Source: a virus (taxonomy: Duplodnaviria > Caudoviricetes). Taken from it: a stretch of 57,423 nucleotides of DNA. Position 1 is the first letter of the stretch. Every line of letters begins with the position of its first letter. The position numbers were made by a program, and so were the translations under genes. This document shows, in pieces, positions 1 through 57,423 of this stretch. The DNA lies in the IMG/VR virus record IMGVR_UViG_3300030329_003887, positions 1 through 57,423 of that record, one strand, 5' to 3'. The notes under the pieces were generated by a model that worked only from the letters and a program-made list of their open reading frames with translations, made no database searches and was not told the origin of the DNA.

Positions 1-100
1 ATGAATGAAGTGGCTGGATCTCCAACCATTCCACGAACAAGACGAAGAACAACAGCACCATCTGCATCAATAGCTTCTGCGGCTGCCAGCAATCGAGCGC
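1..100. repeat. Terminal direct repeat (assembly overlap of a circular/circularly permuted genome), left copy
   Basis: nt 1-100 match nt 57324-57423 except g99/a57422, which is synonymous (TGC/TGT) in the MoxR frame. Confidence 0.95.
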
Positions 101-914
101 AAGCAAACCAACTTCTTGGGCTGGGCCATGCTCTACCAGCAGACGCTTCGTCTTCAGGACAGTTCAGCAACTTCTCCGCGCCGAACCGTTTGATGTAGGA
201 AGAAACGAGTACTCGCTTTGAAGGAATGAGATCTTCCCATCCTTTCGGGAGCTTCGAAACTTCTGGGTCAGGAAAACCCGTAAGCATTCCGTCACACCAT
301 TCGTCTACGTTCAAAGAAAAATCAAGATGACACCAACGATTGGCAGCAGGTGGCGCAAGATCCCAACCACCGGCAGCTTGGTCCGCAGGATTTGCAGACG
401 CTGCGATGGAAAGATTCTCAGGCAACTGCAAGTCACCACACTTTCTTTCACCCACAATCTTCAGTGTCGCAGCTTGAACAGCAGGCGGCGTACAACTGTA
501 CTCATCCAAGTAAAGAAGAGCACCGCCAGATTCTGCAGACTCACAACAGTTGATGGCCCACTCAGGTGGGACACGAGAAAAGAAAGCGCCGCGTTTCGTT
601 TTTTCAGATTCACGGAGCTTCTGATATTCCTCAACAAGTTCTTTCGAAGAAAGATCACCAAGATCTTTATCGGAAAACTCGATGAGCTTCTCGAAAACAT
701 GCTTGTCGTCGTTTGAGTTTGCGTTTCCATCCAACATCGGAAGACCAACATCAGTTGGATCCCAAGTAGAACAGATCTGTTCAATAAGATTGAACTTCAA
801 CGACCTTGCGATTGCTTGTGTAATCATTGTCTTACCAACACCGGGCGGTCCCCACAAAAGTACGGGCTGCCCAGCTTGAATGCATATTGAATATGCTTGG
901 ATTACAGGGTTCAT
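1..914 (-). CDS. MoxR-like AAA+ ATPase, 5' part (continues through the junction to 56999; about 412 aa in total)
   Basis: Absent from the ORF track because it runs off the edge. Manual translation from ATG at 914 (GGAGGT RBS): MNPVIQAYSICIQAGQPVLLWGPPGVGKT (Walker A) ... LLYLDEYSCTPPAVQAA (Walker B) ... ASANP ... LAPPAANRW ... WPSPRSW. Confidence 0.9.
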   Translation of the reverse strand, partial: MNPVIQAYSICIQAGQPVLLWGPPGVGKTMITQAIARSLKFNLIEQICSTWDPTDVGLPMLDGNANSNDDKHVFEKLIEFSDKDLGDLSSKELVEEYQKLRESEKTKRGAFFSRVPPEWAINCCESAESGGALLYLDEYSCTPPAVQAATLKIVGERKCGDLQLPENLSIAASANPADQAAGGWDLAPPAANRWCHLDFSLNVDEWCDGMLTGFPDPEVSKLPKGWEDLIPSKRVLVSSYIKRFGAEKLLNCPEDEASAGRAWPSPRSWFACARLLAAAEAIDADGAVVLRLVRGMVGDPATSF

Positions 915-922
915 TTTCTTTT

Positions 923-1021
923 ACCTCCAAAAGCACCAGACAAAATCGTCTGGTGTGTGTGTTGATTTATTCAGCACACAGTAAGGGACATCTTCCATCC
1001 AATCGAGGACAGAAGATGTCC
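923..1021 (-). promoter_or_regulatory. Tandem-hairpin leader element, copy 1 (upstream of MoxR)
   Basis: Minus strand: GGACATCTTCTGTCC/GGATGGAAGATGTCC stem, CTTAC, TGTGTGCTGA/TCAACACACA stem, extra CACCAGAC/GTCTGGTG stem, then GGAGGT. Confidence 0.7.
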
Positions 1022-1061
1022 GATACTTTGAGCTGAAGCTTGAGAAACCTTTCTCTACTTT

Positions 1062-1742
1062 CTACCCACTGGGCGAAACATGGTATGGCCGCCCAGTTCT
1101 CTGTGCTGGTGACATACTGCAGGAGTATTGTTGGCCTTTCTTTCTAAACCAGAAACCACATTCATGGGATGGCATATTGTATGACATACAAGAGAAAGTC
1201 AGAACCAGTTCCTCTCCGCACTCGGGCACAAGAATAGTCCAGTGTTTTTTCATACTGACACGCCAGCTTTCTTCTGGCAGATCAATGCGAGACCATTTCT
1301 CAGACAACATTGGGTACCAGTCAAGATCCGGTGCTTGCTTCCTGAAAAAAGAATGCAGGAAAAGCATCTGTTCAGCACGGAATCCCATGTTCCGGCTCCA
1401 ATGAACTGGCATCGGATAAAGTTTATCCAGAATCTTGCTCTTTCTTTCACTGAGCAGAGGCTTCCAACCTTCTCTATATTTCCCAGCGTTCTCTTTCTTT
1501 CTGTGCCAACGAATCCTTGCGCACATTTCAAGGTGTTGAGCCAAAGCACGCGGGACTCCCTTACGAGACTCGGCGTAACTGAATCCAGAGTAGTAAAGAA
1601 AAAGTCTCCGGACTTCTTCGCATCGGGCACGCCGACACTGAGTCCGTATCTTCCCATTCTTGATTTCTATACTGTGTTTTCTCGCATTACCGTCTTCGTC
1701 GAGACACATGACACGGAAAGACACATCAGTATTCTCATCCAT
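1062..1742 (-). CDS. Hypothetical early protein (Cys/His motif near N-terminus)
   Basis: ORF with GGAGGT RBS 7 nt before ATG 1742 (MDENTD...); start revised from the track's 1796. Confidence 0.75.
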   Translation of the reverse strand: MDENTDVSFRVMCLDEDGNARKHSIEIKNGKIRTQCRRARCEEVRRLFLYYSGFSYAESRKGVPRALAQHLEMCARIRWHRKKENAGKYREGWKPLLSERKSKILDKLYPMPVHWSRNMGFRAEQMLFLHSFFRKQAPDLDWYPMLSEKWSRIDLPEESWRVSMKKHWTILVPECGEELVLTFSCMSYNMPSHECGFWFRKKGQQYSCSMSPAQRTGRPYHVSPSG

Positions 1743-1749
1743 TTTAGTT

Positions 1750-1811
1750 ACCTCCTTGGTTGTGCAAAAGCGCACAGTAAAAAGCACCAGCCGCAAAGAC
1801 TGATGCTTTTT
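1750..1811 (-). promoter_or_regulatory. Tandem-hairpin leader element, copy 2
   Basis: AAAAAGCATCAGTC-TTTGC-GGCTGGTGCTTTTT, AC, TGTGCG-CTTT-TGCACA, ACCAA, GGAGGT. Confidence 0.75.
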
Positions 1812-1822
1812 CCAACGAGCTT

Positions 1823-2476
1823 TTACTCTTCTTCCAAGATCGAACGATCGATCTCTCGGAGTACGCTGAGCAGACGATCAAAGTTTTTCTGATTGCCGAT
1901 GATTTTCTTTTCAGAAATCGACAGATCATTAAAGCTTTCGACATCTTGAAAAGAGTACTGAAGCAAGTCTGCCGCCATTACTCTGACATCAACATCATCT
2001 TCGAAAACATAGCTCCACTTTTCACCACGCTCTTCGAGTTCACTCTGCAAAAGTTCATAAGCAGAGCGCGCTGTCTTCAGCATGTACCGTTCGGGACGGA
2101 TCCGTTCCGCGTCAGGCCTCTCAGAAATCTTTTTCACAGCTTCTGTGAATGACTGAACCCAGTCGGGACTCATCGAACCCAAAAGATCGTAAGCAAAGTT
2201 CGCCGTTGCTTTCCGATTCGGAACGCCTTTCCATTCTGGATTATCATCAATCCATTCTTGGGCAGACTCGATTGCCTTCTTCTTCTTAGCCTCTCGGGCA
2301 TCGACACCAGCCTGAAAGAAATCAGACTCAGCTATATCGCCGAGAGTTTTCTCCTTGCCAGACTCCATAGGCAGAACCCCATCACTCTCATAAAAGTGAA
2401 GGCATTCCTGACTACACAAAGTCTCGCCCGCGATTTCTGATTCTTCGAAATCTTTTCCGCAGTGCATACACTGCAT
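1823..2476 (-). CDS. Hypothetical protein with N-terminal zinc finger (CxxC...CSxxC)
   Basis: CMHCGKDF...LCSQECL; GGAGGT RBS before ATG 2476. Confidence 0.75.
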   Translation of the reverse strand: MQCMHCGKDFEESEIAGETLCSQECLHFYESDGVLPMESGKEKTLGDIAESDFFQAGVDAREAKKKKAIESAQEWIDDNPEWKGVPNRKATANFAYDLLGSMSPDWVQSFTEAVKKISERPDAERIRPERYMLKTARSAYELLQSELEERGEKWSYVFEDDVDVRVMAADLLQYSFQDVESFNDLSISEKKIIGNQKNFDRLLSVLREIDRSILEEE

Positions 2477-2480
2477 ATTC

Positions 2481-2545
2481 ACCTCCTATTTGTGAGTCTT
2501 CATTGACTGCACAGTAAAACCCACCGACAAAAGCCGATGGGTTTT
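2481..2545 (-). promoter_or_regulatory. Tandem-hairpin leader element, copy 3
   Basis: AAAACCCATCGGC-TTTT-GTCGGTGGGTTTT, AC, TGTGCAGTC-AATGAA-GACTCACA, AATA, GGAGGT. Confidence 0.75.
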
Positions 2546-2560
2546 CCAATACATTCAAGG

Positions 2561-2806
2561 TCACGCCTCGATAAAAGAACCGAGCCGCTCTTCAATCTCT
2601 CGACAGACAAGACTGAACTTCTTCTGTCCGATGCGAAGGTTCTTCATTGCCCGCGCATGTTCGCCGAACTCATGTTCGACACAGTCCAGAATGTCTTGGC
2701 AGTTTGCATTGCTTCGACCAAGTCTTTGCCACTGTTCAAGAACATCCTCCAATGGACGTTTAAGTGGTGGCGGTTTCGGACGGTTTCTTTCTCTTTGTTT
2801 TCCCAT
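2561..2806 (-). CDS. Small hypothetical early protein
   Basis: 81 aa ORF with GGAGGT RBS, flanked by leader elements. Confidence 0.65.
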   Translation of the reverse strand: MGKQRERNRPKPPPLKRPLEDVLEQWQRLGRSNANCQDILDCVEHEFGEHARAMKNLRIGQKKFSLVCREIEERLGSFIEA

Positions 2807-2809
2807 GTT

Positions 2810-2872
2810 ACCTCCTTGTGCGCTTGGGAAATAGCAGCACAGAAAACCATTCCAATCTATAGAATAGTTTTC
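2810..2872 (-). promoter_or_regulatory. Tandem-hairpin leader element, copy 4
   Basis: GAAAACTATTCT-ATAGATT-GGAATGGTTTTC, TGTGCTGCT...AGCGCACA, A, GGAGGT. Confidence 0.65.
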
Positions 2873-2994
2873 TTTGTTTCTATTTCACTCATCGCACTAC
2901 CAGACTGTGCTGGACGTTTTATTTTCTGAGGCCGTGACGCAGGGCCGATAAAAAATCTACGCGCGCCAAGCTCTGCCGCCCAGTGGACCCAACA

Positions 2995-3032
2995 ACGAAG
3001 AAACCCCCCACCGTTTCCGGTGGAGGGTCTCT
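2995..3032 (-). terminator. Rho-independent terminator candidate downstream of ORF 3137-3892
   Basis: AGAGACCCTCCACCG-GAAA-CGGTGGGGGGTTTCT followed by TCGTT. Confidence 0.55.
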
Positions 3033-3136
3033 GATTGTGCGCGGGTCTCATTGTCCCGTGGCCCGCGTCCATAGATGACAGAACATGCCGCCAACTATGG
3101 CGAGGGTCGCCAGTTGAAGCAGAAACGGGTCCGGCA

Positions 3137-3892
3137 TTAGTTCGACGCCTTACCTTTTGCCCGTGGCTTTGCTCGCGGTTTGGGTTTCGGTTTTGCTTCC
3201 GGTTCCGGTTCCGGCATCGGTTCCGCGAGAACTTCACCATCATCGGACAAGTACCGGTCCCACGTTGTGCCATCGCTCCGGTTTTTTCGTTGCTTCAGGC
3301 TGTACCGGGCATCGTTCACCGCTTCCGGAACACCTTTGCCGCGTTTCTCGCAGTATGCAAGGCACGCGAGGTACTCTGCGCGAATCTCGCCGGGACGCGT
3401 CACGAACTCAGGCATGCCCGAACCGTAGCAAAGCAGACCGTCTGAATCCGCGTGTGAACCCCACTGACGGTTCACGGCTTCAAGGAACGTGGACCGCTTT
3501 TTGTCGCCCAGTTCCGCTTTCCATGTCGCCATCTGCTTCCGCGTCAGGTACATGGGAAAGCCCTTCGAGTTCATCAGTGGTTGGCCGATGAACTCTTCAT
3601 GCTTCACCACGGGTCGCCCTTCAGTCACGGTATCATCGAAGACACGTTTAACGAGCATCAGAACGCCGTTGTTCGCGGCGCTCGTTTCTCGTGGCGTCAT
3701 CCCCTGAGTCGGGACGAAATACACCGAATATCCGCACCCGATTTTATTATCGGGGTTGGATGGCTTCAGGTCATCGATGGCGAGCACTTGAAAAGAACCG
3801 GGCAACGCGGCACGGATGCCGCCTACGCGTCTCTTTTCGCCGTTTTCTTCGATGGTTTGAAAGGGAAAGGTTGTGAGTGTTGATTGTCGCAT
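3137..3892 (-). CDS. Hypothetical protein in GC-rich island, with a PE/PK-repeat basic tail
   Basis: About 251 aa from ATG 3892 (GGAG RBS); ends PMPEPEPEAKPKPKPRAKPRAKGKASN. Confidence 0.7.
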   Translation of the reverse strand: MRQSTLTTFPFQTIEENGEKRRVGGIRAALPGSFQVLAIDDLKPSNPDNKIGCGYSVYFVPTQGMTPRETSAANNGVLMLVKRVFDDTVTEGRPVVKHEEFIGQPLMNSKGFPMYLTRKQMATWKAELGDKKRSTFLEAVNRQWGSHADSDGLLCYGSGMPEFVTRPGEIRAEYLACLAYCEKRGKGVPEAVNDARYSLKQRKNRSDGTTWDRYLSDDGEVLAEPMPEPEPEAKPKPKPRAKPRAKGKASN

Positions 3893-4488
3893 TGTGATTT
3901 TCTCCAAACGAGCCCAAAAAAGCGGGGCTCAATCGCTCCGGGTCTGAATGACCCGTGAAAACCCGCGACACTGTAAAGGCTCGCGGGGTCACAAGGGCCA
4001 GCGGACACAGGGCCCGCCAGCCGGAGGTTTGGAGGGGCCGCCCGCTATGGGCGACCGTCCACCATATCGCGCCCACTGGGGCCACCCGCCAGCCGGGCCA
4101 CCTGCTCACCGCGACCCCGTGGAACGGGGAGGGCGGTAGCTGGGTGACGCCTCTGGTAAGGTGGAGTCAATGGGCTGGACTGTCAAGGAGCGGGAGGGGT
4201 GACTCGGGGGCGGGGTCCGAAGACCGGCACCGCAAGGTCACTACCAGTGTATCAAACAGGTGGGCACTTGTCGACGGTGGACGACGGGTGAGCTTCACCC
4301 GAGCTTCAGGTGCCCAGGGAGCTGTCAGCCCGGACGAATTTAGGCCGGCCGGCGAGGAGCTGGCCCGCACTGGGGTCCGCTCAGACGGGGAAAGAGCTGC
4401 AGCGAAAAGCATTCCCGGTTAGGGGGGGTGGGGGTTAGAGCCGAAGGCGGAGTCCCGGTGAGCACACATTCAAAATAGGCGAAAATTC

Positions 4489-5484
4489 TTGGCGGTTAAA
4501 AATAGACCAGTTTCAACCTTGTTTATGCGCGCAGGCAAATCCCAAGCAACTTGGGCGGACAACTTTGGAATGGAAAGTTTTCTGCAGGCGTTTGGATATG
4601 ACACGCCATTTCTACAGAATGAAAAGAAATATCAGCGGAAGTTAAATCCCAGCTTTTCTCGGGCCCTGAAACACATCCGTCAGTGGGCGCTGGACCACCC
4701 GATCTTGGGCTGCGGAATCTTAGATGAGCGATTCGGGGTCGCACCCCCAGAATGGGCTGGAAGAGTGCGGGATGCGTGGGGATTAGAAGAAATACCAACG
4801 CCATATGAAATGGCGTGTTCGTTTCTGTATACACCGGCACCGAGATTCTGGAAATCTTTGGAACGTAGCGACCCAAAATCTCTTTCTATGCTGTATTGGT
4901 TTCTGGCAGGAATGCCAACTCGGGCAATCGCGGAAATCTTCGAGGTTTCTCCGCCAACTGTCCACAATAGAATAGCTTCTGTTATTTCTTGGGCTATGAA
5001 GACGCCAAGATTTGCCTTATGGAGTCTTAGTACAGACTTGATTCCTTCGGCCACGAGTTTGACGAAGGCAAGAGCGGCGGCAGCTCTGTGGAGGGGCGAC
5101 CCAATGACGAAATGGCTGCCCGATCCCAAGGAAGCGCACAATGCGCTACAGGGAATCATGGATAGCCCCTATATTCGGGCCCAGTTAGCGAGTGGTCGGG
5201 CGTATCAGCCGATACCGAGGCCGATATACAGCCCCGATTTTGTATGGCCCGGCCTTGAGGCCAAGCGAAAGTGGGAATCCGAGGGCTCGATGTCCGCACG
5301 CTGGCTTATGCGCTGGCGTATGTACTTACGAGAGCGATTAAAGGGGGATGTGCCCACTTGGGTGCGCATTCCGGAGCGATGTCCGATATACTCAGTAGAG
5401 GATAGGGAGATTATCGATGTTCGACGACGACGAAAACGAAGAAAGCAGCTTGCAGCCAGCCGATCCGGCAATCCCCGGACTTGA
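4489..5484 (+). CDS. HTH-containing protein (sigma70 region-4/LuxR-like HTH), possible late regulator or packaging factor; start uncertain
   Basis: GMPTRAIAEIFEVSPPTVHNRIASV helix-turn-helix pattern; first gene of the + strand arm; basic C-terminus. Confidence 0.55.
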   Translation: MAVKNRPVSTLFMRAGKSQATWADNFGMESFLQAFGYDTPFLQNEKKYQRKLNPSFSRALKHIRQWALDHPILGCGILDERFGVAPPEWAGRVRDAWGLEEIPTPYEMACSFLYTPAPRFWKSLERSDPKSLSMLYWFLAGMPTRAIAEIFEVSPPTVHNRIASVISWAMKTPRFALWSLSTDLIPSATSLTKARAAAALWRGDPMTKWLPDPKEAHNALQGIMDSPYIRAQLASGRAYQPIPRPIYSPDFVWPGLEAKRKWESEGSMSARWLMRWRMYLRERLKGDVPTWVRIPERCPIYSVEDREIIDVRRRRKRRKQLAASRSGNPRT

Positions 5485-5794
5485 GGAACTGTTCTCAGAG
5501 AAGGTTCGGTCGATTGACCATGTGCTAGATTACGCCTCTACATGTGCGCTGGCTATTGCAAATGGGAATGTACCAGTAAAGTTTTCGAAGGAGCTAAGGC
5601 TTTGGGGTGAGCTTATGTATAGCTGCATTCAGGCACAGAAGGTCCAAGAGACAGATGGCGATGTCAACTTCATCGGCCAGTTAATCCAGATTGCAGGGAC
5701 TCCGGGGGAGGCGCTATTGAAGGATGCGCTTCCTGAGAAGGAAATCGAAGCAATCGAGATGGTACAGGATAAACCGATTGTGGTGAATGAGTAA
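5417..5794 (+). CDS. Hypothetical protein, possible terminase small subunit
   Basis: Acidic helical 125 aa ORF directly upstream of TerL (TAATG overlap); position-based only. Confidence 0.45.
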   Translation: MFDDDENEESSLQPADPAIPGLEELFSEKVRSIDHVLDYASTCALAIANGNVPVKFSKELRLWGELMYSCIQAQKVQETDGDVNFIGQLIQIAGTPGEALLKDALPEKEIEAIEMVQDKPIVVNE

Positions 5795-7590
5795 TGTCTA
5801 ATCCGGGCAAACCGTCTACACCTATTGGGCAGCAACTAGGGGGAGGGGGGAGTCAAGTGGGGTCTCAGACGCCGCAGACAAACCCAAAAGCCCAGCAGGT
5901 TCTGTCCTTTCTCCAATCGCCAATCAAGTCATTGCCTGCGTTCGGTCAAGTACATGATCAGCGAACGGGTCAATTTGTGAAGTATGATCCTTACCGACTG
6001 ACCAAGACGTTGCAAGCAGAGATTCTAGAATACCTATCAAATCCACCACTTACGAATGCAAATCAAGCTAAGTTTCTGACTGTCCTCACGGCGCGTCAGA
6101 TGGGTAAGTCTCTGACATCTGAGTACGGGTGTTACCCAAAAGCGGCTTTTACCCCCGGACATGACCATGTTTGTATTGCGGATACTAAAGATCGAGCCGA
6201 GTATCTCCATAAACGTGTTCACCATCTTCATGAGCGCTGGCCAACAAAAGTTCGTAGTAGGCAGATCCCGAATCGAGAAGCGCGGCAGTTGACCTTCCGC
6301 CCCATGGAAGGGGGAAAGATGCGTGTCCTCTCGGCAGAGACCGGAGCTGTAGGTATCGGGCAGAGTCCCGATACGTTTCACGCTTCTGAGTGCGCATTCT
6401 GGGCTGACTTCGCTGGATCAATGTTCCTTATCTGGCCGTCTCTCATGAACCGAGACCATGCTCTTGCCATCTTTGAGTGTACGCCTTGGGAAGCTAGAAG
6501 TGATTGGCATAACCACTGCTTAGAAGCCAAGAATGGGGTAGGTCGCCACACATACTTGTTTAAACCTTTCTGGGATGGGCACTTGAATGCCCGTCCTTGG
6601 GATAAAGACTGGAAGCTCACAAATGAAGAAGTAGATCTGATGAACCAGTACGGTTCAGTTGGTTTAGAGTTGGAGAACCTCGCCTTTCGTCGTTTGATTA
6701 TGGAGACAGACGTAAAGATTCGACGGCATCCAGAGTTCTTCCGGGTTTTCTACCCATTCGACGATGTGAGTTGTTGGCTAGCAAGCGCACAGTCTGCCAT
6801 CCCGTCACATGTGTTGGAACGTCATCAGAATAAGAAGCTTGTTCCGTGGAGAGGTCCGTATAAAGAGTATGAGCAACCGGATCCCAACGCTTATTACGTC
6901 ATGGGAGTTGACCCTTGCGGTCATGCTGCCCGAGATCATGCATCTTTTCAGATCCTGAAATGCTATGACGGTGAGTGGACCCAAGTTGCGACATACGCAG
7001 AACACAGCGATCCGATCGTGTTCACAAGAGAGATCGTTCGCGCCGCGAAGAAATACAACAATGCTCTGGTCGTCGTAGAATCTAATGGTGTTGGGCAATC
7101 TGTTTTGGCCCTTCTTCGAGACTGGGACTATTCGAATGTTTTCTACGAAAAATTAAAGCGACCGGGCTTTACAACAACCTCCAAATCTTTGGGCCAGTGC
7201 ATGGGTTGGCTCACTGACGCCCTCATGGATGAGCTTGTTCTGAATGATGAGAACACTGTTGAGCAGCTTCTAAGTTATCGTAATGACAAGATTATTGAGG
7301 AAAACGTAGCTTCAGAAATTGCGCGAGGCCAAGCATCAAATCGGCGAAGAGAGCGTCATCACTGGGATAAGGTTTCTGCGCTCAGTATGGCAGTTGTTGG
7401 TGCGCGCTGGGCCCCACGTCGCCAAAAAATGAGTCCTGAAAAGCGGGATGTGGATAAGAATGTTGTGCTCTTCCCTACATGGGACTCTTGGAATGCGTAT
7501 CAAAAGAGCGCAGAAGAGCAAAAATCGCGTCGTCCTTCCTTGCGGAAGAGCCATGGATCGTGGTACAGAAAAGGTCCAAAGTGGAAATAG
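5794..7590 (+). CDS. terL: Terminase large subunit
   Basis: Walker A-like ARQMGKS, Walker B-like FHASECAFW, FECTP coupling motif, RNase H-like nuclease YVMGVDPCG, VVVESNGVG, late HWD. Confidence 0.92.
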   Translation: MSNPGKPSTPIGQQLGGGGSQVGSQTPQTNPKAQQVLSFLQSPIKSLPAFGQVHDQRTGQFVKYDPYRLTKTLQAEILEYLSNPPLTNANQAKFLTVLTARQMGKSLTSEYGCYPKAAFTPGHDHVCIADTKDRAEYLHKRVHHLHERWPTKVRSRQIPNREARQLTFRPMEGGKMRVLSAETGAVGIGQSPDTFHASECAFWADFAGSMFLIWPSLMNRDHALAIFECTPWEARSDWHNHCLEAKNGVGRHTYLFKPFWDGHLNARPWDKDWKLTNEEVDLMNQYGSVGLELENLAFRRLIMETDVKIRRHPEFFRVFYPFDDVSCWLASAQSAIPSHVLERHQNKKLVPWRGPYKEYEQPDPNAYYVMGVDPCGHAARDHASFQILKCYDGEWTQVATYAEHSDPIVFTREIVRAAKKYNNALVVVESNGVGQSVLALLRDWDYSNVFYEKLKRPGFTTTSKSLGQCMGWLTDALMDELVLNDENTVEQLLSYRNDKIIEENVASEIARGQASNRRRERHHWDKVSALSMAVVGARWAPRRQKMSPEKRDVDKNVVLFPTWDSWNAYQKSAEEQKSRRPSLRKSHGSWYRKGPKWK

Positions 7591-7599
7591 GAGTTTCTA

Positions 7600-8373
7600 A
7601 TGGCTGATGCTGACGAATATCGAAAAGCGCGCCAAGCGGCTGTTCAGAAGGCTCTAGGGGATGAGAATCAGAAGGCTCTAGGGGATGAGAAAGAAGATCC
7701 TGCTTTCGCTGAGCTTGTAGCGGACATCGGTCAACGCCGCAAAAAGGAAGATCGTGAAAAGTTTCTGAAGGAAGCTGCGGGTACAGTGGCAGAGGGTGCA
7801 AAGTCTCTGGGTCTAACAGCATCAGTAACCCCATGGGATCTGGGCATTGGTGATTATCTCTATGCCGTAGGTGAGTTGATTGACCCGGAAGGCGACCCTA
7901 AAACAGCAGCATTAGCAGCAGGCGCAGGTTTGGCAACAGGGGGAGTAGCGTCAGGCGCATTACTGGCAAGGACATTAGCTGCGAGAAAAGCATTGGCTGC
8001 GAAAAAGGCAGCATCCGCAAAGAAAGCGGCATCCGCGAATAAGGATATAGACCCTAAATTTTTGATATCCGATGACCCTCTGGAAGGGGGGAAAAAGATA
8101 GTAAAAACTAAAAAAGAAATGCTGCCAAGAAAATATGTTGACCCGCGCTTTCAGCCAGAAAAGGTGAAAGAAAAACTTCTAAATGAGTATTTTGAGAAAA
8201 TGGAGGCTGGGCAGGAGATACATATGCCAAGATTTCTGAATTTCTTATATACCGCCGGGTTAACCCAACATCCTAAAGTCCAGCACTATCTTAAGAAAAT
8301 GGGTATAGAGACAGATCCTCAAAGAAGAAGAGAAGCGCATCTACAGAAACGTGATCTTCTTGGAGAAGAATAG
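7600..8373 (+). CDS. Hypothetical head-module protein with N-terminal ARQAAVQKALG motif
   Basis: 257 aa ORF between terL and portal, AGGAG RBS; 24-nt tandem duplication at 7645-7691. Confidence 0.75.
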   Translation: MADADEYRKARQAAVQKALGDENQKALGDEKEDPAFAELVADIGQRRKKEDREKFLKEAAGTVAEGAKSLGLTASVTPWDLGIGDYLYAVGELIDPEGDPKTAALAAGAGLATGGVASGALLARTLAARKALAAKKAASAKKAASANKDIDPKFLISDDPLEGGKKIVKTKKEMLPRKYVDPRFQPEKVKEKLLNEYFEKMEAGQEIHMPRFLNFLYTAGLTQHPKVQHYLKKMGIETDPQRRREAHLQKRDLLGEE

Positions 8374-10200
8374 ATGGGGCTTACGGGAAAACAGGTTCGA
8401 GATCTCATTAATGTCCACAAAACCCGCACCTCGGGTGAACGTGCGAAATGGGATCGGTATCTTCGGTATTACCGCTCAGAGTTCTGGGGCGAAAATGCTG
8501 ATATGAAAGATATCTATAGTGACGCCGAAGTTGCTATGGAGACTAACTATCCGTATTCATTTGTGGATTCGATGGTGAGTTCTATCGTTCCACCGAATCC
8601 ACAAGTCACAGTAGTTGCTAGGAACTCTGAGAAAAAAGAGTTTGCCCGCTATCGGGAAGCTCTTGTTAATGACACGCTGAAGAGGGAACGGGCGTCAACT
8701 CTTCTTTGGCGTCTCGCAACTTATGTGTCGGTCTATGGGCGTGGATTCCTAAAAGGTGTCTGGCGTTTCTCCCGCCAAAGGACTGAATATCGCGTTATCG
8801 ATCCTCGATTCGTTTTCTTTGACCTGTCGGCTGAACGGTGGGAAGACATTCGCTACCTTGTAGAGGTAACGACACTTACTCGGGATGAGTTCAAGCGGAG
8901 AGCGAAAGCTCCCCTTGATCCGAATAAGCCTCGGGGTAAGCGCCGATACAATGCTGACCAAGTAAAGCGGGCTAACTTCGGACACTACCCGGCATGGCTT
9001 AAACCCGCTTTGAAGAAGAGCCGGGATATCAGTTCGGAAGCTTTTGACTGGATTACGGTCTACGAAGTCTATGATTTTACCGGGAAGAAGTACTACCATT
9101 ATCTTGAAGACGAAACTGAACCGTTATTCAAGGATGATCTTCCATATCGTTTTGTGGAGAATCCGTATCGTCTACTGACATTCAATGACAATATGCAGAG
9201 TCTTGAAGGTATTTCAGACGTACAGTTGATCGACCGTCAACAGCAGATGCTCAATGAGTTGGATACTCTTGAGCTTCGGCATGCACAGTCTTCGATTCCA
9301 GTAACGCTGTTTCAAGCTGGGCTTGTCGATAATCCGGGAGCCTTTATTAAGGATTTGCTGGATGCGACTAGTCCCGGTGATGCAGTTGCTCTTCACGCAA
9401 AACCGGGCATCGGCATTAATGAGATCATCGCTAATACTCCCACAACGCAGTTGTCTCCCAGTTTCGAGACTATGCGGGAGCGGATTACGAAGACAATCGA
9501 ATTCACTCTTGGGCTACCCCAGTTTCAACGGGGTGTTGTCGGTGTAGCGGATGTGGCGACAGAAGTTGCTTTAGCAGAAACGGCTGTTCGAACTCGAAAT
9601 GGTCGTCGATTACAGGCACTCCAAGATGTAATTGAGTGGATGTGTCGAACTACTGTTGGTTTATATGAAGAGTTCCTTCCTTCGGAAAGTGATCTTCCAA
9701 TTCGATTGACTGGGCGAAGAGAAGCCCTAGTAGTAAATCGCCAATCTATGAATGCTCGGAATCCTCTACAGGCGGAAGACCCTTATAGTCAGCCGCATCC
9801 GATGGATTATGACTACGACGTAGTTCCATACTCTCCTACCGAGAACAGTCGGACCATCCAGTTACGCAATTTGGCACAGGTGTTGGATTTATTATCCTCT
9901 TCTGTTGATGTGGATAAGCGCCGTTTGGTCTCGGCTGTAATTGATCTACTTAATCTGGATCCTGACCTTTTAATCAGCGAAGAAGAGAAAGCAGTAATCG
10001 AACAGCAGATTCAAGCGCAACAGATGGGCATGGCCCCAGTTGGTCCGGGTGCTCCAGAAAAAGAAGTTTCTCAAGTAAATCAGCGAAACATTCGTGATAC
10101 AACTACAGCAGGTGGTCCTGTTGCAGCAACAGGTCCGCGTGTCGTTCTTCCCACAGGGGCCGCAGGTGGTCCCGGTGATCCCGCTCCCAAGTCGAGGTAA
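8374..10200 (+). CDS. Portal protein
   Basis: 608 aa, follows terL; N-terminal helices, YSFVDSMVSSI, ATEV motif, YDYDVVPYS and Q/M/P-rich tail typical of P22-like portals. Confidence 0.85.
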   Translation: MGLTGKQVRDLINVHKTRTSGERAKWDRYLRYYRSEFWGENADMKDIYSDAEVAMETNYPYSFVDSMVSSIVPPNPQVTVVARNSEKKEFARYREALVNDTLKRERASTLLWRLATYVSVYGRGFLKGVWRFSRQRTEYRVIDPRFVFFDLSAERWEDIRYLVEVTTLTRDEFKRRAKAPLDPNKPRGKRRYNADQVKRANFGHYPAWLKPALKKSRDISSEAFDWITVYEVYDFTGKKYYHYLEDETEPLFKDDLPYRFVENPYRLLTFNDNMQSLEGISDVQLIDRQQQMLNELDTLELRHAQSSIPVTLFQAGLVDNPGAFIKDLLDATSPGDAVALHAKPGIGINEIIANTPTTQLSPSFETMRERITKTIEFTLGLPQFQRGVVGVADVATEVALAETAVRTRNGRRLQALQDVIEWMCRTTVGLYEEFLPSESDLPIRLTGRREALVVNRQSMNARNPLQAEDPYSQPHPMDYDYDVVPYSPTENSRTIQLRNLAQVLDLLSSSVDVDKRRLVSAVIDLLNLDPDLLISEEEKAVIEQQIQAQQMGMAPVGPGAPEKEVSQVNQRNIRDTTTAGGPVAATGPRVVLPTGAAGGPGDPAPKSR

Positions 10201-10202
10201 TC

Positions 10203-12083
10203 ATGGCAATTCCCCCACCTAAGCCCCCGCCCGGTGCAGTTAAACGCGAATGGGGTGTTCCCGATGCGCCTCCACCAGAAGGGCCCGTTCCCCCTCAGAG
10301 GCAAAATATCGAATTTCCGACTATCCAGTCAGGACTTTCGCCTGAAATGGCTCGACTTGCAGAGAGCGTTAAGAATTTCCGCTCAATGTATACAAATCGC
10401 CCAAGTTTGGGGGAAGGCTCTCTTCGGGCTCTCGCAGATATGTATCCGCTTGCCGATTCGTTGATGAACCGCCTTAGTGCTGAGATTCAACAAGATCCAG
10501 ATTATAAGGCAGCGAGATCGGGATCGATTGAAGATGCGACAGCAGCCCAAAGGGGTAAAGCCCGAGTTTACGATAAGCTTTTAAGCGATGTCATGGACCT
10601 TCGGGGCCGAGCATTGACTGCGCGACAAGAAGTCGCAACTATGCCTACCGTTGCAGAAGGTAGAGAGGAAATGCTGGTAACAGCAGACCGCCCCGATCCA
10701 GCAGATGTGCAAGCTAAAAAAGAGGCAGATGCTCTCGCTGGAAGCGGCATGGTATCGGTCGCGGATCCAGCCCCTCCCCGGCCTGAGTTCATGAAAGAGG
10801 GGGTTCGGCTTCGAGAAGCGGCAAGACAAAAAGGGGAATACCCTCCAAATGAAAAGCCCCTCACCGACGCAGAAATGATGGCGAAGTACGGAAAGCCGAA
10901 AGCGGAAGCAAAGCCCGCCCCCCGGACTTCCCAAGAAGCCGCACCCGAAACTGTCGATCCTCTTGGAACATCTGAGCAACCAGAAGAGCTTGGAGAATCC
11001 CCTCAACCAGAAGAAGAACTTGGGGAATCTCAACAACCAAAGCTTGCTGCTCGAACCTCTGAAGAAGCTGCGCCTGAGCCGACCCCGAAAGAAACGGAAG
11101 CTGGAACAGATGCAAAGATAGAAGAAGAAGCTGATGCTGCGGAAGCGAAAACGCAGGCTGCTAAAGCTGAAGCAGACGAGGATCTTCCGGAATGGGTAAA
11201 AGAACTCGGAGAAGACGACGAAACTCTGAATGCTTATCAGCAAGCTCAAAAAGCTCGACGTGCTGCTGTAGAAAAAGCTCTCGGTGAGTCTCCGACGCCG
11301 GAACGATTAGAACTTGGCGAATCTCCAACACCGGAAAGGTTGGAGGAAGAAGAGCTTGGTGAAAGTCCATCGTGGTTCGGGGAGGGTCAACTTAAAAAAC
11401 TTCCATTACCTGCGGACGAGCCGCCCGGAGAACTCAAAACACTCCCACAAGAGTCTTATGCTCCGCCCGTAGACGCGGCGGAAGAAGCAGAACTTGGCGA
11501 ATCTCCGACGCCGGAACGATTAGAAGAAGAAGAGTTTGGGGAATCCCCACAAGACTGGATGGATGATTTTGGCGAGTCTCCAACAGAGCGCGTTTTCGAT
11601 GCATACCCGGACATTCCGGAAAGTATTCGCCGCCCTGATACTCCAGCAGAACCTGCTTGGATGGGCATGTCCGACGATGCGCTGAAGGCAGGCTCGGGTA
11701 TTGTCTCTACGCCGGATGCACGAAAAGCGGCAGTTGCAAAAGCGATGCGTCCGCAAAAGATTCGAGCCCCAGAAGGCTCTCGGGTCATTAGAGGTGACGG
11801 CGGTTGGGCGTATGCTGTTCTTCCTAATAAAGACATTAAGATTATCGGAGCCCCTAAAGGCCATCGACCGGGCGCATTATTGAAAGCGGGCTCTGACGGA
11901 TACTGGTCAGCTATCGCTAATAAGTTCGGTATCGATACTGTACCTGAAGTTTCGATGAAGGGTATTGAGCCCGATGAGCCCCTTACTCCAGAAAAGGGAA
12001 CACGGAAAAAAGGTGTTGGTAAGGCCCTTACCCGACTCCTAAGTGAGGGAATTAACATGCCTGAAAAGTTGCCAACGGATTAA
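10203..12083 (+). CDS. Acidic, Pro/Glu-rich low-complexity protein with (L/F)GES(P) repeats
   Basis: 626 aa; about eight (L/F)GES(P/Q) units, three as GESPTPERLE; small globular-looking C-terminal region. Confidence 0.75.
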   Translation: MAIPPPKPPPGAVKREWGVPDAPPPEGPVPPQRQNIEFPTIQSGLSPEMARLAESVKNFRSMYTNRPSLGEGSLRALADMYPLADSLMNRLSAEIQQDPDYKAARSGSIEDATAAQRGKARVYDKLLSDVMDLRGRALTARQEVATMPTVAEGREEMLVTADRPDPADVQAKKEADALAGSGMVSVADPAPPRPEFMKEGVRLREAARQKGEYPPNEKPLTDAEMMAKYGKPKAEAKPAPRTSQEAAPETVDPLGTSEQPEELGESPQPEEELGESQQPKLAARTSEEAAPEPTPKETEAGTDAKIEEEADAAEAKTQAAKAEADEDLPEWVKELGEDDETLNAYQQAQKARRAAVEKALGESPTPERLELGESPTPERLEEEELGESPSWFGEGQLKKLPLPADEPPGELKTLPQESYAPPVDAAEEAELGESPTPERLEEEEFGESPQDWMDDFGESPTERVFDAYPDIPESIRRPDTPAEPAWMGMSDDALKAGSGIVSTPDARKAAVAKAMRPQKIRAPEGSRVIRGDGGWAYAVLPNKDIKIIGAPKGHRPGALLKAGSDGYWSAIANKFGIDTVPEVSMKGIEPDEPLTPEKGTRKKGVGKALTRLLSEGINMPEKLPTD

Positions 12084-12086
12084 TAG

Positions 12087-12515
12087 ATGCCCTTATATAA
12101 AATCGACTGTCCGAAGTGTGGGGTTGTAGACGATGTCTTCGCACATCGGGCTACGTCTGAGCAGGAGCATGAGTGTCCAGATTGTGGAGTTATGGCACCC
12201 AAGCTTCCCACAACATTTGCGACTGCAGGTATTATCTTTTCGAATGCTTTAGAGATTAACTCTGCTGGTTTAAAGTTAGAGTCGAACTCTGAGAAGAGAA
12301 AGTATCTAAAAGAAAATCCGACTTGCCGATTTGTAGAAAAAGATTCTCCATATTGGCAGCGTAAAGTGGAAAGGCTCCACGAACGTCGAGAGCAGAAAGT
12401 TCAGAAAAAGGGTTACAAGGATTGGAGAGAGTTTCAGTCTGAGAAAAAAATGGAAAAATCAGATTCGACTAAAGGCACAATTATGCTAGACGCAGGAGCT
12501 TCAAATGCCAGCTAA
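12087..12515 (+). CDS. FmdB-like zinc-ribbon protein
   Basis: MPLYKIDCPKCG...ECPDCG, the MPxYxxxCxxCG...CPxCG pattern often found after phage portals. Confidence 0.8.
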   Translation: MPLYKIDCPKCGVVDDVFAHRATSEQEHECPDCGVMAPKLPTTFATAGIIFSNALEINSAGLKLESNSEKRKYLKENPTCRFVEKDSPYWQRKVERLHERREQKVQKKGYKDWREFQSEKKMEKSDSTKGTIMLDAGASNAS

Positions 12516-12918
12516 TGATCCCGCAGCTTACGACGCGATGTCTACAGACAAGTTGGGGGGAGATCTCTCGACCCAACTCGACCAGATGGTCCAGACCGCT
12601 ATGGATTTAGAATATCAGGAAACACCTCCGGGATCGGAGACTGATTTACCTGAAGACTTGTCAGCAACTCTGGAGGATGAAGTTGAGCCGTCAGTTGCCG
12701 CAGATGTTGAAGGTGCCGTTGCAGAAGTAATGGCAGCTTCCCCAGCTTCTCCAGAAGAGTTTATCAGCAATCTTCGGAGTGCTGGATATGAACTCGTAAA
12801 GGCGGGGGGACCGGCTGTTCCTGAGACAGCAGAAATGGCCCCAATCCCAGATGAAATGCCGATGCGTGAGGCAACTCGCGCTGCGGCTGAACGTGCTCTT
12901 GGTGGGGGTGTTGCATGA
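12505..12918 (+). CDS. Acidic hypothetical head-module protein
   Basis: 137 aa ORF; C-terminus ATRAAAERALG. Confidence 0.7.
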   Translation: MPANDPAAYDAMSTDKLGGDLSTQLDQMVQTAMDLEYQETPPGSETDLPEDLSATLEDEVEPSVAADVEGAVAEVMAASPASPEEFISNLRSAGYELVKAGGPAVPETAEMAPIPDEMPMREATRAAAERALGGGVA

Positions 12919-13778
12919 GCGAAGAAATTGGGGAAACTGTAGAGGCTTCGGGGGAAGTTGAAGCTGCAGAAACGATTGAGGCATCTGAGCCGGAAAGTGT
13001 AGAGTCTTCAGAAGAAACAACCGAAACGGCTGAACCGCTTGAGGCGGAACCTGCATTTAGTTTTGATGGGTGGGATGGTTCAATCGAAAGGCTTCCGTCT
13101 GACTACCATCCGGTCTACACCAATATCCATAATCGAGTCCAGTCTGAGATTGAAAGCTTGCGAAACTCGCTGACTTCAGACCGTGAGTTGTATCAAGCAT
13201 TGCTTGAGGGCGAGGATATTGGACAACAAGCTCGGGAAGAACTCGCTGCTGCCCGAAAAGAATTGGAGTCTATCAAAGGTGGCCAAACTAATTGGGAAAC
13301 AGAAAAAGCAAACTATGAGGCTCGAATTGCTGAATTTGAGTCTCAGGCTCAAGAAAGGCAAACCGCTGAACAAGCAGAAGCAAGCCGCTGGGCGCAAGAA
13401 TTCGAGACTAAACACCGTGATCTCCTTGGCGTGCCAGAATCTCGCGAAAAGTTTCTCGAATATTTAAACGCAGGATTTGCTCCTGAGACTTCGATTAGTC
13501 TTGCGAAAGAGCCGAACGAGGCAATCGTACACTCAGCAGTGTCTTATGTTGTTCAAGGTGTGCCTGAACATTATGCGCTCCGAATGGCTCGGGCAGACCA
13601 TGGTCGTCCTCAGACGGAGGCAGCAAAGCCCCGTGCTTCAGCTCAAATCACAGCCGGGGCAACAGCCTCAACAAACGTCCCTGATAGTGCCGAAAAGGGA
13701 GTTTCCGACAAGACTTTCAACATCCAAGACGCCCGAAAAATGGCGGTCTCCCGTGCATTTAAACGACGTACCGGGTAA
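12915..13778 (+). CDS. Capsid scaffolding protein
   Basis: Acidic N-terminus, coiled coil, basic C-terminal helix (DARKMAVSRAFKRR); immediately upstream of the major capsid gene. Confidence 0.75.
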   Translation: MSEEIGETVEASGEVEAAETIEASEPESVESSEETTETAEPLEAEPAFSFDGWDGSIERLPSDYHPVYTNIHNRVQSEIESLRNSLTSDRELYQALLEGEDIGQQAREELAAARKELESIKGGQTNWETEKANYEARIAEFESQAQERQTAEQAEASRWAQEFETKHRDLLGVPESREKFLEYLNAGFAPETSISLAKEPNEAIVHSAVSYVVQGVPEHYALRMARADHGRPQTEAAKPRASAQITAGATASTNVPDSAEKGVSDKTFNIQDARKMAVSRAFKRRTG

Positions 13779-13813
13779 TCTATTTCTGCTAAAACGCTCT
13801 AAGGAGTAATTCA

Positions 13814-14890
13814 ATGGCCATTTCTGCCGAAGTTCTGAACGACGCTCTTCAGGAGCTTGCCCCCCGGTACCAAAATCTTTTTGAGACTTGGTCCCCCGTA
13901 ATGCAAAAGATTGTGAAAAACGGAAACGTTGAACGCAGTCGTCTTCGTGGTCCTTACAAGGAATTCCGCGTCATTACCGGCGGACCCGGTGATGTTACCC
14001 AGATCGTGGATGGCGGTGAGCGGCTTGCCGCAACTCGCGCTGACATCACGGCGAAGGGAAACACCTACGCTTCTCGCCTGATTTACTCTTTCCTTGTTCC
14101 TGATAAGGACATGGCAGAAGCAACCGGCCCGGCAGATGTTGAGCATCTTATCAAGCAGTATCCAGAAGCTGCTCTGATGGACTTCCACCAACGCATCACT
14201 AAGCAGTTCGTTAATGGTAACGGAAGTGGTTGCGGCGGATTCCTCACCCTGAATGGTGATACAACTTACAGCCCACAGGGAACAGCCCGTGCCGGAGCAA
14301 TCGACTTCGCAGCAAAGGCTTCCCAAACTGATACCGTCTTTGGCCTCGCCAAGGAAGGAACCTCGGGTACCACTGGCTGGTACAATGGTTATGGCAAGAT
14401 CACTTCCATGGCTTCCGATGGTATCTCAAAGCTTCGTCGGGAATACTTCCGCGCATCCCGTAAGGGCAAGCTTCTCGGCCCAGTCGATCTTCTGATGGCT
14501 GACGAGACAAGCTTCTCCAACTACATTGACCTTCTTGAAGATCGGATCATTGTCGAGGACGCTGTTAAGGGCGAAGCCGGTGTTGATGATGTGACTCAGG
14601 GTGTCAAGTTCCTTAAGGCCACAATGTACATCGAGGACTTCCTCGATACTGCGCAGTTCTCAAGCGGTGGCGCTGACGATGGCGTTATCTACGGACTGAA
14701 GACTTCTACTTGGCACATGTACACTCTCGGAAGTGATGACAAGATGGAAACCAAGGGCGACTTCTCAGTCCGTGGTCCTCTCCGTCGCCCCGACATGGAC
14801 GCCCACCAGTTTGAGTACGTTCTTTACATGGGAATGTACTGTGACTTCCTTGCCGCTAACTTCGCCGTTACCGGTGGAAACATCGCTTAG
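13814..14890 (+). CDS. Major capsid protein (HK97 fold inferred)
   Basis: 358 aa, strong AAGGAG RBS, C-ending codon bias suggesting high expression, position after scaffold. Confidence 0.85.
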   Translation: MAISAEVLNDALQELAPRYQNLFETWSPVMQKIVKNGNVERSRLRGPYKEFRVITGGPGDVTQIVDGGERLAATRADITAKGNTYASRLIYSFLVPDKDMAEATGPADVEHLIKQYPEAALMDFHQRITKQFVNGNGSGCGGFLTLNGDTTYSPQGTARAGAIDFAAKASQTDTVFGLAKEGTSGTTGWYNGYGKITSMASDGISKLRREYFRASRKGKLLGPVDLLMADETSFSNYIDLLEDRIIVEDAVKGEAGVDDVTQGVKFLKATMYIEDFLDTAQFSSGGADDGVIYGLKTSTWHMYTLGSDDKMETKGDFSVRGPLRRPDMDAHQFEYVLYMGMYCDFLAANFAVTGGNIA

Positions 14891-14905
14891 TCTAGGAGAC
14901 TTACC

Positions 14906-15406
14906 ATGAGCGGAACTGCTTTTACATCTACTGTTACCCAAGTCGATCTGGGCACTACTGCTTCTCCGCAGCGGTTTCCTCTCGGCTACGAAGTGACTCT
15001 TCCTGCCACAAAGAGTGGTGCTAATAGTGTTGATAATAACGCCGGTATGCAAACTTGGATCTATGTCCATGCTTCAGAGGCTTTGGCCGCTGGAGAAGTT
15101 TGCTCATTCGCTGCCGGGGCGACAACCTACAGTGTTCGACTGATCCCTGCTAATACCCATGCTTGTACGGCTGTAGGTGTAGCGCAGCATACCATCGCTT
15201 CCGGCTCTTATGGATTTATCCAGAAGCGCGGAAAGGGCGCTGTTAAGGCTGACGGCGGTGGAGTTACCGCCAACCTCGGTCTGATTGCTGGTGATGTTGC
15301 CGGTACTGCTGATGCTGCTGGCGCTGTTACAGACGCAAGCTTCGGTGTCGCTACTGCTACTGGTGCTTCGGCAAATGTCGAGTGCTGGATCAACTGCGTC
15401 GGTTAA
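14906..15406 (+). CDS. Capsid cement/decoration protein
   Basis: Ala/Gly-rich 166 aa after MCP; WIYVHASEALAAGEV...VGVAQHTIASGSYGFIQKRG pattern. Confidence 0.7.
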   Translation: MSGTAFTSTVTQVDLGTTASPQRFPLGYEVTLPATKSGANSVDNNAGMQTWIYVHASEALAAGEVCSFAAGATTYSVRLIPANTHACTAVGVAQHTIASGSYGFIQKRGKGAVKADGGGVTANLGLIAGDVAGTADAAGAVTDASFGVATATGASANVECWINCVG

Positions 15407-15452
15407 ACTAAATCGGAGGGGTTGCCAGTCTGGTCCCCAAGGGACGTGAAAG

Positions 15453-17036
15453 ATGAACCGTGCCGACATTCGGCAAGCAGTCTTTGATCAGATTGATTGG
15501 CAGCCCGACACCTCCGAACAGTTAGAAGCAAAGTTAAACCGGTTCATTAACCGTGCATATTTGCAGCTAGCTCTAGAGGCACCTTATCTCTTCTTTGAAG
15601 ATAAGGTGTCTTTCCGTAGTCAGGTCACGATTACTTCGGCTGACTCGATTACAAATGACCGAGTAACTCAATCAACGAACGTCGAAACTGACGGAATCGT
15701 TTGGAAGAGAACTTATACCGTTTCTGCGGATAGAACTCCCGCTGGTGATGATGCGAACATTGTCCAATGGGATCCTGAAATCGCGGCCCATAGTGCTGAA
15801 GCTCTACAGTTAGGTCATCCTTTTGAGGGGAGAACCATTGAGATTACAGACTCTACTGGCCGAGTTCATCGCCGGAAGATTCGGAGTATCCGTTGGAAAG
15901 AAATTTCCCTTACGCACACCGACTACATTGTTCTGGATCAGCCCTTAGACTTAAGGACAGATTCTTCAGCTTCTTCTGAGTATTCGTCTTTAAAGTATCG
16001 CATCGTAACGCCTTCCTATTATCTTCCGGCTGACTTGATTGAGGTTCGGAGCATTCGTTTATGGGATGAAGCGCACCGTGATCCTGTAAACTTGATTTAC
16101 ACAGAAGAAGCGGAAGAGCAGTGGTGGGATGATATTCAGGGTTCCAACTCTTCGGGGAGTCCAAGAAAAGCTTTCCGCACAGACTTCTTCCAGCTACCCG
16201 CACCTACATATAAGCCTATTGTAGAGACGGAAGACGGGACATGGGACACAACCTTTGGGCAACCGCAGCTTGCAGGGTACGAGTTTTTCTACACAATCTG
16301 CTGGGGCAGCCTCGATCCTCTTGATGGTATCGCGGCTGGGGCAGAAGGGACTCCGACGTATCATCGTCGTCCCAAGTTCGAGAGTGCGCCTTCTCCGATC
16401 AGTGAAAAGATTAGAATCTCCAGCACATCCAAAGTCGTCAAGATTACGACTCCGGATCTTGGCGCAGCATACGGGTTTACTCCATCGACAACATCATATG
16501 ATGAGTACTACCGAAGTGGATATTGGAAACGGTTCTATGTTCGTCGGACAGACTCTACAGCAGACACTGTAGGCTCAACAAATCAAGACACCGAAGGTTT
16601 CTACTACTTCGATCGTGATCCGGGCCATGACGGGCAGAAGTATTACAAAGGTAATCTGATCAACCTGTCAGAGCCTTACACAGAAACTCACGGCTACTCG
16701 GGCATTCAATTATCCCCATTGCCCGACGCTGCGTATACCGTTGATGTTCGTTGTCTGAGAAAACCGAAGCCCCTCTTAGAAGATCAGGCTGTTCCAAAGA
16801 TTCCACCGGAAGCCATCGGCATTTTGATCCACAAGATTTTGGTCCTAGTTTATGAATCTTTAGGCGCTTACGAGCTTTCACAGGCCAGCCGTGCTGTATA
16901 CTTACAGCAGCTCACTACTGTCTCGAATAGGTATGGATCCTTACCGACTGGTGTATTCCGCAAACGGCTCGCAAGAGCGGGCGGACACGGTCGAAGAGGT
17001 TATCGATTCTTAGTCGATAAAACCGGAGAATCCTGA
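15453..17036 (+). CDS. Head-tail adaptor / tail tubular protein A-like
   Basis: N-terminal IRQAV...LNRFINRAY helices, YYLPADL, LSPLPDAAYTVDV, C-terminal helices. Confidence 0.6.
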   Translation: MNRADIRQAVFDQIDWQPDTSEQLEAKLNRFINRAYLQLALEAPYLFFEDKVSFRSQVTITSADSITNDRVTQSTNVETDGIVWKRTYTVSADRTPAGDDANIVQWDPEIAAHSAEALQLGHPFEGRTIEITDSTGRVHRRKIRSIRWKEISLTHTDYIVLDQPLDLRTDSSASSEYSSLKYRIVTPSYYLPADLIEVRSIRLWDEAHRDPVNLIYTEEAEEQWWDDIQGSNSSGSPRKAFRTDFFQLPAPTYKPIVETEDGTWDTTFGQPQLAGYEFFYTICWGSLDPLDGIAAGAEGTPTYHRRPKFESAPSPISEKIRISSTSKVVKITTPDLGAAYGFTPSTTSYDEYYRSGYWKRFYVRRTDSTADTVGSTNQDTEGFYYFDRDPGHDGQKYYKGNLINLSEPYTETHGYSGIQLSPLPDAAYTVDVRCLRKPKPLLEDQAVPKIPPEAIGILIHKILVLVYESLGAYELSQASRAVYLQQLTTVSNRYGSLPTGVFRKRLARAGGHGRRGYRFLVDKTGES

Positions 17037-17347
17037 TGGAACAAGAAGCCTTACGTGAAGCCCTCGATCTACCTGTTGATGCCCCTATTCCGGGAGCAAT
17101 GTACCGACGCAAGCAGACCAATAATCATTGGGAGTTTGCCACTGTAATTGCGCTTGAAGTCCTTTCGGACAAGCGGTGGGTAGCTGTGTTTGCTTCTGTC
17201 CGTTTTGGAGAAGAACGGATCACAAGCGAGCACAACAACTTGCGTAGCTATGAGCTTCATTCTTTGCCTCAAGCTGCTACCGCAACTCTGGTTAGTCCTA
17301 CCCTCACATCCGAAGCTCTTGATAGTATCTTATCTGCGGAGGCGTAG
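17036..17347 (+). CDS. Small hypothetical protein
   Basis: 103 aa ORF translationally coupled on both sides. Confidence 0.6.
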   Translation: MEQEALREALDLPVDAPIPGAMYRRKQTNNHWEFATVIALEVLSDKRWVAVFASVRFGEERITSEHNNLRSYELHSLPQAATATLVSPTLTSEALDSILSAEA

Positions 17348-19972
17348 ATGCCTTCAGATGAAGCAAAGCGAAAAAAGCTAGAGCCGCAAACGCTTCGGGT
17401 TTCTTCTGGGAAGATCTTTACGCCGATTGAGTTGGCGGAAAGGATCCACAACTTTGCCCGTACTGAAGAGAATACTCTTAAGTCATGTGCGGGCATTATC
17501 CCTTACTGCCCTAGGATGCCGGATTTTTCAGGTAGCTCTTCTTCTGACGAACTCTACGAAGTTAATGCGAAGGAAGAGCTGATCAGCATTGCCTATCAAG
17601 AAGACGCTTACGACGTAAAAACCTTTCAAACGAAAGAAAATGGGAAGCATGTTCCAATACACGGAATCTTCCACGCAAGACTACACCGTGGGCAGCGGGA
17701 CGTTCTGCTGGTCCAGCGTGGGGATAGCCTCCTTGTCCACAAGGGCTATACGCAGAGTTGGAGAGTCCTAGTCGGGCCAGAAGTTTTGAGTAGTCTTTAC
17801 ATAAAAACTGCCCTAGAAACAACGGCCTATGATTCACCCAAGGTCAGGTTTCCAACTCAGTTTGTAGCCACTCCCACCGGTATCATCATCGTCCCTCAAG
17901 GGGAGTCAGATCCCGGCGCATATTTTTATGACGGAGAAGTGATTCTTCCTTTGGGGTATCAGCAGCCACCGAGTGCTCCAACAATCCTAGGTCCAAATAG
18001 TTCGGATGATGATGGAAAAGATTGGAAAACTAATATGCAGGGGTACAGTGTACATAAAGGTACCCGAAGATACGACAGCAGCGGTACAAGCCATGTCCTT
18101 TTCGGTGTTGGTCAAATCGGAACAGTCGTTACTCAGCCCGATGGAAACCATAAAAAACCGAGCAAACTACGCTCTAGTGTTGGCCACCTAGAACCCGGAT
18201 CATGGCAAGTCGCAGTTCAGTGGGTTGACCATTGGGGAAACCTTTCTCCGATTTCTCCCCGAAGTGCCGCGCAACGCCTCGACTATAGGTCTTCTACATG
18301 GAATGGGACGGACGACTCTGCTGAGCCCGATTCTCCTGATGCGCTTCGGCAGTCTTTCCATGTCTCCGACATCCCTATCGGGCCCAAAGGAACAACAGGT
18401 CGGAATCTATTTCGGACAAAAGATCTGAGAAATGCTGGAACAGCCGCGCTCTACTCTTACCCGTCAGCGAGCATCAGTGGGTCACATGAAATCGAACTTT
18501 CAGACTTTGCTACAATACCTGAAAATATTTCTACAGATTTCCCTGACAACTATCCAGATGCACATCTAGCTGCGCAGCCAAAAAACATTGTAGCTGTACC
18601 GAAGTTTAAACTCTGTGAAGTAGCGTTTGGACGATTGTGGATTGCAAACTTCACAACCTTTCCGGGTAAAATCCGCTATTCCATTCCCGGTATGTGGGGA
18701 ACATTCGAGTTCGGATCAGAGCTTGTGCCTGACGCTACCGGGCAAATCACCGGAATGAAGGCGACCCAAGGTGGGCTTTTAGTCTTTACCGAGCACAGTG
18801 TTTATCTGGTTCGCCCAAACTCTGATAACTCAGGATTCACTTCAGCATCCCTCAATAATCAAATCGGCTGTTCCGCCCCAAGCTCTATTCAAACAATGCC
18901 TGATGGTTCAGTTATCTGGCTAGGGACGAATTACTTTTACCGGTTTGATGGTGAAAAGGTTGTTCCCGTTTCAGAGGCAATCCAACATGAGACCCGTCGA
19001 ATAAATCGCGCACGAGTCCCCCAAGCGTGCTCTGCAATTGATGAAGGCCGATTCGAGTATCTTTGCTGGGTAGCTGTAGATGAAAGCAACACGAACAATC
19101 TGTGCTTTGTTTATGATGGTCAAGGTTGGAAGACTCGTAATGGGGAAAACTTTCAAGCAGCGTGTCGAACATTAGACCACCGAAACTATATCTTAGGTGC
19201 GGGAAGGCCCGATGGAGAATTCCTCGGATATAAGGATGAGGTTATTTTTGATCTCCCATTTTCTGATCGTAGGGAAGGGGACCAAGATCCAGATTCACCC
19301 CCGATTACGACAAACGCATCAGAAACAAATGAACGTACCTTTAAGGTGGAGTTACCGAAGACGCCTTTAGTTTACCCAGATGTCTGGGTTCTCGACCATG
19401 AGTGGGTAGATTTTGAACTTCATCGAGATCACCCATTCATTGAGACTTCATGGATCAATGGTCTGAGTGAAGAGCGAAGCACTCCACTGACTGTAAAGGT
19501 GTGGTTTCGAGAAACGTCTACACAAGAAAAGATTGAAGTAGATATCTACCGAGACTGGAGAAAGAATAAAGCTGTAGATACAGTTGAGCTGGATCTCCAT
19601 AGTAATACTGATCCTCCTGCTACATGGGGCTCAGATGAAGGATCAGATGATTTACACACTTTCTTGGGCACCGATGATACCTATATCTCTAAGCGTCGGC
19701 CTTTTTGGGTACGAAAGGATATTTTCATCCCATCATGCAAAGCATTTAAGCTCGTCTTTAAGCGGACGTTGACTCACCCACTTTCTAAGGCAGCCCCGTA
19801 TACAGACTCTTCGGGGAAGATCCTAGGCTCGGCTTCTCCAACACATGTTTACCGAGAGGGTGCGTTAATCTCGAATAAGGCACGTAGATCGCCAATCGAG
19901 TTTATCGCATTCTCGGTTGAAGAGGCTGTTCGCCCGAGTGGTATGCGAATGAACCGCCCAAAGAAGGGGTAG
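17348..19972 (+). CDS. Tail nozzle / tail tubular protein B-like (beta-propeller)
   Basis: 874 aa; GRLWIAN, IRYSIPG, GLLVFTEHSVY, IGCSAPSSI, VIWLG repeats typical of podovirus nozzle proteins. Confidence 0.65.
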   Translation: MPSDEAKRKKLEPQTLRVSSGKIFTPIELAERIHNFARTEENTLKSCAGIIPYCPRMPDFSGSSSSDELYEVNAKEELISIAYQEDAYDVKTFQTKENGKHVPIHGIFHARLHRGQRDVLLVQRGDSLLVHKGYTQSWRVLVGPEVLSSLYIKTALETTAYDSPKVRFPTQFVATPTGIIIVPQGESDPGAYFYDGEVILPLGYQQPPSAPTILGPNSSDDDGKDWKTNMQGYSVHKGTRRYDSSGTSHVLFGVGQIGTVVTQPDGNHKKPSKLRSSVGHLEPGSWQVAVQWVDHWGNLSPISPRSAAQRLDYRSSTWNGTDDSAEPDSPDALRQSFHVSDIPIGPKGTTGRNLFRTKDLRNAGTAALYSYPSASISGSHEIELSDFATIPENISTDFPDNYPDAHLAAQPKNIVAVPKFKLCEVAFGRLWIANFTTFPGKIRYSIPGMWGTFEFGSELVPDATGQITGMKATQGGLLVFTEHSVYLVRPNSDNSGFTSASLNNQIGCSAPSSIQTMPDGSVIWLGTNYFYRFDGEKVVPVSEAIQHETRRINRARVPQACSAIDEGRFEYLCWVAVDESNTNNLCFVYDGQGWKTRNGENFQAACRTLDHRNYILGAGRPDGEFLGYKDEVIFDLPFSDRREGDQDPDSPPITTNASETNERTFKVELPKTPLVYPDVWVLDHEWVDFELHRDHPFIETSWINGLSEERSTPLTVKVWFRETSTQEKIEVDIYRDWRKNKAVDTVELDLHSNTDPPATWGSDEGSDDLHTFLGTDDTYISKRRPFWVRKDIFIPSCKAFKLVFKRTLTHPLSKAAPYTDSSGKILGSASPTHVYREGALISNKARRSPIEFIAFSVEEAVRPSGMRMNRPKKG

Positions 19973-19976
19973 GATA

Positions 19977-20672
19977 ATGGCTTGGCGACATCCAAAATAT
20001 AAACATCAAGGATTCGAACCGGTTGATCCAGATGAAGTTAATGAAAACATTCGTCAGTTTACTCAAGAAGATGCTGACATTAATGAGCATAACTTTGTTG
20101 CTATTCCCGGTGGTCCAAGCCCTGTTTCAAAACGGATCATCGACCGGAATGCTTCAACCCTAATCCAAGAAGTTGCTTATACCCCATACGAGCTAGATCG
20201 AACTAGTTCGACAAAATTCGCTTACAACTCAGACACAGATTTTCTCGATACTGATTCATACGGCGGCTTTGGAAGGGTAAAAGTAAAAAACAACGCAAGC
20301 TGGACAACTCTCCAGAATCGGCAGTTCTCATCTGATGATTCCTTGTTGTGGGTTTTCGCGTCTTTCCAGCAAATAAGCAATGCGCGTGTGATGGGTTTCC
20401 GGTCTTCTGACGGCCCGTTTATGGTTCAGTATGCTCTACGTGTAAACGGAAAACTTATTACCGAGAGTATTACAGATGCTTTCGATTTAAGGGATGATCC
20501 AGCAGGGTGTGATGCGAACCCCGGTGCTGCTTGCTTTAGTTTAGATGCGCTTGTTCCAGTAGTTTCAGGAGAATGTGAGATCGAATTAGTTGGTCGGTGC
20601 GCTGACCCGAGTCTTTATAAGAGCACGTATGTCACCACTCGTGAACTTTTCTGCGTAGAAATGAAGAGGTAA
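19977..20672 (+). CDS. Putative virion structural protein
   Basis: 231 aa, beta-rich C-terminus, within tail operon. Confidence 0.6.
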   Translation: MAWRHPKYKHQGFEPVDPDEVNENIRQFTQEDADINEHNFVAIPGGPSPVSKRIIDRNASTLIQEVAYTPYELDRTSSTKFAYNSDTDFLDTDSYGGFGRVKVKNNASWTTLQNRQFSSDDSLLWVFASFQQISNARVMGFRSSDGPFMVQYALRVNGKLITESITDAFDLRDDPAGCDANPGAACFSLDALVPVVSGECEIELVGRCADPSLYKSTYVTTRELFCVEMKR

Positions 20673-20674
20673 CT

Positions 20675-21670
20675 ATGCCCGAGTTTGCTCCACCAGATCT
20701 CGAAGAAATAACAGTAGTTGAACTTCCCGGAACCGGGTCAACTATTGGAGAATCTTTTACTAATTTCTCCTTTACTCCCGTTTCAGACGGGCAGGCATTC
20801 ACTTCAGCTCCTTTCACCTCGATCTTTAATGATCTTCAATTTAAGCTGAATCGGATTGACCGCGATGTTGTATCAGTTGGGGCGCTTAATCACGAGCACC
20901 TTTCTGCTTCTTTTATTGGAGAAACAACAACCGGATCTCGCGGATACATTCTCCATTCTGGGTCTACCTCCTATTATGATAACGACTCACTACCTCCGGG
21001 TGTGTGGCTCCATTCTGCTTCTGATCCGGGTAATGTCCTGACTTCTTTTGCTGCAGGAGAATTAAACCACTGGAGTTGTGGGGCTGAAGGCCCAGTCGGA
21101 AAACCAACTCGACCCACATTCCTGAGAGGGCTTTCGGTTGCTGCAAACGCGGAACTCGTTGACTCATCAACGCGAGACTATATCGGCGGAATAGTTATTC
21201 TTTTTGACGGAGTTCTCCGCCTGATTGGAAACTACCACAATCAACAAGCACCAGACAATCCCGGACATGGCGCATTCTATATAGTCTTGTACGCATCCGT
21301 TTCAATAAACGGTGGAGACTACAAAGACTATCCGATTCCCGTAACAGAACGCTACATTGACTGTGTCCCAAAAAGCCCCAAGCTGGGCTATCCAGCAACT
21401 CGGGATGGGCAGAACTTTAGTTTCAGGCACCTATTTACATCAAGATCTATTCCGCTTTCTCATGAATATCCCGGAGATACAAAGCCCGACATTAAGAGTA
21501 TGAAAGTCAGATCTTTTCGAGTCGGTGTTTCACTCAATGCTAACAGCAGCGAGTTCGATCAATTGGGTTTTCATGTTTCAAGCACAGAGTTTTCCTACAT
21601 GGCCATATCAGGAAAACGAAATCGACTTTATTATGTTCCAAACTCTCATGGGAACTTGGGAACTGAGTAA
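20675..21670 (+). CDS. Putative virion structural protein
   Basis: 331 aa ORF in tail operon. Confidence 0.6.
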   Translation: MPEFAPPDLEEITVVELPGTGSTIGESFTNFSFTPVSDGQAFTSAPFTSIFNDLQFKLNRIDRDVVSVGALNHEHLSASFIGETTTGSRGYILHSGSTSYYDNDSLPPGVWLHSASDPGNVLTSFAAGELNHWSCGAEGPVGKPTRPTFLRGLSVAANAELVDSSTRDYIGGIVILFDGVLRLIGNYHNQQAPDNPGHGAFYIVLYASVSINGGDYKDYPIPVTERYIDCVPKSPKLGYPATRDGQNFSFRHLFTSRSIPLSHEYPGDTKPDIKSMKVRSFRVGVSLNANSSEFDQLGFHVSSTEFSYMAISGKRNRLYYVPNSHGNLGTE

Positions 21671-22452
21671 TGCCAAAAACAATTATTCCAACGATCGCCA
21701 CACCAGCATCAAAGCTCGATGCAGATAAGTTTAACCGGGCGCTATACTCGCCAACGCCCCGCGTAGCTGGCAGTAAAAGTCTCGATGTCATTAATGGGCA
21801 TATCGATTCTTCAAATCTGAATGAGCCAAGTGAAAACTACCCGGACTATAGAAAAGAAGAAGCGCAGATTCCGATGAACATGATTCGTCGGGGAGCATTA
21901 GCCCGGTCTAAAACTTCTTCTGATCTTGGGCCGACCCATTTTGATAGAAACCTCTGGAAGGGGATGACCATCCATGAAAAATATATCCCCATCCCCGGCT
22001 GTGGTGTCAGTATTTTTGTCCCAAGTTCAGGCCTAGTTGCTCTTACGTGGCAAGTTTCTATTGGGCATGATGGACGACCCGAAGGCCCATCTGACGGCGC
22101 TGCGTTTGATATAACGCGAGAAGAGAACTACCGAACTCATCCGTGGCAAACGGATTCTTTTAAGCCTGTGCCCAATTCTGTAGAGCGTTGTTTCCTTGCT
22201 CTATTAAAACGGGACGGATTTTCTCTAGATGTAGTACCGGGGCATAGGTTTGAGTTGCCTTTAGCAAGAGGAACCTATTCTAGTTTCCTGACAGATCCCG
22301 GATTGGGAAGAACATGGAGCGGCCATAAACTTATCCAGTTCAATGAGGAAAAGAACTTTGGATGGCACCACTACACAATTGGTGTATCTTCTCAGGCCTT
22401 AAATACGATGATTCGTGTTAGAAATATGAAGTACGTCTGGTTTAATAAATAA
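21670..22452 (+). CDS. Putative virion structural protein
   Basis: 260 aa ORF in tail operon (TAATG overlap). Confidence 0.6.
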   Translation: MPKTIIPTIATPASKLDADKFNRALYSPTPRVAGSKSLDVINGHIDSSNLNEPSENYPDYRKEEAQIPMNMIRRGALARSKTSSDLGPTHFDRNLWKGMTIHEKYIPIPGCGVSIFVPSSGLVALTWQVSIGHDGRPEGPSDGAAFDITREENYRTHPWQTDSFKPVPNSVERCFLALLKRDGFSLDVVPGHRFELPLARGTYSSFLTDPGLGRTWSGHKLIQFNEEKNFGWHHYTIGVSSQALNTMIRVRNMKYVWFNK

Positions 22453-22466
22453 CGGAGGAACCCGCT

Positions 22467-23093
22467 ATGTCGCTCGGTAAGCCGAACAAAAATGGAACTG
22501 ATCCCGCTGAAGGGGCAATTAGCCAAGCAAGCCCTTTGCAGTCAGCATTAGCAGGTTCGGCCCTTGGGATGGTCGGATACGGAGCCCTTAAGCCTTTTCT
22601 CGGAGAAGACCCCACAAAACAATTCTCGGAAGATCTTGCGGCTCGACGAAAAGATGCCCTTATGGGCCGCCTTGGGCCGAGCCGGGAAGAGCTGGAACAG
22701 AGAAAAGATTCTGCCTTTCGGGCTGGGATTAATCTCGCAAGTCAAGGGGGGGAGGAAGCCGAGCGGGCTGTGATGGCCAGTGGTACAAGTTCTGGAGTTC
22801 CGGCCCCCGGATTAAGCGAGACGGCAGCCAATATTCAATCTCAGTATATTGAAGCTGCTGGAGAAGGCGCAGCAAAAGCTGCCGCAGATGTTGAAAAGAC
22901 TGCTGCAACGGAGAGGCTGGTTCAGTATCAACAACTCCAAGATGATGAAAAATATCTTGCAGGTCTTAGGGCTCAGGATGATGCATTGGCATCAAATCTT
23001 CTATTGAAAGGCGGTAGACTGCTTTTTGGTTTAAGCGGATTAGGTAATCCCCTCGATGTTGTTGCTCCCGAGGGTGGGAAGCTTTCAGAATAG
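22467..23093 (+). CDS. Putative internal virion/ejection protein (small)
   Basis: Ala/Gly-rich helical protein with hydrophobic N-terminal segment; first of three size-ascending helical genes. Confidence 0.55.
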   Translation: MSLGKPNKNGTDPAEGAISQASPLQSALAGSALGMVGYGALKPFLGEDPTKQFSEDLAARRKDALMGRLGPSREELEQRKDSAFRAGINLASQGGEEAERAVMASGTSSGVPAPGLSETAANIQSQYIEAAGEGAAKAAADVEKTAATERLVQYQQLQDDEKYLAGLRAQDDALASNLLLKGGRLLFGLSGLGNPLDVVAPEGGKLSE

Positions 23094-23104
23094 GAACAAG
23101 AGTA

Positions 23105-24679
23105 ATGACTAAAAAAATGGATCCAGTATTAGAAGAAGCTCTTATCCGGGCGAGCCCTGAAATCAATCAGTACTTACAGGCTAGCAAGGGCAAAAGTGCG
23201 CTTGAAAAGTTTAGTGACTTTTTTCGGTTGGCTCCGGATACCCGACCAGAGGAGCTTCGCCAAGTTCGGGCGAGTTCGGATAGAGCCCGCGCTAATCGAG
23301 ACGCCCTTATTCAATCTAAAGAGGAACTCGAAAGGAAGTACTACGGTGAGTTCGTAGCACTCCAACAAGCAGCGCAAGAGGGCGATCGAGAGGCCAGAAA
23401 AGCTCTCATGTCAAAGACACCTGACCTCATCAAACATATTGTTGAAGTCATGAAAAGTTCCAATCAAGTTCGCGGCCAGAATGCAACTGCTCTCGCCAAT
23501 TTAGTTGGAAAAATGCACGAAGCAGACAATGAATGGGCTGCTGCAACGGACATAAATCACGCCTCATCGGATACTCAACTACGCTTTGCTGATGCGTGGA
23601 CTGCAATGACACAGTTCACAGATGCGGAGGGGAATCTCAATATCGCAGATATTGGATCACAACAGCAAGTCCTTAATCAACTAACAGAGCTTTTTACTGA
23701 GGCTAACGCTAGGGGAGATCATTCTAATGTTCTTGGGGCACTGAATGAAAACCTCAAACGGAGGGGAGTATCTGGTGGCGTGCGGGGACTTTATGATGCG
23801 CTGAATGCTGGTTCAGTATCGAATCCAGATGGCATGACCTATGTCGGCTCGACACCTGAGATTACAAACTTCAATAGAGCACTCGAACCTTCATTGAATC
23901 TAGAAGCAGCAGCCCTTGATGTTCGCCAACAAGCTAAGGATGAGTACTCTAAGTTTTCGACTAAGCTCTCAAAATCTTTGGGAGGGCAGGGGGCAGGCGC
24001 ACTCCTGAAGTACATAGATAAAGTTTCAGCACAAGGACACGCATCCCTCGTTGAGTACGATGAGTACATGAAAAAACGGGAAGCCGAACGGGGAGTGACT
24101 CCGGGAACGGAAGATCTGCTCAGTCGAGTTTCGGAAGATGCCCGAAAACGTCTTCCACATAACTTTGATAAGCTTGACCCAACGCAACAAGAGCTACTCA
24201 TTAGAGCCGGAGAACAATGGCAAATGGCCGAAGCTCTGAAGAATACGCCGATTTACGACACTCGAAAACAAGCAGCGTATGCGAGTATCCAGAATCATCC
24301 TGCTTTTATGGAATGGTTTGAGCAGTCCAATTTTACTGATCTGAATAAGGGTACCGAGCATTTTATCGGGCTTCAGCAGCAAAACATGGAACGCTTAGAG
24401 AATCAATACGGTGGAGAAGCCGGGTACCAAGCTGAGGTAAAAGAACGTCGAGGGATTGCAGGAGACCCCCGTACCGTCACTGGACCTAAGAAAGCTCGAA
24501 TGCAAGCTCTCAGACAGAGATTGCCGAGTCTTCCTGCAGAGGAACCAGAAAGTTCGCCTGCCGCATCGGTTGGTGGGGCAGTACTGCCCACAGATAAAGG
24601 GGGAGAAGAAAAGACGAAGACGGTTTCACCTGTGACTCAACATTATATGAAGCAGCTCCAACCGAGTAAGAGCGTATAA
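23105..24679 (+). CDS. Putative internal virion/ejection protein (medium)
   Basis: 524 aa, mostly helical, no Cys. Confidence 0.55.
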   Translation: MTKKMDPVLEEALIRASPEINQYLQASKGKSALEKFSDFFRLAPDTRPEELRQVRASSDRARANRDALIQSKEELERKYYGEFVALQQAAQEGDREARKALMSKTPDLIKHIVEVMKSSNQVRGQNATALANLVGKMHEADNEWAAATDINHASSDTQLRFADAWTAMTQFTDAEGNLNIADIGSQQQVLNQLTELFTEANARGDHSNVLGALNENLKRRGVSGGVRGLYDALNAGSVSNPDGMTYVGSTPEITNFNRALEPSLNLEAAALDVRQQAKDEYSKFSTKLSKSLGGQGAGALLKYIDKVSAQGHASLVEYDEYMKKREAERGVTPGTEDLLSRVSEDARKRLPHNFDKLDPTQQELLIRAGEQWQMAEALKNTPIYDTRKQAAYASIQNHPAFMEWFEQSNFTDLNKGTEHFIGLQQQNMERLENQYGGEAGYQAEVKERRGIAGDPRTVTGPKKARMQALRQRLPSLPAEEPESSPAASVGGAVLPTDKGGEEKTKTVSPVTQHYMKQLQPSKSV

Positions 24680-27600
24680 TGGCAGACGAAAAAGAATTCC
24701 CTGATTCAGGCTTTCAACCGGGATTTTTTCTGACGCTTGCCCAGCAGGCAGACGATGATAAGTTCTGGGAAAGAGCTGAAGCGGACTACAAGCGAGCTAT
24801 CGGAGAACCGGTAGACGAGCCTGTATTCGCCACAGGGGCTGTTCCTAAACCAAAAACACCAGCACAGATTGCTAAACAGCAACAAAATATAATTGATCTG
24901 GGCACCCCAGAATCAGAACTTCCTCAGCTTTCTCCGACTCTGGCTCGACACGCTAGCCCAGAAGTTGCTTTGAATCTTCGTCATAGTCTTTCTCAGGGTA
25001 CTCAGATTGACGAGAAAGAAAAGCATATGTATTTCACTCGACATTATATTCAGAGTGAGCCTTTTCGAAAGAGAGTTGATTTAGATTTCGAAGCGGGCAA
25101 TATGACGCCCGCACAACAAAATCGTGTGCAGTTTGCCCGTGAAGTTCTCGCTCAAATGGGAAAATCTTCTGAGCTTAAAGATCTTCAGAATGAAATTGAT
25201 TCTGTCGAAAAAGCCATAGCAAATCTTCCCCAAGCGCCCCGCGCTCGTACCGATGTTATTGTCGGCAGCTCTTACGACAAGGAAGACCAAAAGCTCATAG
25301 CGGAAAGGGGCACTCTTGTTCGGGAACTAAAAAAGAAAAAAGCAGAAATGCTTAAGTCCCAAGAAGGGGTAGAGTCTTTCTTAGCCGGGGTAGATAGTGC
25401 GGTTATCCAAACAACGGGGGTAGGCCCGTCTAAGCGTCTTCGTGTCAACACCACAAGAGATCCCCTAACAGGGAAAGTAGCACTGGATATTGATACAACA
25501 TTTCCACTGCTGACGAGAGCTTATACGAGAGACATTCTCCAAGATCGGGGTTTGTCCTACACAAATGCTTCTCCAGAACAACTGAGAGAAGTCCACCAGA
25601 TTGCACACGATAAAGCTGCTAGCGATATCATTTCAGTTGGCCTGCGAATGCGGGATTCGATTTTCTATGACTCGAATGTTCCGGTAGTTGAAGACCTTGC
25701 GGAAAAACCAGCATGGGAACGTCGTCTCCTGTCTTTCTCAAAACGAAAGGTTGGAACCGGAAATACCCACTGGATCGGCAGAAAGATTGGATTGCCCCAA
25801 GATACTTATGGTGTCTTCAACCCCACAGTTGACGAGCTTGCACGAGAAGGGACATTATCTTGGACAATGCGCATGAGTCCGATGGACTATCAAGCGATCA
25901 AGATGAAGATGATTCGAGATGTTCTAACAAAGAATGGCAAAGAGTTGATGGATATCGATGATGCGGCTCTATATGCTTACGCTTACATCAATCCTTTCCT
26001 ATCCTCAACAGTTGCAGCAGCTAATCTGCCAGCAGGAGCATTAGGGATAGAACTAAGCGCCCCTGATACCGATGATATTATGCGGGACTTGGGCATCACA
26101 CCCGAACAGGAAGTTGAAACCTTTCTTCGGGGCCACTACCACTTAGACGAAGGCCGAGCTATTCAGGGTGAAATGTCCGCCATGATGGCAAAAGCATTTG
26201 GGGCGTCGAAAGCGGAGCAGTTCAAAGCAAGGGAAAGCACAGAGAATAGTAAATGGTCTGCTGTCGCGCCATTCATGACGTACTTTGTTGATCCTGACCT
26301 GATCACACTGAGTCTTCTGGGCTTTGGAAAGGGCATCAGCATGGCCTTAAAGCTCCATCGCTTCCATAAACTGAACAAGTTTGCGGACAGGATGGATGAA
26401 GCAGCGGCTGATCCTGCCATGACCTATGATAAGTTTCGACAAACTTTGCGTGAAGAAGACCCAGCTAAAGCGCAGGTACTACAAACATACGTTGAGGGTA
26501 AACTGGGAGAACCTTCTGGGACAATCAGTTCTCTCGACGAACATCGCCGAACAATCAAACAGGCGTATCGTGATTCTCAGAAAGAACTAAAGAATACCGC
26601 CCCAGAAGCGGTTGATACGATTCCCTATAAGCAAGTGGAGACTATGCTGGAGCGGGAGCGCATAGTTGATACCATTACTGCGAAAGAAAAAATAGCCGCT
26701 AAGGCTATTGATAACTTTAAAAAAGCAGAAATAGCTTTAAACGACGCCAAAGCAAATGTTCTGCCAGTCCCCCGGAGGCAGACTCATTGGAGAACAGAGT
26801 TTGAGCCCGGAGGTGTGGCTCGACCAGCACCTAAGAGTGCTGAGGAAGCGGCCATCGCAGCTAAGGTTGATGCCCGAATTCCACATTCTCCGAAGATTGG
26901 GTCGATCACGTCAAAAGAGATTCGAGAAGCTGCTGCGGCGGTTCCCGAAGGTTCCCCTTCTGGTTTTGTTTCAGGTATTCGATTCCAGATGGATCTCGGA
27001 GAGTTGAAGATCCTTTCAGCCGAAATCCCGGAGAATCTTCGGCATAGGGGTATGGGCTTCGAACTCTACTTGCAGGCTTTGAAAGAGGCAAAAAACAAGG
27101 GGTATGGTTTCCGTTCAGGTGATGGACTTAAACAGCCCCCGGTTATGAAACTCTACAAGGATCTTGAAGAAGCAGGAGTCCCACTTCGAGTTTCCGTAGA
27201 AGATGTACCAAACACTACACTCCGTGTTCACGATTTTAGTCTTCCGGCCAATGACTTAGCCAAGCTTGATCTCGATAAAGTTCTAGAGGCGTATCAGGCT
27301 AAGCATGCGGACAAGGGTCCGGGTCCGCTCTTCAATCGACCGGGGATGGTTGTTCGAGAAACTGCGCCGCAGTTTCTTCTTCCACTATTCGATAATCTGG
27401 AAGAAGCGGCGTCTGCTGTCCAGAAGGCGAAGGGCCAAGTCAAAAAAGCTAAGGATGATCTGAGACAGTTCGATAATTCTTTGCCATACGGTCCAGAGCA
27501 TCCGTTTGTTGTGGACTCTATGGGCAGGCAGTTTGACATTAAAGATGTCATCAAACTGAGGAAAGCAGCCGAAAAAGACCCATACATCTACAAGATCCTT

Positions 27601-30600
27601 GATGACATGATTCAACTCAAGTCAGAAGAAGTAGCTCTCTTGCGCTTTGGTGTTGATGATATCCAAAAAGAAATGCGGAAATTGTATATCGAATACCGAA
27701 AGCAGAAAGGTATTCGGCGTGGGTTGGAGAAGTCAGCCGCAAAGCTTCGAGAATACGAGGCTCAACTGGCTATAGAGAACAGCCTAAGCGTACCTTTCCA
27801 GAAATACGTTTATATGCAGAACCAAGTTCAGCAAATGGTGGGTCAACTTTCACCTGTATCAGCTAAGATCGATGAACTTAATTCGATTGAAACTAGTTTT
27901 GTCGGGATATGGAAACATCAAAAAACTCTGGATGATTTTCGCAAAACAAAAGACCTTTCTCCTGATTTTGTTCAAATACAAAGAGATCCCCTTCCGGGCC
28001 AGATTATGGAAGGTCTTGAGACAAGTCCCGGAGATTTTAATCGCCGTATGGCAGACCTCTTTGATGAATCGGGGGCTTACCTAACAGCGGAAACCACTCG
28101 TCGGTCTTTGATTATAGAGCTTCAAACATTCCTAAATGAAAGGAAAAAGAATGCCCTGAAACAGCACAATCTGGTTGAAGCTCCCGCCTCCCATAAAGAG
28201 CTAATCGACCAGATTACTGACCTCAAAGCTATTAGAAAAGAAATAGAAGATACGATAAAGAAAACAGAAACCGAACTCCGGGTCATCGCATCCTCTTCAT
28301 CACGCCATCAGTGGTTTGAACTGCAAAGGAAAGTACTGAAGCTGCAAGATGCGCGTTCGGTTATCAAAGAAGAGCTGGACGCACATAAGGCTTCAAGTAA
28401 AGTCGATTACATCGGGACTCCCCAACTTCCCCGGATGTTGCGTGACGCAGGGTTAGAGCGGGAGTTCGAAGCAGCCACACAATGGATTGAAAAAAACGGT
28501 TCCGTAAAAGCGAGAGAGGTTCTTGAGGACTTAAAGATTGGGGAGAGAGGATCAACCTTTTTGGGGCTGAACCGGGTAGATTTCCAAAAAACTCTAGAAG
28601 CTATTCGGGAATCGAAAGGCCCAATAGGGTGGAATAAAAAGCTTAAAGAGATTGAAAGCCGCTACAAGGATGCGCACTGGGAACTTAAAGAGGCCCGTAA
28701 AGATCGGCGATACGTCAATAAGATGGCGCAAAAAGAATACGATCTGCTGACCGCTAAGGCGGAAGCGGGTGATGTGGCTGCCCAAGAAGCGCTGAAAGGT
28801 GTCATCACAAAAGAACAAGAAGATCTGTATAAAAAACTTCTGGACCAAAGCCGAGCAGAAAGCCGACGATTGAAGAAAGCAGAAGAGTTGTTCGTTGGGG
28901 ATGTTGCTCTTACAAAAATGGAAGAAAACTATGCGCTTTTAAATAAGAAGCGCCGGTCACTCTTACCTCAGATAGTTCGGGCAAACCGAGAGCTAAAATC
29001 TCTTGTCTCAAAAGCATATGCGGCCAACCCACAGAAGCTCAAAGCTGCCATTAATAAGCGAAAGGAAGACCTAAAGGGTACCAAGGATCAGAAAGCTAAA
29101 GCTAAAGGGACTACTCTGACTGGGCAGATCCTGTCAGAACAACAGAAAGTGATTGATGCTCTGTTCAGAACCCACCAAAAAGTAAAAAAGGCTAAGAAGG
29201 CTGCCCGTTGGCGGAAGATTGCAAAGCAGGGAGCTGATGATTTCCGTAAGCTGGCCGAAGTATCCCGCAAAAAAGCTTCTACGATAAGCCTATTCCCCCG
29301 AACGGGCCTTCAAACAGTAAAAGAGAATGCCCACATTGGGCAAAAAATCTTTGGCAAAGCCATCAAAGAAGTGGGTCCAGCGAATGTACCGATGCCCAAG
29401 ATGGCTCTTCGACTTACCCCAGATGTGACAGAAGCTTCCCTCGATACAGCAAATGGGATTAAGATTTCAGGCACCGTGGATGATGGGCAGTTTCTCATTA
29501 AAGAGTTTGAGGTTCCCAGTCCGCTGAAGAACTCGACAGAAGAAGCCCACGCTATCGCAGAAACATTCGACTTTGCTCATCGCAATAGCTATTCCTTAGT
29601 CCTCAGCCCTGAAGCTGGGAACATGCGCTTTAATCTACAAGCTGCGCAAGTCCGCTTCTCAGGCAAAAAGGGCCAGTGGACATCGACGAGAGAAATGATT
29701 CAAGAGTTGGAGTCCCCCATTGTTCGGGAATCATTAGAGTTCAATAGTTCTATTTTGGAAATCAATCCCGCTGGGCTACGGAATAAAATCGTCAAAGAGT
29801 TTGGAGAGGACGCTCTTGAGCAGACGATTGCCCGGAATGGGGCAGATGGTCAACTCCTGAAATCAGTCTTAGAATCCAGTGGACCCGTCAGGATTACAGC
29901 AAGAGAGGCGGGAGCCTTACAAGATGACTTAGCAACCTCTCTGGCTGTCTGGGCAGAAAGATTATTACCAGAGAATCAAGAGCTTAAGCTGGCATCTGAA
30001 ATGGCTGAAGCCAGTATTGCTTACTCGATCAACAATCCCGGTGTAAAGGGGCTTCTGTACAAAGGCCTTAATGCCCTTGTCTGGCAGTTTGACCCACAAC
30101 TTGCCCGAATCGGATTGGCCAGTAAGCATCAAGATGACATTTTAAAAGCGGGTGAAAATCTCTTTGACCAGTCCAAGGGGGAACTTGCCAGTATTCTTCG
30201 GGGTGTAGGCGACCAAGACGCAGCAGTCAGTAAAATACATATGTATTTGGATGGTACGCAATCTTACACAATGACGATGAATCGAACGACTGTAATGAAT
30301 GTCGGACCGAAGACGCATTTTGAGCGGGCAAAAGAGTATGCCGCTGCCGATAAGGGCACCTATGCCCTAAAAGGCGGGAAGAAAGGGGCAAAAGAAACCC
30401 AGAAAGTCGATGCTGCCCAAGGCTATGCTGATGTCCAAAGCCTTCTCCGGGACGGAGCGAACCCATTTATCCTTGGTGTATCCCGCATGTGGCTACCCCG
30501 AGGATGGACAGCTTCGCAGGGACTGGGAAAAACTCTCTACTCTCAAGCTCGGAAGGTTATCGCCAACTCAAGCTCATATGAAGAAATGGCGAAAAAGATG

Positions 30601-32736
30601 TGGGGTTTGACAGCAAAGCATCTTGAGCCACATGTCGGAAAAATAGAGTTGAAGGATGGCACAAAGATTACGAATCTTGATGCTCGTGTTGTCCGTGTCC
30701 ATACCCTTGGCGCAATGGCGACTCTTTGGGGCTCCATGACACATGATCTGGGCCGCATTGCCCGGAAATCTATGGGCGGTGTAATCACTTCGGCTGAAGC
30801 AAAAGACCTTACTCGGTTCTTTTCAGGCGAGTTTACCAGTGTCAAAGATGTGGATCTCGTATTCAACACCCTACGCACTCTTGGGCACTCATCCGCAAAC
30901 CCCAAGGTCAAGATACTATTTCGGGGCCTCGCACGAACATCAGAAGAACTCACCCAAAAACTAGTGAACACTGCTCTGGGCCCAGATGGGGATAATCTTC
31001 TGGCTCTTGCCCCGATCCGTCGTCAGCTTGCTAAGTCTCTGGATGGTGACATCAAGACTCTGGATGCCCTCCCAGCGTTAGACCCGGCTGCTGGAACTAA
31101 CTCGGCGTTCTGGCTTGGCCGAAAGTATCTATTAATATTGAAGCAGGGCCTTACTCGTGGATTCTTTATTCGAAGCGAAGGCCATATCCAATTCCAAATG
31201 GCTGGAGATTGGAATCAAATGTGGTTTGAAAAGAAGATCGGCTTTACCACAGCTTCAAAGATCTTCGCACAAAATGAGGTGATGACCATACCAGTACTTG
31301 GTCGAGCCCTACAAGACCACATTAGTAATACATCTAAAAAGGTCGGACATAAAAAACCAGTCTTAAGATCAACTGTGGAGACCATTTATAATCCACACAT
31401 CGCGGACTTCTGGCAGGGGAAAGATTTCTTTGTTCGAGTGGGCAAAGATGGCCCAATCCATTCGGGCGATCAAATCCGAAAGGCATTTATCGAAGGTGGA
31501 GTTCTGGAAACTCCGATCGCCGAAGACCTTGTCCGGGAAGCTCAACAGCTTTCACGAACGACTCCGGAGTTCAGAAAACTCAGTAAACTCATGGGCGCGG
31601 TTCCGGCCCGAGCAAAGAAGTTTCTTAAAGATTGGGATCGAATAGTTGAAGATTCTGTTGTCGCTATGCAACAGCGGCAGCGGGTGGGGACAGGTTTAAT
31701 CCTCATGAAAGAGGGCCACAGCCTCAGCGAATCCGTCAACTTAGTCAATAAAGCTATCTATGATTGGAAGCATGGGATTTCTCAAGCAGAGCTTCTTTAC
31801 CATCTTCAGATTCTTCCATACTATCGATGGTTCCGGCTTGCCCAAAAGCAGTTCTTCTCAGCCATTCTGGATCCCATCACTAAACCGAACATCCAAAAGA
31901 TGGCAGAGACCTTGGCGGGGCAGACACAGTTCAATGCTTTCCGACAAATGTATCGAGGGCAACAAGATGTGATGCCCATTCTCTTGGGGATGGAAAGTCC
32001 GGAAGAGCTTTTTGAGACTCGTTCATATCATGATGCTCTTGCGCCAGCCTATGTTCCACCTTGGATGAAAGAAACATATCCAGTAACTGGAATCGAGCCA
32101 GCTACTCAGGCGGAGATAGAACGAAAAGCCAAGACAGGGCGGACGGTTACCCACTGGGCAAGTATCGGCCCAATGCAATCTCTTGTAGATGTTGCTAAGA
32201 TTAATATGGGTTTCGCCCTCTTGGGGGGATCAATCATTGCCATGGCAAAGGGCGAATCGGCTGCAGCCAAAGACCTCCGAATCAAAGGTCTTGATGGTTT
32301 AACTGGGCTGATGTACCCCTTTCTTCGTGAAACAATTAATCCGATGGTAGGTGTTACCCAATACCACCCCGAACTGGGGGTTGAATGGCAGCCGATTAAT
32401 GATTCTCACGCTGCCATCATTCAAAGTATAGATCCTGATGGCGTAAGGATAGACCCAGAAACAAAAAAACCTTATGGCCATGCAAACTGGAGATTTCTTT
32501 TCTCGGCAGTCCCCGGATTCATTGGAACATTGCCAAGGATTGTTGATGCTGCATATGTAAAAAACCGAGGTTTAGATTCAGATATCTGGGATTATACGAA
32601 GAGCCTTATTGGTAACTATACTCGCTGGAATCGGACCTATCCAGTAGACATTAATGTCGAAGCCCAGAGGCGAAGAAGAGACGCGGCTGTCCACCTTTCT
32701 GGACTAAAAAGAAAGGCTGCTCTTGAAAAACAATAA
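24679..32736 (+). CDS. Giant putative ejection/polyvalent protein (2685 aa) with GNAT-like domain
   Basis: Largest ORF; helical/coiled-coil; internal ILSAEIPENLRHRGMGFELYLQALKEAKNKGY resembles GNAT motif A. Confidence 0.65.
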   Translation: MADEKEFPDSGFQPGFFLTLAQQADDDKFWERAEADYKRAIGEPVDEPVFATGAVPKPKTPAQIAKQQQNIIDLGTPESELPQLSPTLARHASPEVALNLRHSLSQGTQIDEKEKHMYFTRHYIQSEPFRKRVDLDFEAGNMTPAQQNRVQFAREVLAQMGKSSELKDLQNEIDSVEKAIANLPQAPRARTDVIVGSSYDKEDQKLIAERGTLVRELKKKKAEMLKSQEGVESFLAGVDSAVIQTTGVGPSKRLRVNTTRDPLTGKVALDIDTTFPLLTRAYTRDILQDRGLSYTNASPEQLREVHQIAHDKAASDIISVGLRMRDSIFYDSNVPVVEDLAEKPAWERRLLSFSKRKVGTGNTHWIGRKIGLPQDTYGVFNPTVDELAREGTLSWTMRMSPMDYQAIKMKMIRDVLTKNGKELMDIDDAALYAYAYINPFLSSTVAAANLPAGALGIELSAPDTDDIMRDLGITPEQEVETFLRGHYHLDEGRAIQGEMSAMMAKAFGASKAEQFKARESTENSKWSAVAPFMTYFVDPDLITLSLLGFGKGISMALKLHRFHKLNKFADRMDEAAADPAMTYDKFRQTLREEDPAKAQVLQTYVEGKLGEPSGTISSLDEHRRTIKQAYRDSQKELKNTAPEAVDTIPYKQVETMLERERIVDTITAKEKIAAKAIDNFKKAEIALNDAKANVLPVPRRQTHWRTEFEPGGVARPAPKSAEEAAIAAKVDARIPHSPKIGSITSKEIREAAAAVPEGSPSGFVSGIRFQMDLGELKILSAEIPENLRHRGMGFELYLQALKEAKNKGYGFRSGDGLKQPPVMKLYKDLEEAGVPLRVSVEDVPNTTLRVHDFSLPANDLAKLDLDKVLEAYQAKHADKGPGPLFNRPGMVVRETAPQFLLPLFDNLEEAASAVQKAKGQVKKAKDDLRQFDNSLPYGPEHPFVVDSMGRQFDIKDVIKLRKAAEKDPYIYKILDDMIQLKSEEVALLRFGVDDIQKEMRKLYIEYRKQKGIRRGLEKSAAKLREYEAQLAIENSLSVPFQKYVYMQNQVQQMVGQLSPVSAKIDELNSIETSFVGIWKHQKTLDDFRKTKDLSPDFVQIQRDPLPGQIMEGLETSPGDFNRRMADLFDESGAYLTAETTRRSLIIELQTFLNERKKNALKQHNLVEAPASHKELIDQITDLKAIRKEIEDTIKKTETELRVIASSSSRHQWFELQRKVLKLQDARSVIKEELDAHKASSKVDYIGTPQLPRMLRDAGLEREFEAATQWIEKNGSVKAREVLEDLKIGERGSTFLGLNRVDFQKTLEAIRESKGPIGWNKKLKEIESRYKDAHWELKEARKDRRYVNKMAQKEYDLLTAKAEAGDVAAQEALKGVITKEQEDLYKKLLDQSRAESRRLKKAEELFVGDVALTKMEENYALLNKKRRSLLPQIVRANRELKSLVSKAYAANPQKLKAAINKRKEDLKGTKDQKAKAKGTTLTGQILSEQQKVIDALFRTHQKVKKAKKAARWRKIAKQGADDFRKLAEVSRKKASTISLFPRTGLQTVKENAHIGQKIFGKAIKEVGPANVPMPKMALRLTPDVTEASLDTANGIKISGTVDDGQFLIKEFEVPSPLKNSTEEAHAIAETFDFAHRNSYSLVLSPEAGNMRFNLQAAQVRFSGKKGQWTSTREMIQELESPIVRESLEFNSSILEINPAGLRNKIVKEFGEDALEQTIARNGADGQLLKSVLESSGPVRITAREAGALQDDLATSLAVWAERLLPENQELKLASEMAEASIAYSINNPGVKGLLYKGLNALVWQFDPQLARIGLASKHQDDILKAGENLFDQSKGELASILRGVGDQDAAVSKIHMYLDGTQSYTMTMNRTTVMNVGPKTHFERAKEYAAADKGTYALKGGKKGAKETQKVDAAQGYADVQSLLRDGANPFILGVSRMWLPRGWTASQGLGKTLYSQARKVIANSSSYEEMAKKMWGLTAKHLEPHVGKIELKDGTKITNLDARVVRVHTLGAMATLWGSMTHDLGRIARKSMGGVITSAEAKDLTRFFSGEFTSVKDVDLVFNTLRTLGHSSANPKVKILFRGLARTSEELTQKLVNTALGPDGDNLLALAPIRRQLAKSLDGDIKTLDALPALDPAAGTNSAFWLGRKYLLILKQGLTRGFFIRSEGHIQFQMAGDWNQMWFEKKIGFTTASKIFAQNEVMTIPVLGRALQDHISNTSKKVGHKKPVLRSTVETIYNPHIADFWQGKDFFVRVGKDGPIHSGDQIRKAFIEGGVLETPIAEDLVREAQQLSRTTPEFRKLSKLMGAVPARAKKFLKDWDRIVEDSVVAMQQRQRVGTGLILMKEGHSLSESVNLVNKAIYDWKHGISQAELLYHLQILPYYRWFRLAQKQFFSAILDPITKPNIQKMAETLAGQTQFNAFRQMYRGQQDVMPILLGMESPEELFETRSYHDALAPAYVPPWMKETYPVTGIEPATQAEIERKAKTGRTVTHWASIGPMQSLVDVAKINMGFALLGGSIIAMAKGESAAAKDLRIKGLDGLTGLMYPFLRETINPMVGVTQYHPELGVEWQPINDSHAAIIQSIDPDGVRIDPETKKPYGHANWRFLFSAVPGFIGTLPRIVDAAYVKNRGLDSDIWDYTKSLIGNYTRWNRTYPVDINVEAQRRRRDAAVHLSGLKRKAALEKQ

Positions 32737-32750
32737 AAATACGGTAGAAT
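32723..32750 (+). promoter_or_regulatory. Sigma70-like promoter candidate
   Basis: TTGAAA-16 nt-TAGAAT upstream of ORF 32812. Confidence 0.4.
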
Positions 32751-32811
32751 AGTTTTACCTTTGATACTCCTTCTGTTTTGGTAGGAGCTGAAAACTTTCC
32801 CGAGGTAAAAA

Positions 32812-33438
32812 ATGCGTATTAAGCAGCGTCAAGTCCTTCCGTCCGTCGATAAACAACGCTCCGCAGCAGTCAAGGTAAAGGCTTCTGAAGCCTTGAGTGC
32901 GAACGACATCATCATGGCAACTGGTGTTTCCGGTGCCCACATGACTGTTAACCAAGCGGACGTTGATAACTTCACTGAGATCGGTGGAACTCTCTGGATT
33001 GCTGATTATGCAGTTGATAGCGGAACTACCGTCGCCTGTGCTGTCCCATGGAAGCTGATCACAGATATTGATACTTCAAGTGCTTCGGCTGTCGGACAAC
33101 CGGTTTACTTGTCAGATACTGAGGGCGCTTACACACTTTCGCCCACAGCCGCCAAACCCCATATTAAGATCGGCCATGTTGTTGCAGTTCACGCTTCAAC
33201 AGGCGCAATCCTTTTGAATCCCGGAGCTTTCTCTGGGCAGATCGGCGGGCAAGTAGCCTTCGGTGGTGGCACTACTGCAACAGTTTCAGTCGGCGCTGCA
33301 TTCAATGGTCGTCCGGTTGTCGCCACGATGAATGGCGGTAGTCGATATGTTACGAAAGCTGTTATCACTAGCGGCACACTGACGATTACGGCTAATGACA
33401 CCAACAGTGACACTGCTACATACATGATTATTGGATAG
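32812..33438 (+). CDS. Cement/decoration-like structural protein
   Basis: KASEALSANDII...AVGQPVYLSDTEGAYTLSPT...IGHVVAV pattern similar to capsid-cement domains. Confidence 0.55.
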   Translation: MRIKQRQVLPSVDKQRSAAVKVKASEALSANDIIMATGVSGAHMTVNQADVDNFTEIGGTLWIADYAVDSGTTVACAVPWKLITDIDTSSASAVGQPVYLSDTEGAYTLSPTAAKPHIKIGHVVAVHASTGAILLNPGAFSGQIGGQVAFGGGTTATVSVGAAFNGRPVVATMNGGSRYVTKAVITSGTLTITANDTNSDTATYMIIG

Positions 33439-33447
33439 GAGACCCCC

Positions 33448-33834
33448 ATGTCCTCAGAGCGAGTTTTCTGTCGGGTCTCCGGCACGCACGAGAATGTAGG
33501 ATCTTCTGAAGAGACCACACTCCAACTCCCTGCTCCGGGTGGGGGAGCTGGAATCTTTATGCTCCGTTCGTTCCACTATGTTCGAAGTGGTGGATCCGCT
33601 TCGGACTATACGCCCCGTCTTGGGCAAGCAGCTTCGTTTACTAATGGCGATATTAATGAGCGTATGGCGTACAGTACTACTCTTGTAGGTACACCAATTA
33701 ATGATGTGTTCAGCAGCGATATCCCAGTAAAGACGGACGCAAATGGTCGTCTCTACTTTCGGCCCGGTTTTGATGGTGGAGCAGATAACGATGGGGCATA
33801 CGAGTTTTTCTTTGAATATGTTCGAGGTGGGTGA
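33448..33834 (+). CDS. Small beta-rich structural protein
   Basis: 128 aa ORF, AGGAG RBS. Confidence 0.6.
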   Translation: MSSERVFCRVSGTHENVGSSEETTLQLPAPGGGAGIFMLRSFHYVRSGGSASDYTPRLGQAASFTNGDINERMAYSTTLVGTPINDVFSSDIPVKTDANGRLYFRPGFDGGADNDGAYEFFFEYVRGG

Positions 33835-35438
33835 TGGGTCTTGAATCCCCAACAATTAATGCAACTGTTTCTGGAACAACTACTGCTACAGTCGTAAATG
33901 CTGATGACTTGGAGGTAGATAGCGGAACCCTATCCATCGATGCCGACAATAATCGTGTTGGTATCAATACTACGTCGCCCGCCAAGACTCTCGGTGTAGA
34001 TGGCGATTTACATTTTCAGCCAACCGCAATTAGCACTTCACATATAACGACTGCAGGTTCGCTCGATATTCGTGCAGACAACAATATTAAAATCGGAACA
34101 GATGGGGCCGATAGTATTCGACTGGGAAGAGTTAATTCTACTGCAGTCAAGGTCCACCTACGTTCGGGCACAGATAACGACGTAGTAATCTCGAACAGTA
34201 AAGTTGGCATCGGAACAGATAGCCCATCCGAAGCCCTTCAGGTGGTGGGTAACGTAACACTATCTGGCGAGTTGGACGCTGCTACGCTAGACATTAGCGG
34301 CAATGCAGACATCGATGGCACGCTGGAAGCAGATGCAATCACTGTAGATGGTACTGCTTTAAATGAGTACATAGCAGATACTGTTGGTGCGATGGTTAGC
34401 AGCAACACAGAGAGCGGTATTACCGTAGCTTACCAAGATGCCGACAATACTCTCGACTTCACAGTTGGAACACTGAATCAGGACACTACTGGCACAGCAG
34501 CCATTGCGACTGCAGTTACTGTGGCAGATGAGTCGTCTGATACTAGCTGTAATGTCCTGTTTACCACGGCTGCAACAGGTAATCTGGAGCCAAAAAGCGG
34601 GACAAACCTTACATTCAATTCTTCTGATGGAACACTGACCGCTACAAACTTCGCCGGTACACTGACCACAGCCTCTCAAACTAATATTACTGGTGTTGGA
34701 ACTGTCAGTACAGGCACTTGGCAAGGAACAGCAATTGCTTCCGCATATCTTGATGCAGATACTGCCCACTTAAGCGGTACGCAGACATTTACAGGAGCAA
34801 AGACATTCGATGCCGACGTTATTATTTCAGGCACTACACCGCAACTGACAATCGGTGATGCTGGTGCAGAAGACACAATGTTGTTGTTCGATGGCAATGC
34901 ACAAGACTTTCGTATTGGTATTGATGACGGTTCAGATATGCTTGAGTTTGGTATCGGCAATGCCCATGGTACCACCACAACAATGGCTTTTGATGCGACC
35001 CAAAACATAGATGTTTTTAGGGCCATTAATTTAGACTCTGCTATTCCCGACAACAGCATTTGTGGAATTACAGCCGTGTTTACTGCTGGCGAATCCCTCA
35101 ATCGTGGAGACGTAGTTTACTTCAAGGCATCTGACTCAAAGATGTACAAGGTAAATATGACCGCTGGGAATGCAGACGCCATTCCCGCAGTTGCTATGGC
35201 TGGAGCAGACATTTCAGCAGATGCTTTGGGTAAGTTTGTTCTTCAAGGATTCGTTCACGATGCCGGTACATTCCCAACCTACACGGTGGCCGGAAGACTT
35301 TACGCCCCTGAAGCAGAGGGTCCGCCGACCCAAACTGCCCCATCGACAGACGGCGACTTAGTTCAAGTTATTGGTTGGGCTGTTACGGCAGATAAGATTT
35401 ATTTTAACCCAAGCCCAGATTACATTGAGGTTGCTTAA
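33831..35438 (+). CDS. Fibre protein (tail or head fibre)
   Basis: NRVGINTTSPAKTLGVDGD and KVGIGTDSPSEALQVVGN fibre repeats; Thr/Gly-rich; C-terminal cement-like domain (TAGESLNRGDVVY...QVIGWAVTADKIYFNP). Confidence 0.75.
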   Translation: MMGLESPTINATVSGTTTATVVNADDLEVDSGTLSIDADNNRVGINTTSPAKTLGVDGDLHFQPTAISTSHITTAGSLDIRADNNIKIGTDGADSIRLGRVNSTAVKVHLRSGTDNDVVISNSKVGIGTDSPSEALQVVGNVTLSGELDAATLDISGNADIDGTLEADAITVDGTALNEYIADTVGAMVSSNTESGITVAYQDADNTLDFTVGTLNQDTTGTAAIATAVTVADESSDTSCNVLFTTAATGNLEPKSGTNLTFNSSDGTLTATNFAGTLTTASQTNITGVGTVSTGTWQGTAIASAYLDADTAHLSGTQTFTGAKTFDADVIISGTTPQLTIGDAGAEDTMLLFDGNAQDFRIGIDDGSDMLEFGIGNAHGTTTTMAFDATQNIDVFRAINLDSAIPDNSICGITAVFTAGESLNRGDVVYFKASDSKMYKVNMTAGNADAIPAVAMAGADISADALGKFVLQGFVHDAGTFPTYTVAGRLYAPEAEGPPTQTAPSTDGDLVQVIGWAVTADKIYFNPSPDYIEVA

Positions 35439-36685
35439 TGGCTGACTATGAAAAAGTCAGTAATGTTGCATCTGACGACATTGAAAAGGTCAACAATATT
35501 GCAAAAAGCAGTATTGAAAAGATCAATGGTTTAACTACACCCTCTGGCACTACTACTGCCACCCGATGGGTTGTTGGTATTCACAACGGCTTTGTAGCAT
35601 ACGCCGAAAACTCTGATCTTACGTCATGGACTTCTTATTCAAGCACTGATCATAGCAACACTGCGTATGATATTGGGTTTGGTAAGGACAATAGCGGAAA
35701 CGGTATTTATATCGTTACCCGAGATCATGATGACCGTGAGCTTGAAGTTTCTGGTACAGACGTAACTTCAACGGATAACTGGACTGAAGTTGATTTGTCT
35801 TCTGACTTAAGTAGTGTTCGACAACAATACGTGATTATGTGGGGCGCACGAGCCGATGGCACGGCTGCGGGAACCTGGATGTCAGCCGGGAAACAAAACG
35901 GTCAGCGGATTCACAGGTCTACTGACGGAGGAGCAAACTGGACAAATGTAGATTTGTCGGGCATTTCAAATCATGACGCCAACCGAGGCATCCAATCAAT
36001 GGCGTCGGACGGCCAAGGAAATTGGGCATTCGCTCAGGAAAATCGCTGGTATTATTCTACAAATGACGGAGCGAGTTTTTCTGCTACAACTCCAATTACC
36101 TCGGATGTTCCGGGTCAGTCCCGTGGCGTCGTGTTCACAAATAATAGTTGGGTTTGGATCTACAGCCGATCCAGCCAAATTTATGTTCGCTCATGCGCTG
36201 CATCAGATATTACTGATTGGAGTGATGAGGTTAGACCTGAGTTAACGTATAACAAAGCGACAACGGATGGTTCTGGAACAGCCGACACAACTGTGCATCC
36301 GTTAAATCCAAGCAATACAAATGAGCAACGAGCAAGCGTGTGTGCTGCAAACGGTCGCGTGTGTTTTGCGACTACAAATGACCAAGAAATCTTTTACTTC
36401 GACGTTGACGGTAAAACAATCAGCAACCTGAACGGTAAAAAGTTTTCCGCTCATGGTGGAGGCCATGCATACGCTGGAGTCACTAACTTCGACGCAGCCG
36501 ACACGATGCAGGACATTGCAACAGACGGCACCACATGGATTGTGGTTTGTAAGGATGGGGATGCGTTTAAGAGCACCGACAACGCCGTGTCTTGGTCGTC
36601 AATTGTAACTGGGTTTGATGGTGGTGATGTTGCTGCTACAGATGACTGGAAAGCAATCACTTGTGACGTAGTCTTACCACTTTAA
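35438..36685 (+). CDS. Beta-propeller protein with BNR/Asp-box repeats (putative receptor-binding protein)
   Basis: RSTDGGANW, YSTNDGASF, KSTDNAVSW Asp-boxes; N-terminal EKVxN triple repeat. Confidence 0.7.
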   Translation: MADYEKVSNVASDDIEKVNNIAKSSIEKINGLTTPSGTTTATRWVVGIHNGFVAYAENSDLTSWTSYSSTDHSNTAYDIGFGKDNSGNGIYIVTRDHDDRELEVSGTDVTSTDNWTEVDLSSDLSSVRQQYVIMWGARADGTAAGTWMSAGKQNGQRIHRSTDGGANWTNVDLSGISNHDANRGIQSMASDGQGNWAFAQENRWYYSTNDGASFSATTPITSDVPGQSRGVVFTNNSWVWIYSRSSQIYVRSCAASDITDWSDEVRPELTYNKATTDGSGTADTTVHPLNPSNTNEQRASVCAANGRVCFATTNDQEIFYFDVDGKTISNLNGKKFSAHGGGHAYAGVTNFDAADTMQDIATDGTTWIVVCKDGDAFKSTDNAVSWSSIVTGFDGGDVAATDDWKAITCDVVLPL

Positions 36686-36701
36686 CGATTAAGGATTCTT
36701 C

Positions 36702-37073
36702 ATGGCACTCACTGTTACTGGATTCACCTCTAATACTCTCCCATACAAACTTGTGATGGAAGATGGCACAAGTCAGAGTTCGGCTGTGTCTTTTAATGGC
36801 AATGTCACGGGGACTTCTGGCAGCTTGTTTTCAATCAATATTGTGAACAACAGCAACAAAAACTATCTGAAGATTTGGGTAGGGGCCTCTGCCGCATATT
36901 CAGATGATCCCGATGTAAAAATTGAAATCTTAGCTTCACAAACTGAAGAAATCATTATCCCGAGCGGTCTACCTTTTACTGAGCTGAGCTTTATGGTCAC
37001 CCAAACTTCTGCTTCGGGCAGTAGTCAAACAGCTCCGGGCAACTCAGCTTTAGTTAAGCTTGTCACTTCGTAG
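36702..37073 (+). CDS. Small beta-sandwich structural protein, paralog 1
   Basis: GSLFSINIVNN..NYLKIW...DPDVKIEI...GLPF, shared with three neighbours. Confidence 0.65.
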   Translation: MALTVTGFTSNTLPYKLVMEDGTSQSSAVSFNGNVTGTSGSLFSINIVNNSNKNYLKIWVGASAAYSDDPDVKIEILASQTEEIIIPSGLPFTELSFMVTQTSASGSSQTAPGNSALVKLVTS

Positions 37074-37081
37074 GAGCTACC

Positions 37082-37486
37082 ATGGCATTCACCACAACTA
37101 CTTTATCCAATCCCGTTGGGAGTACGATTTACATCGACTCCGATGCCAACGCTACTGTTGAAGTCGTAGCTACAAGCGCAAAGACCGCATACCAACTCTA
37201 TATTAATAATGCGGGCAATGATGCCCCATGTTGGGTTCGGGTCCACAACAACACGGCAGCAACACCGGGCACCACAGAAGAAGACTTTAAGTTTTACGCG
37301 CCTGCTTCAGCAGCAATCAGCTATGTCATCCCGACAGGTTTAGGTTTCAGTGCGGGAATCTGTGTCTGGGCGACTGCTGCTGGGACAACCGTAGCCAACA
37401 ATGTCAGTTCAACGACTACAGGAAAAGCGGTTGGAGACACGACTGCTCCAGAAAATGCTGTAGAAATCCGCCTCCACACTTCATAG
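37082..37486 (+). CDS. Small beta-sandwich structural protein, paralog 2
   Basis: AYQLYINN...CWVRVHN..AATPGTT...GLGFSAGICVWAT. Confidence 0.65.
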   Translation: MAFTTTTLSNPVGSTIYIDSDANATVEVVATSAKTAYQLYINNAGNDAPCWVRVHNNTAATPGTTEEDFKFYAPASAAISYVIPTGLGFSAGICVWATAAGTTVANNVSSTTTGKAVGDTTAPENAVEIRLHTS

Positions 37487-37494
37487 GTGATTCC

Positions 37495-37686
37495 ATGAAA
37501 GATATTATTAATTCTCTTTTTTGTTCTCAGAAGCGTATCTCTTGGCGTCGGCTTGCTGTTCTGGCTCTTGGCACTGGGCTGCTTGCTCTCGGTATGCTTG
37601 CTTCGGAGCAATGGCTGTACTTAGCCTTGGCTTACATTGCCGGTGACTCCGCAGAAAAAGCCATGGCTGCAATCTCAAAGAAGTGA
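37495..37686 (+). CDS. Holin-like small membrane protein
   Basis: 63 aa, basic SWRRL followed by two hydrophobic segments, YIAG motif, basic C-terminus. Confidence 0.6.
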   Translation: MKDIINSLFCSQKRISWRRLAVLALGTGLLALGMLASEQWLYLALAYIAGDSAEKAMAAISKK

Positions 37687-37689
37687 CGA

Positions 37690-38070
37690 ATGACCCTAAA
37701 GGCAACAGCGTTTGATGCTGCTCTGGATTTTAAGATTATCCAGCAGGATGACTGCGTCAATACAGCAAATGTGAATGTTGCTGGTGGCCCATGCCGACTA
37801 CTGTATTTTGAGATCGATAACCAAGGTGGCGCTGCTCCATGCTTTCTGCGAATCTTTGACGGAGAAGCGGTAACGGTCGGATCCACTACCCCAGAAATGA
37901 CTTTCAAATGCTTGGCTGAAGACGTCTCTAAAGTCGCCATTCCAAATGGTAAGCATTTTAAGAACCTTACTTTCTGGGCAACCCGAAACGCTACACCCAC
38001 AGACAACACTGCCCCCTCAATGAGTGGCAGCAATAAACTGCTGGTAACCATTATTGTTCAGCCGGATTAA
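37690..38070 (+). CDS. Small beta-sandwich structural protein, paralog 3
   Basis: LLYFEIDN...CFLRIFD..AVTVGSTTPE...GKHFKNLTFWAT. Confidence 0.65.
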   Translation: MTLKATAFDAALDFKIIQQDDCVNTANVNVAGGPCRLLYFEIDNQGGAAPCFLRIFDGEAVTVGSTTPEMTFKCLAEDVSKVAIPNGKHFKNLTFWATRNATPTDNTAPSMSGSNKLLVTIIVQPD

Positions 38071-38072
38071 GT

Positions 38073-38444
38073 ATGCCCCATAGTACTGCTACAACTCCGA
38101 CTGCCTTAGCTGGAACTCTCGTCACCATAGAGTGTAATGCTTCAGCAGAAAACAATGTCTCTAATGATAGTTCAGGAAAGCTCTACCAAATAAAGGCAGA
38201 CAACTCCCTGAACACAGACCTGCCTGCTTACGTGAAAATCGTAGATGCAGCAAGCGCAACTGTTGGAACAACAAATCCAGATATTATGATTGAAGTCCCA
38301 GCGGGAGAGACCGCGCATTACCTATTTGAGGCTGGTTGGACTTATTCTTCCGGATTGTCAGTCTGGTGTACATCTGGTCCTGAGTCCATTAGTAACTCTC
38401 CCATGGGCAATTCTGTTTCCGTTGCCCTGTTAGCATCGACGTGA
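38073..38444 (+). CDS. Small beta-sandwich structural protein, paralog 4
   Basis: GKLYQIKADN...AYVKIVD..SATVGTTNPD...GWTYSSGLSVWCT. Confidence 0.65.
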   Translation: MPHSTATTPTALAGTLVTIECNASAENNVSNDSSGKLYQIKADNSLNTDLPAYVKIVDAASATVGTTNPDIMIEVPAGETAHYLFEAGWTYSSGLSVWCTSGPESISNSPMGNSVSVALLAST

Positions 38445-38451
38445 GGTAGTT

Positions 38452-38694
38452 TTGGATGGTGTATTCCCCATTTTGGGTGCCCTCATATTGGGAATCTTTA
38501 CGCTCATATTCGCAAAGAAAACTTCCAAGAAAGAGGCGAAGCCCATGGTTCCGCCCAAGAACACTGCTGCTGAAATTGCTGGCGAAGCTGTCCAGCAAAC
38601 TTTCGAGGAAGAGGTAGCCCGAATCAAGAAAGCTAAAGAGGGAGACGACGCAGCGTCAGCTCTTGCTGATCTGGGCAATGCGAGAAAAAGATGA
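38452..38694 (+). CDS. Membrane-anchored protein (lysis module, spanin-like by position)
   Basis: N-terminal TM segment then charged helix; TTG start after GAGG. Confidence 0.5.
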   Translation: MDGVFPILGALILGIFTLIFAKKTSKKEAKPMVPPKNTAAEIAGEAVQQTFEEEVARIKKAKEGDDAASALADLGNARKR

Positions 38695-39128
38695 TCTTCT
38701 TTCTCCTTTCAGCCGCTTTGGCCGGTCCACTTTTAGAGCGCCCGCCCGTAGGGGAAGCTGTAAAAGGACAGTGCAATAAGGTATACCCTGTCCAGAAAGG
38801 TAAGCCTTTGCCCGCCCAAGTTGTGGGGCAGGATGGGACACCCAATTGTTACGCAGTTCTAGTCCCACTCTCTGATTACTCAGATCTTTTGGCGACAGAA
38901 GTCTGGGCAACGTCGATTGCGCAACAATACCAAATAGATACGACAGTGTTGAAGTCTGATATTGATTGGTATAAAGCCAAGTTGGAACTGGAAACTAAGC
39001 CCTCACCATGGCTGGAAAGACCAGCAACACAGCGTTGGCTTGGTAGAATAGAAACGATAGTGGTCGTCGGAGTTGTCACCGCTGGGTTAGGGACTACTTA
39101 CTACTACGCGGCAGGGGCAGGAAAATGA
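38691..39128 (+). CDS. Secreted/membrane protein (lysis module)
   Basis: Signal-peptide-like N-terminus and C-terminal hydrophobic segment. Confidence 0.55.
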   Translation: MIFFLLSAALAGPLLERPPVGEAVKGQCNKVYPVQKGKPLPAQVVGQDGTPNCYAVLVPLSDYSDLLATEVWATSIAQQYQIDTTVLKSDIDWYKAKLELETKPSPWLERPATQRWLGRIETIVVVGVVTAGLGTTYYYAAGAGK

Positions 39129-39412
39129 ACTTCAAAGACTTTATTGTTCCCACAATCACTGTGGTATTTGCTGCCGGAGTTTCTTTTGCTTCATTTGAAT
39201 CTGCAGCAAAAGACACAGAAGAGCTGGATAAGCGGGTCACCAATCTCGAATCTAAGTCAGGAAAACAAGAAGTTGTAGACCTGAAAATCGAAGGCGTTGA
39301 GAAGCGGCTCGATAAGATGGAAGACCTGATGGCCAAGATGTTGGAAGTTCAACAACAACAAGCGATTAATCAAGCCAAGATTTGCTCAGCTACAAACGCC
39401 GACTGTGACTGA
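39125..39412 (+). CDS. Membrane-anchored coiled-coil protein
   Basis: N-terminal TM segment, heptad-like region. Confidence 0.55.
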   Translation: MNFKDFIVPTITVVFAAGVSFASFESAAKDTEELDKRVTNLESKSGKQEVVDLKIEGVEKRLDKMEDLMAKMLEVQQQQAINQAKICSATNADCD

Positions 39413-39987
39413 TGCGCCCATTCTTATTGGACTATGTTGCCTCTCTTGGGCATGCCGTATTTGAGAAGGGCCATTACAACCTGAATATTATTGGCATCCG
39501 CAGCAAAGATCATAAAGCGAATAGTTTCGATGATCGCATCTGCGTAGTCTTTAAGGATGAACAGGGCTGGGTCACACGTACTTGGGAATGTACAACAGAA
39601 CCGGGCAAATACTGGCTTGAGAATCCCAGTAATATCAATGGAACTGCTATCCTAGTACCGGGTCAATATCGTTCTGTCTGGAAGATCGATAAGCACCAAG
39701 GGAAATATGATGCGCTCTGCCAACGAAACGGCCCGGTCAGGACTTACCGAGATAGCAATAAAGACAGCATTATTGATGCTGATGTACAGTCTATTACTGA
39801 AGGCTGGTATGGAATCAATATCCACAAGGCTGGATCCGCGTCAACGCAAGTAGATAGATGGTCCGCAGGCTGCCAAGTGTTTAGCCACAGTGCAGACTTT
39901 GAAGAGTTCATGAGTATCTGCTATGCAGCAAAGAGTAAATGGGGCAATAGTTTTAGCTATACCTTGATTGATGAGCCGGAGTTTTAA
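39412..39987 (+). CDS. Putative endolysin, YkuD/L,D-transpeptidase-like Cys peptidase
   Basis: GINIHKAG...WSAGCQV (H...SxGC catalytic pattern), TTEPG; located in the membrane-protein cluster. Confidence 0.7.
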   Translation: MRPFLLDYVASLGHAVFEKGHYNLNIIGIRSKDHKANSFDDRICVVFKDEQGWVTRTWECTTEPGKYWLENPSNINGTAILVPGQYRSVWKIDKHQGKYDALCQRNGPVRTYRDSNKDSIIDADVQSITEGWYGINIHKAGSASTQVDRWSAGCQVFSHSADFEEFMSICYAAKSKWGNSFSYTLIDEPEF

Positions 39988-40296
39988 GTGGAAGCCCTCA
40001 TAGACACATTATTGTCAGGGGGCCACTTAGGAGTTTTTGCTGCCTTTTTGGTGTATCAGTTTATGGCAATGCAGAAACGCCTCGACAAACTGGTCAATGG
40101 ATTCCAAGAACAACTGGATGAAATCCGAAAAGAGTATGAAGCTCGATCAGAAAAGATGCGTGAACGCTATGACCGAGTCATCCAAGAGTACAGAGACAAC
40201 GCCGATAATCAGTCAAAAGATTTCCTGATTACACGGACCAAAGTCCATAATGATATCGTAGCTAAACTAGACCGACTCATAGAGAAGGCCAAGTAG
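39988..40296 (+). CDS. Membrane-anchored coiled-coil protein (holin/antiholin-like)
   Basis: N-terminal TM (HLGVFAAFLVYQF) followed by coiled coil; GTG start. Confidence 0.55.
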   Translation: MEALIDTLLSGGHLGVFAAFLVYQFMAMQKRLDKLVNGFQEQLDEIRKEYEARSEKMRERYDRVIQEYRDNADNQSKDFLITRTKVHNDIVAKLDRLIEKAK

Positions 40297-40581
40297 CTAC
40301 AGTTTTGAGAACTCTTGGATTGTTCGGTATCGGAGTTCTCCGCCGACATCATCCTTGAGACAATGCTGCAGACCTTTAGAGTCTACGCCTTTGTGACGCC
40401 CCAGTTGGGCCAATGCTGCGTTGAGGCTTTCTTCTGAAGAGAAAGAAAGTGTACCACTTCGCCGACCTCCAACGACCTCGACCTTGAATAGCTCAACCTT
40501 TGGGGCAGCTTTTTTCTTTGCGGGGGCCTTTTTCTTTGCAGGCGCTTTTTTCTTTGCAGGTGCTTTTTTTGGGTCAGGCAT
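40297..40581 (-). CDS. Small basic protein with histone H1-like KKAPAKK repeats
   Basis: MPDPKKAPAKKKAPAKKKAPAKKKAAPK; GAGG RBS before ATG 40581 (start revised). Confidence 0.7.
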   Translation of the reverse strand: MPDPKKAPAKKKAPAKKKAPAKKKAAPKVELFKVEVVGGRRSGTLSFSSEESLNAALAQLGRHKGVDSKGLQHCLKDDVGGELRYRTIQEFSKL

Positions 40582-40615
40582 AATACTTTCCTCGTGTGCA
40601 AGAATAACATAAAAG

Positions 40616-40662
40616 GATAAAAGCCCCAACCCTTGTCCATTCAACAAAACAAAGGTTGGGGC
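40616..40662 (-). terminator. Rho-independent terminator candidate
   Basis: GCCCCAACCTTTGT...ACAAGGGTTGGGGC followed by TTTTAT. Confidence 0.55.
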
Positions 40663-40705
40663 ACCTGTTACCACAATACTTCTACTCCTACAGGAAGGAG
40701 GTGGG

Positions 40706-40732
40706 AAAAAGCTGGGAACTACAAACCCCAGC
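40706..40732 (-). terminator. Rho-independent terminator candidate
   Basis: GCTGGGG-TTTGTAGT-TCCCAGC followed by TTTTT. Confidence 0.5.
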
Positions 40733-40834
40733 GGATGAGAGAGATCGTTGTGATTACCGATGTTCCCTGATCCTCTATGCGAAACTATCTTAAGGCTTCT
40801 CTGATCAATATGGCGGACAGATTTTGACCGAAAG

Positions 40835-40917
40835 CCCCAACCCCCTACCCGGTGGGAATCAGTTCAGTACCATTCCCTGCTTTGAAGATACTGAATGACG
40901 TGGGTAGGGGGAAGGGG
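40835..40917 (-). ncRNA. Candidate structured RNA: long closing stem enclosing an H-type pseudoknot
   Basis: CCCCTTCCCCCTACCC/GGGTAGGGGGTTGGGG outer stem; inside TTCAGTA...GGGAAT-GG-TACTGAA-CTG-ATTCCC (crossing 7-bp and 6-bp stems). Confidence 0.45.
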
Positions 40918-40927
40918 AGACGGATAA

Positions 40928-41185
40928 CTATCCAACTAAAATACGCATTGACCTGTACAGCGCAATCTTCCCATTTTCAGTCGGATAGATTCGATCCTCC
41001 TTACTAGAGATTAGGTTCCGCCTTTGAAGTGATCGAACATTTTCAATGATGTTGGCTTTTTCTTGTTCAGTGTCTTCAATGATTCCACTTACGGTCCAGT
41101 ATCCCGGTTCAGACACGGCATAACTAAGAACCATTTGGGCTAGAGACCCACGTAAGACAAATCTCTGGCCAACTTTTGGAGCCAT
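40928..41185 (-). CDS. Small hypothetical protein, possibly winged helix
   Basis: VRSLQRRNLISSKEDRIYPTENGKIAL resembles a wHTH wing; start revised to ATG 41185. Confidence 0.55.
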   Translation of the reverse strand: MAPKVGQRFVLRGSLAQMVLSYAVSEPGYWTVSGIIEDTEQEKANIIENVRSLQRRNLISSKEDRIYPTENGKIALYRSMRILVG

Positions 41186-41186
41186 C

Positions 41187-41456
41187 TCAGGCTTCTGCAC
41201 CCTGCAACATTAATAGCGTAATAAACAAACCACCCAACCTATCGATTGCATCACTGGGGCACTCAGAAGAATCATACTCGACTGACACTAAAACTTTATC
41301 ATTGGCAACTAACGAGAAGCCACAAAGTTTTCGGTATTTTGTAAGAAATTCTACTTTTGCTCCAGAGAGTTTCTCTAACTTAGCGATCAGAGTAAGGGCG
41401 TATCCCCAATCGCTGAGCTGGGAGTTTAAACCTAAACATTCAAAAGCTTTCATCAT
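41187..41456 (-). CDS. Hypothetical protein
   Basis: 89 aa ORF in tightly packed operon. Confidence 0.6.
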   Translation of the reverse strand: MMKAFECLGLNSQLSDWGYALTLIAKLEKLSGAKVEFLTKYRKLCGFSLVANDKVLVSVEYDSSECPSDAIDRLGGLFITLLMLQGAEA

Positions 41457-41671
41457 GATTCTCTTAATCTTTCCATCCCCTTTAAGAGCAGCTCCGCAAC
41501 CTCGGTCAACTCTTGGGCACTGTCTTCGATATCAAGCATGTTCATAGCTGCCTCTGTTAGCCTCCCGGCTTTGTCTACAGATTTAAGCATGACGCATACA
41601 GGGCACCGATGCGGATGGTCTTGAAAAACAATAACCATGCCCTTGTGTCGGTCGCAACTATGAAGAGACAT
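41453..41671 (-). CDS. Small putative Zn-binding protein
   Basis: CDRH...CPVC; ATG at 41671 overlaps upstream TGA, GGAGG RBS. Confidence 0.55.
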   Translation of the reverse strand: MSLHSCDRHKGMVIVFQDHPHRCPVCVMLKSVDKAGRLTEAAMNMLDIEDSAQELTEVAELLLKGMERLRES

Positions 41672-42996
41672 CAGTTCCCTCCAACATCGATGTAAGTCCA
41701 CTCTTTGCGGGGCTTACCTTTGGGGCGCGAAGTGCTCATAACAATGACTTGGCAGTCAATGGATTCGAGCGCGGCCATGGTCTTAGCCAAAGTTTTCATA
41801 TCCCACATTCGGTCATCTAAAATAATGACTGCGGGATTCTCTTCTCCCCTGAAAGAGACAAGAGCCGCCGCCATTGCGCCGAGTGTCCGAGCTTCTGTAC
41901 TACCGGACAGGGCCTGATGGAAACCACCTTCCCGCTCCAGTCCGATAGTTATCCCGCCCGAATCAGATATTTGAAATACATCACCCTTGGGCAGGAAGGT
42001 GTTGACTTTGGAAGAAAACTTTTCCCAAATATTATTCTTATTTAGGAGAGCTGCGCGAACTAGTTTTAATCCTTCTTCGAGTTCACTATAGACTTCAATC
42101 TCCTGAGAGAAGCCATCTGTAGTTTGTTTGATCTCTATGACAGATTGATAATCAGACAGCTCGCGCATCTTATCTAGCAGTCTCGCTCGGCAAACATTAA
42201 TGCTTCCCATCGCTTTGAGTTCTTCTGGCGAGCCCAAAGCTTGAAGTTGTTCGCGGACTACTCCCATTGCACGTTCTTTAAAGTCAGCCTCGCCCGGACC
42301 AGAAGAATAAGCCTGATACATATTCCGTAACTTGGCAAGTTTCTGGGCCTTTTCTAGATCTTCCCACAAAGGTGTGAGGTCAGCTTCGCTTACAGCGGTG
42401 ATGCTTTTTTGTTCCAGCATCTTTTTGCCCGAAGAGGCCAAAGAGGAATATTCTCTTTTCTTCTTACCCATTAAAGTAATGAGCTTATTCAGATCCGTTT
42501 CCTTAGCCTGAGTTCTGTCGGATAAGGATTCGCCAAACTCAGCGCCCAAAGCTTCCAGCAGGTCTTCCCAATCGAAGTCAATGGATTTATGGAACTCAGA
42601 ATAAAAGAAGCTCCGGATCGTATCATCACTTGACGACATCAAAGCTTTAAGCTCATTGATCGGAAGGGCGTGCCCCATTTGACCAGAGTTCTTTGGTGCT
42701 TTCCCAGCCTCTAGTCTCCACTCGGCAACCTCTCCAGTATCCAGTTGAGCGGTAGCCTTAACGCTAGCGTTTCCTTCGGGCATCAGACGGCCCAAAAACT
42801 TCCCGCTCTTAACGGGCTTATCTCGGTACAGGATTCCAGAAGCTGAACCTGTAAGGGCAAGCTGTACCGCTTCTGCGATAGTACTTTTTCCGCTCTCGTT
42901 CGGTCCAACCAGAAGGGTATACTGCCCTAGATGGGTTGTTCGGGGTAACCCATCCGGGCTTTTAACATTTGTCGTGATTACTCTTACAAAGCTCAT
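41671..42996 (-). CDS. Rad50/SMC-like ABC-type ATPase with short coiled coil
   Basis: Walker A GPNESGKST, signature LSGS, Walker B IILDD, split ATPase halves. Confidence 0.8.
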   Translation of the reverse strand: MSFVRVITTNVKSPDGLPRTTHLGQYTLLVGPNESGKSTIAEAVQLALTGSASGILYRDKPVKSGKFLGRLMPEGNASVKATAQLDTGEVAEWRLEAGKAPKNSGQMGHALPINELKALMSSSDDTIRSFFYSEFHKSIDFDWEDLLEALGAEFGESLSDRTQAKETDLNKLITLMGKKKREYSSLASSGKKMLEQKSITAVSEADLTPLWEDLEKAQKLAKLRNMYQAYSSGPGEADFKERAMGVVREQLQALGSPEELKAMGSINVCRARLLDKMRELSDYQSVIEIKQTTDGFSQEIEVYSELEEGLKLVRAALLNKNNIWEKFSSKVNTFLPKGDVFQISDSGGITIGLEREGGFHQALSGSTEARTLGAMAAALVSFRGEENPAVIILDDRMWDMKTLAKTMAALESIDCQVIVMSTSRPKGKPRKEWTYIDVGGN

Positions 42997-43205
42997 TGTT
43001 CCTCCCAGTACTTTTGAGCGTAGTTTCGGATTACAGCCTCATAGACTGCGCTTGGCTGGTTTTTGCCTGTTCGCCAGCGTCGAACACTTGTAGAACTCGG
43101 GTTGATATTATTGGGGAGTTCGCCTCCGATAGCTACAGCTATCTTTTCATCTGAGATACCCGCCCCCCGAAGCTCAACTAAGATTTCTTGGATTGCTTTT
43201 TTCAT
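42993..43205 (-). CDS. XRE/Cro-like HTH protein
   Basis: GISDEKIAVAIG...SSTSVRRWRTGKNQPS. Confidence 0.7.
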   Translation of the reverse strand: MKKAIQEILVELRGAGISDEKIAVAIGGELPNNINPSSTSVRRWRTGKNQPSAVYEAVIRNYAQKYWEEQ

Positions 43206-43653
43206 TTTTAGGTCCGTTGACTATGACGCGATAACCACGGGTCCAGTCGTCCGCGTCAACCGCTTGAACCCCAGTAACTTTCATGAGTTTTTCGCCGTCC
43301 CTGTCCCAAAGGAACAGGTCTCTTTCGGCTTGAAGTGCATTATCGAGGATTCCGGCAGTGGCTCTCCCGCAATACTCACTGGGCACGACAAACATATGGT
43401 AACATATGTCGCCAGTTGTTGAGTGCCTTCGAGTCACTACTTTTTTCTGCCATGCTTCCCAGTCTCCACGCCATGTCATGCGATGCTCTTTGCGGCCCGA
43501 GATCACATAGACAGCGGGAGAAGAATCTCCGAACTTCTTTAAGAATCTTTTCTTCAGAAAGTCCTCAAGCTCGACACGCTGTGTAGCTATTTCGGATGGG
43601 CGGTCAGTCGCAGAGTGTGCGTAGAAAACACCTAGATGTTTTGGTCTAGCCAT
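43174..43653 (-). CDS. Hypothetical protein
   Basis: 159 aa ORF overlapping its neighbours. Confidence 0.65.
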   Translation of the reverse strand: MARPKHLGVFYAHSATDRPSEIATQRVELEDFLKKRFLKKFGDSSPAVYVISGRKEHRMTWRGDWEAWQKKVVTRRHSTTGDICYHMFVVPSEYCGRATAGILDNALQAERDLFLWDRDGEKLMKVTGVQAVDADDWTRGYRVIVNGPKNEKSNPRNLS

Positions 43654-43864
43654 CGTCTGCCCCCAAATATGCCAGCTTCTTTAGCTTTCTCTTGGCTGCC
43701 CTTTCTGCGCCAATCTTTGCAGTGTAGTGCCCAACAAAGACTGGAATAGCGAGCGGAGCGCTGGACTCTTCTGGGCGAAGCTCATCCTTACAGATGACTA
43801 GCCTCCAACACTTCCCATCTTTGGGGGCATCTTTCAGGTTAAATATTCGGTGGGTGTAGGGCAT
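43646..43864 (-). CDS. Hypothetical protein
   Basis: 72 aa ORF, GGAGG RBS at end of the polymerase gene. Confidence 0.6.
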   Translation of the reverse strand: MPYTHRIFNLKDAPKDGKCWRLVICKDELRPEESSAPLAIPVFVGHYTAKIGAERAAKRKLKKLAYLGADDG

Positions 43865-46420
43865 TTATACCTCCTTCCAGTTCATGCCTATTTCTGCCTC
43901 TGCTGTATAAGTCAGCCGTGGATTGACCCTTCGCCTTCGGGTCATGGCTGCTTGCAGAAACTCTCTTGTTTTTTCCGCATCCTTTTCCTCTACTTCGAAA
44001 AGGAGCGAGTCATGGCACTGATTAATCAGGCCGGTTTTCCCTTCAAAATCAAAGGGTATTGCTTCAAACTCGACATCATCAACGGCGGTCGTCGAATAGC
44101 CTACATTCCCAGTCACTAGCTGGAGCATAGACTCATGAACAACGACGGCACCGCCTGATTGGATTGGATGATTAACGAGTTCGTTTATCTTTTCTTCATC
44201 TTTGAAGTCCCGCCTTCGACCCCATAGCGGGTCGGCCACGAAACCGTCTTGTCGATAACCATTACGTGTTTTTTCCCACCATTCTGGTATTTCCGGGTCC
44301 GCTTTTTGTAGTCCTCGGACAACGTCTCGAATGTCACGCTTCGTAAGGTGCGCGTAGATGAGTTTCCCATCGTCGTCTTCGACACTGACAACCTGTTCCC
44401 AGATTTTGGGGACGCTTGCTGCGTATTGCCATGCGTATCGGACATTTTTGGTAACGCCTCGCGTAGATTTAAAAGTTCCTTTTCCTTTCTTTGTCCTTTC
44501 TTCCGGCGCGCCGTCGAGGGACCAGATGCTTTTGCCATAAACGATTTCCATTGTTTCATTGTGGGGGTCTAGGCCCGAGTTGATAATGTCTAGAAGCCGG
44601 TCAGCCTCCGCTGTTTCAGCGATGAACCGGAGTTCAAGTTGGTCAGCATCAGCCCCAACAAAGACATGACCTTCTTGTGGAACAAAGATATCCCTCAAAT
44701 CATAAGGAATATTCTGGGCATTCGGTGCACTGGAAGAGTATCGACCCGTAGCAGGCAAACGATTGTACGCGGGATGTACCCGCCCATCAGGCAAAACCAA
44801 TCCACCAGACTTCAGTGGGTTTATATATGTGCTCAATAGCTTAGAGTATCTTCTGATCAGCCTGATCGATTGAATAAAAGTATTCCGCTCTTCATCCAGA
44901 CCGTACTCTGTAAGTATCCGACGAAGAGAATCATCGTCTGTGCTGGGGTCGCCTGACTTCTCGTTGTACTTGACGGGAGACAGATTCCAATCAGAGAAAA
45001 GAATCTTTCGCACTTGGGCAGAGGAGTTGGGATTAAAGTCTTTCGGCCCTATCTGTAAGCATGTGTATCGATGCTCTCGAAGCTCTGACTGAAAGGCAAG
45101 CTCGTGTTGTAGCAGCTTACTCTGGTCTACAAACATTCCCATCTTCTGCATCTTGCAGCCGATATCTTGAAGCGTATGCTCACGCCCAATCAAAGATGTC
45201 TGCTCACGCTTTTTAATGACTCGCCCGAGAGGCTTGGCAATAGCAGCAGTTACTGCACAATCTTTTGCGCAATAAGTGTGCAGCTCATTGTCCGTCCGAG
45301 CATTAACGGCGGTGTGGTCTGACTTCCATGACTCAGTAAAATCAGTGTACCGGGAGCCTACGAAGCCCAAGTTATGGGGCATTTCGTTATTCGCAAGCAG
45401 GTGCAGAAGAAGCGTATCTGCAGAAAGGTGAGGTGTTATTCCGAAAAACCTTTCACAAACAAGGCGGTCATACTGCCCAGCGTTATGCCCAAGGAGTGGG
45501 ACAGGGGGATTCGTGAGATAGTCAGAGATTAAGTTCTTGACCATGTGTTCATCAAAGAGACTGAAGAACCGGGTTTTCCCATCAATACTCAAGATAGGGA
45601 TCACCATACTGAAGCTGGTATTGGCAAAACCGATACAACGTAGACGCGCCTCCATGGGATTCTTGGCATCGGTCTCAACGTCGTAGGCAACAGGCTTACC
45701 CATCTGGGTCAGCTTATAGAAGCCATCAACGACATCCTGAACAGTAGTGGGAAAGAAGAGTTGGGGATCTTTCCAAGAAAGTTTCCCAGCAAAAAACCTA
45801 CTACCCTTGGCGATGTCGTGTTGAAAAGTATCTCGCCACTTGGGCGACATGATTACGAATGCGGGGTGCAACGTGTGGACCACTTGGATCTCGATAGAAG
45901 AATCCCAAGGAGCCGGAATCGTCTCGCACGTCCCGCGAAGTTTCATTATTGAGGGGTTGCCACCCCTTAAAGCAGCAGAAGCATCTGCGCCTAAACATAT
46001 GAATTTATTGAATTTTTTAAGGTTAGAATAAAGTCGAGGGCGACATGCATTGTGGGGCGTTGGCCACTGCTCTTGGTCTTTATTCCTTCTGGTCCGGTTC
46101 CTTCTACCGAGTCGGAGCATGTAACCGGAGAGGTCATTCTCTTTGGGCCGACAGCCCAGAACATTATCCAGAAAACAATCTGTCCTCTTTATCCCAACCA
46201 GCTCCAGAGCAGCCTGAAGTTCTAGACCGCCCGGACCCACAAAGGGGCGTCCTTCTTGAACTTCATGTCCGCCGGGGAAGTCTCCGATAATCGCAATCCG
46301 ATCATCCGAATGTTCTTCCGCCCCGACTGGACTGAAATCGCCGGAGCGATGCAGGTCGCACCCCAAAGGGCACGACCTGCAAAGGGCTCCATTCAACGGT
46401 TGGAGTTGACTACTCATCAT
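43865..46420 (-). CDS. polA: Family A DNA polymerase with N-terminal family-4-like uracil-DNA glycosylase domain and 3'-5' exonuclease
   Basis: UDG-like: CRSC, IIGDFPG..E...GRPFVGPGG, NVLGCRP, C, TLHPAF; Exo: YDVET, HNAGQYD, YCAKD; Pol: TGRYSS..PNAQN, motif A DADQLELR, motif B RGVTKNVRYAWQY, motif C HDS. Confidence 0.92.
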   Translation of the reverse strand: MMSSQLQPLNGALCRSCPLGCDLHRSGDFSPVGAEEHSDDRIAIIGDFPGGHEVQEGRPFVGPGGLELQAALELVGIKRTDCFLDNVLGCRPKENDLSGYMLRLGRRNRTRRNKDQEQWPTPHNACRPRLYSNLKKFNKFICLGADASAALRGGNPSIMKLRGTCETIPAPWDSSIEIQVVHTLHPAFVIMSPKWRDTFQHDIAKGSRFFAGKLSWKDPQLFFPTTVQDVVDGFYKLTQMGKPVAYDVETDAKNPMEARLRCIGFANTSFSMVIPILSIDGKTRFFSLFDEHMVKNLISDYLTNPPVPLLGHNAGQYDRLVCERFFGITPHLSADTLLLHLLANNEMPHNLGFVGSRYTDFTESWKSDHTAVNARTDNELHTYCAKDCAVTAAIAKPLGRVIKKREQTSLIGREHTLQDIGCKMQKMGMFVDQSKLLQHELAFQSELREHRYTCLQIGPKDFNPNSSAQVRKILFSDWNLSPVKYNEKSGDPSTDDDSLRRILTEYGLDEERNTFIQSIRLIRRYSKLLSTYINPLKSGGLVLPDGRVHPAYNRLPATGRYSSSAPNAQNIPYDLRDIFVPQEGHVFVGADADQLELRFIAETAEADRLLDIINSGLDPHNETMEIVYGKSIWSLDGAPEERTKKGKGTFKSTRGVTKNVRYAWQYAASVPKIWEQVVSVEDDDGKLIYAHLTKRDIRDVVRGLQKADPEIPEWWEKTRNGYRQDGFVADPLWGRRRDFKDEEKINELVNHPIQSGGAVVVHESMLQLVTGNVGYSTTAVDDVEFEAIPFDFEGKTGLINQCHDSLLFEVEEKDAEKTREFLQAAMTRRRRVNPRLTYTAEAEIGMNWKEV

Positions 46421-46949
46421 CGATTAGAAAATCGTAGTCATCACCAGCAGCGGGTGCAGCCGAAGGTTTTTCTTCAGCTTTTGGTGCAGCAGCTTCAACT
46501 TCAAAATCAGCAGAAGAGTCTTCGTCACTTACGACAGGAGACCAAGCTGACATCTGATCCCACTGAGCCTTGGGATAGAAGACGTAGCGGGCGTAGCTAC
46601 CGTCTTTTCGCTGACCACTACTGTCAACTTCAGCAGGGGTGTACTGGAAGTAAACGGTGCGTCCAGTGAACTTGTGGAATGGGATCTTTCCACTACTTTG
46701 AAGCTTTGACTCGTCAACACCAGCGGACACCAGAAACGCCTTAACAAAAGGGAGTGTCTTAGGGTTAGCCAAACCAAAGCTCTCACGGTGGCGGATACCA
46801 TCTGTAAGAATATATGCATACAGGCGGTTCGAATCTTCGAAGTACTTAAACTCGACGATTGTTCCTTGGTGCAAACCTGCAGGCAAAATGCCGAGTCCCC
46901 CGGCAGTACTGACGTTCGTAAAATCTAAATCAAGGGCAATTGTTTCCAT
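46410..46949 (-). CDS. Putative single-stranded DNA-binding protein
   Basis: LPAGLHQGTI OB-like start, acidic C-terminal tail DDYDFLIDDE; between Sak4-like gene and polymerase. Confidence 0.65.
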   Translation of the reverse strand: METIALDLDFTNVSTAGGLGILPAGLHQGTIVEFKYFEDSNRLYAYILTDGIRHRESFGLANPKTLPFVKAFLVSAGVDESKLQSSGKIPFHKFTGRTVYFQYTPAEVDSSGQRKDGSYARYVFYPKAQWDQMSAWSPVVSDEDSSADFEVEAAAPKAEEKPSAAPAAGDDYDFLIDDE

Positions 46950-47027
46950 TGGAAACTCCAGATGTTTATTGTGAAATGAGGTTTGATAGCCGCTCCCGCA
47001 CAGGGAGGTAAATCCATACGGAAACGA

Positions 47028-47930
47028 CTACCAATCCTCGGAGGTTTTCTCGACAAACATTTCGTCGAGAAGATTGTTGCGGGCGTTCAACAAGATGGCT
47101 CGATGAAGCGCGTCCTGCATAGCCCAACGAATATGGGGAAGTGGGTATTTCGATTGCAGCTTATCAGCAGCGGGCTTTAAAGTCTGCCGCCAGTCTAATA
47201 AGCTACCTTCCAATAGCTTTTTGCTGAGCTGGTCAACGATCTTTTCTTGCCACTCTAAGCCTTTGGGGCGGGGGAAATCGTAGCCCGCACAACGGAGAGC
47301 TTCGGCAAGGTTTATCGGTGCGGGGTCTGGAAAAACAGCAAGCCGGTCACCGCTTACGAACTCGGCATCCGGGCCAGTGCGCAACACATACTTCCAAGGC
47401 GAAGCGGTTGCATCAAACTGAACCCGAGCAACGACATCTGCAAAAGCAGAAAACTGTTCTGGAAGTTGACCCGGCAACTTTGGGCCACCCCGAACGTACT
47501 TACCCGATGAAGTCTTAGGTGGGGTTTCATGGCAGTTAAAGATAACGTGCGTTCCCTTGGCTGTGGCTGTCCGAGCAGCATCCCGCATCAAGAGAACTTG
47601 GTGCCGCAAAGCTCTCCACATGTCACCGAAAGAATGTTTTTGCTCAAGTTGTTGAACGGTCTGCTCAACGAGAAGGGAGAAATCATCCACCACAATCGTG
47701 GGGTATTTGCCTGCGTTAGAAGACACTGCTTTTGCAGCAGACTCCACATCTTTCGGGCAAAGATATTCTATGCCTTCGAGCCCCAAGAAGTTTGTGACGG
47801 GAAGTAATCCACCGGGCTGCGCAATAAACAAACCGCCCGCACCAGCAGCGCCAGTCGCTGTGCTCTTACCGGTTTTGGATGGTCCGTAGATTACGGCTAA
47901 GACTCCTGAACTATCTACTTTCTTAAGCAT
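47028..47930 (-). CDS. Sak4-like/AAA_24 P-loop ATPase (recombination)
   Basis: IYGPSKTGKS, TIVVDDFS, HVIFNCHE, GPKLPG, ADVVAR. Confidence 0.8.
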   Translation of the reverse strand: MLKKVDSSGVLAVIYGPSKTGKSTATGAAGAGGLFIAQPGGLLPVTNFLGLEGIEYLCPKDVESAAKAVSSNAGKYPTIVVDDFSLLVEQTVQQLEQKHSFGDMWRALRHQVLLMRDAARTATAKGTHVIFNCHETPPKTSSGKYVRGGPKLPGQLPEQFSAFADVVARVQFDATASPWKYVLRTGPDAEFVSGDRLAVFPDPAPINLAEALRCAGYDFPRPKGLEWQEKIVDQLSKKLLEGSLLDWRQTLKPAADKLQSKYPLPHIRWAMQDALHRAILLNARNNLLDEMFVEKTSEDW

Positions 47931-48738
47931 TCTCTATTCCCCATTGGCATTGCTCAAACGCATCACACTTTCCATACTTGTGTGTGCAAATCATGTTGGA
48001 AAAAACTCCGGGCCATTCCATAGGAGGTCGGCCCTCATACTTTTGAACCATTTCTTCTACTTCACAGATGTTGGAAACAAACGTGGAGAGAGCGTGTGGA
48101 GCAGGCTCCAACGTGGCTCGATTAAACTGAAAGGGTGCCCGAGTTGTCAGGCGATTGATGATTACACCGCCGAAATCTTTTCCATAACGAGCACGCCCGA
48201 ACATTTGATAGCCAAGCATTTGACCATCGAGGATGTGGGGAGTGAGAGTAACAGAAGTGATTCTGAAAGCTGTCTTGTGGTCCACAATCCAGACTTTCCC
48301 GAACTGGTCTTTCACAATCAAATCGGCGCGTTGTGTATATAGCCACGTACCCCGGAGCTTAGCCCGCAACTCCTCTTCAACAGAAACAACTTCCCAGTTA
48401 TGGTCATCGCCCCAGTGCAGTTGGTATGCATTTACCATATCGCAACAGTGATCAACCAAGTCCATCCATTGTCCACCATTCTTTTCTGCCAACTTCAAGA
48501 TGGCATCCATCGGGGTGTAATAAAGGTTTGGATCACGTCCTGCATCGACTTGTTGTTTACGGGCATAGACATGGGCCAAACCGATATGGACTAAGGAACC
48601 CCGGATAAGCGGCTCGCTTTCTGGGAACGGGACAATACCACTTTCCCGCAAAGCAAACATGCGTAGGCAACGAGCAGCGGATTCGATTCGGTGCCAGCCC
48701 CTCTCAGATGGGCCAGCGTCTAGCAGTATTTTCGACAT
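47923..48738 (-). CDS. PD-(D/E)XK nuclease, Cas4/RecB-like
   Basis: N-terminal C, GSLVH, VEEE, ADL...IVDHKT, QMLGY, C-terminal C..KYGKC....C (Fe-S-type Cys). Confidence 0.8.
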   Translation of the reverse strand: MSKILLDAGPSERGWHRIESAARCLRMFALRESGIVPFPESEPLIRGSLVHIGLAHVYARKQQVDAGRDPNLYYTPMDAILKLAEKNGGQWMDLVDHCCDMVNAYQLHWGDDHNWEVVSVEEELRAKLRGTWLYTQRADLIVKDQFGKVWIVDHKTAFRITSVTLTPHILDGQMLGYQMFGRARYGKDFGGVIINRLTTRAPFQFNRATLEPAPHALSTFVSNICEVEEMVQKYEGRPPMEWPGVFSNMICTHKYGKCDAFEQCQWGIENA

Positions 48739-48831
48739 TGGTTTCCTGTGTAAAAGGACTGGCTTTTAATCATGCTGGATTAAAGTGTTTTCAAAGCCAG
48801 AGAAAAGATTGACACTCGTTTGGAGATAGAA

Positions 48832-48914
48832 GAGGTGAAGGCCCCACACTCTAGATGGGGACATGCTCAGCCCCGAGCAGAGCCGACTTGAACGGCGCAT
48901 GAGGCCCTCACCCC
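48832..48914 (-). ncRNA. Candidate small structured RNA / 5' leader
   Basis: 18-bp closing stem GGGGTGAGGGCCTCATGC/GTGTGGGGCCTTCACCTC; internal GCCG-TTCAAGT-CGGC (T-loop-like) and TGCTC-GGGGCT-GAGCA whose loop can pair with downstream GTCCCC. Confidence 0.5.
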
Positions 48915-48917
48915 TAT

Positions 48918-48945
48918 AGGTTATCAGGTGTACAACAGATGTCAA
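48918..48945 (-). promoter_or_regulatory. Sigma70-like promoter candidate driving the structured RNA and recombination genes
   Basis: TTGACA-16 nt-TAACCT with TGn extended -10; predicted start falls at the first G run of the stem. Confidence 0.55.
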
Positions 48946-50552
48946 CCACCTGATGCACGAATAATGCGAGAAAGTAGATCCTCGTCGGACGACGAAAACG
49001 ATTCTTCAAACTCACGGACCATTTCATCGCTTGCCACAGCCCCAACTGCTGGCAGCTTGTCGAGCAGTACCTCGCTCACGTCTTCATCGACTGTGCCCTC
49101 TGCGATGATGTACGAAATGAGAACTGGCCGATCTTGGCCGAGGCGAACAAAGCGCCCTTCCCACTGTCGTATCTGTCGGGGGGTCCAAGGAAGCATTACG
49201 ATTAATGCCAGATCTGTTTTCTGGAGATTAATGGATTCACCCATTGAGTCCCCGGTAGCAATCAGCACACCACTGCCCGGTGTCTTCATATACTCATCCC
49301 GAATCTCATCACGCCGGTCAGTCGTTATTCCACCATGGGCCCACCAAAGATTAGTCTTCAGCTTCTTCTTTCGGAAATGTTTTTCCACACTCTCCGCTAG
49401 CTGTTCACAGTCTTTGCGTCTGCCCGTAAAAACAGTGACCTTTTGTCCAGAAGCAACAGCCTCCGAAACTTTTTCCAGAACATACTTACGCTTCCGTGTG
49501 GCTGCCTCCTGTAAATAAACTTCGAAGAGACCTTCTTGATTTCCCATTCGAGAAGCTTTCTTTATCTCTTGTTGGAAGCCTCCCGCAGCACGGTTCTGTT
49601 CTTCTTGGCTAAGGTGAACGACCTGCCTCCGCTTGGGGGGAAGGTTTGCAACAATAGATTTCTGGCTGGTCTTGTATTTGACTGGAGCTAATCTCTTATT
49701 CAGCTCTGCTGCATTACTGAGGCCCTCGTACTTCCAGCCATATGTGTCTTCAAAACCAGCACAGTACCGAACACCGAACTGGTGGTAGGTGCCCCACTGC
49801 CATGGCTCCACTAAATCCAGTTGAGCCCACAGGTCTCGTGGTCGATTGGGTATGGGGGTAGCGGTCAATCCTAGACGACGCCCGGAATTTTTGGCAAGTG
49901 CGCTAGAACTTGCAGAAATGTTTTTACGGGATCTCCAAGTCTTGGTCCCGTCAGCTTGGATTACCGGGGTTACCCGCTTCGGGTTCTTGGCGCAGTGGAT
50001 CTCATCGAAGACCACACTGTCGGGAGCATACCTGCAGAGGGTAGGTGCCCAGTGAATCAGAGTTTCCCACGCCGTGATGTAAATGCAGTCAGATTTTGGG
50101 ATAAAGCTCTCTGCCTTTTGACCTGTCAAGACTACGGGCTGAAGTGTTGTGTACTTCCGAACTTCCTCTCGCCATGTACCCCTCGCCATAGCGCGGGTGA
50201 CAACCAACTTCATCCTAGGCCCAGCAGAACACAACCACACTAAACCGCAGAGAGTTTTCCCAGAACCGGGTGGTGCCCAGATGCTGGCAGCAGTTTGGTT
50301 CAAGACATGGGAAAGGGAAGTCAACTGGTGAGGCATCAGAAAGTTTTCGACCCAAGGGTGCAGAGCAGAACTCTTCAGCGTTTGGTTCAAGACTGCCTGA
50401 CCTGAGTAGGTTCGTCCCTCCCCCCACCCCAAAAGCCCTGCGGCATTGTTGGGTACTCTGTATCCAGATTTGTTTTTGTTCTTCCAAACACCGGGCACAC
50501 CTTCTGCCCATGCAGGTACAGAATCGGCCCATCTAAAAAGTTCATTAGGCAT
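48942..50552 (-). CDS. SNF2/SF2-type DNA helicase
   Basis: APPGSGKT, VFDEIH, LTATP, GESINLQ, QWEGRFVRLGQ. Confidence 0.88.
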   Translation of the reverse strand: MPNELFRWADSVPAWAEGVPGVWKNKNKSGYRVPNNAAGLLGWGEGRTYSGQAVLNQTLKSSALHPWVENFLMPHQLTSLSHVLNQTAASIWAPPGSGKTLCGLVWLCSAGPRMKLVVTRAMARGTWREEVRKYTTLQPVVLTGQKAESFIPKSDCIYITAWETLIHWAPTLCRYAPDSVVFDEIHCAKNPKRVTPVIQADGTKTWRSRKNISASSSALAKNSGRRLGLTATPIPNRPRDLWAQLDLVEPWQWGTYHQFGVRYCAGFEDTYGWKYEGLSNAAELNKRLAPVKYKTSQKSIVANLPPKRRQVVHLSQEEQNRAAGGFQQEIKKASRMGNQEGLFEVYLQEAATRKRKYVLEKVSEAVASGQKVTVFTGRRKDCEQLAESVEKHFRKKKLKTNLWWAHGGITTDRRDEIRDEYMKTPGSGVLIATGDSMGESINLQKTDLALIVMLPWTPRQIRQWEGRFVRLGQDRPVLISYIIAEGTVDEDVSEVLLDKLPAVGAVASDEMVREFEESFSSSDEDLLSRIIRASGG

Positions 50553-50566
50553 ACGTTCTCCATGTG

Positions 50567-50651
50567 TGGTGTCCGAGGCGGGAATCGAACCCGCATGGCA
50601 TAAGCCGAGAGATTTTAAATCTCTTGTGTCTACCTATTCCACCACTCGGAC
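50567..50651 (-). tRNA. tRNA-Leu(UAA)
   Basis: GTCCGAG acceptor, D-loop GG, anticodon arm AGAGA-TTTAAAA-TCTCT, long variable arm, GGTTCGATTCC T-arm, discriminator A, encoded CCA. Confidence 0.93.
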
Positions 50652-50655
50652 GTGG

Positions 50656-52863
50656 TTAGTTAGCGGGAAACTGGACAACAGTGGACGCTTTTGCTTTCGG
50701 TTTGGATAGTCCGATGTAAGCTCGGAACCTTGTCCCAGCTAAGCGCGCCATCTTCGTCTCGACCTTGGGCAAAGAGATTACAGCTAAGTGAAACTCTGCC
50801 TCTGATTTAATGTCGAGTTGTCCAAGTCGTTCACACCATTCTCGATAAGAACCATAGAGCAGTTCGCAGGGTACGCAGTTCTCCAGAACTGAATCCGCAA
50901 TACGTGGTGCAAGTCTAGGCTTGTAGTTCTGAAGGATGGAGAGAAGACCGAACCTCTTCAGGTCATCCAAGAACCCATCAATGCTGGACTTACTGGCTTT
51001 CTGTACTCTTCGTCTTGCCTCTGTATCCAGAGGATTAGCAATCAACTTCCAATCAATGTTCATGTTGTAAAGCTGTTCAGCATAAGCATTTATTTCATCA
51101 CGAAAACTATTATCAAATGTTCCAGTGTGGGAGTTGAAGCACCCACGCAAAGTCTTTCGGTATTCAGGAGTTGGGTAAGCAGCAGCAAGCACAGTCACAC
51201 GTCGATCATTCTCATCAAGCACAAGGGGTCTTCTGTTATTGGAAGTCATCCACCAAGACATTCTATTCTTTACTTTCATTCGGGCAGCATAAGGGGCAGC
51301 GCAGTGAACTTCTTCGTCCGTGATGTACCCTTTAAGCTCATTGATTACGTCAGTTGACCGAGGGTCTACACCAACTTCATCTGCCAGCACAAGCAAAGCA
51401 GTGACATAGCTGGAGTTGAATCGGTCTCTCAAGGCACGATTGGAAACAACAGATACATTACCGGGACCAATAATCTCGGAAAGGATTCTCCCATACAGGC
51501 TCTTACCGATGCCTTGGTAGGGAGAGAGCGCAATCACAGCTACCATCGATCGCCGTTCAGGATTCTGAATCAGTGCTGCCGACCAGTTGATTAACCACTC
51601 CCGAGACTTCGGGTCATGGTTGCAGAGGACGTCTATTATCTTAGAGATTCTGTCCCAGCTCCCCGCTCTTGGCTCGACTTGTGGCTTGGCATACAGATTA
51701 ATCATCCGGCCACGCTTCGTTCTAAGAATCGATTCTCCCTTGGAGCTACAATCAAAACCATAAGCTTGGCGGGAAAGTATGTGGTCTACAAGAGAATGCG
51801 CATGACGACTGTCACAACCAGACGGGAGCAATCCAATCAGATGATCGACTAAAGTATCCTTGCGAGTAGGCATGGACACTTGCCATGCGCCCTGTTCTCT
51901 TCGGTAGAAAACTCCCTGCGGTGAGCAGTAGACTATTTTCTTTTCCGCATATTCAACAAGCTGTTCTGGAAGTTCTCCAAGTCGGAGCATCCGAGCATCT
52001 ACACTACGGGGTGGAGACTTCTTGGCTTTGTCTCTACCCTTCTTCAACCAGAACTGGTGGCCTTCATGTTTGTGCCGTTCGCTTGTACACTGAATGAACG
52101 CACGGCCATCAGCCATGACTCTAAGGAAAGCTGAACCAAAAGAGGATCCCTCTTCAAAGGGACAAGCACATCGAGTCTTTCCTTCCCCTTTAGCAATCAG
52201 GTCTTTGACTGTCGCAGTCCCAGACTGCAGTGACAGAACAGTTTCTGTAGATAACTCTGTAGACTTCTTAACCTTGGGCACAGCAAGAACATCTACGTCC
52301 ACAGCTTTTCCAGAAGTCTCAAAATCTCCCACGTATTCCTCCGCGTTTACTCGCTTAACAGGTAATGCGTAATGTCTCGCAACATCACGACATTGACTGT
52401 CCACACCATCGATAAAGTCGATAAGCGAAAGACCATTTTCCCATACGTGTTTGAACTCATGCGGGAGAATGTCTCTACTGGTGAAAAGTACCAGCCGGAA
52501 TCGTGGGTTAGATTTTGTGTGGCTCCAAGTCGTGTACAAGGCGAAGGCGCGTCTGTCCTTCCTCAGTCTCTGGGCAACCGCTTTCGGGTCTACTGTAGTA
52601 GAATCAAAATCATAGACGAGAGCAGTCAGCTTCTCGACGTTGCAGTTCTTTCTTGTTGTCCCGTCTTTGTAAATGGCGGGTGACCAGCAAGAAAGAAACT
52701 TTTTCTGGACACTCTCAGCTTTAACTGGTGGTGACTTGAATAGTTTTTCTAACTGACGTATATGTTTGACACTAACTTTTGCAGGGCTTACACTAGTGAA
52801 GCCACCTTTAAAAATAGATATCGCCCACGGAAGGTAACCTCCCGAATCTACTGTTCTCTGCAC
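50656..52863 (-). CDS. Primase-helicase fusion (AEP-like primase + Zn motif + SF3 helicase)
   Basis: LVYDFD, YTTWSH, PRFRLVL (primase motifs); CACP...C...H; QGIGKS, LVLADE, MTSN, DRR (SF3 motifs). Confidence 0.85.
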   Translation of the reverse strand: MQRTVDSGGYLPWAISIFKGGFTSVSPAKVSVKHIRQLEKLFKSPPVKAESVQKKFLSCWSPAIYKDGTTRKNCNVEKLTALVYDFDSTTVDPKAVAQRLRKDRRAFALYTTWSHTKSNPRFRLVLFTSRDILPHEFKHVWENGLSLIDFIDGVDSQCRDVARHYALPVKRVNAEEYVGDFETSGKAVDVDVLAVPKVKKSTELSTETVLSLQSGTATVKDLIAKGEGKTRCACPFEEGSSFGSAFLRVMADGRAFIQCTSERHKHEGHQFWLKKGRDKAKKSPPRSVDARMLRLGELPEQLVEYAEKKIVYCSPQGVFYRREQGAWQVSMPTRKDTLVDHLIGLLPSGCDSRHAHSLVDHILSRQAYGFDCSSKGESILRTKRGRMINLYAKPQVEPRAGSWDRISKIIDVLCNHDPKSREWLINWSAALIQNPERRSMVAVIALSPYQGIGKSLYGRILSEIIGPGNVSVVSNRALRDRFNSSYVTALLVLADEVGVDPRSTDVINELKGYITDEEVHCAAPYAARMKVKNRMSWWMTSNNRRPLVLDENDRRVTVLAAAYPTPEYRKTLRGCFNSHTGTFDNSFRDEINAYAEQLYNMNIDWKLIANPLDTEARRRVQKASKSSIDGFLDDLKRFGLLSILQNYKPRLAPRIADSVLENCVPCELLYGSYREWCERLGQLDIKSEAEFHLAVISLPKVETKMARLAGTRFRAYIGLSKPKAKASTVVQFPAN

Positions 52864-52928
52864 TGCCTTACCTCTCCGTAGCTCCTCGATTCTTCCTTGC
52901 CAGTCGGATCGGGGAGCTTTTCTTTTGT

Positions 52929-53333
52929 TTAGATTTTTGTTTTCTCCCAGACAAGTGGCCGATCGCCACCTCTGACTCGAATCTGTCGTCGCTCATATCC
53001 CGCCGCTTTGAGTAAACGTCCCGCCCATATCTTTACGTCATGCTCTGCAATCAAAGGCTTGTCTGCGAAACAAGTAGAGAGCAAGTCATCCATAGTAAAG
53101 ACATTCCTTTCCGCACTCCCAGAACCCGAAAGCTCATGCGCTGTACGGAGCAAAGTCGCAGCGTCCAGAGTATCATAACGGCTAGCCGGAGCTTGTACAC
53201 TCGGGCCAACCTTACCGAAACTCGCAGAACACAGGGACAGAGCTAACTCAAGAATCTTTCCTTTGGAAAGTTGGGTGGATAACATCAAAGATTCTAGGGA
53301 TTCCTTAATGCTGTCGGCTGTTGGGTCATGCAT
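52929..53333 (-). CDS. Hypothetical protein, possibly winged-helix DNA binding
   Basis: ATG 53333 with GGAGG RBS; AGRLLKAAGYERRQIRVRG. Confidence 0.65.
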   Translation of the reverse strand: MHDPTADSIKESLESLMLSTQLSKGKILELALSLCSASFGKVGPSVQAPASRYDTLDAATLLRTAHELSGSGSAERNVFTMDDLLSTCFADKPLIAEHDVKIWAGRLLKAAGYERRQIRVRGGDRPLVWEKTKI

Positions 53334-53348
53334 ATCGCACCTCCAGTT

Positions 53349-53555
53349 CTTGACTAACCCGGTCAACCGGGGTGTCAAGTAAGTATCTCAGTCTTGACTA
53401 ACATGACTACTATGGGGGGGATTAGTGACCCCTGTAACTTATCCTCTCTATATAATCTCTATATCCTATCATGTCTAAGATGTAGTAGATGGTTAGACCC
53501 CTTAGATGGTTAAGTCAGGGTGTACTAAGCACCCCCATAGTAGTCTTATTAGCCA
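53349..53555. other. Candidate replication origin (inverted repeat and short direct repeats)
   Basis: 24-nt imperfect inverted repeat 53395-53418 / 53532-53555; CTTGACTAAC x2, TAGATGGTTA x2, CTCTATAT x2; AT-rich core; upstream of primase-helicase. Confidence 0.5.
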
Positions 53556-53577
53556 GTCCAGAACTAATATTCAAAAA

Positions 53578-53623
53578 TGAGAAAAGGGTTCCCCCAGAAA
53601 AACTAGGGGAACCCTTTCTTTTG
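53578..53623. terminator. Terminator ending the early - strand block (possibly bidirectional)
   Basis: GAAAAGGGTTCCCC...GGGGAACCCTTTC stem with T-runs on both strands, directly after stop at 53624. Confidence 0.65.
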
Positions 53624-54439
53624 CTACAAAGCTTGCAGCGCGGCGACAACAGAATGTTTCTTTGTCTTCTCTACCGCATCATGCATGCCTTGAAGTGTTT
53701 CACCGAGGATAGCTTCGAAGCCTCGAATCTTTTCGCGAAGTTCATCCGACTTCTTCAGGCGATTCTTGAGGGCATTCTTCTTCATGTCCTTGGTGGAAAC
53801 ATCTTTCTCAATGAGAGCCAACTCCTTCTGGATGTCAGCATCAAGAGAAGCAATAACGCTCTTCACCGAATCATCATCAAGGACAGTCGTGAACAGGGTT
53901 GCTCTCGTCCGTCCATTAATGCTGCAGTTTTCAGCGCACCGGACCACACTCTTCCATTCCGGAACAGAGTTTTCTGGAATCCAGTAGGCACCGCCACCAC
54001 CAGAGAGTGCCGGAATACCATTCAGGCATCGGGTAGCAATCTCCACCAGCATTCCAGAAACTGCTTCCGGTGGAATGTACCCAAGCTCTCGCTGATACCG
54101 GGCATTGATTTCATCTTCAATATCGATCGGCTCAGAAAACTCAAGACCAAAGGTTCCCACCTTGACGGTCAAACGGGATTCACCCTTCCAAGAAGTAGAA
54201 GTGCATTCCGTCTTAATGACTGCGAAGTTTCCGTGGTTGTTCAGGGGCTTGACTTTGTCATTCCCGAACAGTCCCCGCAAAGTATTTCTCAGTGCAAGAT
54301 GCTTGGTTGTCGGTGATGGAACATAATCTGCCAGACCAAGTTCAGACATGCCTTGAAGCAAGCGGTCTCGGTCAGTTGATGATGATCTCCATGATGTGAG
54401 ACATCCATTAGTTTTGAGTTGAAAGTTATCTTCATTCAT
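53624..54439 (-). CDS. Hypothetical protein of the MoxR/vWA neighbourhood (coiled-coil C-terminus)
   Basis: 271 aa, GGAGGT RBS, GGGAYWIP motif. Confidence 0.75.
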   Translation of the reverse strand: MNEDNFQLKTNGCLTSWRSSSTDRDRLLQGMSELGLADYVPSPTTKHLALRNTLRGLFGNDKVKPLNNHGNFAVIKTECTSTSWKGESRLTVKVGTFGLEFSEPIDIEDEINARYQRELGYIPPEAVSGMLVEIATRCLNGIPALSGGGGAYWIPENSVPEWKSVVRCAENCSINGRTRATLFTTVLDDDSVKSVIASLDADIQKELALIEKDVSTKDMKKNALKNRLKKSDELREKIRGFEAILGETLQGMHDAVEKTKKHSVVAALQAL

Positions 54440-54447
54440 TTTATTTT

Positions 54448-54530
54448 ACCTCCAAAGTAAATGCGCAAAACGCGCAGTTGTATTGCTGAATGCAACACAC
54501 AAAAGAGCACCAATAAAACTATTGATGCTC
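54448..54530 (-). promoter_or_regulatory. Tandem-hairpin leader element, copy 5 (variant)
   Basis: GAGCATCAATA-GTTT-TATTGGTGCTC, TTTTGTGT, GTTGCATT/AATACAAC, TGCGCG-TTT-TGCGCA, GGAGGT. Confidence 0.55.
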
Positions 54531-54555
54531 GATTGACTGGTGCATTAAGCGAAGT

Positions 54556-55830
54556 TCAGTCAGCCACCTGAACAACACGGGCCCATTCTGGGACTCTGCG
54601 TCTGCTCCCATTTCTGGTCAAGACAATGATTACCCTCATTCCTTTTGGGGCAACCCTTGGCCAAGGGGATTCGCCATCGGTAATCACGATACACAGATCA
54701 ATCTTGGGCCGAAGTTTTCTGGTAGCTTCGATACCGACACGCATGTCTGTTCCACCACCACCTAAAGTTTCTACTTTAGATGCTCGTGTAACTTTCTGCT
54801 GCGAGTGTACTTGAGAATCGGTTGCCAATACTCGTACACCCTTGCCTCCGAGAGCACGAATGACGCCTTGCGTTTCCGAAAGGGCATCATCCAAGTCACC
54901 GCCGAACATTGAAGCAGATGTATCCAATACAATAGCCGTATCGGGGATTGGTCTACGTGATGCGGGCATAACAAAACGCCCGTAAATAGATTGTCGGCGG
55001 CTCGGCTTCTTGTAAGTGAAGTCAACAGCACCAGCGACATCCGCTACGCAGGCTCGAACAGCCGAAGCCAACTCTTTCTGCCAAGGAATCTTAGGCGGGG
55101 AAAGGTTTTCTCTAGCTTTATTCAGGATGCCCAGAGGAACACGCCCTACATTCTTGGCATGCTCTTCAATCTTTTCCGAAGCTTGCTGCTTCAGAACTTC
55201 GAGCAATGCAGCAGAGATTTCTTCTACACCACTCTCAGCTTCGGGCCCGTCTTCCCAAGAACGCTGGCGTCCATCCATAGATGAACCCCCGTCTTCTTCA
55301 GGTGGAGAATCACCCCCTTCGGATGAGCCTTCACCTTCGCCTTCGCTTCCACTTTCTCCTTCCCCTTCCCCCTCTTCGTCTTCTTCGTTTTCATCTTCAT
55401 CATGAATATGTTCGAAGTAGTACTCGGCAAGCTTCCCATTTTCAAGGTCAAAGTTTGTCGGTAGATGGGGCGGGTAGGCTGAAGGGAAAGGGCAGCCTTC
55501 TGCTTGGAGATCGTCATTGATTTCACAATCAGCGGCGATGTTCCAATCACGAAAGCTACGACCATTGACACGTTTGTAGTGCTCAAGAAAAGTATGCAAG
55601 ACTTCATGCTGCCACATGGTAGCCAACTCTGGAACACTCAACTCCAGAACAAAGCGTGTGTTGAAGTAAAATCTTCCGAGGGTATCTGTACCCACAGTTG
55701 GAATCTCTTTCTTCGGCACAAGAGCCATTGCCATGAAGTTGGTATCAAAGTACGGCCAGCGTTTGATAGCCGCCAGCCTTGCAGCTTTGAGTTTAAACAA
55801 AGCTTCCTTAAGTTCTTTCTCTTCTTCCAC
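54556..55830 (-). CDS. Metallopeptidase-like + vWA domain protein (DUF2201-like), MoxR partner
   Basis: HEVLH (HExxH), NIAADCEIND, acidic linker, vWA MIDAS DTSAS, GGGGTDM, VITDG..PWP. Confidence 0.88.
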   Translation of the reverse strand: MEEEKELKEALFKLKAARLAAIKRWPYFDTNFMAMALVPKKEIPTVGTDTLGRFYFNTRFVLELSVPELATMWQHEVLHTFLEHYKRVNGRSFRDWNIAADCEINDDLQAEGCPFPSAYPPHLPTNFDLENGKLAEYYFEHIHDEDENEEDEEGEGEGESGSEGEGEGSSEGGDSPPEEDGGSSMDGRQRSWEDGPEAESGVEEISAALLEVLKQQASEKIEEHAKNVGRVPLGILNKARENLSPPKIPWQKELASAVRACVADVAGAVDFTYKKPSRRQSIYGRFVMPASRRPIPDTAIVLDTSASMFGGDLDDALSETQGVIRALGGKGVRVLATDSQVHSQQKVTRASKVETLGGGGTDMRVGIEATRKLRPKIDLCIVITDGESPWPRVAPKGMRVIIVLTRNGSRRRVPEWARVVQVAD

Positions 55831-55834
55831 ATTA

Positions 55835-55906
55835 ACCTCCTATTTGTGTGCGTTGTGGATTGTACACACAGTAAAAGACACCGACCTTTGCGGGCCGGTG
55901 CCTTTT
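55835..55906 (-). promoter_or_regulatory. Tandem-hairpin leader element, copy 6
   Basis: AAAAGGCACCGGCC-CGCAAA-GGTCGGTGTCTTTT, AC, TGTGTGT...GCACACA, AATA, GGAGGT. Confidence 0.75.
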
Positions 55907-55937
55907 CCTACGGATACAATCAGTCTACCGCCTAGCT

Positions 55938-57002
55938 TCAAACACCTTCCTCTGGAAAGGTTGATGGTTCCTTCATCAAGTTGGATGAGAATCCAATCTG
56001 TCTATGGATTTTCCATCGAACTTTTCTAGAAGGATGGGGTCTGATTTCAAGCAGATACTGATACCCATTCTTATCCATTGCCTCAATCACAAGGTGGTCA
56101 GGCGGAAGGGATTCAGGCCACCGGAATGGGAAGATGCGTATCGGAAATACCGGTATCATTTCTCTTCCATAGCCCTCCCGGTGGAATCCGGGAGTACGAA
56201 GATCTGCTTGAAAAATACCTTTCTCCATCAAAGGTTTTCTCCATCGATAGCCATCTTCATAAGCAAAGAGCGGGCCCAACCCAGCCTTCAGGTTTCTCAC
56301 ACCTTTCTCAATGTTGTCATTGAGTTGATGGGGGTATTTCCCAAAGACTTCTTCGAGCCTGTCATTGAATATCTTCTGAAAGCGGGGCCTTGCCCTTTTC
56401 TTCAGCAACTCAATCCGGTTTTCAAGGGTGAGTTCCCGTTCCACCAGTTGAGATTGCTTCATCCTTTCCGATACATACAGCTTACCTTGGAGTGTAGTCC
56501 TACGATGCCTTGTCTGCTGTTTGATGATCTTCAAGAGAGCCTTAGCTTTTTGGGGCAGCTTATCTTCTGAGAAGTGACGCCAGCCACCTCTAAACTCATG
56601 GATCCACTGCTCTTTAAAGCTTCGACAAGAACATTTTTTGCCGTTTGCAACTCTCCACATCTCATCTTTCATGAGTGCAGCTTTGCCCAGATGGGCAGTC
56701 AAAGTGACTGCACCATCGGGCCAAACAATAATGCGATGCAGTTTTTTCTGACACCGCATTCGGAAAGAGAATGCATTCGGAACCCAGCCTCCTGTCGGAG
56801 AAAAGAACTCAGGGTTTTGTTTCGCTACCCGGTCGAGGAAAGACCATCCAACACGGCCCCTATCCCAACTGAGAAAGGGGATTTTTTTATACTTTATCTC
56901 CCGAGTATGATCGAAACATTTAATAACCTGTGTTCCTTTCTGCCCAACTTCGAGTTCTTGAACATCATCCACGCCTACCTGAGTGAAAACATCATCCATC
57001 AT
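55938..57002 (-). CDS. Basic hypothetical protein coupled to MoxR (Cys/His motif)
   Basis: 354 aa; ATGA overlap with MoxR stop; RC...H...H...CSC. Confidence 0.7.
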   Translation of the reverse strand: MMDDVFTQVGVDDVQELEVGQKGTQVIKCFDHTREIKYKKIPFLSWDRGRVGWSFLDRVAKQNPEFFSPTGGWVPNAFSFRMRCQKKLHRIIVWPDGAVTLTAHLGKAALMKDEMWRVANGKKCSCRSFKEQWIHEFRGGWRHFSEDKLPQKAKALLKIIKQQTRHRRTTLQGKLYVSERMKQSQLVERELTLENRIELLKKRARPRFQKIFNDRLEEVFGKYPHQLNDNIEKGVRNLKAGLGPLFAYEDGYRWRKPLMEKGIFQADLRTPGFHREGYGREMIPVFPIRIFPFRWPESLPPDHLVIEAMDKNGYQYLLEIRPHPSRKVRWKIHRQIGFSSNLMKEPSTFPEEGV

Positions 57003-57423
57003 TTACCTCCCGAAAAGAAACCAGCGGCTTCCATTGTGGGAAACAATTCGATGAACGAATCAGGAATCTCTACGCCGGATACTTGATTCTTCAACAGGTG
57101 CATCGCAGGAATACAGGCAATGTCGTGACCACCCTGCAGTGAAGCAGAACGGCAGATTTCCGACGCAGCCAGCCAGCGTTTTGCTGTTGGTTTCCTCAAG
57201 ACAGCAGCAACAACAGAGTTCAAAACCACATGAGCTTTGTCACCCCGAGTTGGATGCTCGTACATAGAAGGATCAGCAAGAAGAAGTTCAGGATCAGGAA
57301 GATCCAGATTCTCAATGAACGTCATGAATGAAGTGGCTGGATCTCCAACCATTCCACGAACAAGACGAAGAACAACAGCACCATCTGCATCAATAGCTTC
57401 TGCGGCTGCCAGCAATCGAGCAC
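56999..57423 (-). CDS. MoxR-like AAA+ ATPase, 3' part
   Basis: In-frame continuation of 1..914 through the terminal repeat (LDLPDPELLL lid region). Confidence 0.88.
   Translation of the reverse strand, partial: ARLLAAAEAIDADGAVVLRLVRGMVGDPATSFMTFIENLDLPDPELLLADPSMYEHPTRGDKAHVVLNSVVAAVLRKPTAKRWLAASEICRSASLQGGHDIACIPAMHLLKNQVSGVEIPDSFIELFPTMEAAGFFSGGK
57324..57423. repeat. Terminal direct repeat, right copy
   Basis: Identical to nt 1-100 except one base. Confidence 0.95.

Follow-up and report, generated by a model that had tools for sequence, protein, structure and literature searches.

Repeated intergenic elements that both regulate and shuffle genes are, to our knowledge, known mainly from T4-type phages, in which they come with host-type promoters. 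In the retroregulation exerted by lambda sib/tI, read-through makes the terminator hairpin part of a longer duplex on which RNase III can act, and in the T7 early region RNase III cuts at hairpins between cistrons, after which the processed messages retain hairpins that protect them. Leader-peptide attenuators are built from mutually exclusive helices, one strand of which is covered by a ribosome on a short or upstream reading frame. The sib element is named in PMC5300877.

In the window, which is the whole stretch of 57,423 nucleotides of phage DNA that was analysed, the gaps of a minus-strand gene block (termed early in the preliminary description, the only source of that label) carry a conserved RNA element that lies between cistrons and is built from three helices: hairpin 1, hairpin 2 and an outer helix, P0. 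The third helix and its link to the upstream stop codon are new here and were missed in the first reading. The predicted architecture is clear, and covariation backs it: a two-state fold reaches over the stop codon of the preceding gene and contains a terminator-like hairpin. The structured RNA family is absent from Rfam and occurs in a clade of uncultured marine phages without a close cultured relative.

As in lambda sib/tI, read-through is predicted to place the terminator hairpin of this element in a longer duplex able to take RNase III, and the T7 sites, intercistronic hairpins that protect processed messages, can be likened to it in the role that we infer for it. Cleavage of the present element would be putative; unlike the lambda and T7 sites, it repeats at every boundary, has an alternative hairpin beside the ribosome-binding site and has an outer strand that overlaps the upstream stop codon. 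With leader-peptide attenuators it shares, as proposed here, mutually exclusive helices and a ribosome-covered strand, but here both states include the terminator-like hairpin, and the strand that switches comes after it, so that the switch cannot decide termination at hairpin 1.

The PeSL (promoter-early stem-loop) elements of T4-type myoviruses, in the excerpted descriptions of PMC2839356 and PMC4122927, resemble the present element in being repeated intergenic composites, about 100 nt long, that contain a terminator-type stem-loop and, at the 3' end, a Shine-Dalgarno sequence and ATG, in flanking variable-region ORFs of unknown function, and in that ORFs have been inserted, deleted or replaced between close relatives at junctions within the motif. 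The stem-loop, the Shine-Dalgarno sequence and the start codon are found in every canonical copy of the present element. PeSL has a strong sigma-70-like promoter (-35, -10 and an AT-rich upstream region; excerpts of PMC2839356), whereas the present element is without one, and the phages that carry it are T4-type, whereas the present phage, with a P22/SPP1-like portal and an SU10-type adaptor, is not T4-like. The second hairpin and the outer helix, with their two-state fold overlapping the stop codon, do not figure in the PeSL description as excerpted from PMC2839356. The SAS and ESAS of Cluster K mycobacteriophages (excerpts of PMC3203893) are, like the present element, phage-specific repeats in one orientation just before the starts of non-structural genes, and in both the ribosome-binding site is preceded by an inverted repeat whose spacer varies. 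Their sequence is unrelated to that of the present element, SAS as described in those excerpts has no terminator-like hairpin, and the 13-bp SAS consensus given there, 3-7 bp before the start codon, is absent here, where the stretch reads GGAGGU and an A-rich spacer. Pairing in the present element is backed by compensatory changes, unlike that of the ESAS arms, for the RNA pairing of which the authors found little support in the text excerpted from PMC3203893.

Hairpins 1 and 2 at the six junctions

The preliminary description reported two hairpins and a GGAGGU site in six gaps of the block, and on reading of the sequence all three are present in 6/6 gaps on the minus strand, the first hairpin being strong (Table 1). 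Its further claim of one layout shared by the six stands for the canonical junctions c2, c3 and c6 and, as a three-hairpin variant, for c1; c4 and c5 are degenerate, unlisted by the 12-copy covariance model at E <= 1, and cannot be kept as full copies. The block is contiguous across the window ends, as had been proposed, with positions 1-100 repeating 57324-57423 with one mismatch, and ORF 55938-57002 is, as stated there, without a copy and overlaps the MoxR stop.

Table 1. Junction elements and terminator-like hairpins of the minus-strand block. R1, first covariance model; R2, covariance model built from 12 copies; z, gap folding against shuffles.
Feature	Position	Strand	Parts	Support
Operon-preceding terminator-like hairpin, closes preceding minus-strand gene	2999..3032	-	15-pair stem, 9 G-C pairs, U-rich tail	R1 12.5 bits, as generic hairpin
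c4, degenerate, before first gene (81 aa)	2804..2874	-	Hairpin 1 2842-2872; hairpin 2 (UGUGC..GCACA) 2817-2841; GGAGGU 2810-2815; ATG 2804-2806	z = -6.02; R1 15.5 bits (E 0.24); hairpin 2 + ribosome-binding-site pattern match
c3, canonical, before 217-aa gene	2474..2562	-	81-aa gene stop 2561-2563; hairpin 1 2516-2545; AC 2514-2515; hairpin 2 2491-2513; GGAGGU 2481-2486; ATG 2474-2476	z = -4.54; R1 77 bits; R2 64.4 bits
c2, canonical, before 226-aa gene	1740..1828	-	P0 5' strand 1819-1826, containing TAA stop 1823-1825; hairpin 1 1779-1811; AC 1777-1778; hairpin 2 1761-1776; P0 3' strand 1764-1771; GGAGGU 1750-1755; ATG 1740-1742	z = -5.13; R2 69.3 bits
c1, three-hairpin variant, before MoxR	912..1023	-	Hairpin 1 986-1021; CUUAC 981-985; hairpin 2 956-980; hairpin 3 934-955; GGAGGU 923-928; ATG 912-914	z = -8.41; R2 28.1 bits (E 3e-4)
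c6, canonical, before DUF2201 metallopeptidase/VWA gene	55828..55921	-	P0 5' strand 55914-55921; hairpin 1 55873-55906; AC 55871-55872; hairpin 2 55845-55870; P0 3' strand 55858-55865; GGAGGU 55835-55840; GTG 55828-55830	z = -3.88; R2 60.9 bits
c5, degenerate three-hairpin variant, before DUF6744-like gene	54437..54532	-	Hairpin 1 54505-54530; hairpin 2 variant 54479-54499; hairpin 3 54462-54476; GGAGGU 54448-54453; ATG 54437-54439	z = -4.76; R1 8.8 bits (E 6.6); two terminator-like sites
Operon-end terminator-like hairpin, strong, without second hairpin	53582..53618	-	16-pair stem, U-rich tail	R2 16.6 bits, as generic hairpin

For each of the six gaps, 0/200 shuffles folded as well as the natural sequence. 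The exact junction motif TTTTACTGTG occurs three times in the window, all on the minus strand and in gaps c2, c3 and c6, against a mean of 0.10 in shuffles (0/100 reach 3), and TGTG..CACA followed by a GGAGG-type site is found at four places (c2, c3, c4 and c6) against 0.69 per mononucleotide shuffle. A third hairpin stands ahead of the ribosome-binding site in c1 and c5, and the three-hairpin form before MoxR is seen likewise in L145, L198 and L147.

That the stems vary between copies with pairing retained, and that the imperfections are G·U on the minus strand, had been noted at the outset and is borne out. Across 22 copies 12/14 pairs of hairpin 1 are changed on both sides while 97.7% of cells are paired, a result that 0/500 shuffles reach, and a MAFFT alignment folded with RNAalifold, fitted to no model, returns the same structure with compensatory changes at 13/19 pairs. 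The hairpin 1 cells of these copies comprise 245 Watson-Crick pairs and 47 G·U but no A·C, which identifies the sense strand as the one that folds. The 2/218 nt at which a strain variant of c1 differs are the two sides of pair 1016-991, a compensatory change, and the pairs of c2 are retained in natural variants.

The 13-15 bp of hairpin 1 combine a G+C core with a 5' A-run and a 3' U-run; core stabilities lie between -7.5 and -20.6 kcal/mol, and in 22/22 copies U makes up 5-7 of the 10 nt that follow. The 3' U positions remain U where the 5' A positions vary. A G+C-rich hairpin, an adjoining U-rich tract and a position downstream of a stop codon are the features predicted for an intrinsic terminator, and hairpin 1 has all three; the U-run is absent from two copies in the more distant relative L002.

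The UGUG/CACA base of hairpin 2 is kept in related phages, as the preliminary description requires, in 21-22 of 22 copies at each of the four base pairs. Above this invariant base the top is variable (12 distinct sequences, 11 of which form >= 5 pairs), the spacing from TGTG to CACA ranges from 8 to 19 nt, and the 3' end lies 4-6 nt ahead of the ribosome-binding site, the whole distance from U-run to ribosome-binding site being only 23-35 nt. The flanks UUUAC and AAAC(A) are conserved, and the AAUCAA loop is retained even in L002, in which the neighbouring protein is only 35% identical.

The outer helix and its two predicted states

In P0, 8 nt around the stop codon of the upstream ORF pair with the loop and the first 3'-arm bases of hairpin 2, and the mutual exclusion of P0 and hairpin 2 gives the RNA two states. 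State A consists of hairpin 1 and hairpin 2, and state B is a single interrupted hairpin of about 26 bp (P0 8 + 2 + 2 + hairpin 1 14) with small internal loops. In the predicted free fold the long hairpin forms in 22/22 copies, and when the first 13 nt are held open the constrained fold is hairpin 1 plus hairpin 2 in 22/22; hairpin 1 is present in free and constrained folds alike in every one of these copies.

In a MAFFT alignment of 16 copies 5/8 pairs of P0 show changes in both bases, with 91.8% of cells paired; this covariation rests on a few loop alleles common to the related phages and so reflects few independent events. The cognate flank contributes a mean gain of -4.7 kcal/mol, against -0.64 for shuffled flanks, and in 20/22 copies <= 3/100 shuffled flanks match the cognate gain. 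Swapping the flanks between two loop alleles abolishes it (cognate -4.5 and -5.7; non-cognate -1.3 and -0.1). In the window the free long hairpin of c2 has -30.5 kcal/mol, and opening of the flank leaves hairpin 1 and hairpin 2 at -25.0; the corresponding values for c6 are -35.3 and -29.7, and at both junctions 3/100 shuffled flanks do as well. P0 is weak in c3 (ddG -0.2; 46/100 shuffled flanks as good) and in the copy L291_3890 (11/100), and none was seen by eye in c1; the examination of P0 covered c1, c2, c3 and c6 of the window.

In 14/22 copies the stop codon begins within the flank or directly next to it, in 5/22 it begins 4-7 nt before the flank and in 3/22 it lies 13-16 nt upstream, the distance in c6 being 16 nt. 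Two properties bear on what the fold could control. Transcription passes the U-run before it makes the 3' strand of P0, so that P0 is unable to influence termination itself, and the ribosome-binding site is exposed in both predicted states, so that, hidden in neither, it leaves the output of the switch not evident from sequence.

A candidate mechanism and its competitors

The reading that we favour, at a probability of roughly 0.45, is that the element would be a terminator or attenuator joined to a translation-sensitive switch of processing or stability, and that it would double as a cassette junction. Hairpin 1 with its U-run would act as an intrinsic terminator or attenuator and would also shield the 3' end of the upstream message, and transcripts that read through would adopt state B, a duplex long enough for an RNase III-type enzyme. 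A ribosome at the upstream stop codon would open P0 and shift the RNA to state A, such that cutting or decay of the junction would depend on translation of the upstream ORF, and after cutting or opening hairpin 2 would cap the 5' end of the downstream message. The block formed by hairpin 2 and the ribosome-binding site is near-identical across copies and phages and so would serve as homology for the exchange of cassettes consisting of an ORF and hairpin 1. The processing or stabilising role suggested earlier becomes more plausible through P0, which lengthens the predicted duplex to about 26 bp: RNase III accommodates a duplex of about 22 bp (excerpts of PMC6212723), and predicted state B reaches the size of about 22 bp or more in 22/22 copies. 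The attenuator read through by a phage factor that the preliminary description also suggested is a hypothetical third role. Efficient termination at hairpin 1 would count against the favoured reading, as the expression of six successive genes from one promoter would then be unexplained. If this reading is true, translation of a gene influences how the junction after it is processed, or how stable that junction is, at each boundary of the operon, and the switch provides a simple rule for modular gene exchange. The element is short and self-contained and lends itself to testing in a reporter without culturing of the host.

A stronger form of this reading, which we hold to be doubtful, is that every cistron boundary in the phage clade might be a ribosome-sensing two-state switch and that matching between stop flank and loop allele might set compatibility groups for swaps of ORF cassettes. 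The terminating ribosome of gene n would then turn a nuclease-sensitive long duplex into a terminator hairpin plus the 5' cap hairpin of gene n+1, and translation would set the fate of each junction.

Plain leaky intrinsic terminators, each followed by a standard 5' leader hairpin, are the foremost competitor, although an unlikely one. Partial read-through would step expression down along the block, P0 would be merely stabilising, and there would be neither endonucleolytic processing nor ribosome sensing. The G+C core of hairpin 1, its conserved U positions and the 5-7 U in its 10-nt tail agree with this, as do its resemblance to the operon-end terminators 3032-2999 and 53618-53582 and the freedom of the ribosome-binding site in both folds; unexplained are the covariation between the hairpin 2 loop and the stop-codon flank, the invariance of UGUG/CACA (21-22/22 copies) and the fact that the shared strand is the most conserved part.

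The order of stem-loop, conserved block, Shine-Dalgarno sequence and ATG, together with cassette swapping, also fits the PeSL description as excerpted from PMC2839356, and the invariant block is conserved in sequence without covariation. It is improbable, nonetheless, that the junctions are terminator-promoter cassettes of that kind, in which the TTTTACTGTG block would serve an unrecognised phage RNA polymerase or sigma factor as promoter and each gene would have its own transcript starting from hairpin 2. No sigma-70-like -35/-10 pair accompanies the element: a scan of window positions 1-6000 gives 5 sites against 3.9 expected, the sole promoter match within an element (9/12) covers the Shine-Dalgarno-ATG stretch of c2, and the element alignments A7 and A8 have no conserved -35/-10 columns. 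The U-run and the ribosome-binding site are only 23-35 nt apart, the TGTG-CACA spacing is variable (8 to 19 nt), the first gene of the G001 block has no copy, and the double pairing duty of the strand accounts for its invariance. The giant ORF of 2685 aa has no Pfam or PHROG match and none of the five polymerase motifs tried, the latter by regular expression and so a weak test.

Comparably improbable is a binding site for a phage or host protein in hairpin 2 or the long hairpin, acting either as a nut-like antitermination site, where a factor needed at the next terminator is loaded, or as the operator of a translational repressor. Such a site would suit the invariant helix base, the conserved flanks UUUAC and AAAC(A), the AAUCAA loop retained in L002 despite a neighbouring protein of 35% identity, and the basic N-terminus (translated by eye) of the 81-aa first gene product, but none of the four relatives compared has a homologue of that protein, the scanned proteins yielded no RNA-binding domain, and P0 pairing accounts for the conservation of the loop. 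Action at the DNA level, whereby the coding strand, when single-stranded, would extrude hairpins that recombination or replication uses much as integrons use attC, is very improbable: the co-directional ORF array with an imperfect inverted repeat after each ORF, the cassette exchange at the repeats, the Sak4-like annealing protein and exonuclease encoded by the phage, and the tolerance of DNA hairpins for G·T (wobble asymmetry tells the strand, not the molecule) would allow it, but neither an integrase nor a tyrosine recombinase turned up among the scanned proteins, it is the transcribed sense strand that folds, and the fixed distance to the ribosome-binding site together with the stop-codon overlap ties the element to the message.

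Distribution and cassette exchange

Multiple copies of the element are present in each of at least five contigs from related uncultured marine phages, and it occurs as well in one unrelated low-GC contig and two short metagenome contigs. The model search counts seven copies in G001, five in L289, 4-5 in L286/L198, four in L291/L147, three in L148, two in L400 and one in L405, and its matches are co-directional throughout and lie directly ahead of gene starts. G001 is a true relative of the window phage (amino-acid identity 78% for terminase, 79% for portal and 90% for capsid), and the first gene of its block is without a copy. The nearest cultured terminase is 26.5% identical, and blastn of 53600-57423 against cultured phages gave no match.

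A first motif scan of IMG/VR (GGTGNNTTTTACTGTG) returned at least 120 stretches; among the 80 loci searched the members are only L025, L031, L074 and L073, the rest of the 80 giving no convincing model match, and a second motif scan gave several good matches only in L198 among 75 loci searched. Among 40 loci with relatives of the VWA protein, strong model matches are confined to six loci with at least 51% identity, two more have weak ones, and 32/40 have no match at E <= 0.05. Folded gap by gap, distant relatives gave no scorable common architecture.

A host-encoded family received no sign from the one pattern used, a motif scan of the genomes of 185,579 species giving 43 matches in unrelated phyla. 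The best of these, in Alcanivorax, is a lone intergenic terminator without a ribosome-binding site or a convincing second copy, and a genome-wide model search there found one further weak match (27.8 bits, E 0.015). The covariation, the retention in relatives and the lack of an Rfam match uphold the original proposal of a phage-specific cis-acting RNA family that corresponds to no named motif. At gathering thresholds Rfam 15 finds only tRNA in the window, and at E <= 5 (window 900-3100; L145 1200-7600) only microRNA-type hairpin matches far below threshold; the known small ribozymes likewise have no Rfam match at E <= 5. A literature search for the motif letters gave only unrelated primer listings among the matches listed, supplementary files lying outside its scope, and a keyword search on intergenic motifs of marine phages gave nothing relevant. 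By eye, sigma-54 and LexA-box readings of the junction do not fit, and no integron attC core sites were seen.

The role as a cassette boundary, one of several suggested in the preliminary description, gains direct comparative support from L287 and L289, the core proteins of which are 95-100% identical while the ORFs between the elements differ. Homology between the two breaks at 1594/5, 2351/2, 2845 and 3878/9, beside or inside elements, and a fifth break, at 4864, falls at an ORF start. Between the window and G001 the elements are 83-88% identical and the neighbouring MoxR and VWA genes 67-72%, and c3 matches a G001 copy with 87.5% nucleotide identity over 56 nt.

Pairing within the element and its terminator-like features

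The element is rated here as a structured, two-state intercistronic RNA without an Rfam family. The preliminary description had given six minus-strand gaps (copies c1 to c6) a common layout, in which hairpin 1 is followed by hairpin 2, with its UGUG/CACA base (a variant in c5), and a GGAGGU ribosome-binding site (RBS), and a re-reading of all six agrees. Every gap folds far more stably than its shuffled versions (z between -3.9 and -8.4; none of 200 shuffles per gap did equally well), and TTTTACTGTG occurs exactly three times in the window, always in minus-strand gaps, against 0.10 expected. Equal membership of the six did not survive scoring with covariance models: c2, c3 and c6 have the canonical form, c1, with one additional hairpin, reaches 28.1 bits under the model built from 12 copies, and c4 and c5 are unmatched by that model at E <= 1. 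The sole Rfam match at gathering thresholds was a tRNA-Leu, and at E <= 5 nothing else appeared but microRNA-type hairpin noise, in keeping with the earlier remark that the element was not recognised as a named motif.

That stems differ while pairing is kept is borne out by 22 copies, with and without a model. In model-aligned hairpin 1 both sides change at 12 of 14 pairs and 97.7% of cells are paired, and MAFFT with RNAalifold, which is model-free, returns the identical two hairpins with compensatory changes at 13 of 19 pairs, these counts being of sequences and not of independent events because several rows come from close relatives. None of 500 shuffles and no slid register comes near the hairpin 1 covariation. 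Its cells include 47 G·U and no A·C, so the folded strand is the sense strand. Natural variants are consistent with pairing: in a contig with 2 of 218 nt changed relative to the window, these changes convert both partners of pair 1016-991 (U-A to C-G), and all three natural stem changes in c2 retain minus-strand pairing. At the foot of hairpin 2 the four UGUG/CACA pairs do not vary in 21-22 of 22 copies and are uninformative on structure by themselves; the tops comprise 12 distinct sequences, 11 of which form at least 5 pairs.

Hairpin 1 has a G+C core of -7.5 to -20.6 kcal/mol across the 22 copies, each followed by 5-7 U in the next 10 nt, and it looks similar to the hairpins that bound the operon in this genome. 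Its 3' U positions stay U while their A partners become G, U or C, an asymmetry that a requirement for the U-run itself would predict.

The outer helix and two predicted folds

The 15-26 nt that precede hairpin 1 are complementary to the hairpin 2 loop and to the first bases of its 3' arm, forming an outer helix, P0, whose sides vary together across copies: GUAAAAGC pairs with GCUUUUGC, GUUUGAUU with AAUCAAGC, GUGUGAUU with AAUCAUGC and, in c6, GAUUGUAU with GUACAAUC, among further pairs. When the 16 copies whose hairpin 2 is short are aligned with MAFFT, both sides change at 5 of 8 P0 pairs and 91.8% of cells are paired. Among the window copies, P0 was looked for in c1, c2, c3 and c6; it is weak in c3, and inspection of c1 by eye showed none.

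Folded without constraint, all 22 copies have as their minimum-energy structure a single interrupted hairpin of about 26 pairs, in which two 2-bp steps lie between P0 and hairpin 1; when the first 13 nt are held single-stranded, all 22 are predicted to rearrange into the separate hairpins 1 and 2. The cognate flank adds -4.7 kcal/mol on average and shuffled flanks -0.64, with at most 3 of 100 shuffled flanks matching the cognate in all copies but c3 and L291_3890 (20 of 22), and swapping flanks between the two main loop alleles abolishes the gain. ACUGUGC pairs in both folds, which explains its invariance without invoking a protein, and the RBS is masked in neither. In 14 of 22 copies the upstream stop codon begins within the flank or directly next to it; in another 5 it begins 4-7 nt 5' of the flank, and in the last 3 the distance is 13-16 nt, so that a terminating ribosome would open P0 in most copies. 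A classical attenuator was rejected, since the terminator-like hairpin forms in both predicted folds.

The three helices, two exclusive predicted folds, strand, stop-codon overlap, terminator-like features and junction role can be regarded as established, and a sequence of events may be proposed around them. Hairpin 1 would attenuate or terminate transcription and protect the 3' end of the upstream message; read-through RNA would fold into a long duplex of a size acceptable to RNase III, much as at lambda sib/tI and the T7 early-region sites; a ribosome at the stop codon would flip the RNA to its two-hairpin form, and hairpin 2 could afterwards cap the downstream message. A duplex of about 22 bp is described as accepted by RNase III (PMC6212723).

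Genome setting

At 57,423 nt the window spans a complete virus record, and the 100-nt terminal repeat indicates a circular or terminally redundant record with a true length of about 57,323 nt, in which the minus-strand block is contiguous across the record ends, as had been supposed. The mismatch position in the repeat is also polymorphic in two sequencing runs. The minus-strand operon, bounded by terminator-like hairpins, encodes in order an 81-aa, a 217-aa and a 226-aa protein, a MoxR-type AAA ATPase, a coupled 354-aa ORF, a DUF2201 metallopeptidase/VWA protein and a DUF6744-like protein. Other phage genes lie outside it (an SNF2 helicase, a primase-like protein, a P22/SPP1-like portal and an SU10-type adaptor), and the closest terminase among cultured phages is 26.5% identical.

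Coordinates of features in the window
Feature	Position	Strand	Remarks
Element c1	923-1021	-	
Element c2	1750-1811	-	
Element c3	2481-2545	-	
Element c4	2810-2872	-	
Element c5	54448-54530	-	
Element c6	55835-55906	-	
Direct terminal repeat	1-100; 57324-57423		1 mismatch (position 99 G, 57422 A)
Operon-start hairpin	3032-2999		terminator-like
Operon-end hairpin	53618-53582		terminator-like
Family A DNA polymerase	43865-46420	-	one 851-aa ORF; N-terminal uracil-DNA-glycosylase-superfamily (UDG) domain, 3'-5' exonuclease domain
tRNA-Leu (anticodon TAA)	50567-50651	-	between SNF2 helicase and primase-like genes
2685-aa ORF	24679-32736	+	in structural block
Inverted repeat	53395-53555		40 nt, 80% complementary, arms 81 nt apart

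The 2685-aa ORF had no Pfam family above threshold, no PHROG match and 0 of 5 RNA-polymerase motifs by regex; one 154-residue stretch is 32% identical to a region of the related contig G001. The inverted repeat falls in the intergenic stretch from the operon-end terminator to the next minus-strand gene; it encloses short direct repeats (3 copies of 11 nt, 2 of 10 nt) and could be a replication origin or control region.

Distribution, cassette junctions and known systems

The family was sought by motif scans and a survey of VWA-protein relatives, filtered with two covariance models (R1 and R2), and among the matches listed the copies outside the window are always co-directional and directly 5' of start codons. 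G001 (56.7 kb, 7 copies) is a true relative, with amino-acid identities of 78% (terminase), 79% (portal) and 90% (capsid); the other contigs are L289 (5 copies), L286/L198 (4-5), L291/L147 (4), L148 (3; 26-31% G+C and no proteins in common with the window) and the short metagenome contigs L400 (2) and L405 (1). In the VWA survey of 40 loci, strong matches were limited to 6 with at least 51% identity, two at 35% (L297/L298, the same contigs as L001/L002) matched weakly, and the remaining 32 had no element match; the motif scan of bacterial genomes gave chance-like single matches only.

The role as a cassette boundary, suggested in the preliminary description, is upheld by ORF replacement and homology breaks at elements. 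Contigs L287 and L289 have core proteins 95-100% identical and differ in the ORFs before MoxR, and nucleotide homology breaks (L287 coordinates) at 1594/5, 2351/2, 2845 and 3878/9, just 5' of an element, at the ATG after one, or between hairpins 1 and 2; one further break, at 4864, coincides with the beginning of the following shared ORF. The elements themselves are 83-88% identical between the window and G001, compared with 67-72% for the adjoining MoxR and VWA genes, and the small ORFs are without homologue except for a 46-residue stretch of the 217-aa gene. Contigs from other samples match the window at the elements only.

Junction behaviour of this kind is described for PeSLs, the promoter-early stem-loop cassettes of T4-type phages (PMC2839356; PMC4122927). 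The element resembles them as a cassette junction but does not count as promoter-bearing in the PeSL sense and is carried by an unrelated kind of phage. It shares the position of its repeats with the start-associated sequences (SAS/ESAS) of Cluster K mycobacteriophages (PMC3203893), but differs in sequence and in its supported RNA pairing.

Several observations concern loci of other contigs. At the G001 locus (L145, 1541-1606) a possible 21-codon hydrophobic mini-ORF, seen by eye, overlaps the first small gene at its stop and appears to end within or just 5' of the flank of element e1; a scripted search places the stop of a 21-codon ORF 7 nt 5' of the flank. L002 (1450-7380; an IMG/VR contig, VWA relative 35% identical) has a syntenic MoxR-ORF-VWA operon in which, by eye, at least 5 gaps carry their own version of the layout (hairpin, second hairpin, AAAGGAAAGAA, ATG), two have GTTCTACTAC directly 3' of hairpin 1, and one has a UAG stop inside a flank able to base-pair with the second hairpin's 5' arm; the copy 3' of the VWA gene reads UUGAUU in the flank and AAUCAA in the loop. 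The 17.3-kb locus of L290 (an IMG/VR contig, VWA relative 37% identical) holds a 15-bp palindrome, TGTAAG-N3-CTTACA then AAA, that recurs about 17 times, mostly directly 5' of gene starts (30 strand-matches, where 0.09 would be expected); with its fixed spacing and its mismatches without strand preference, it looks like an operator in DNA and not a hairpin in RNA.
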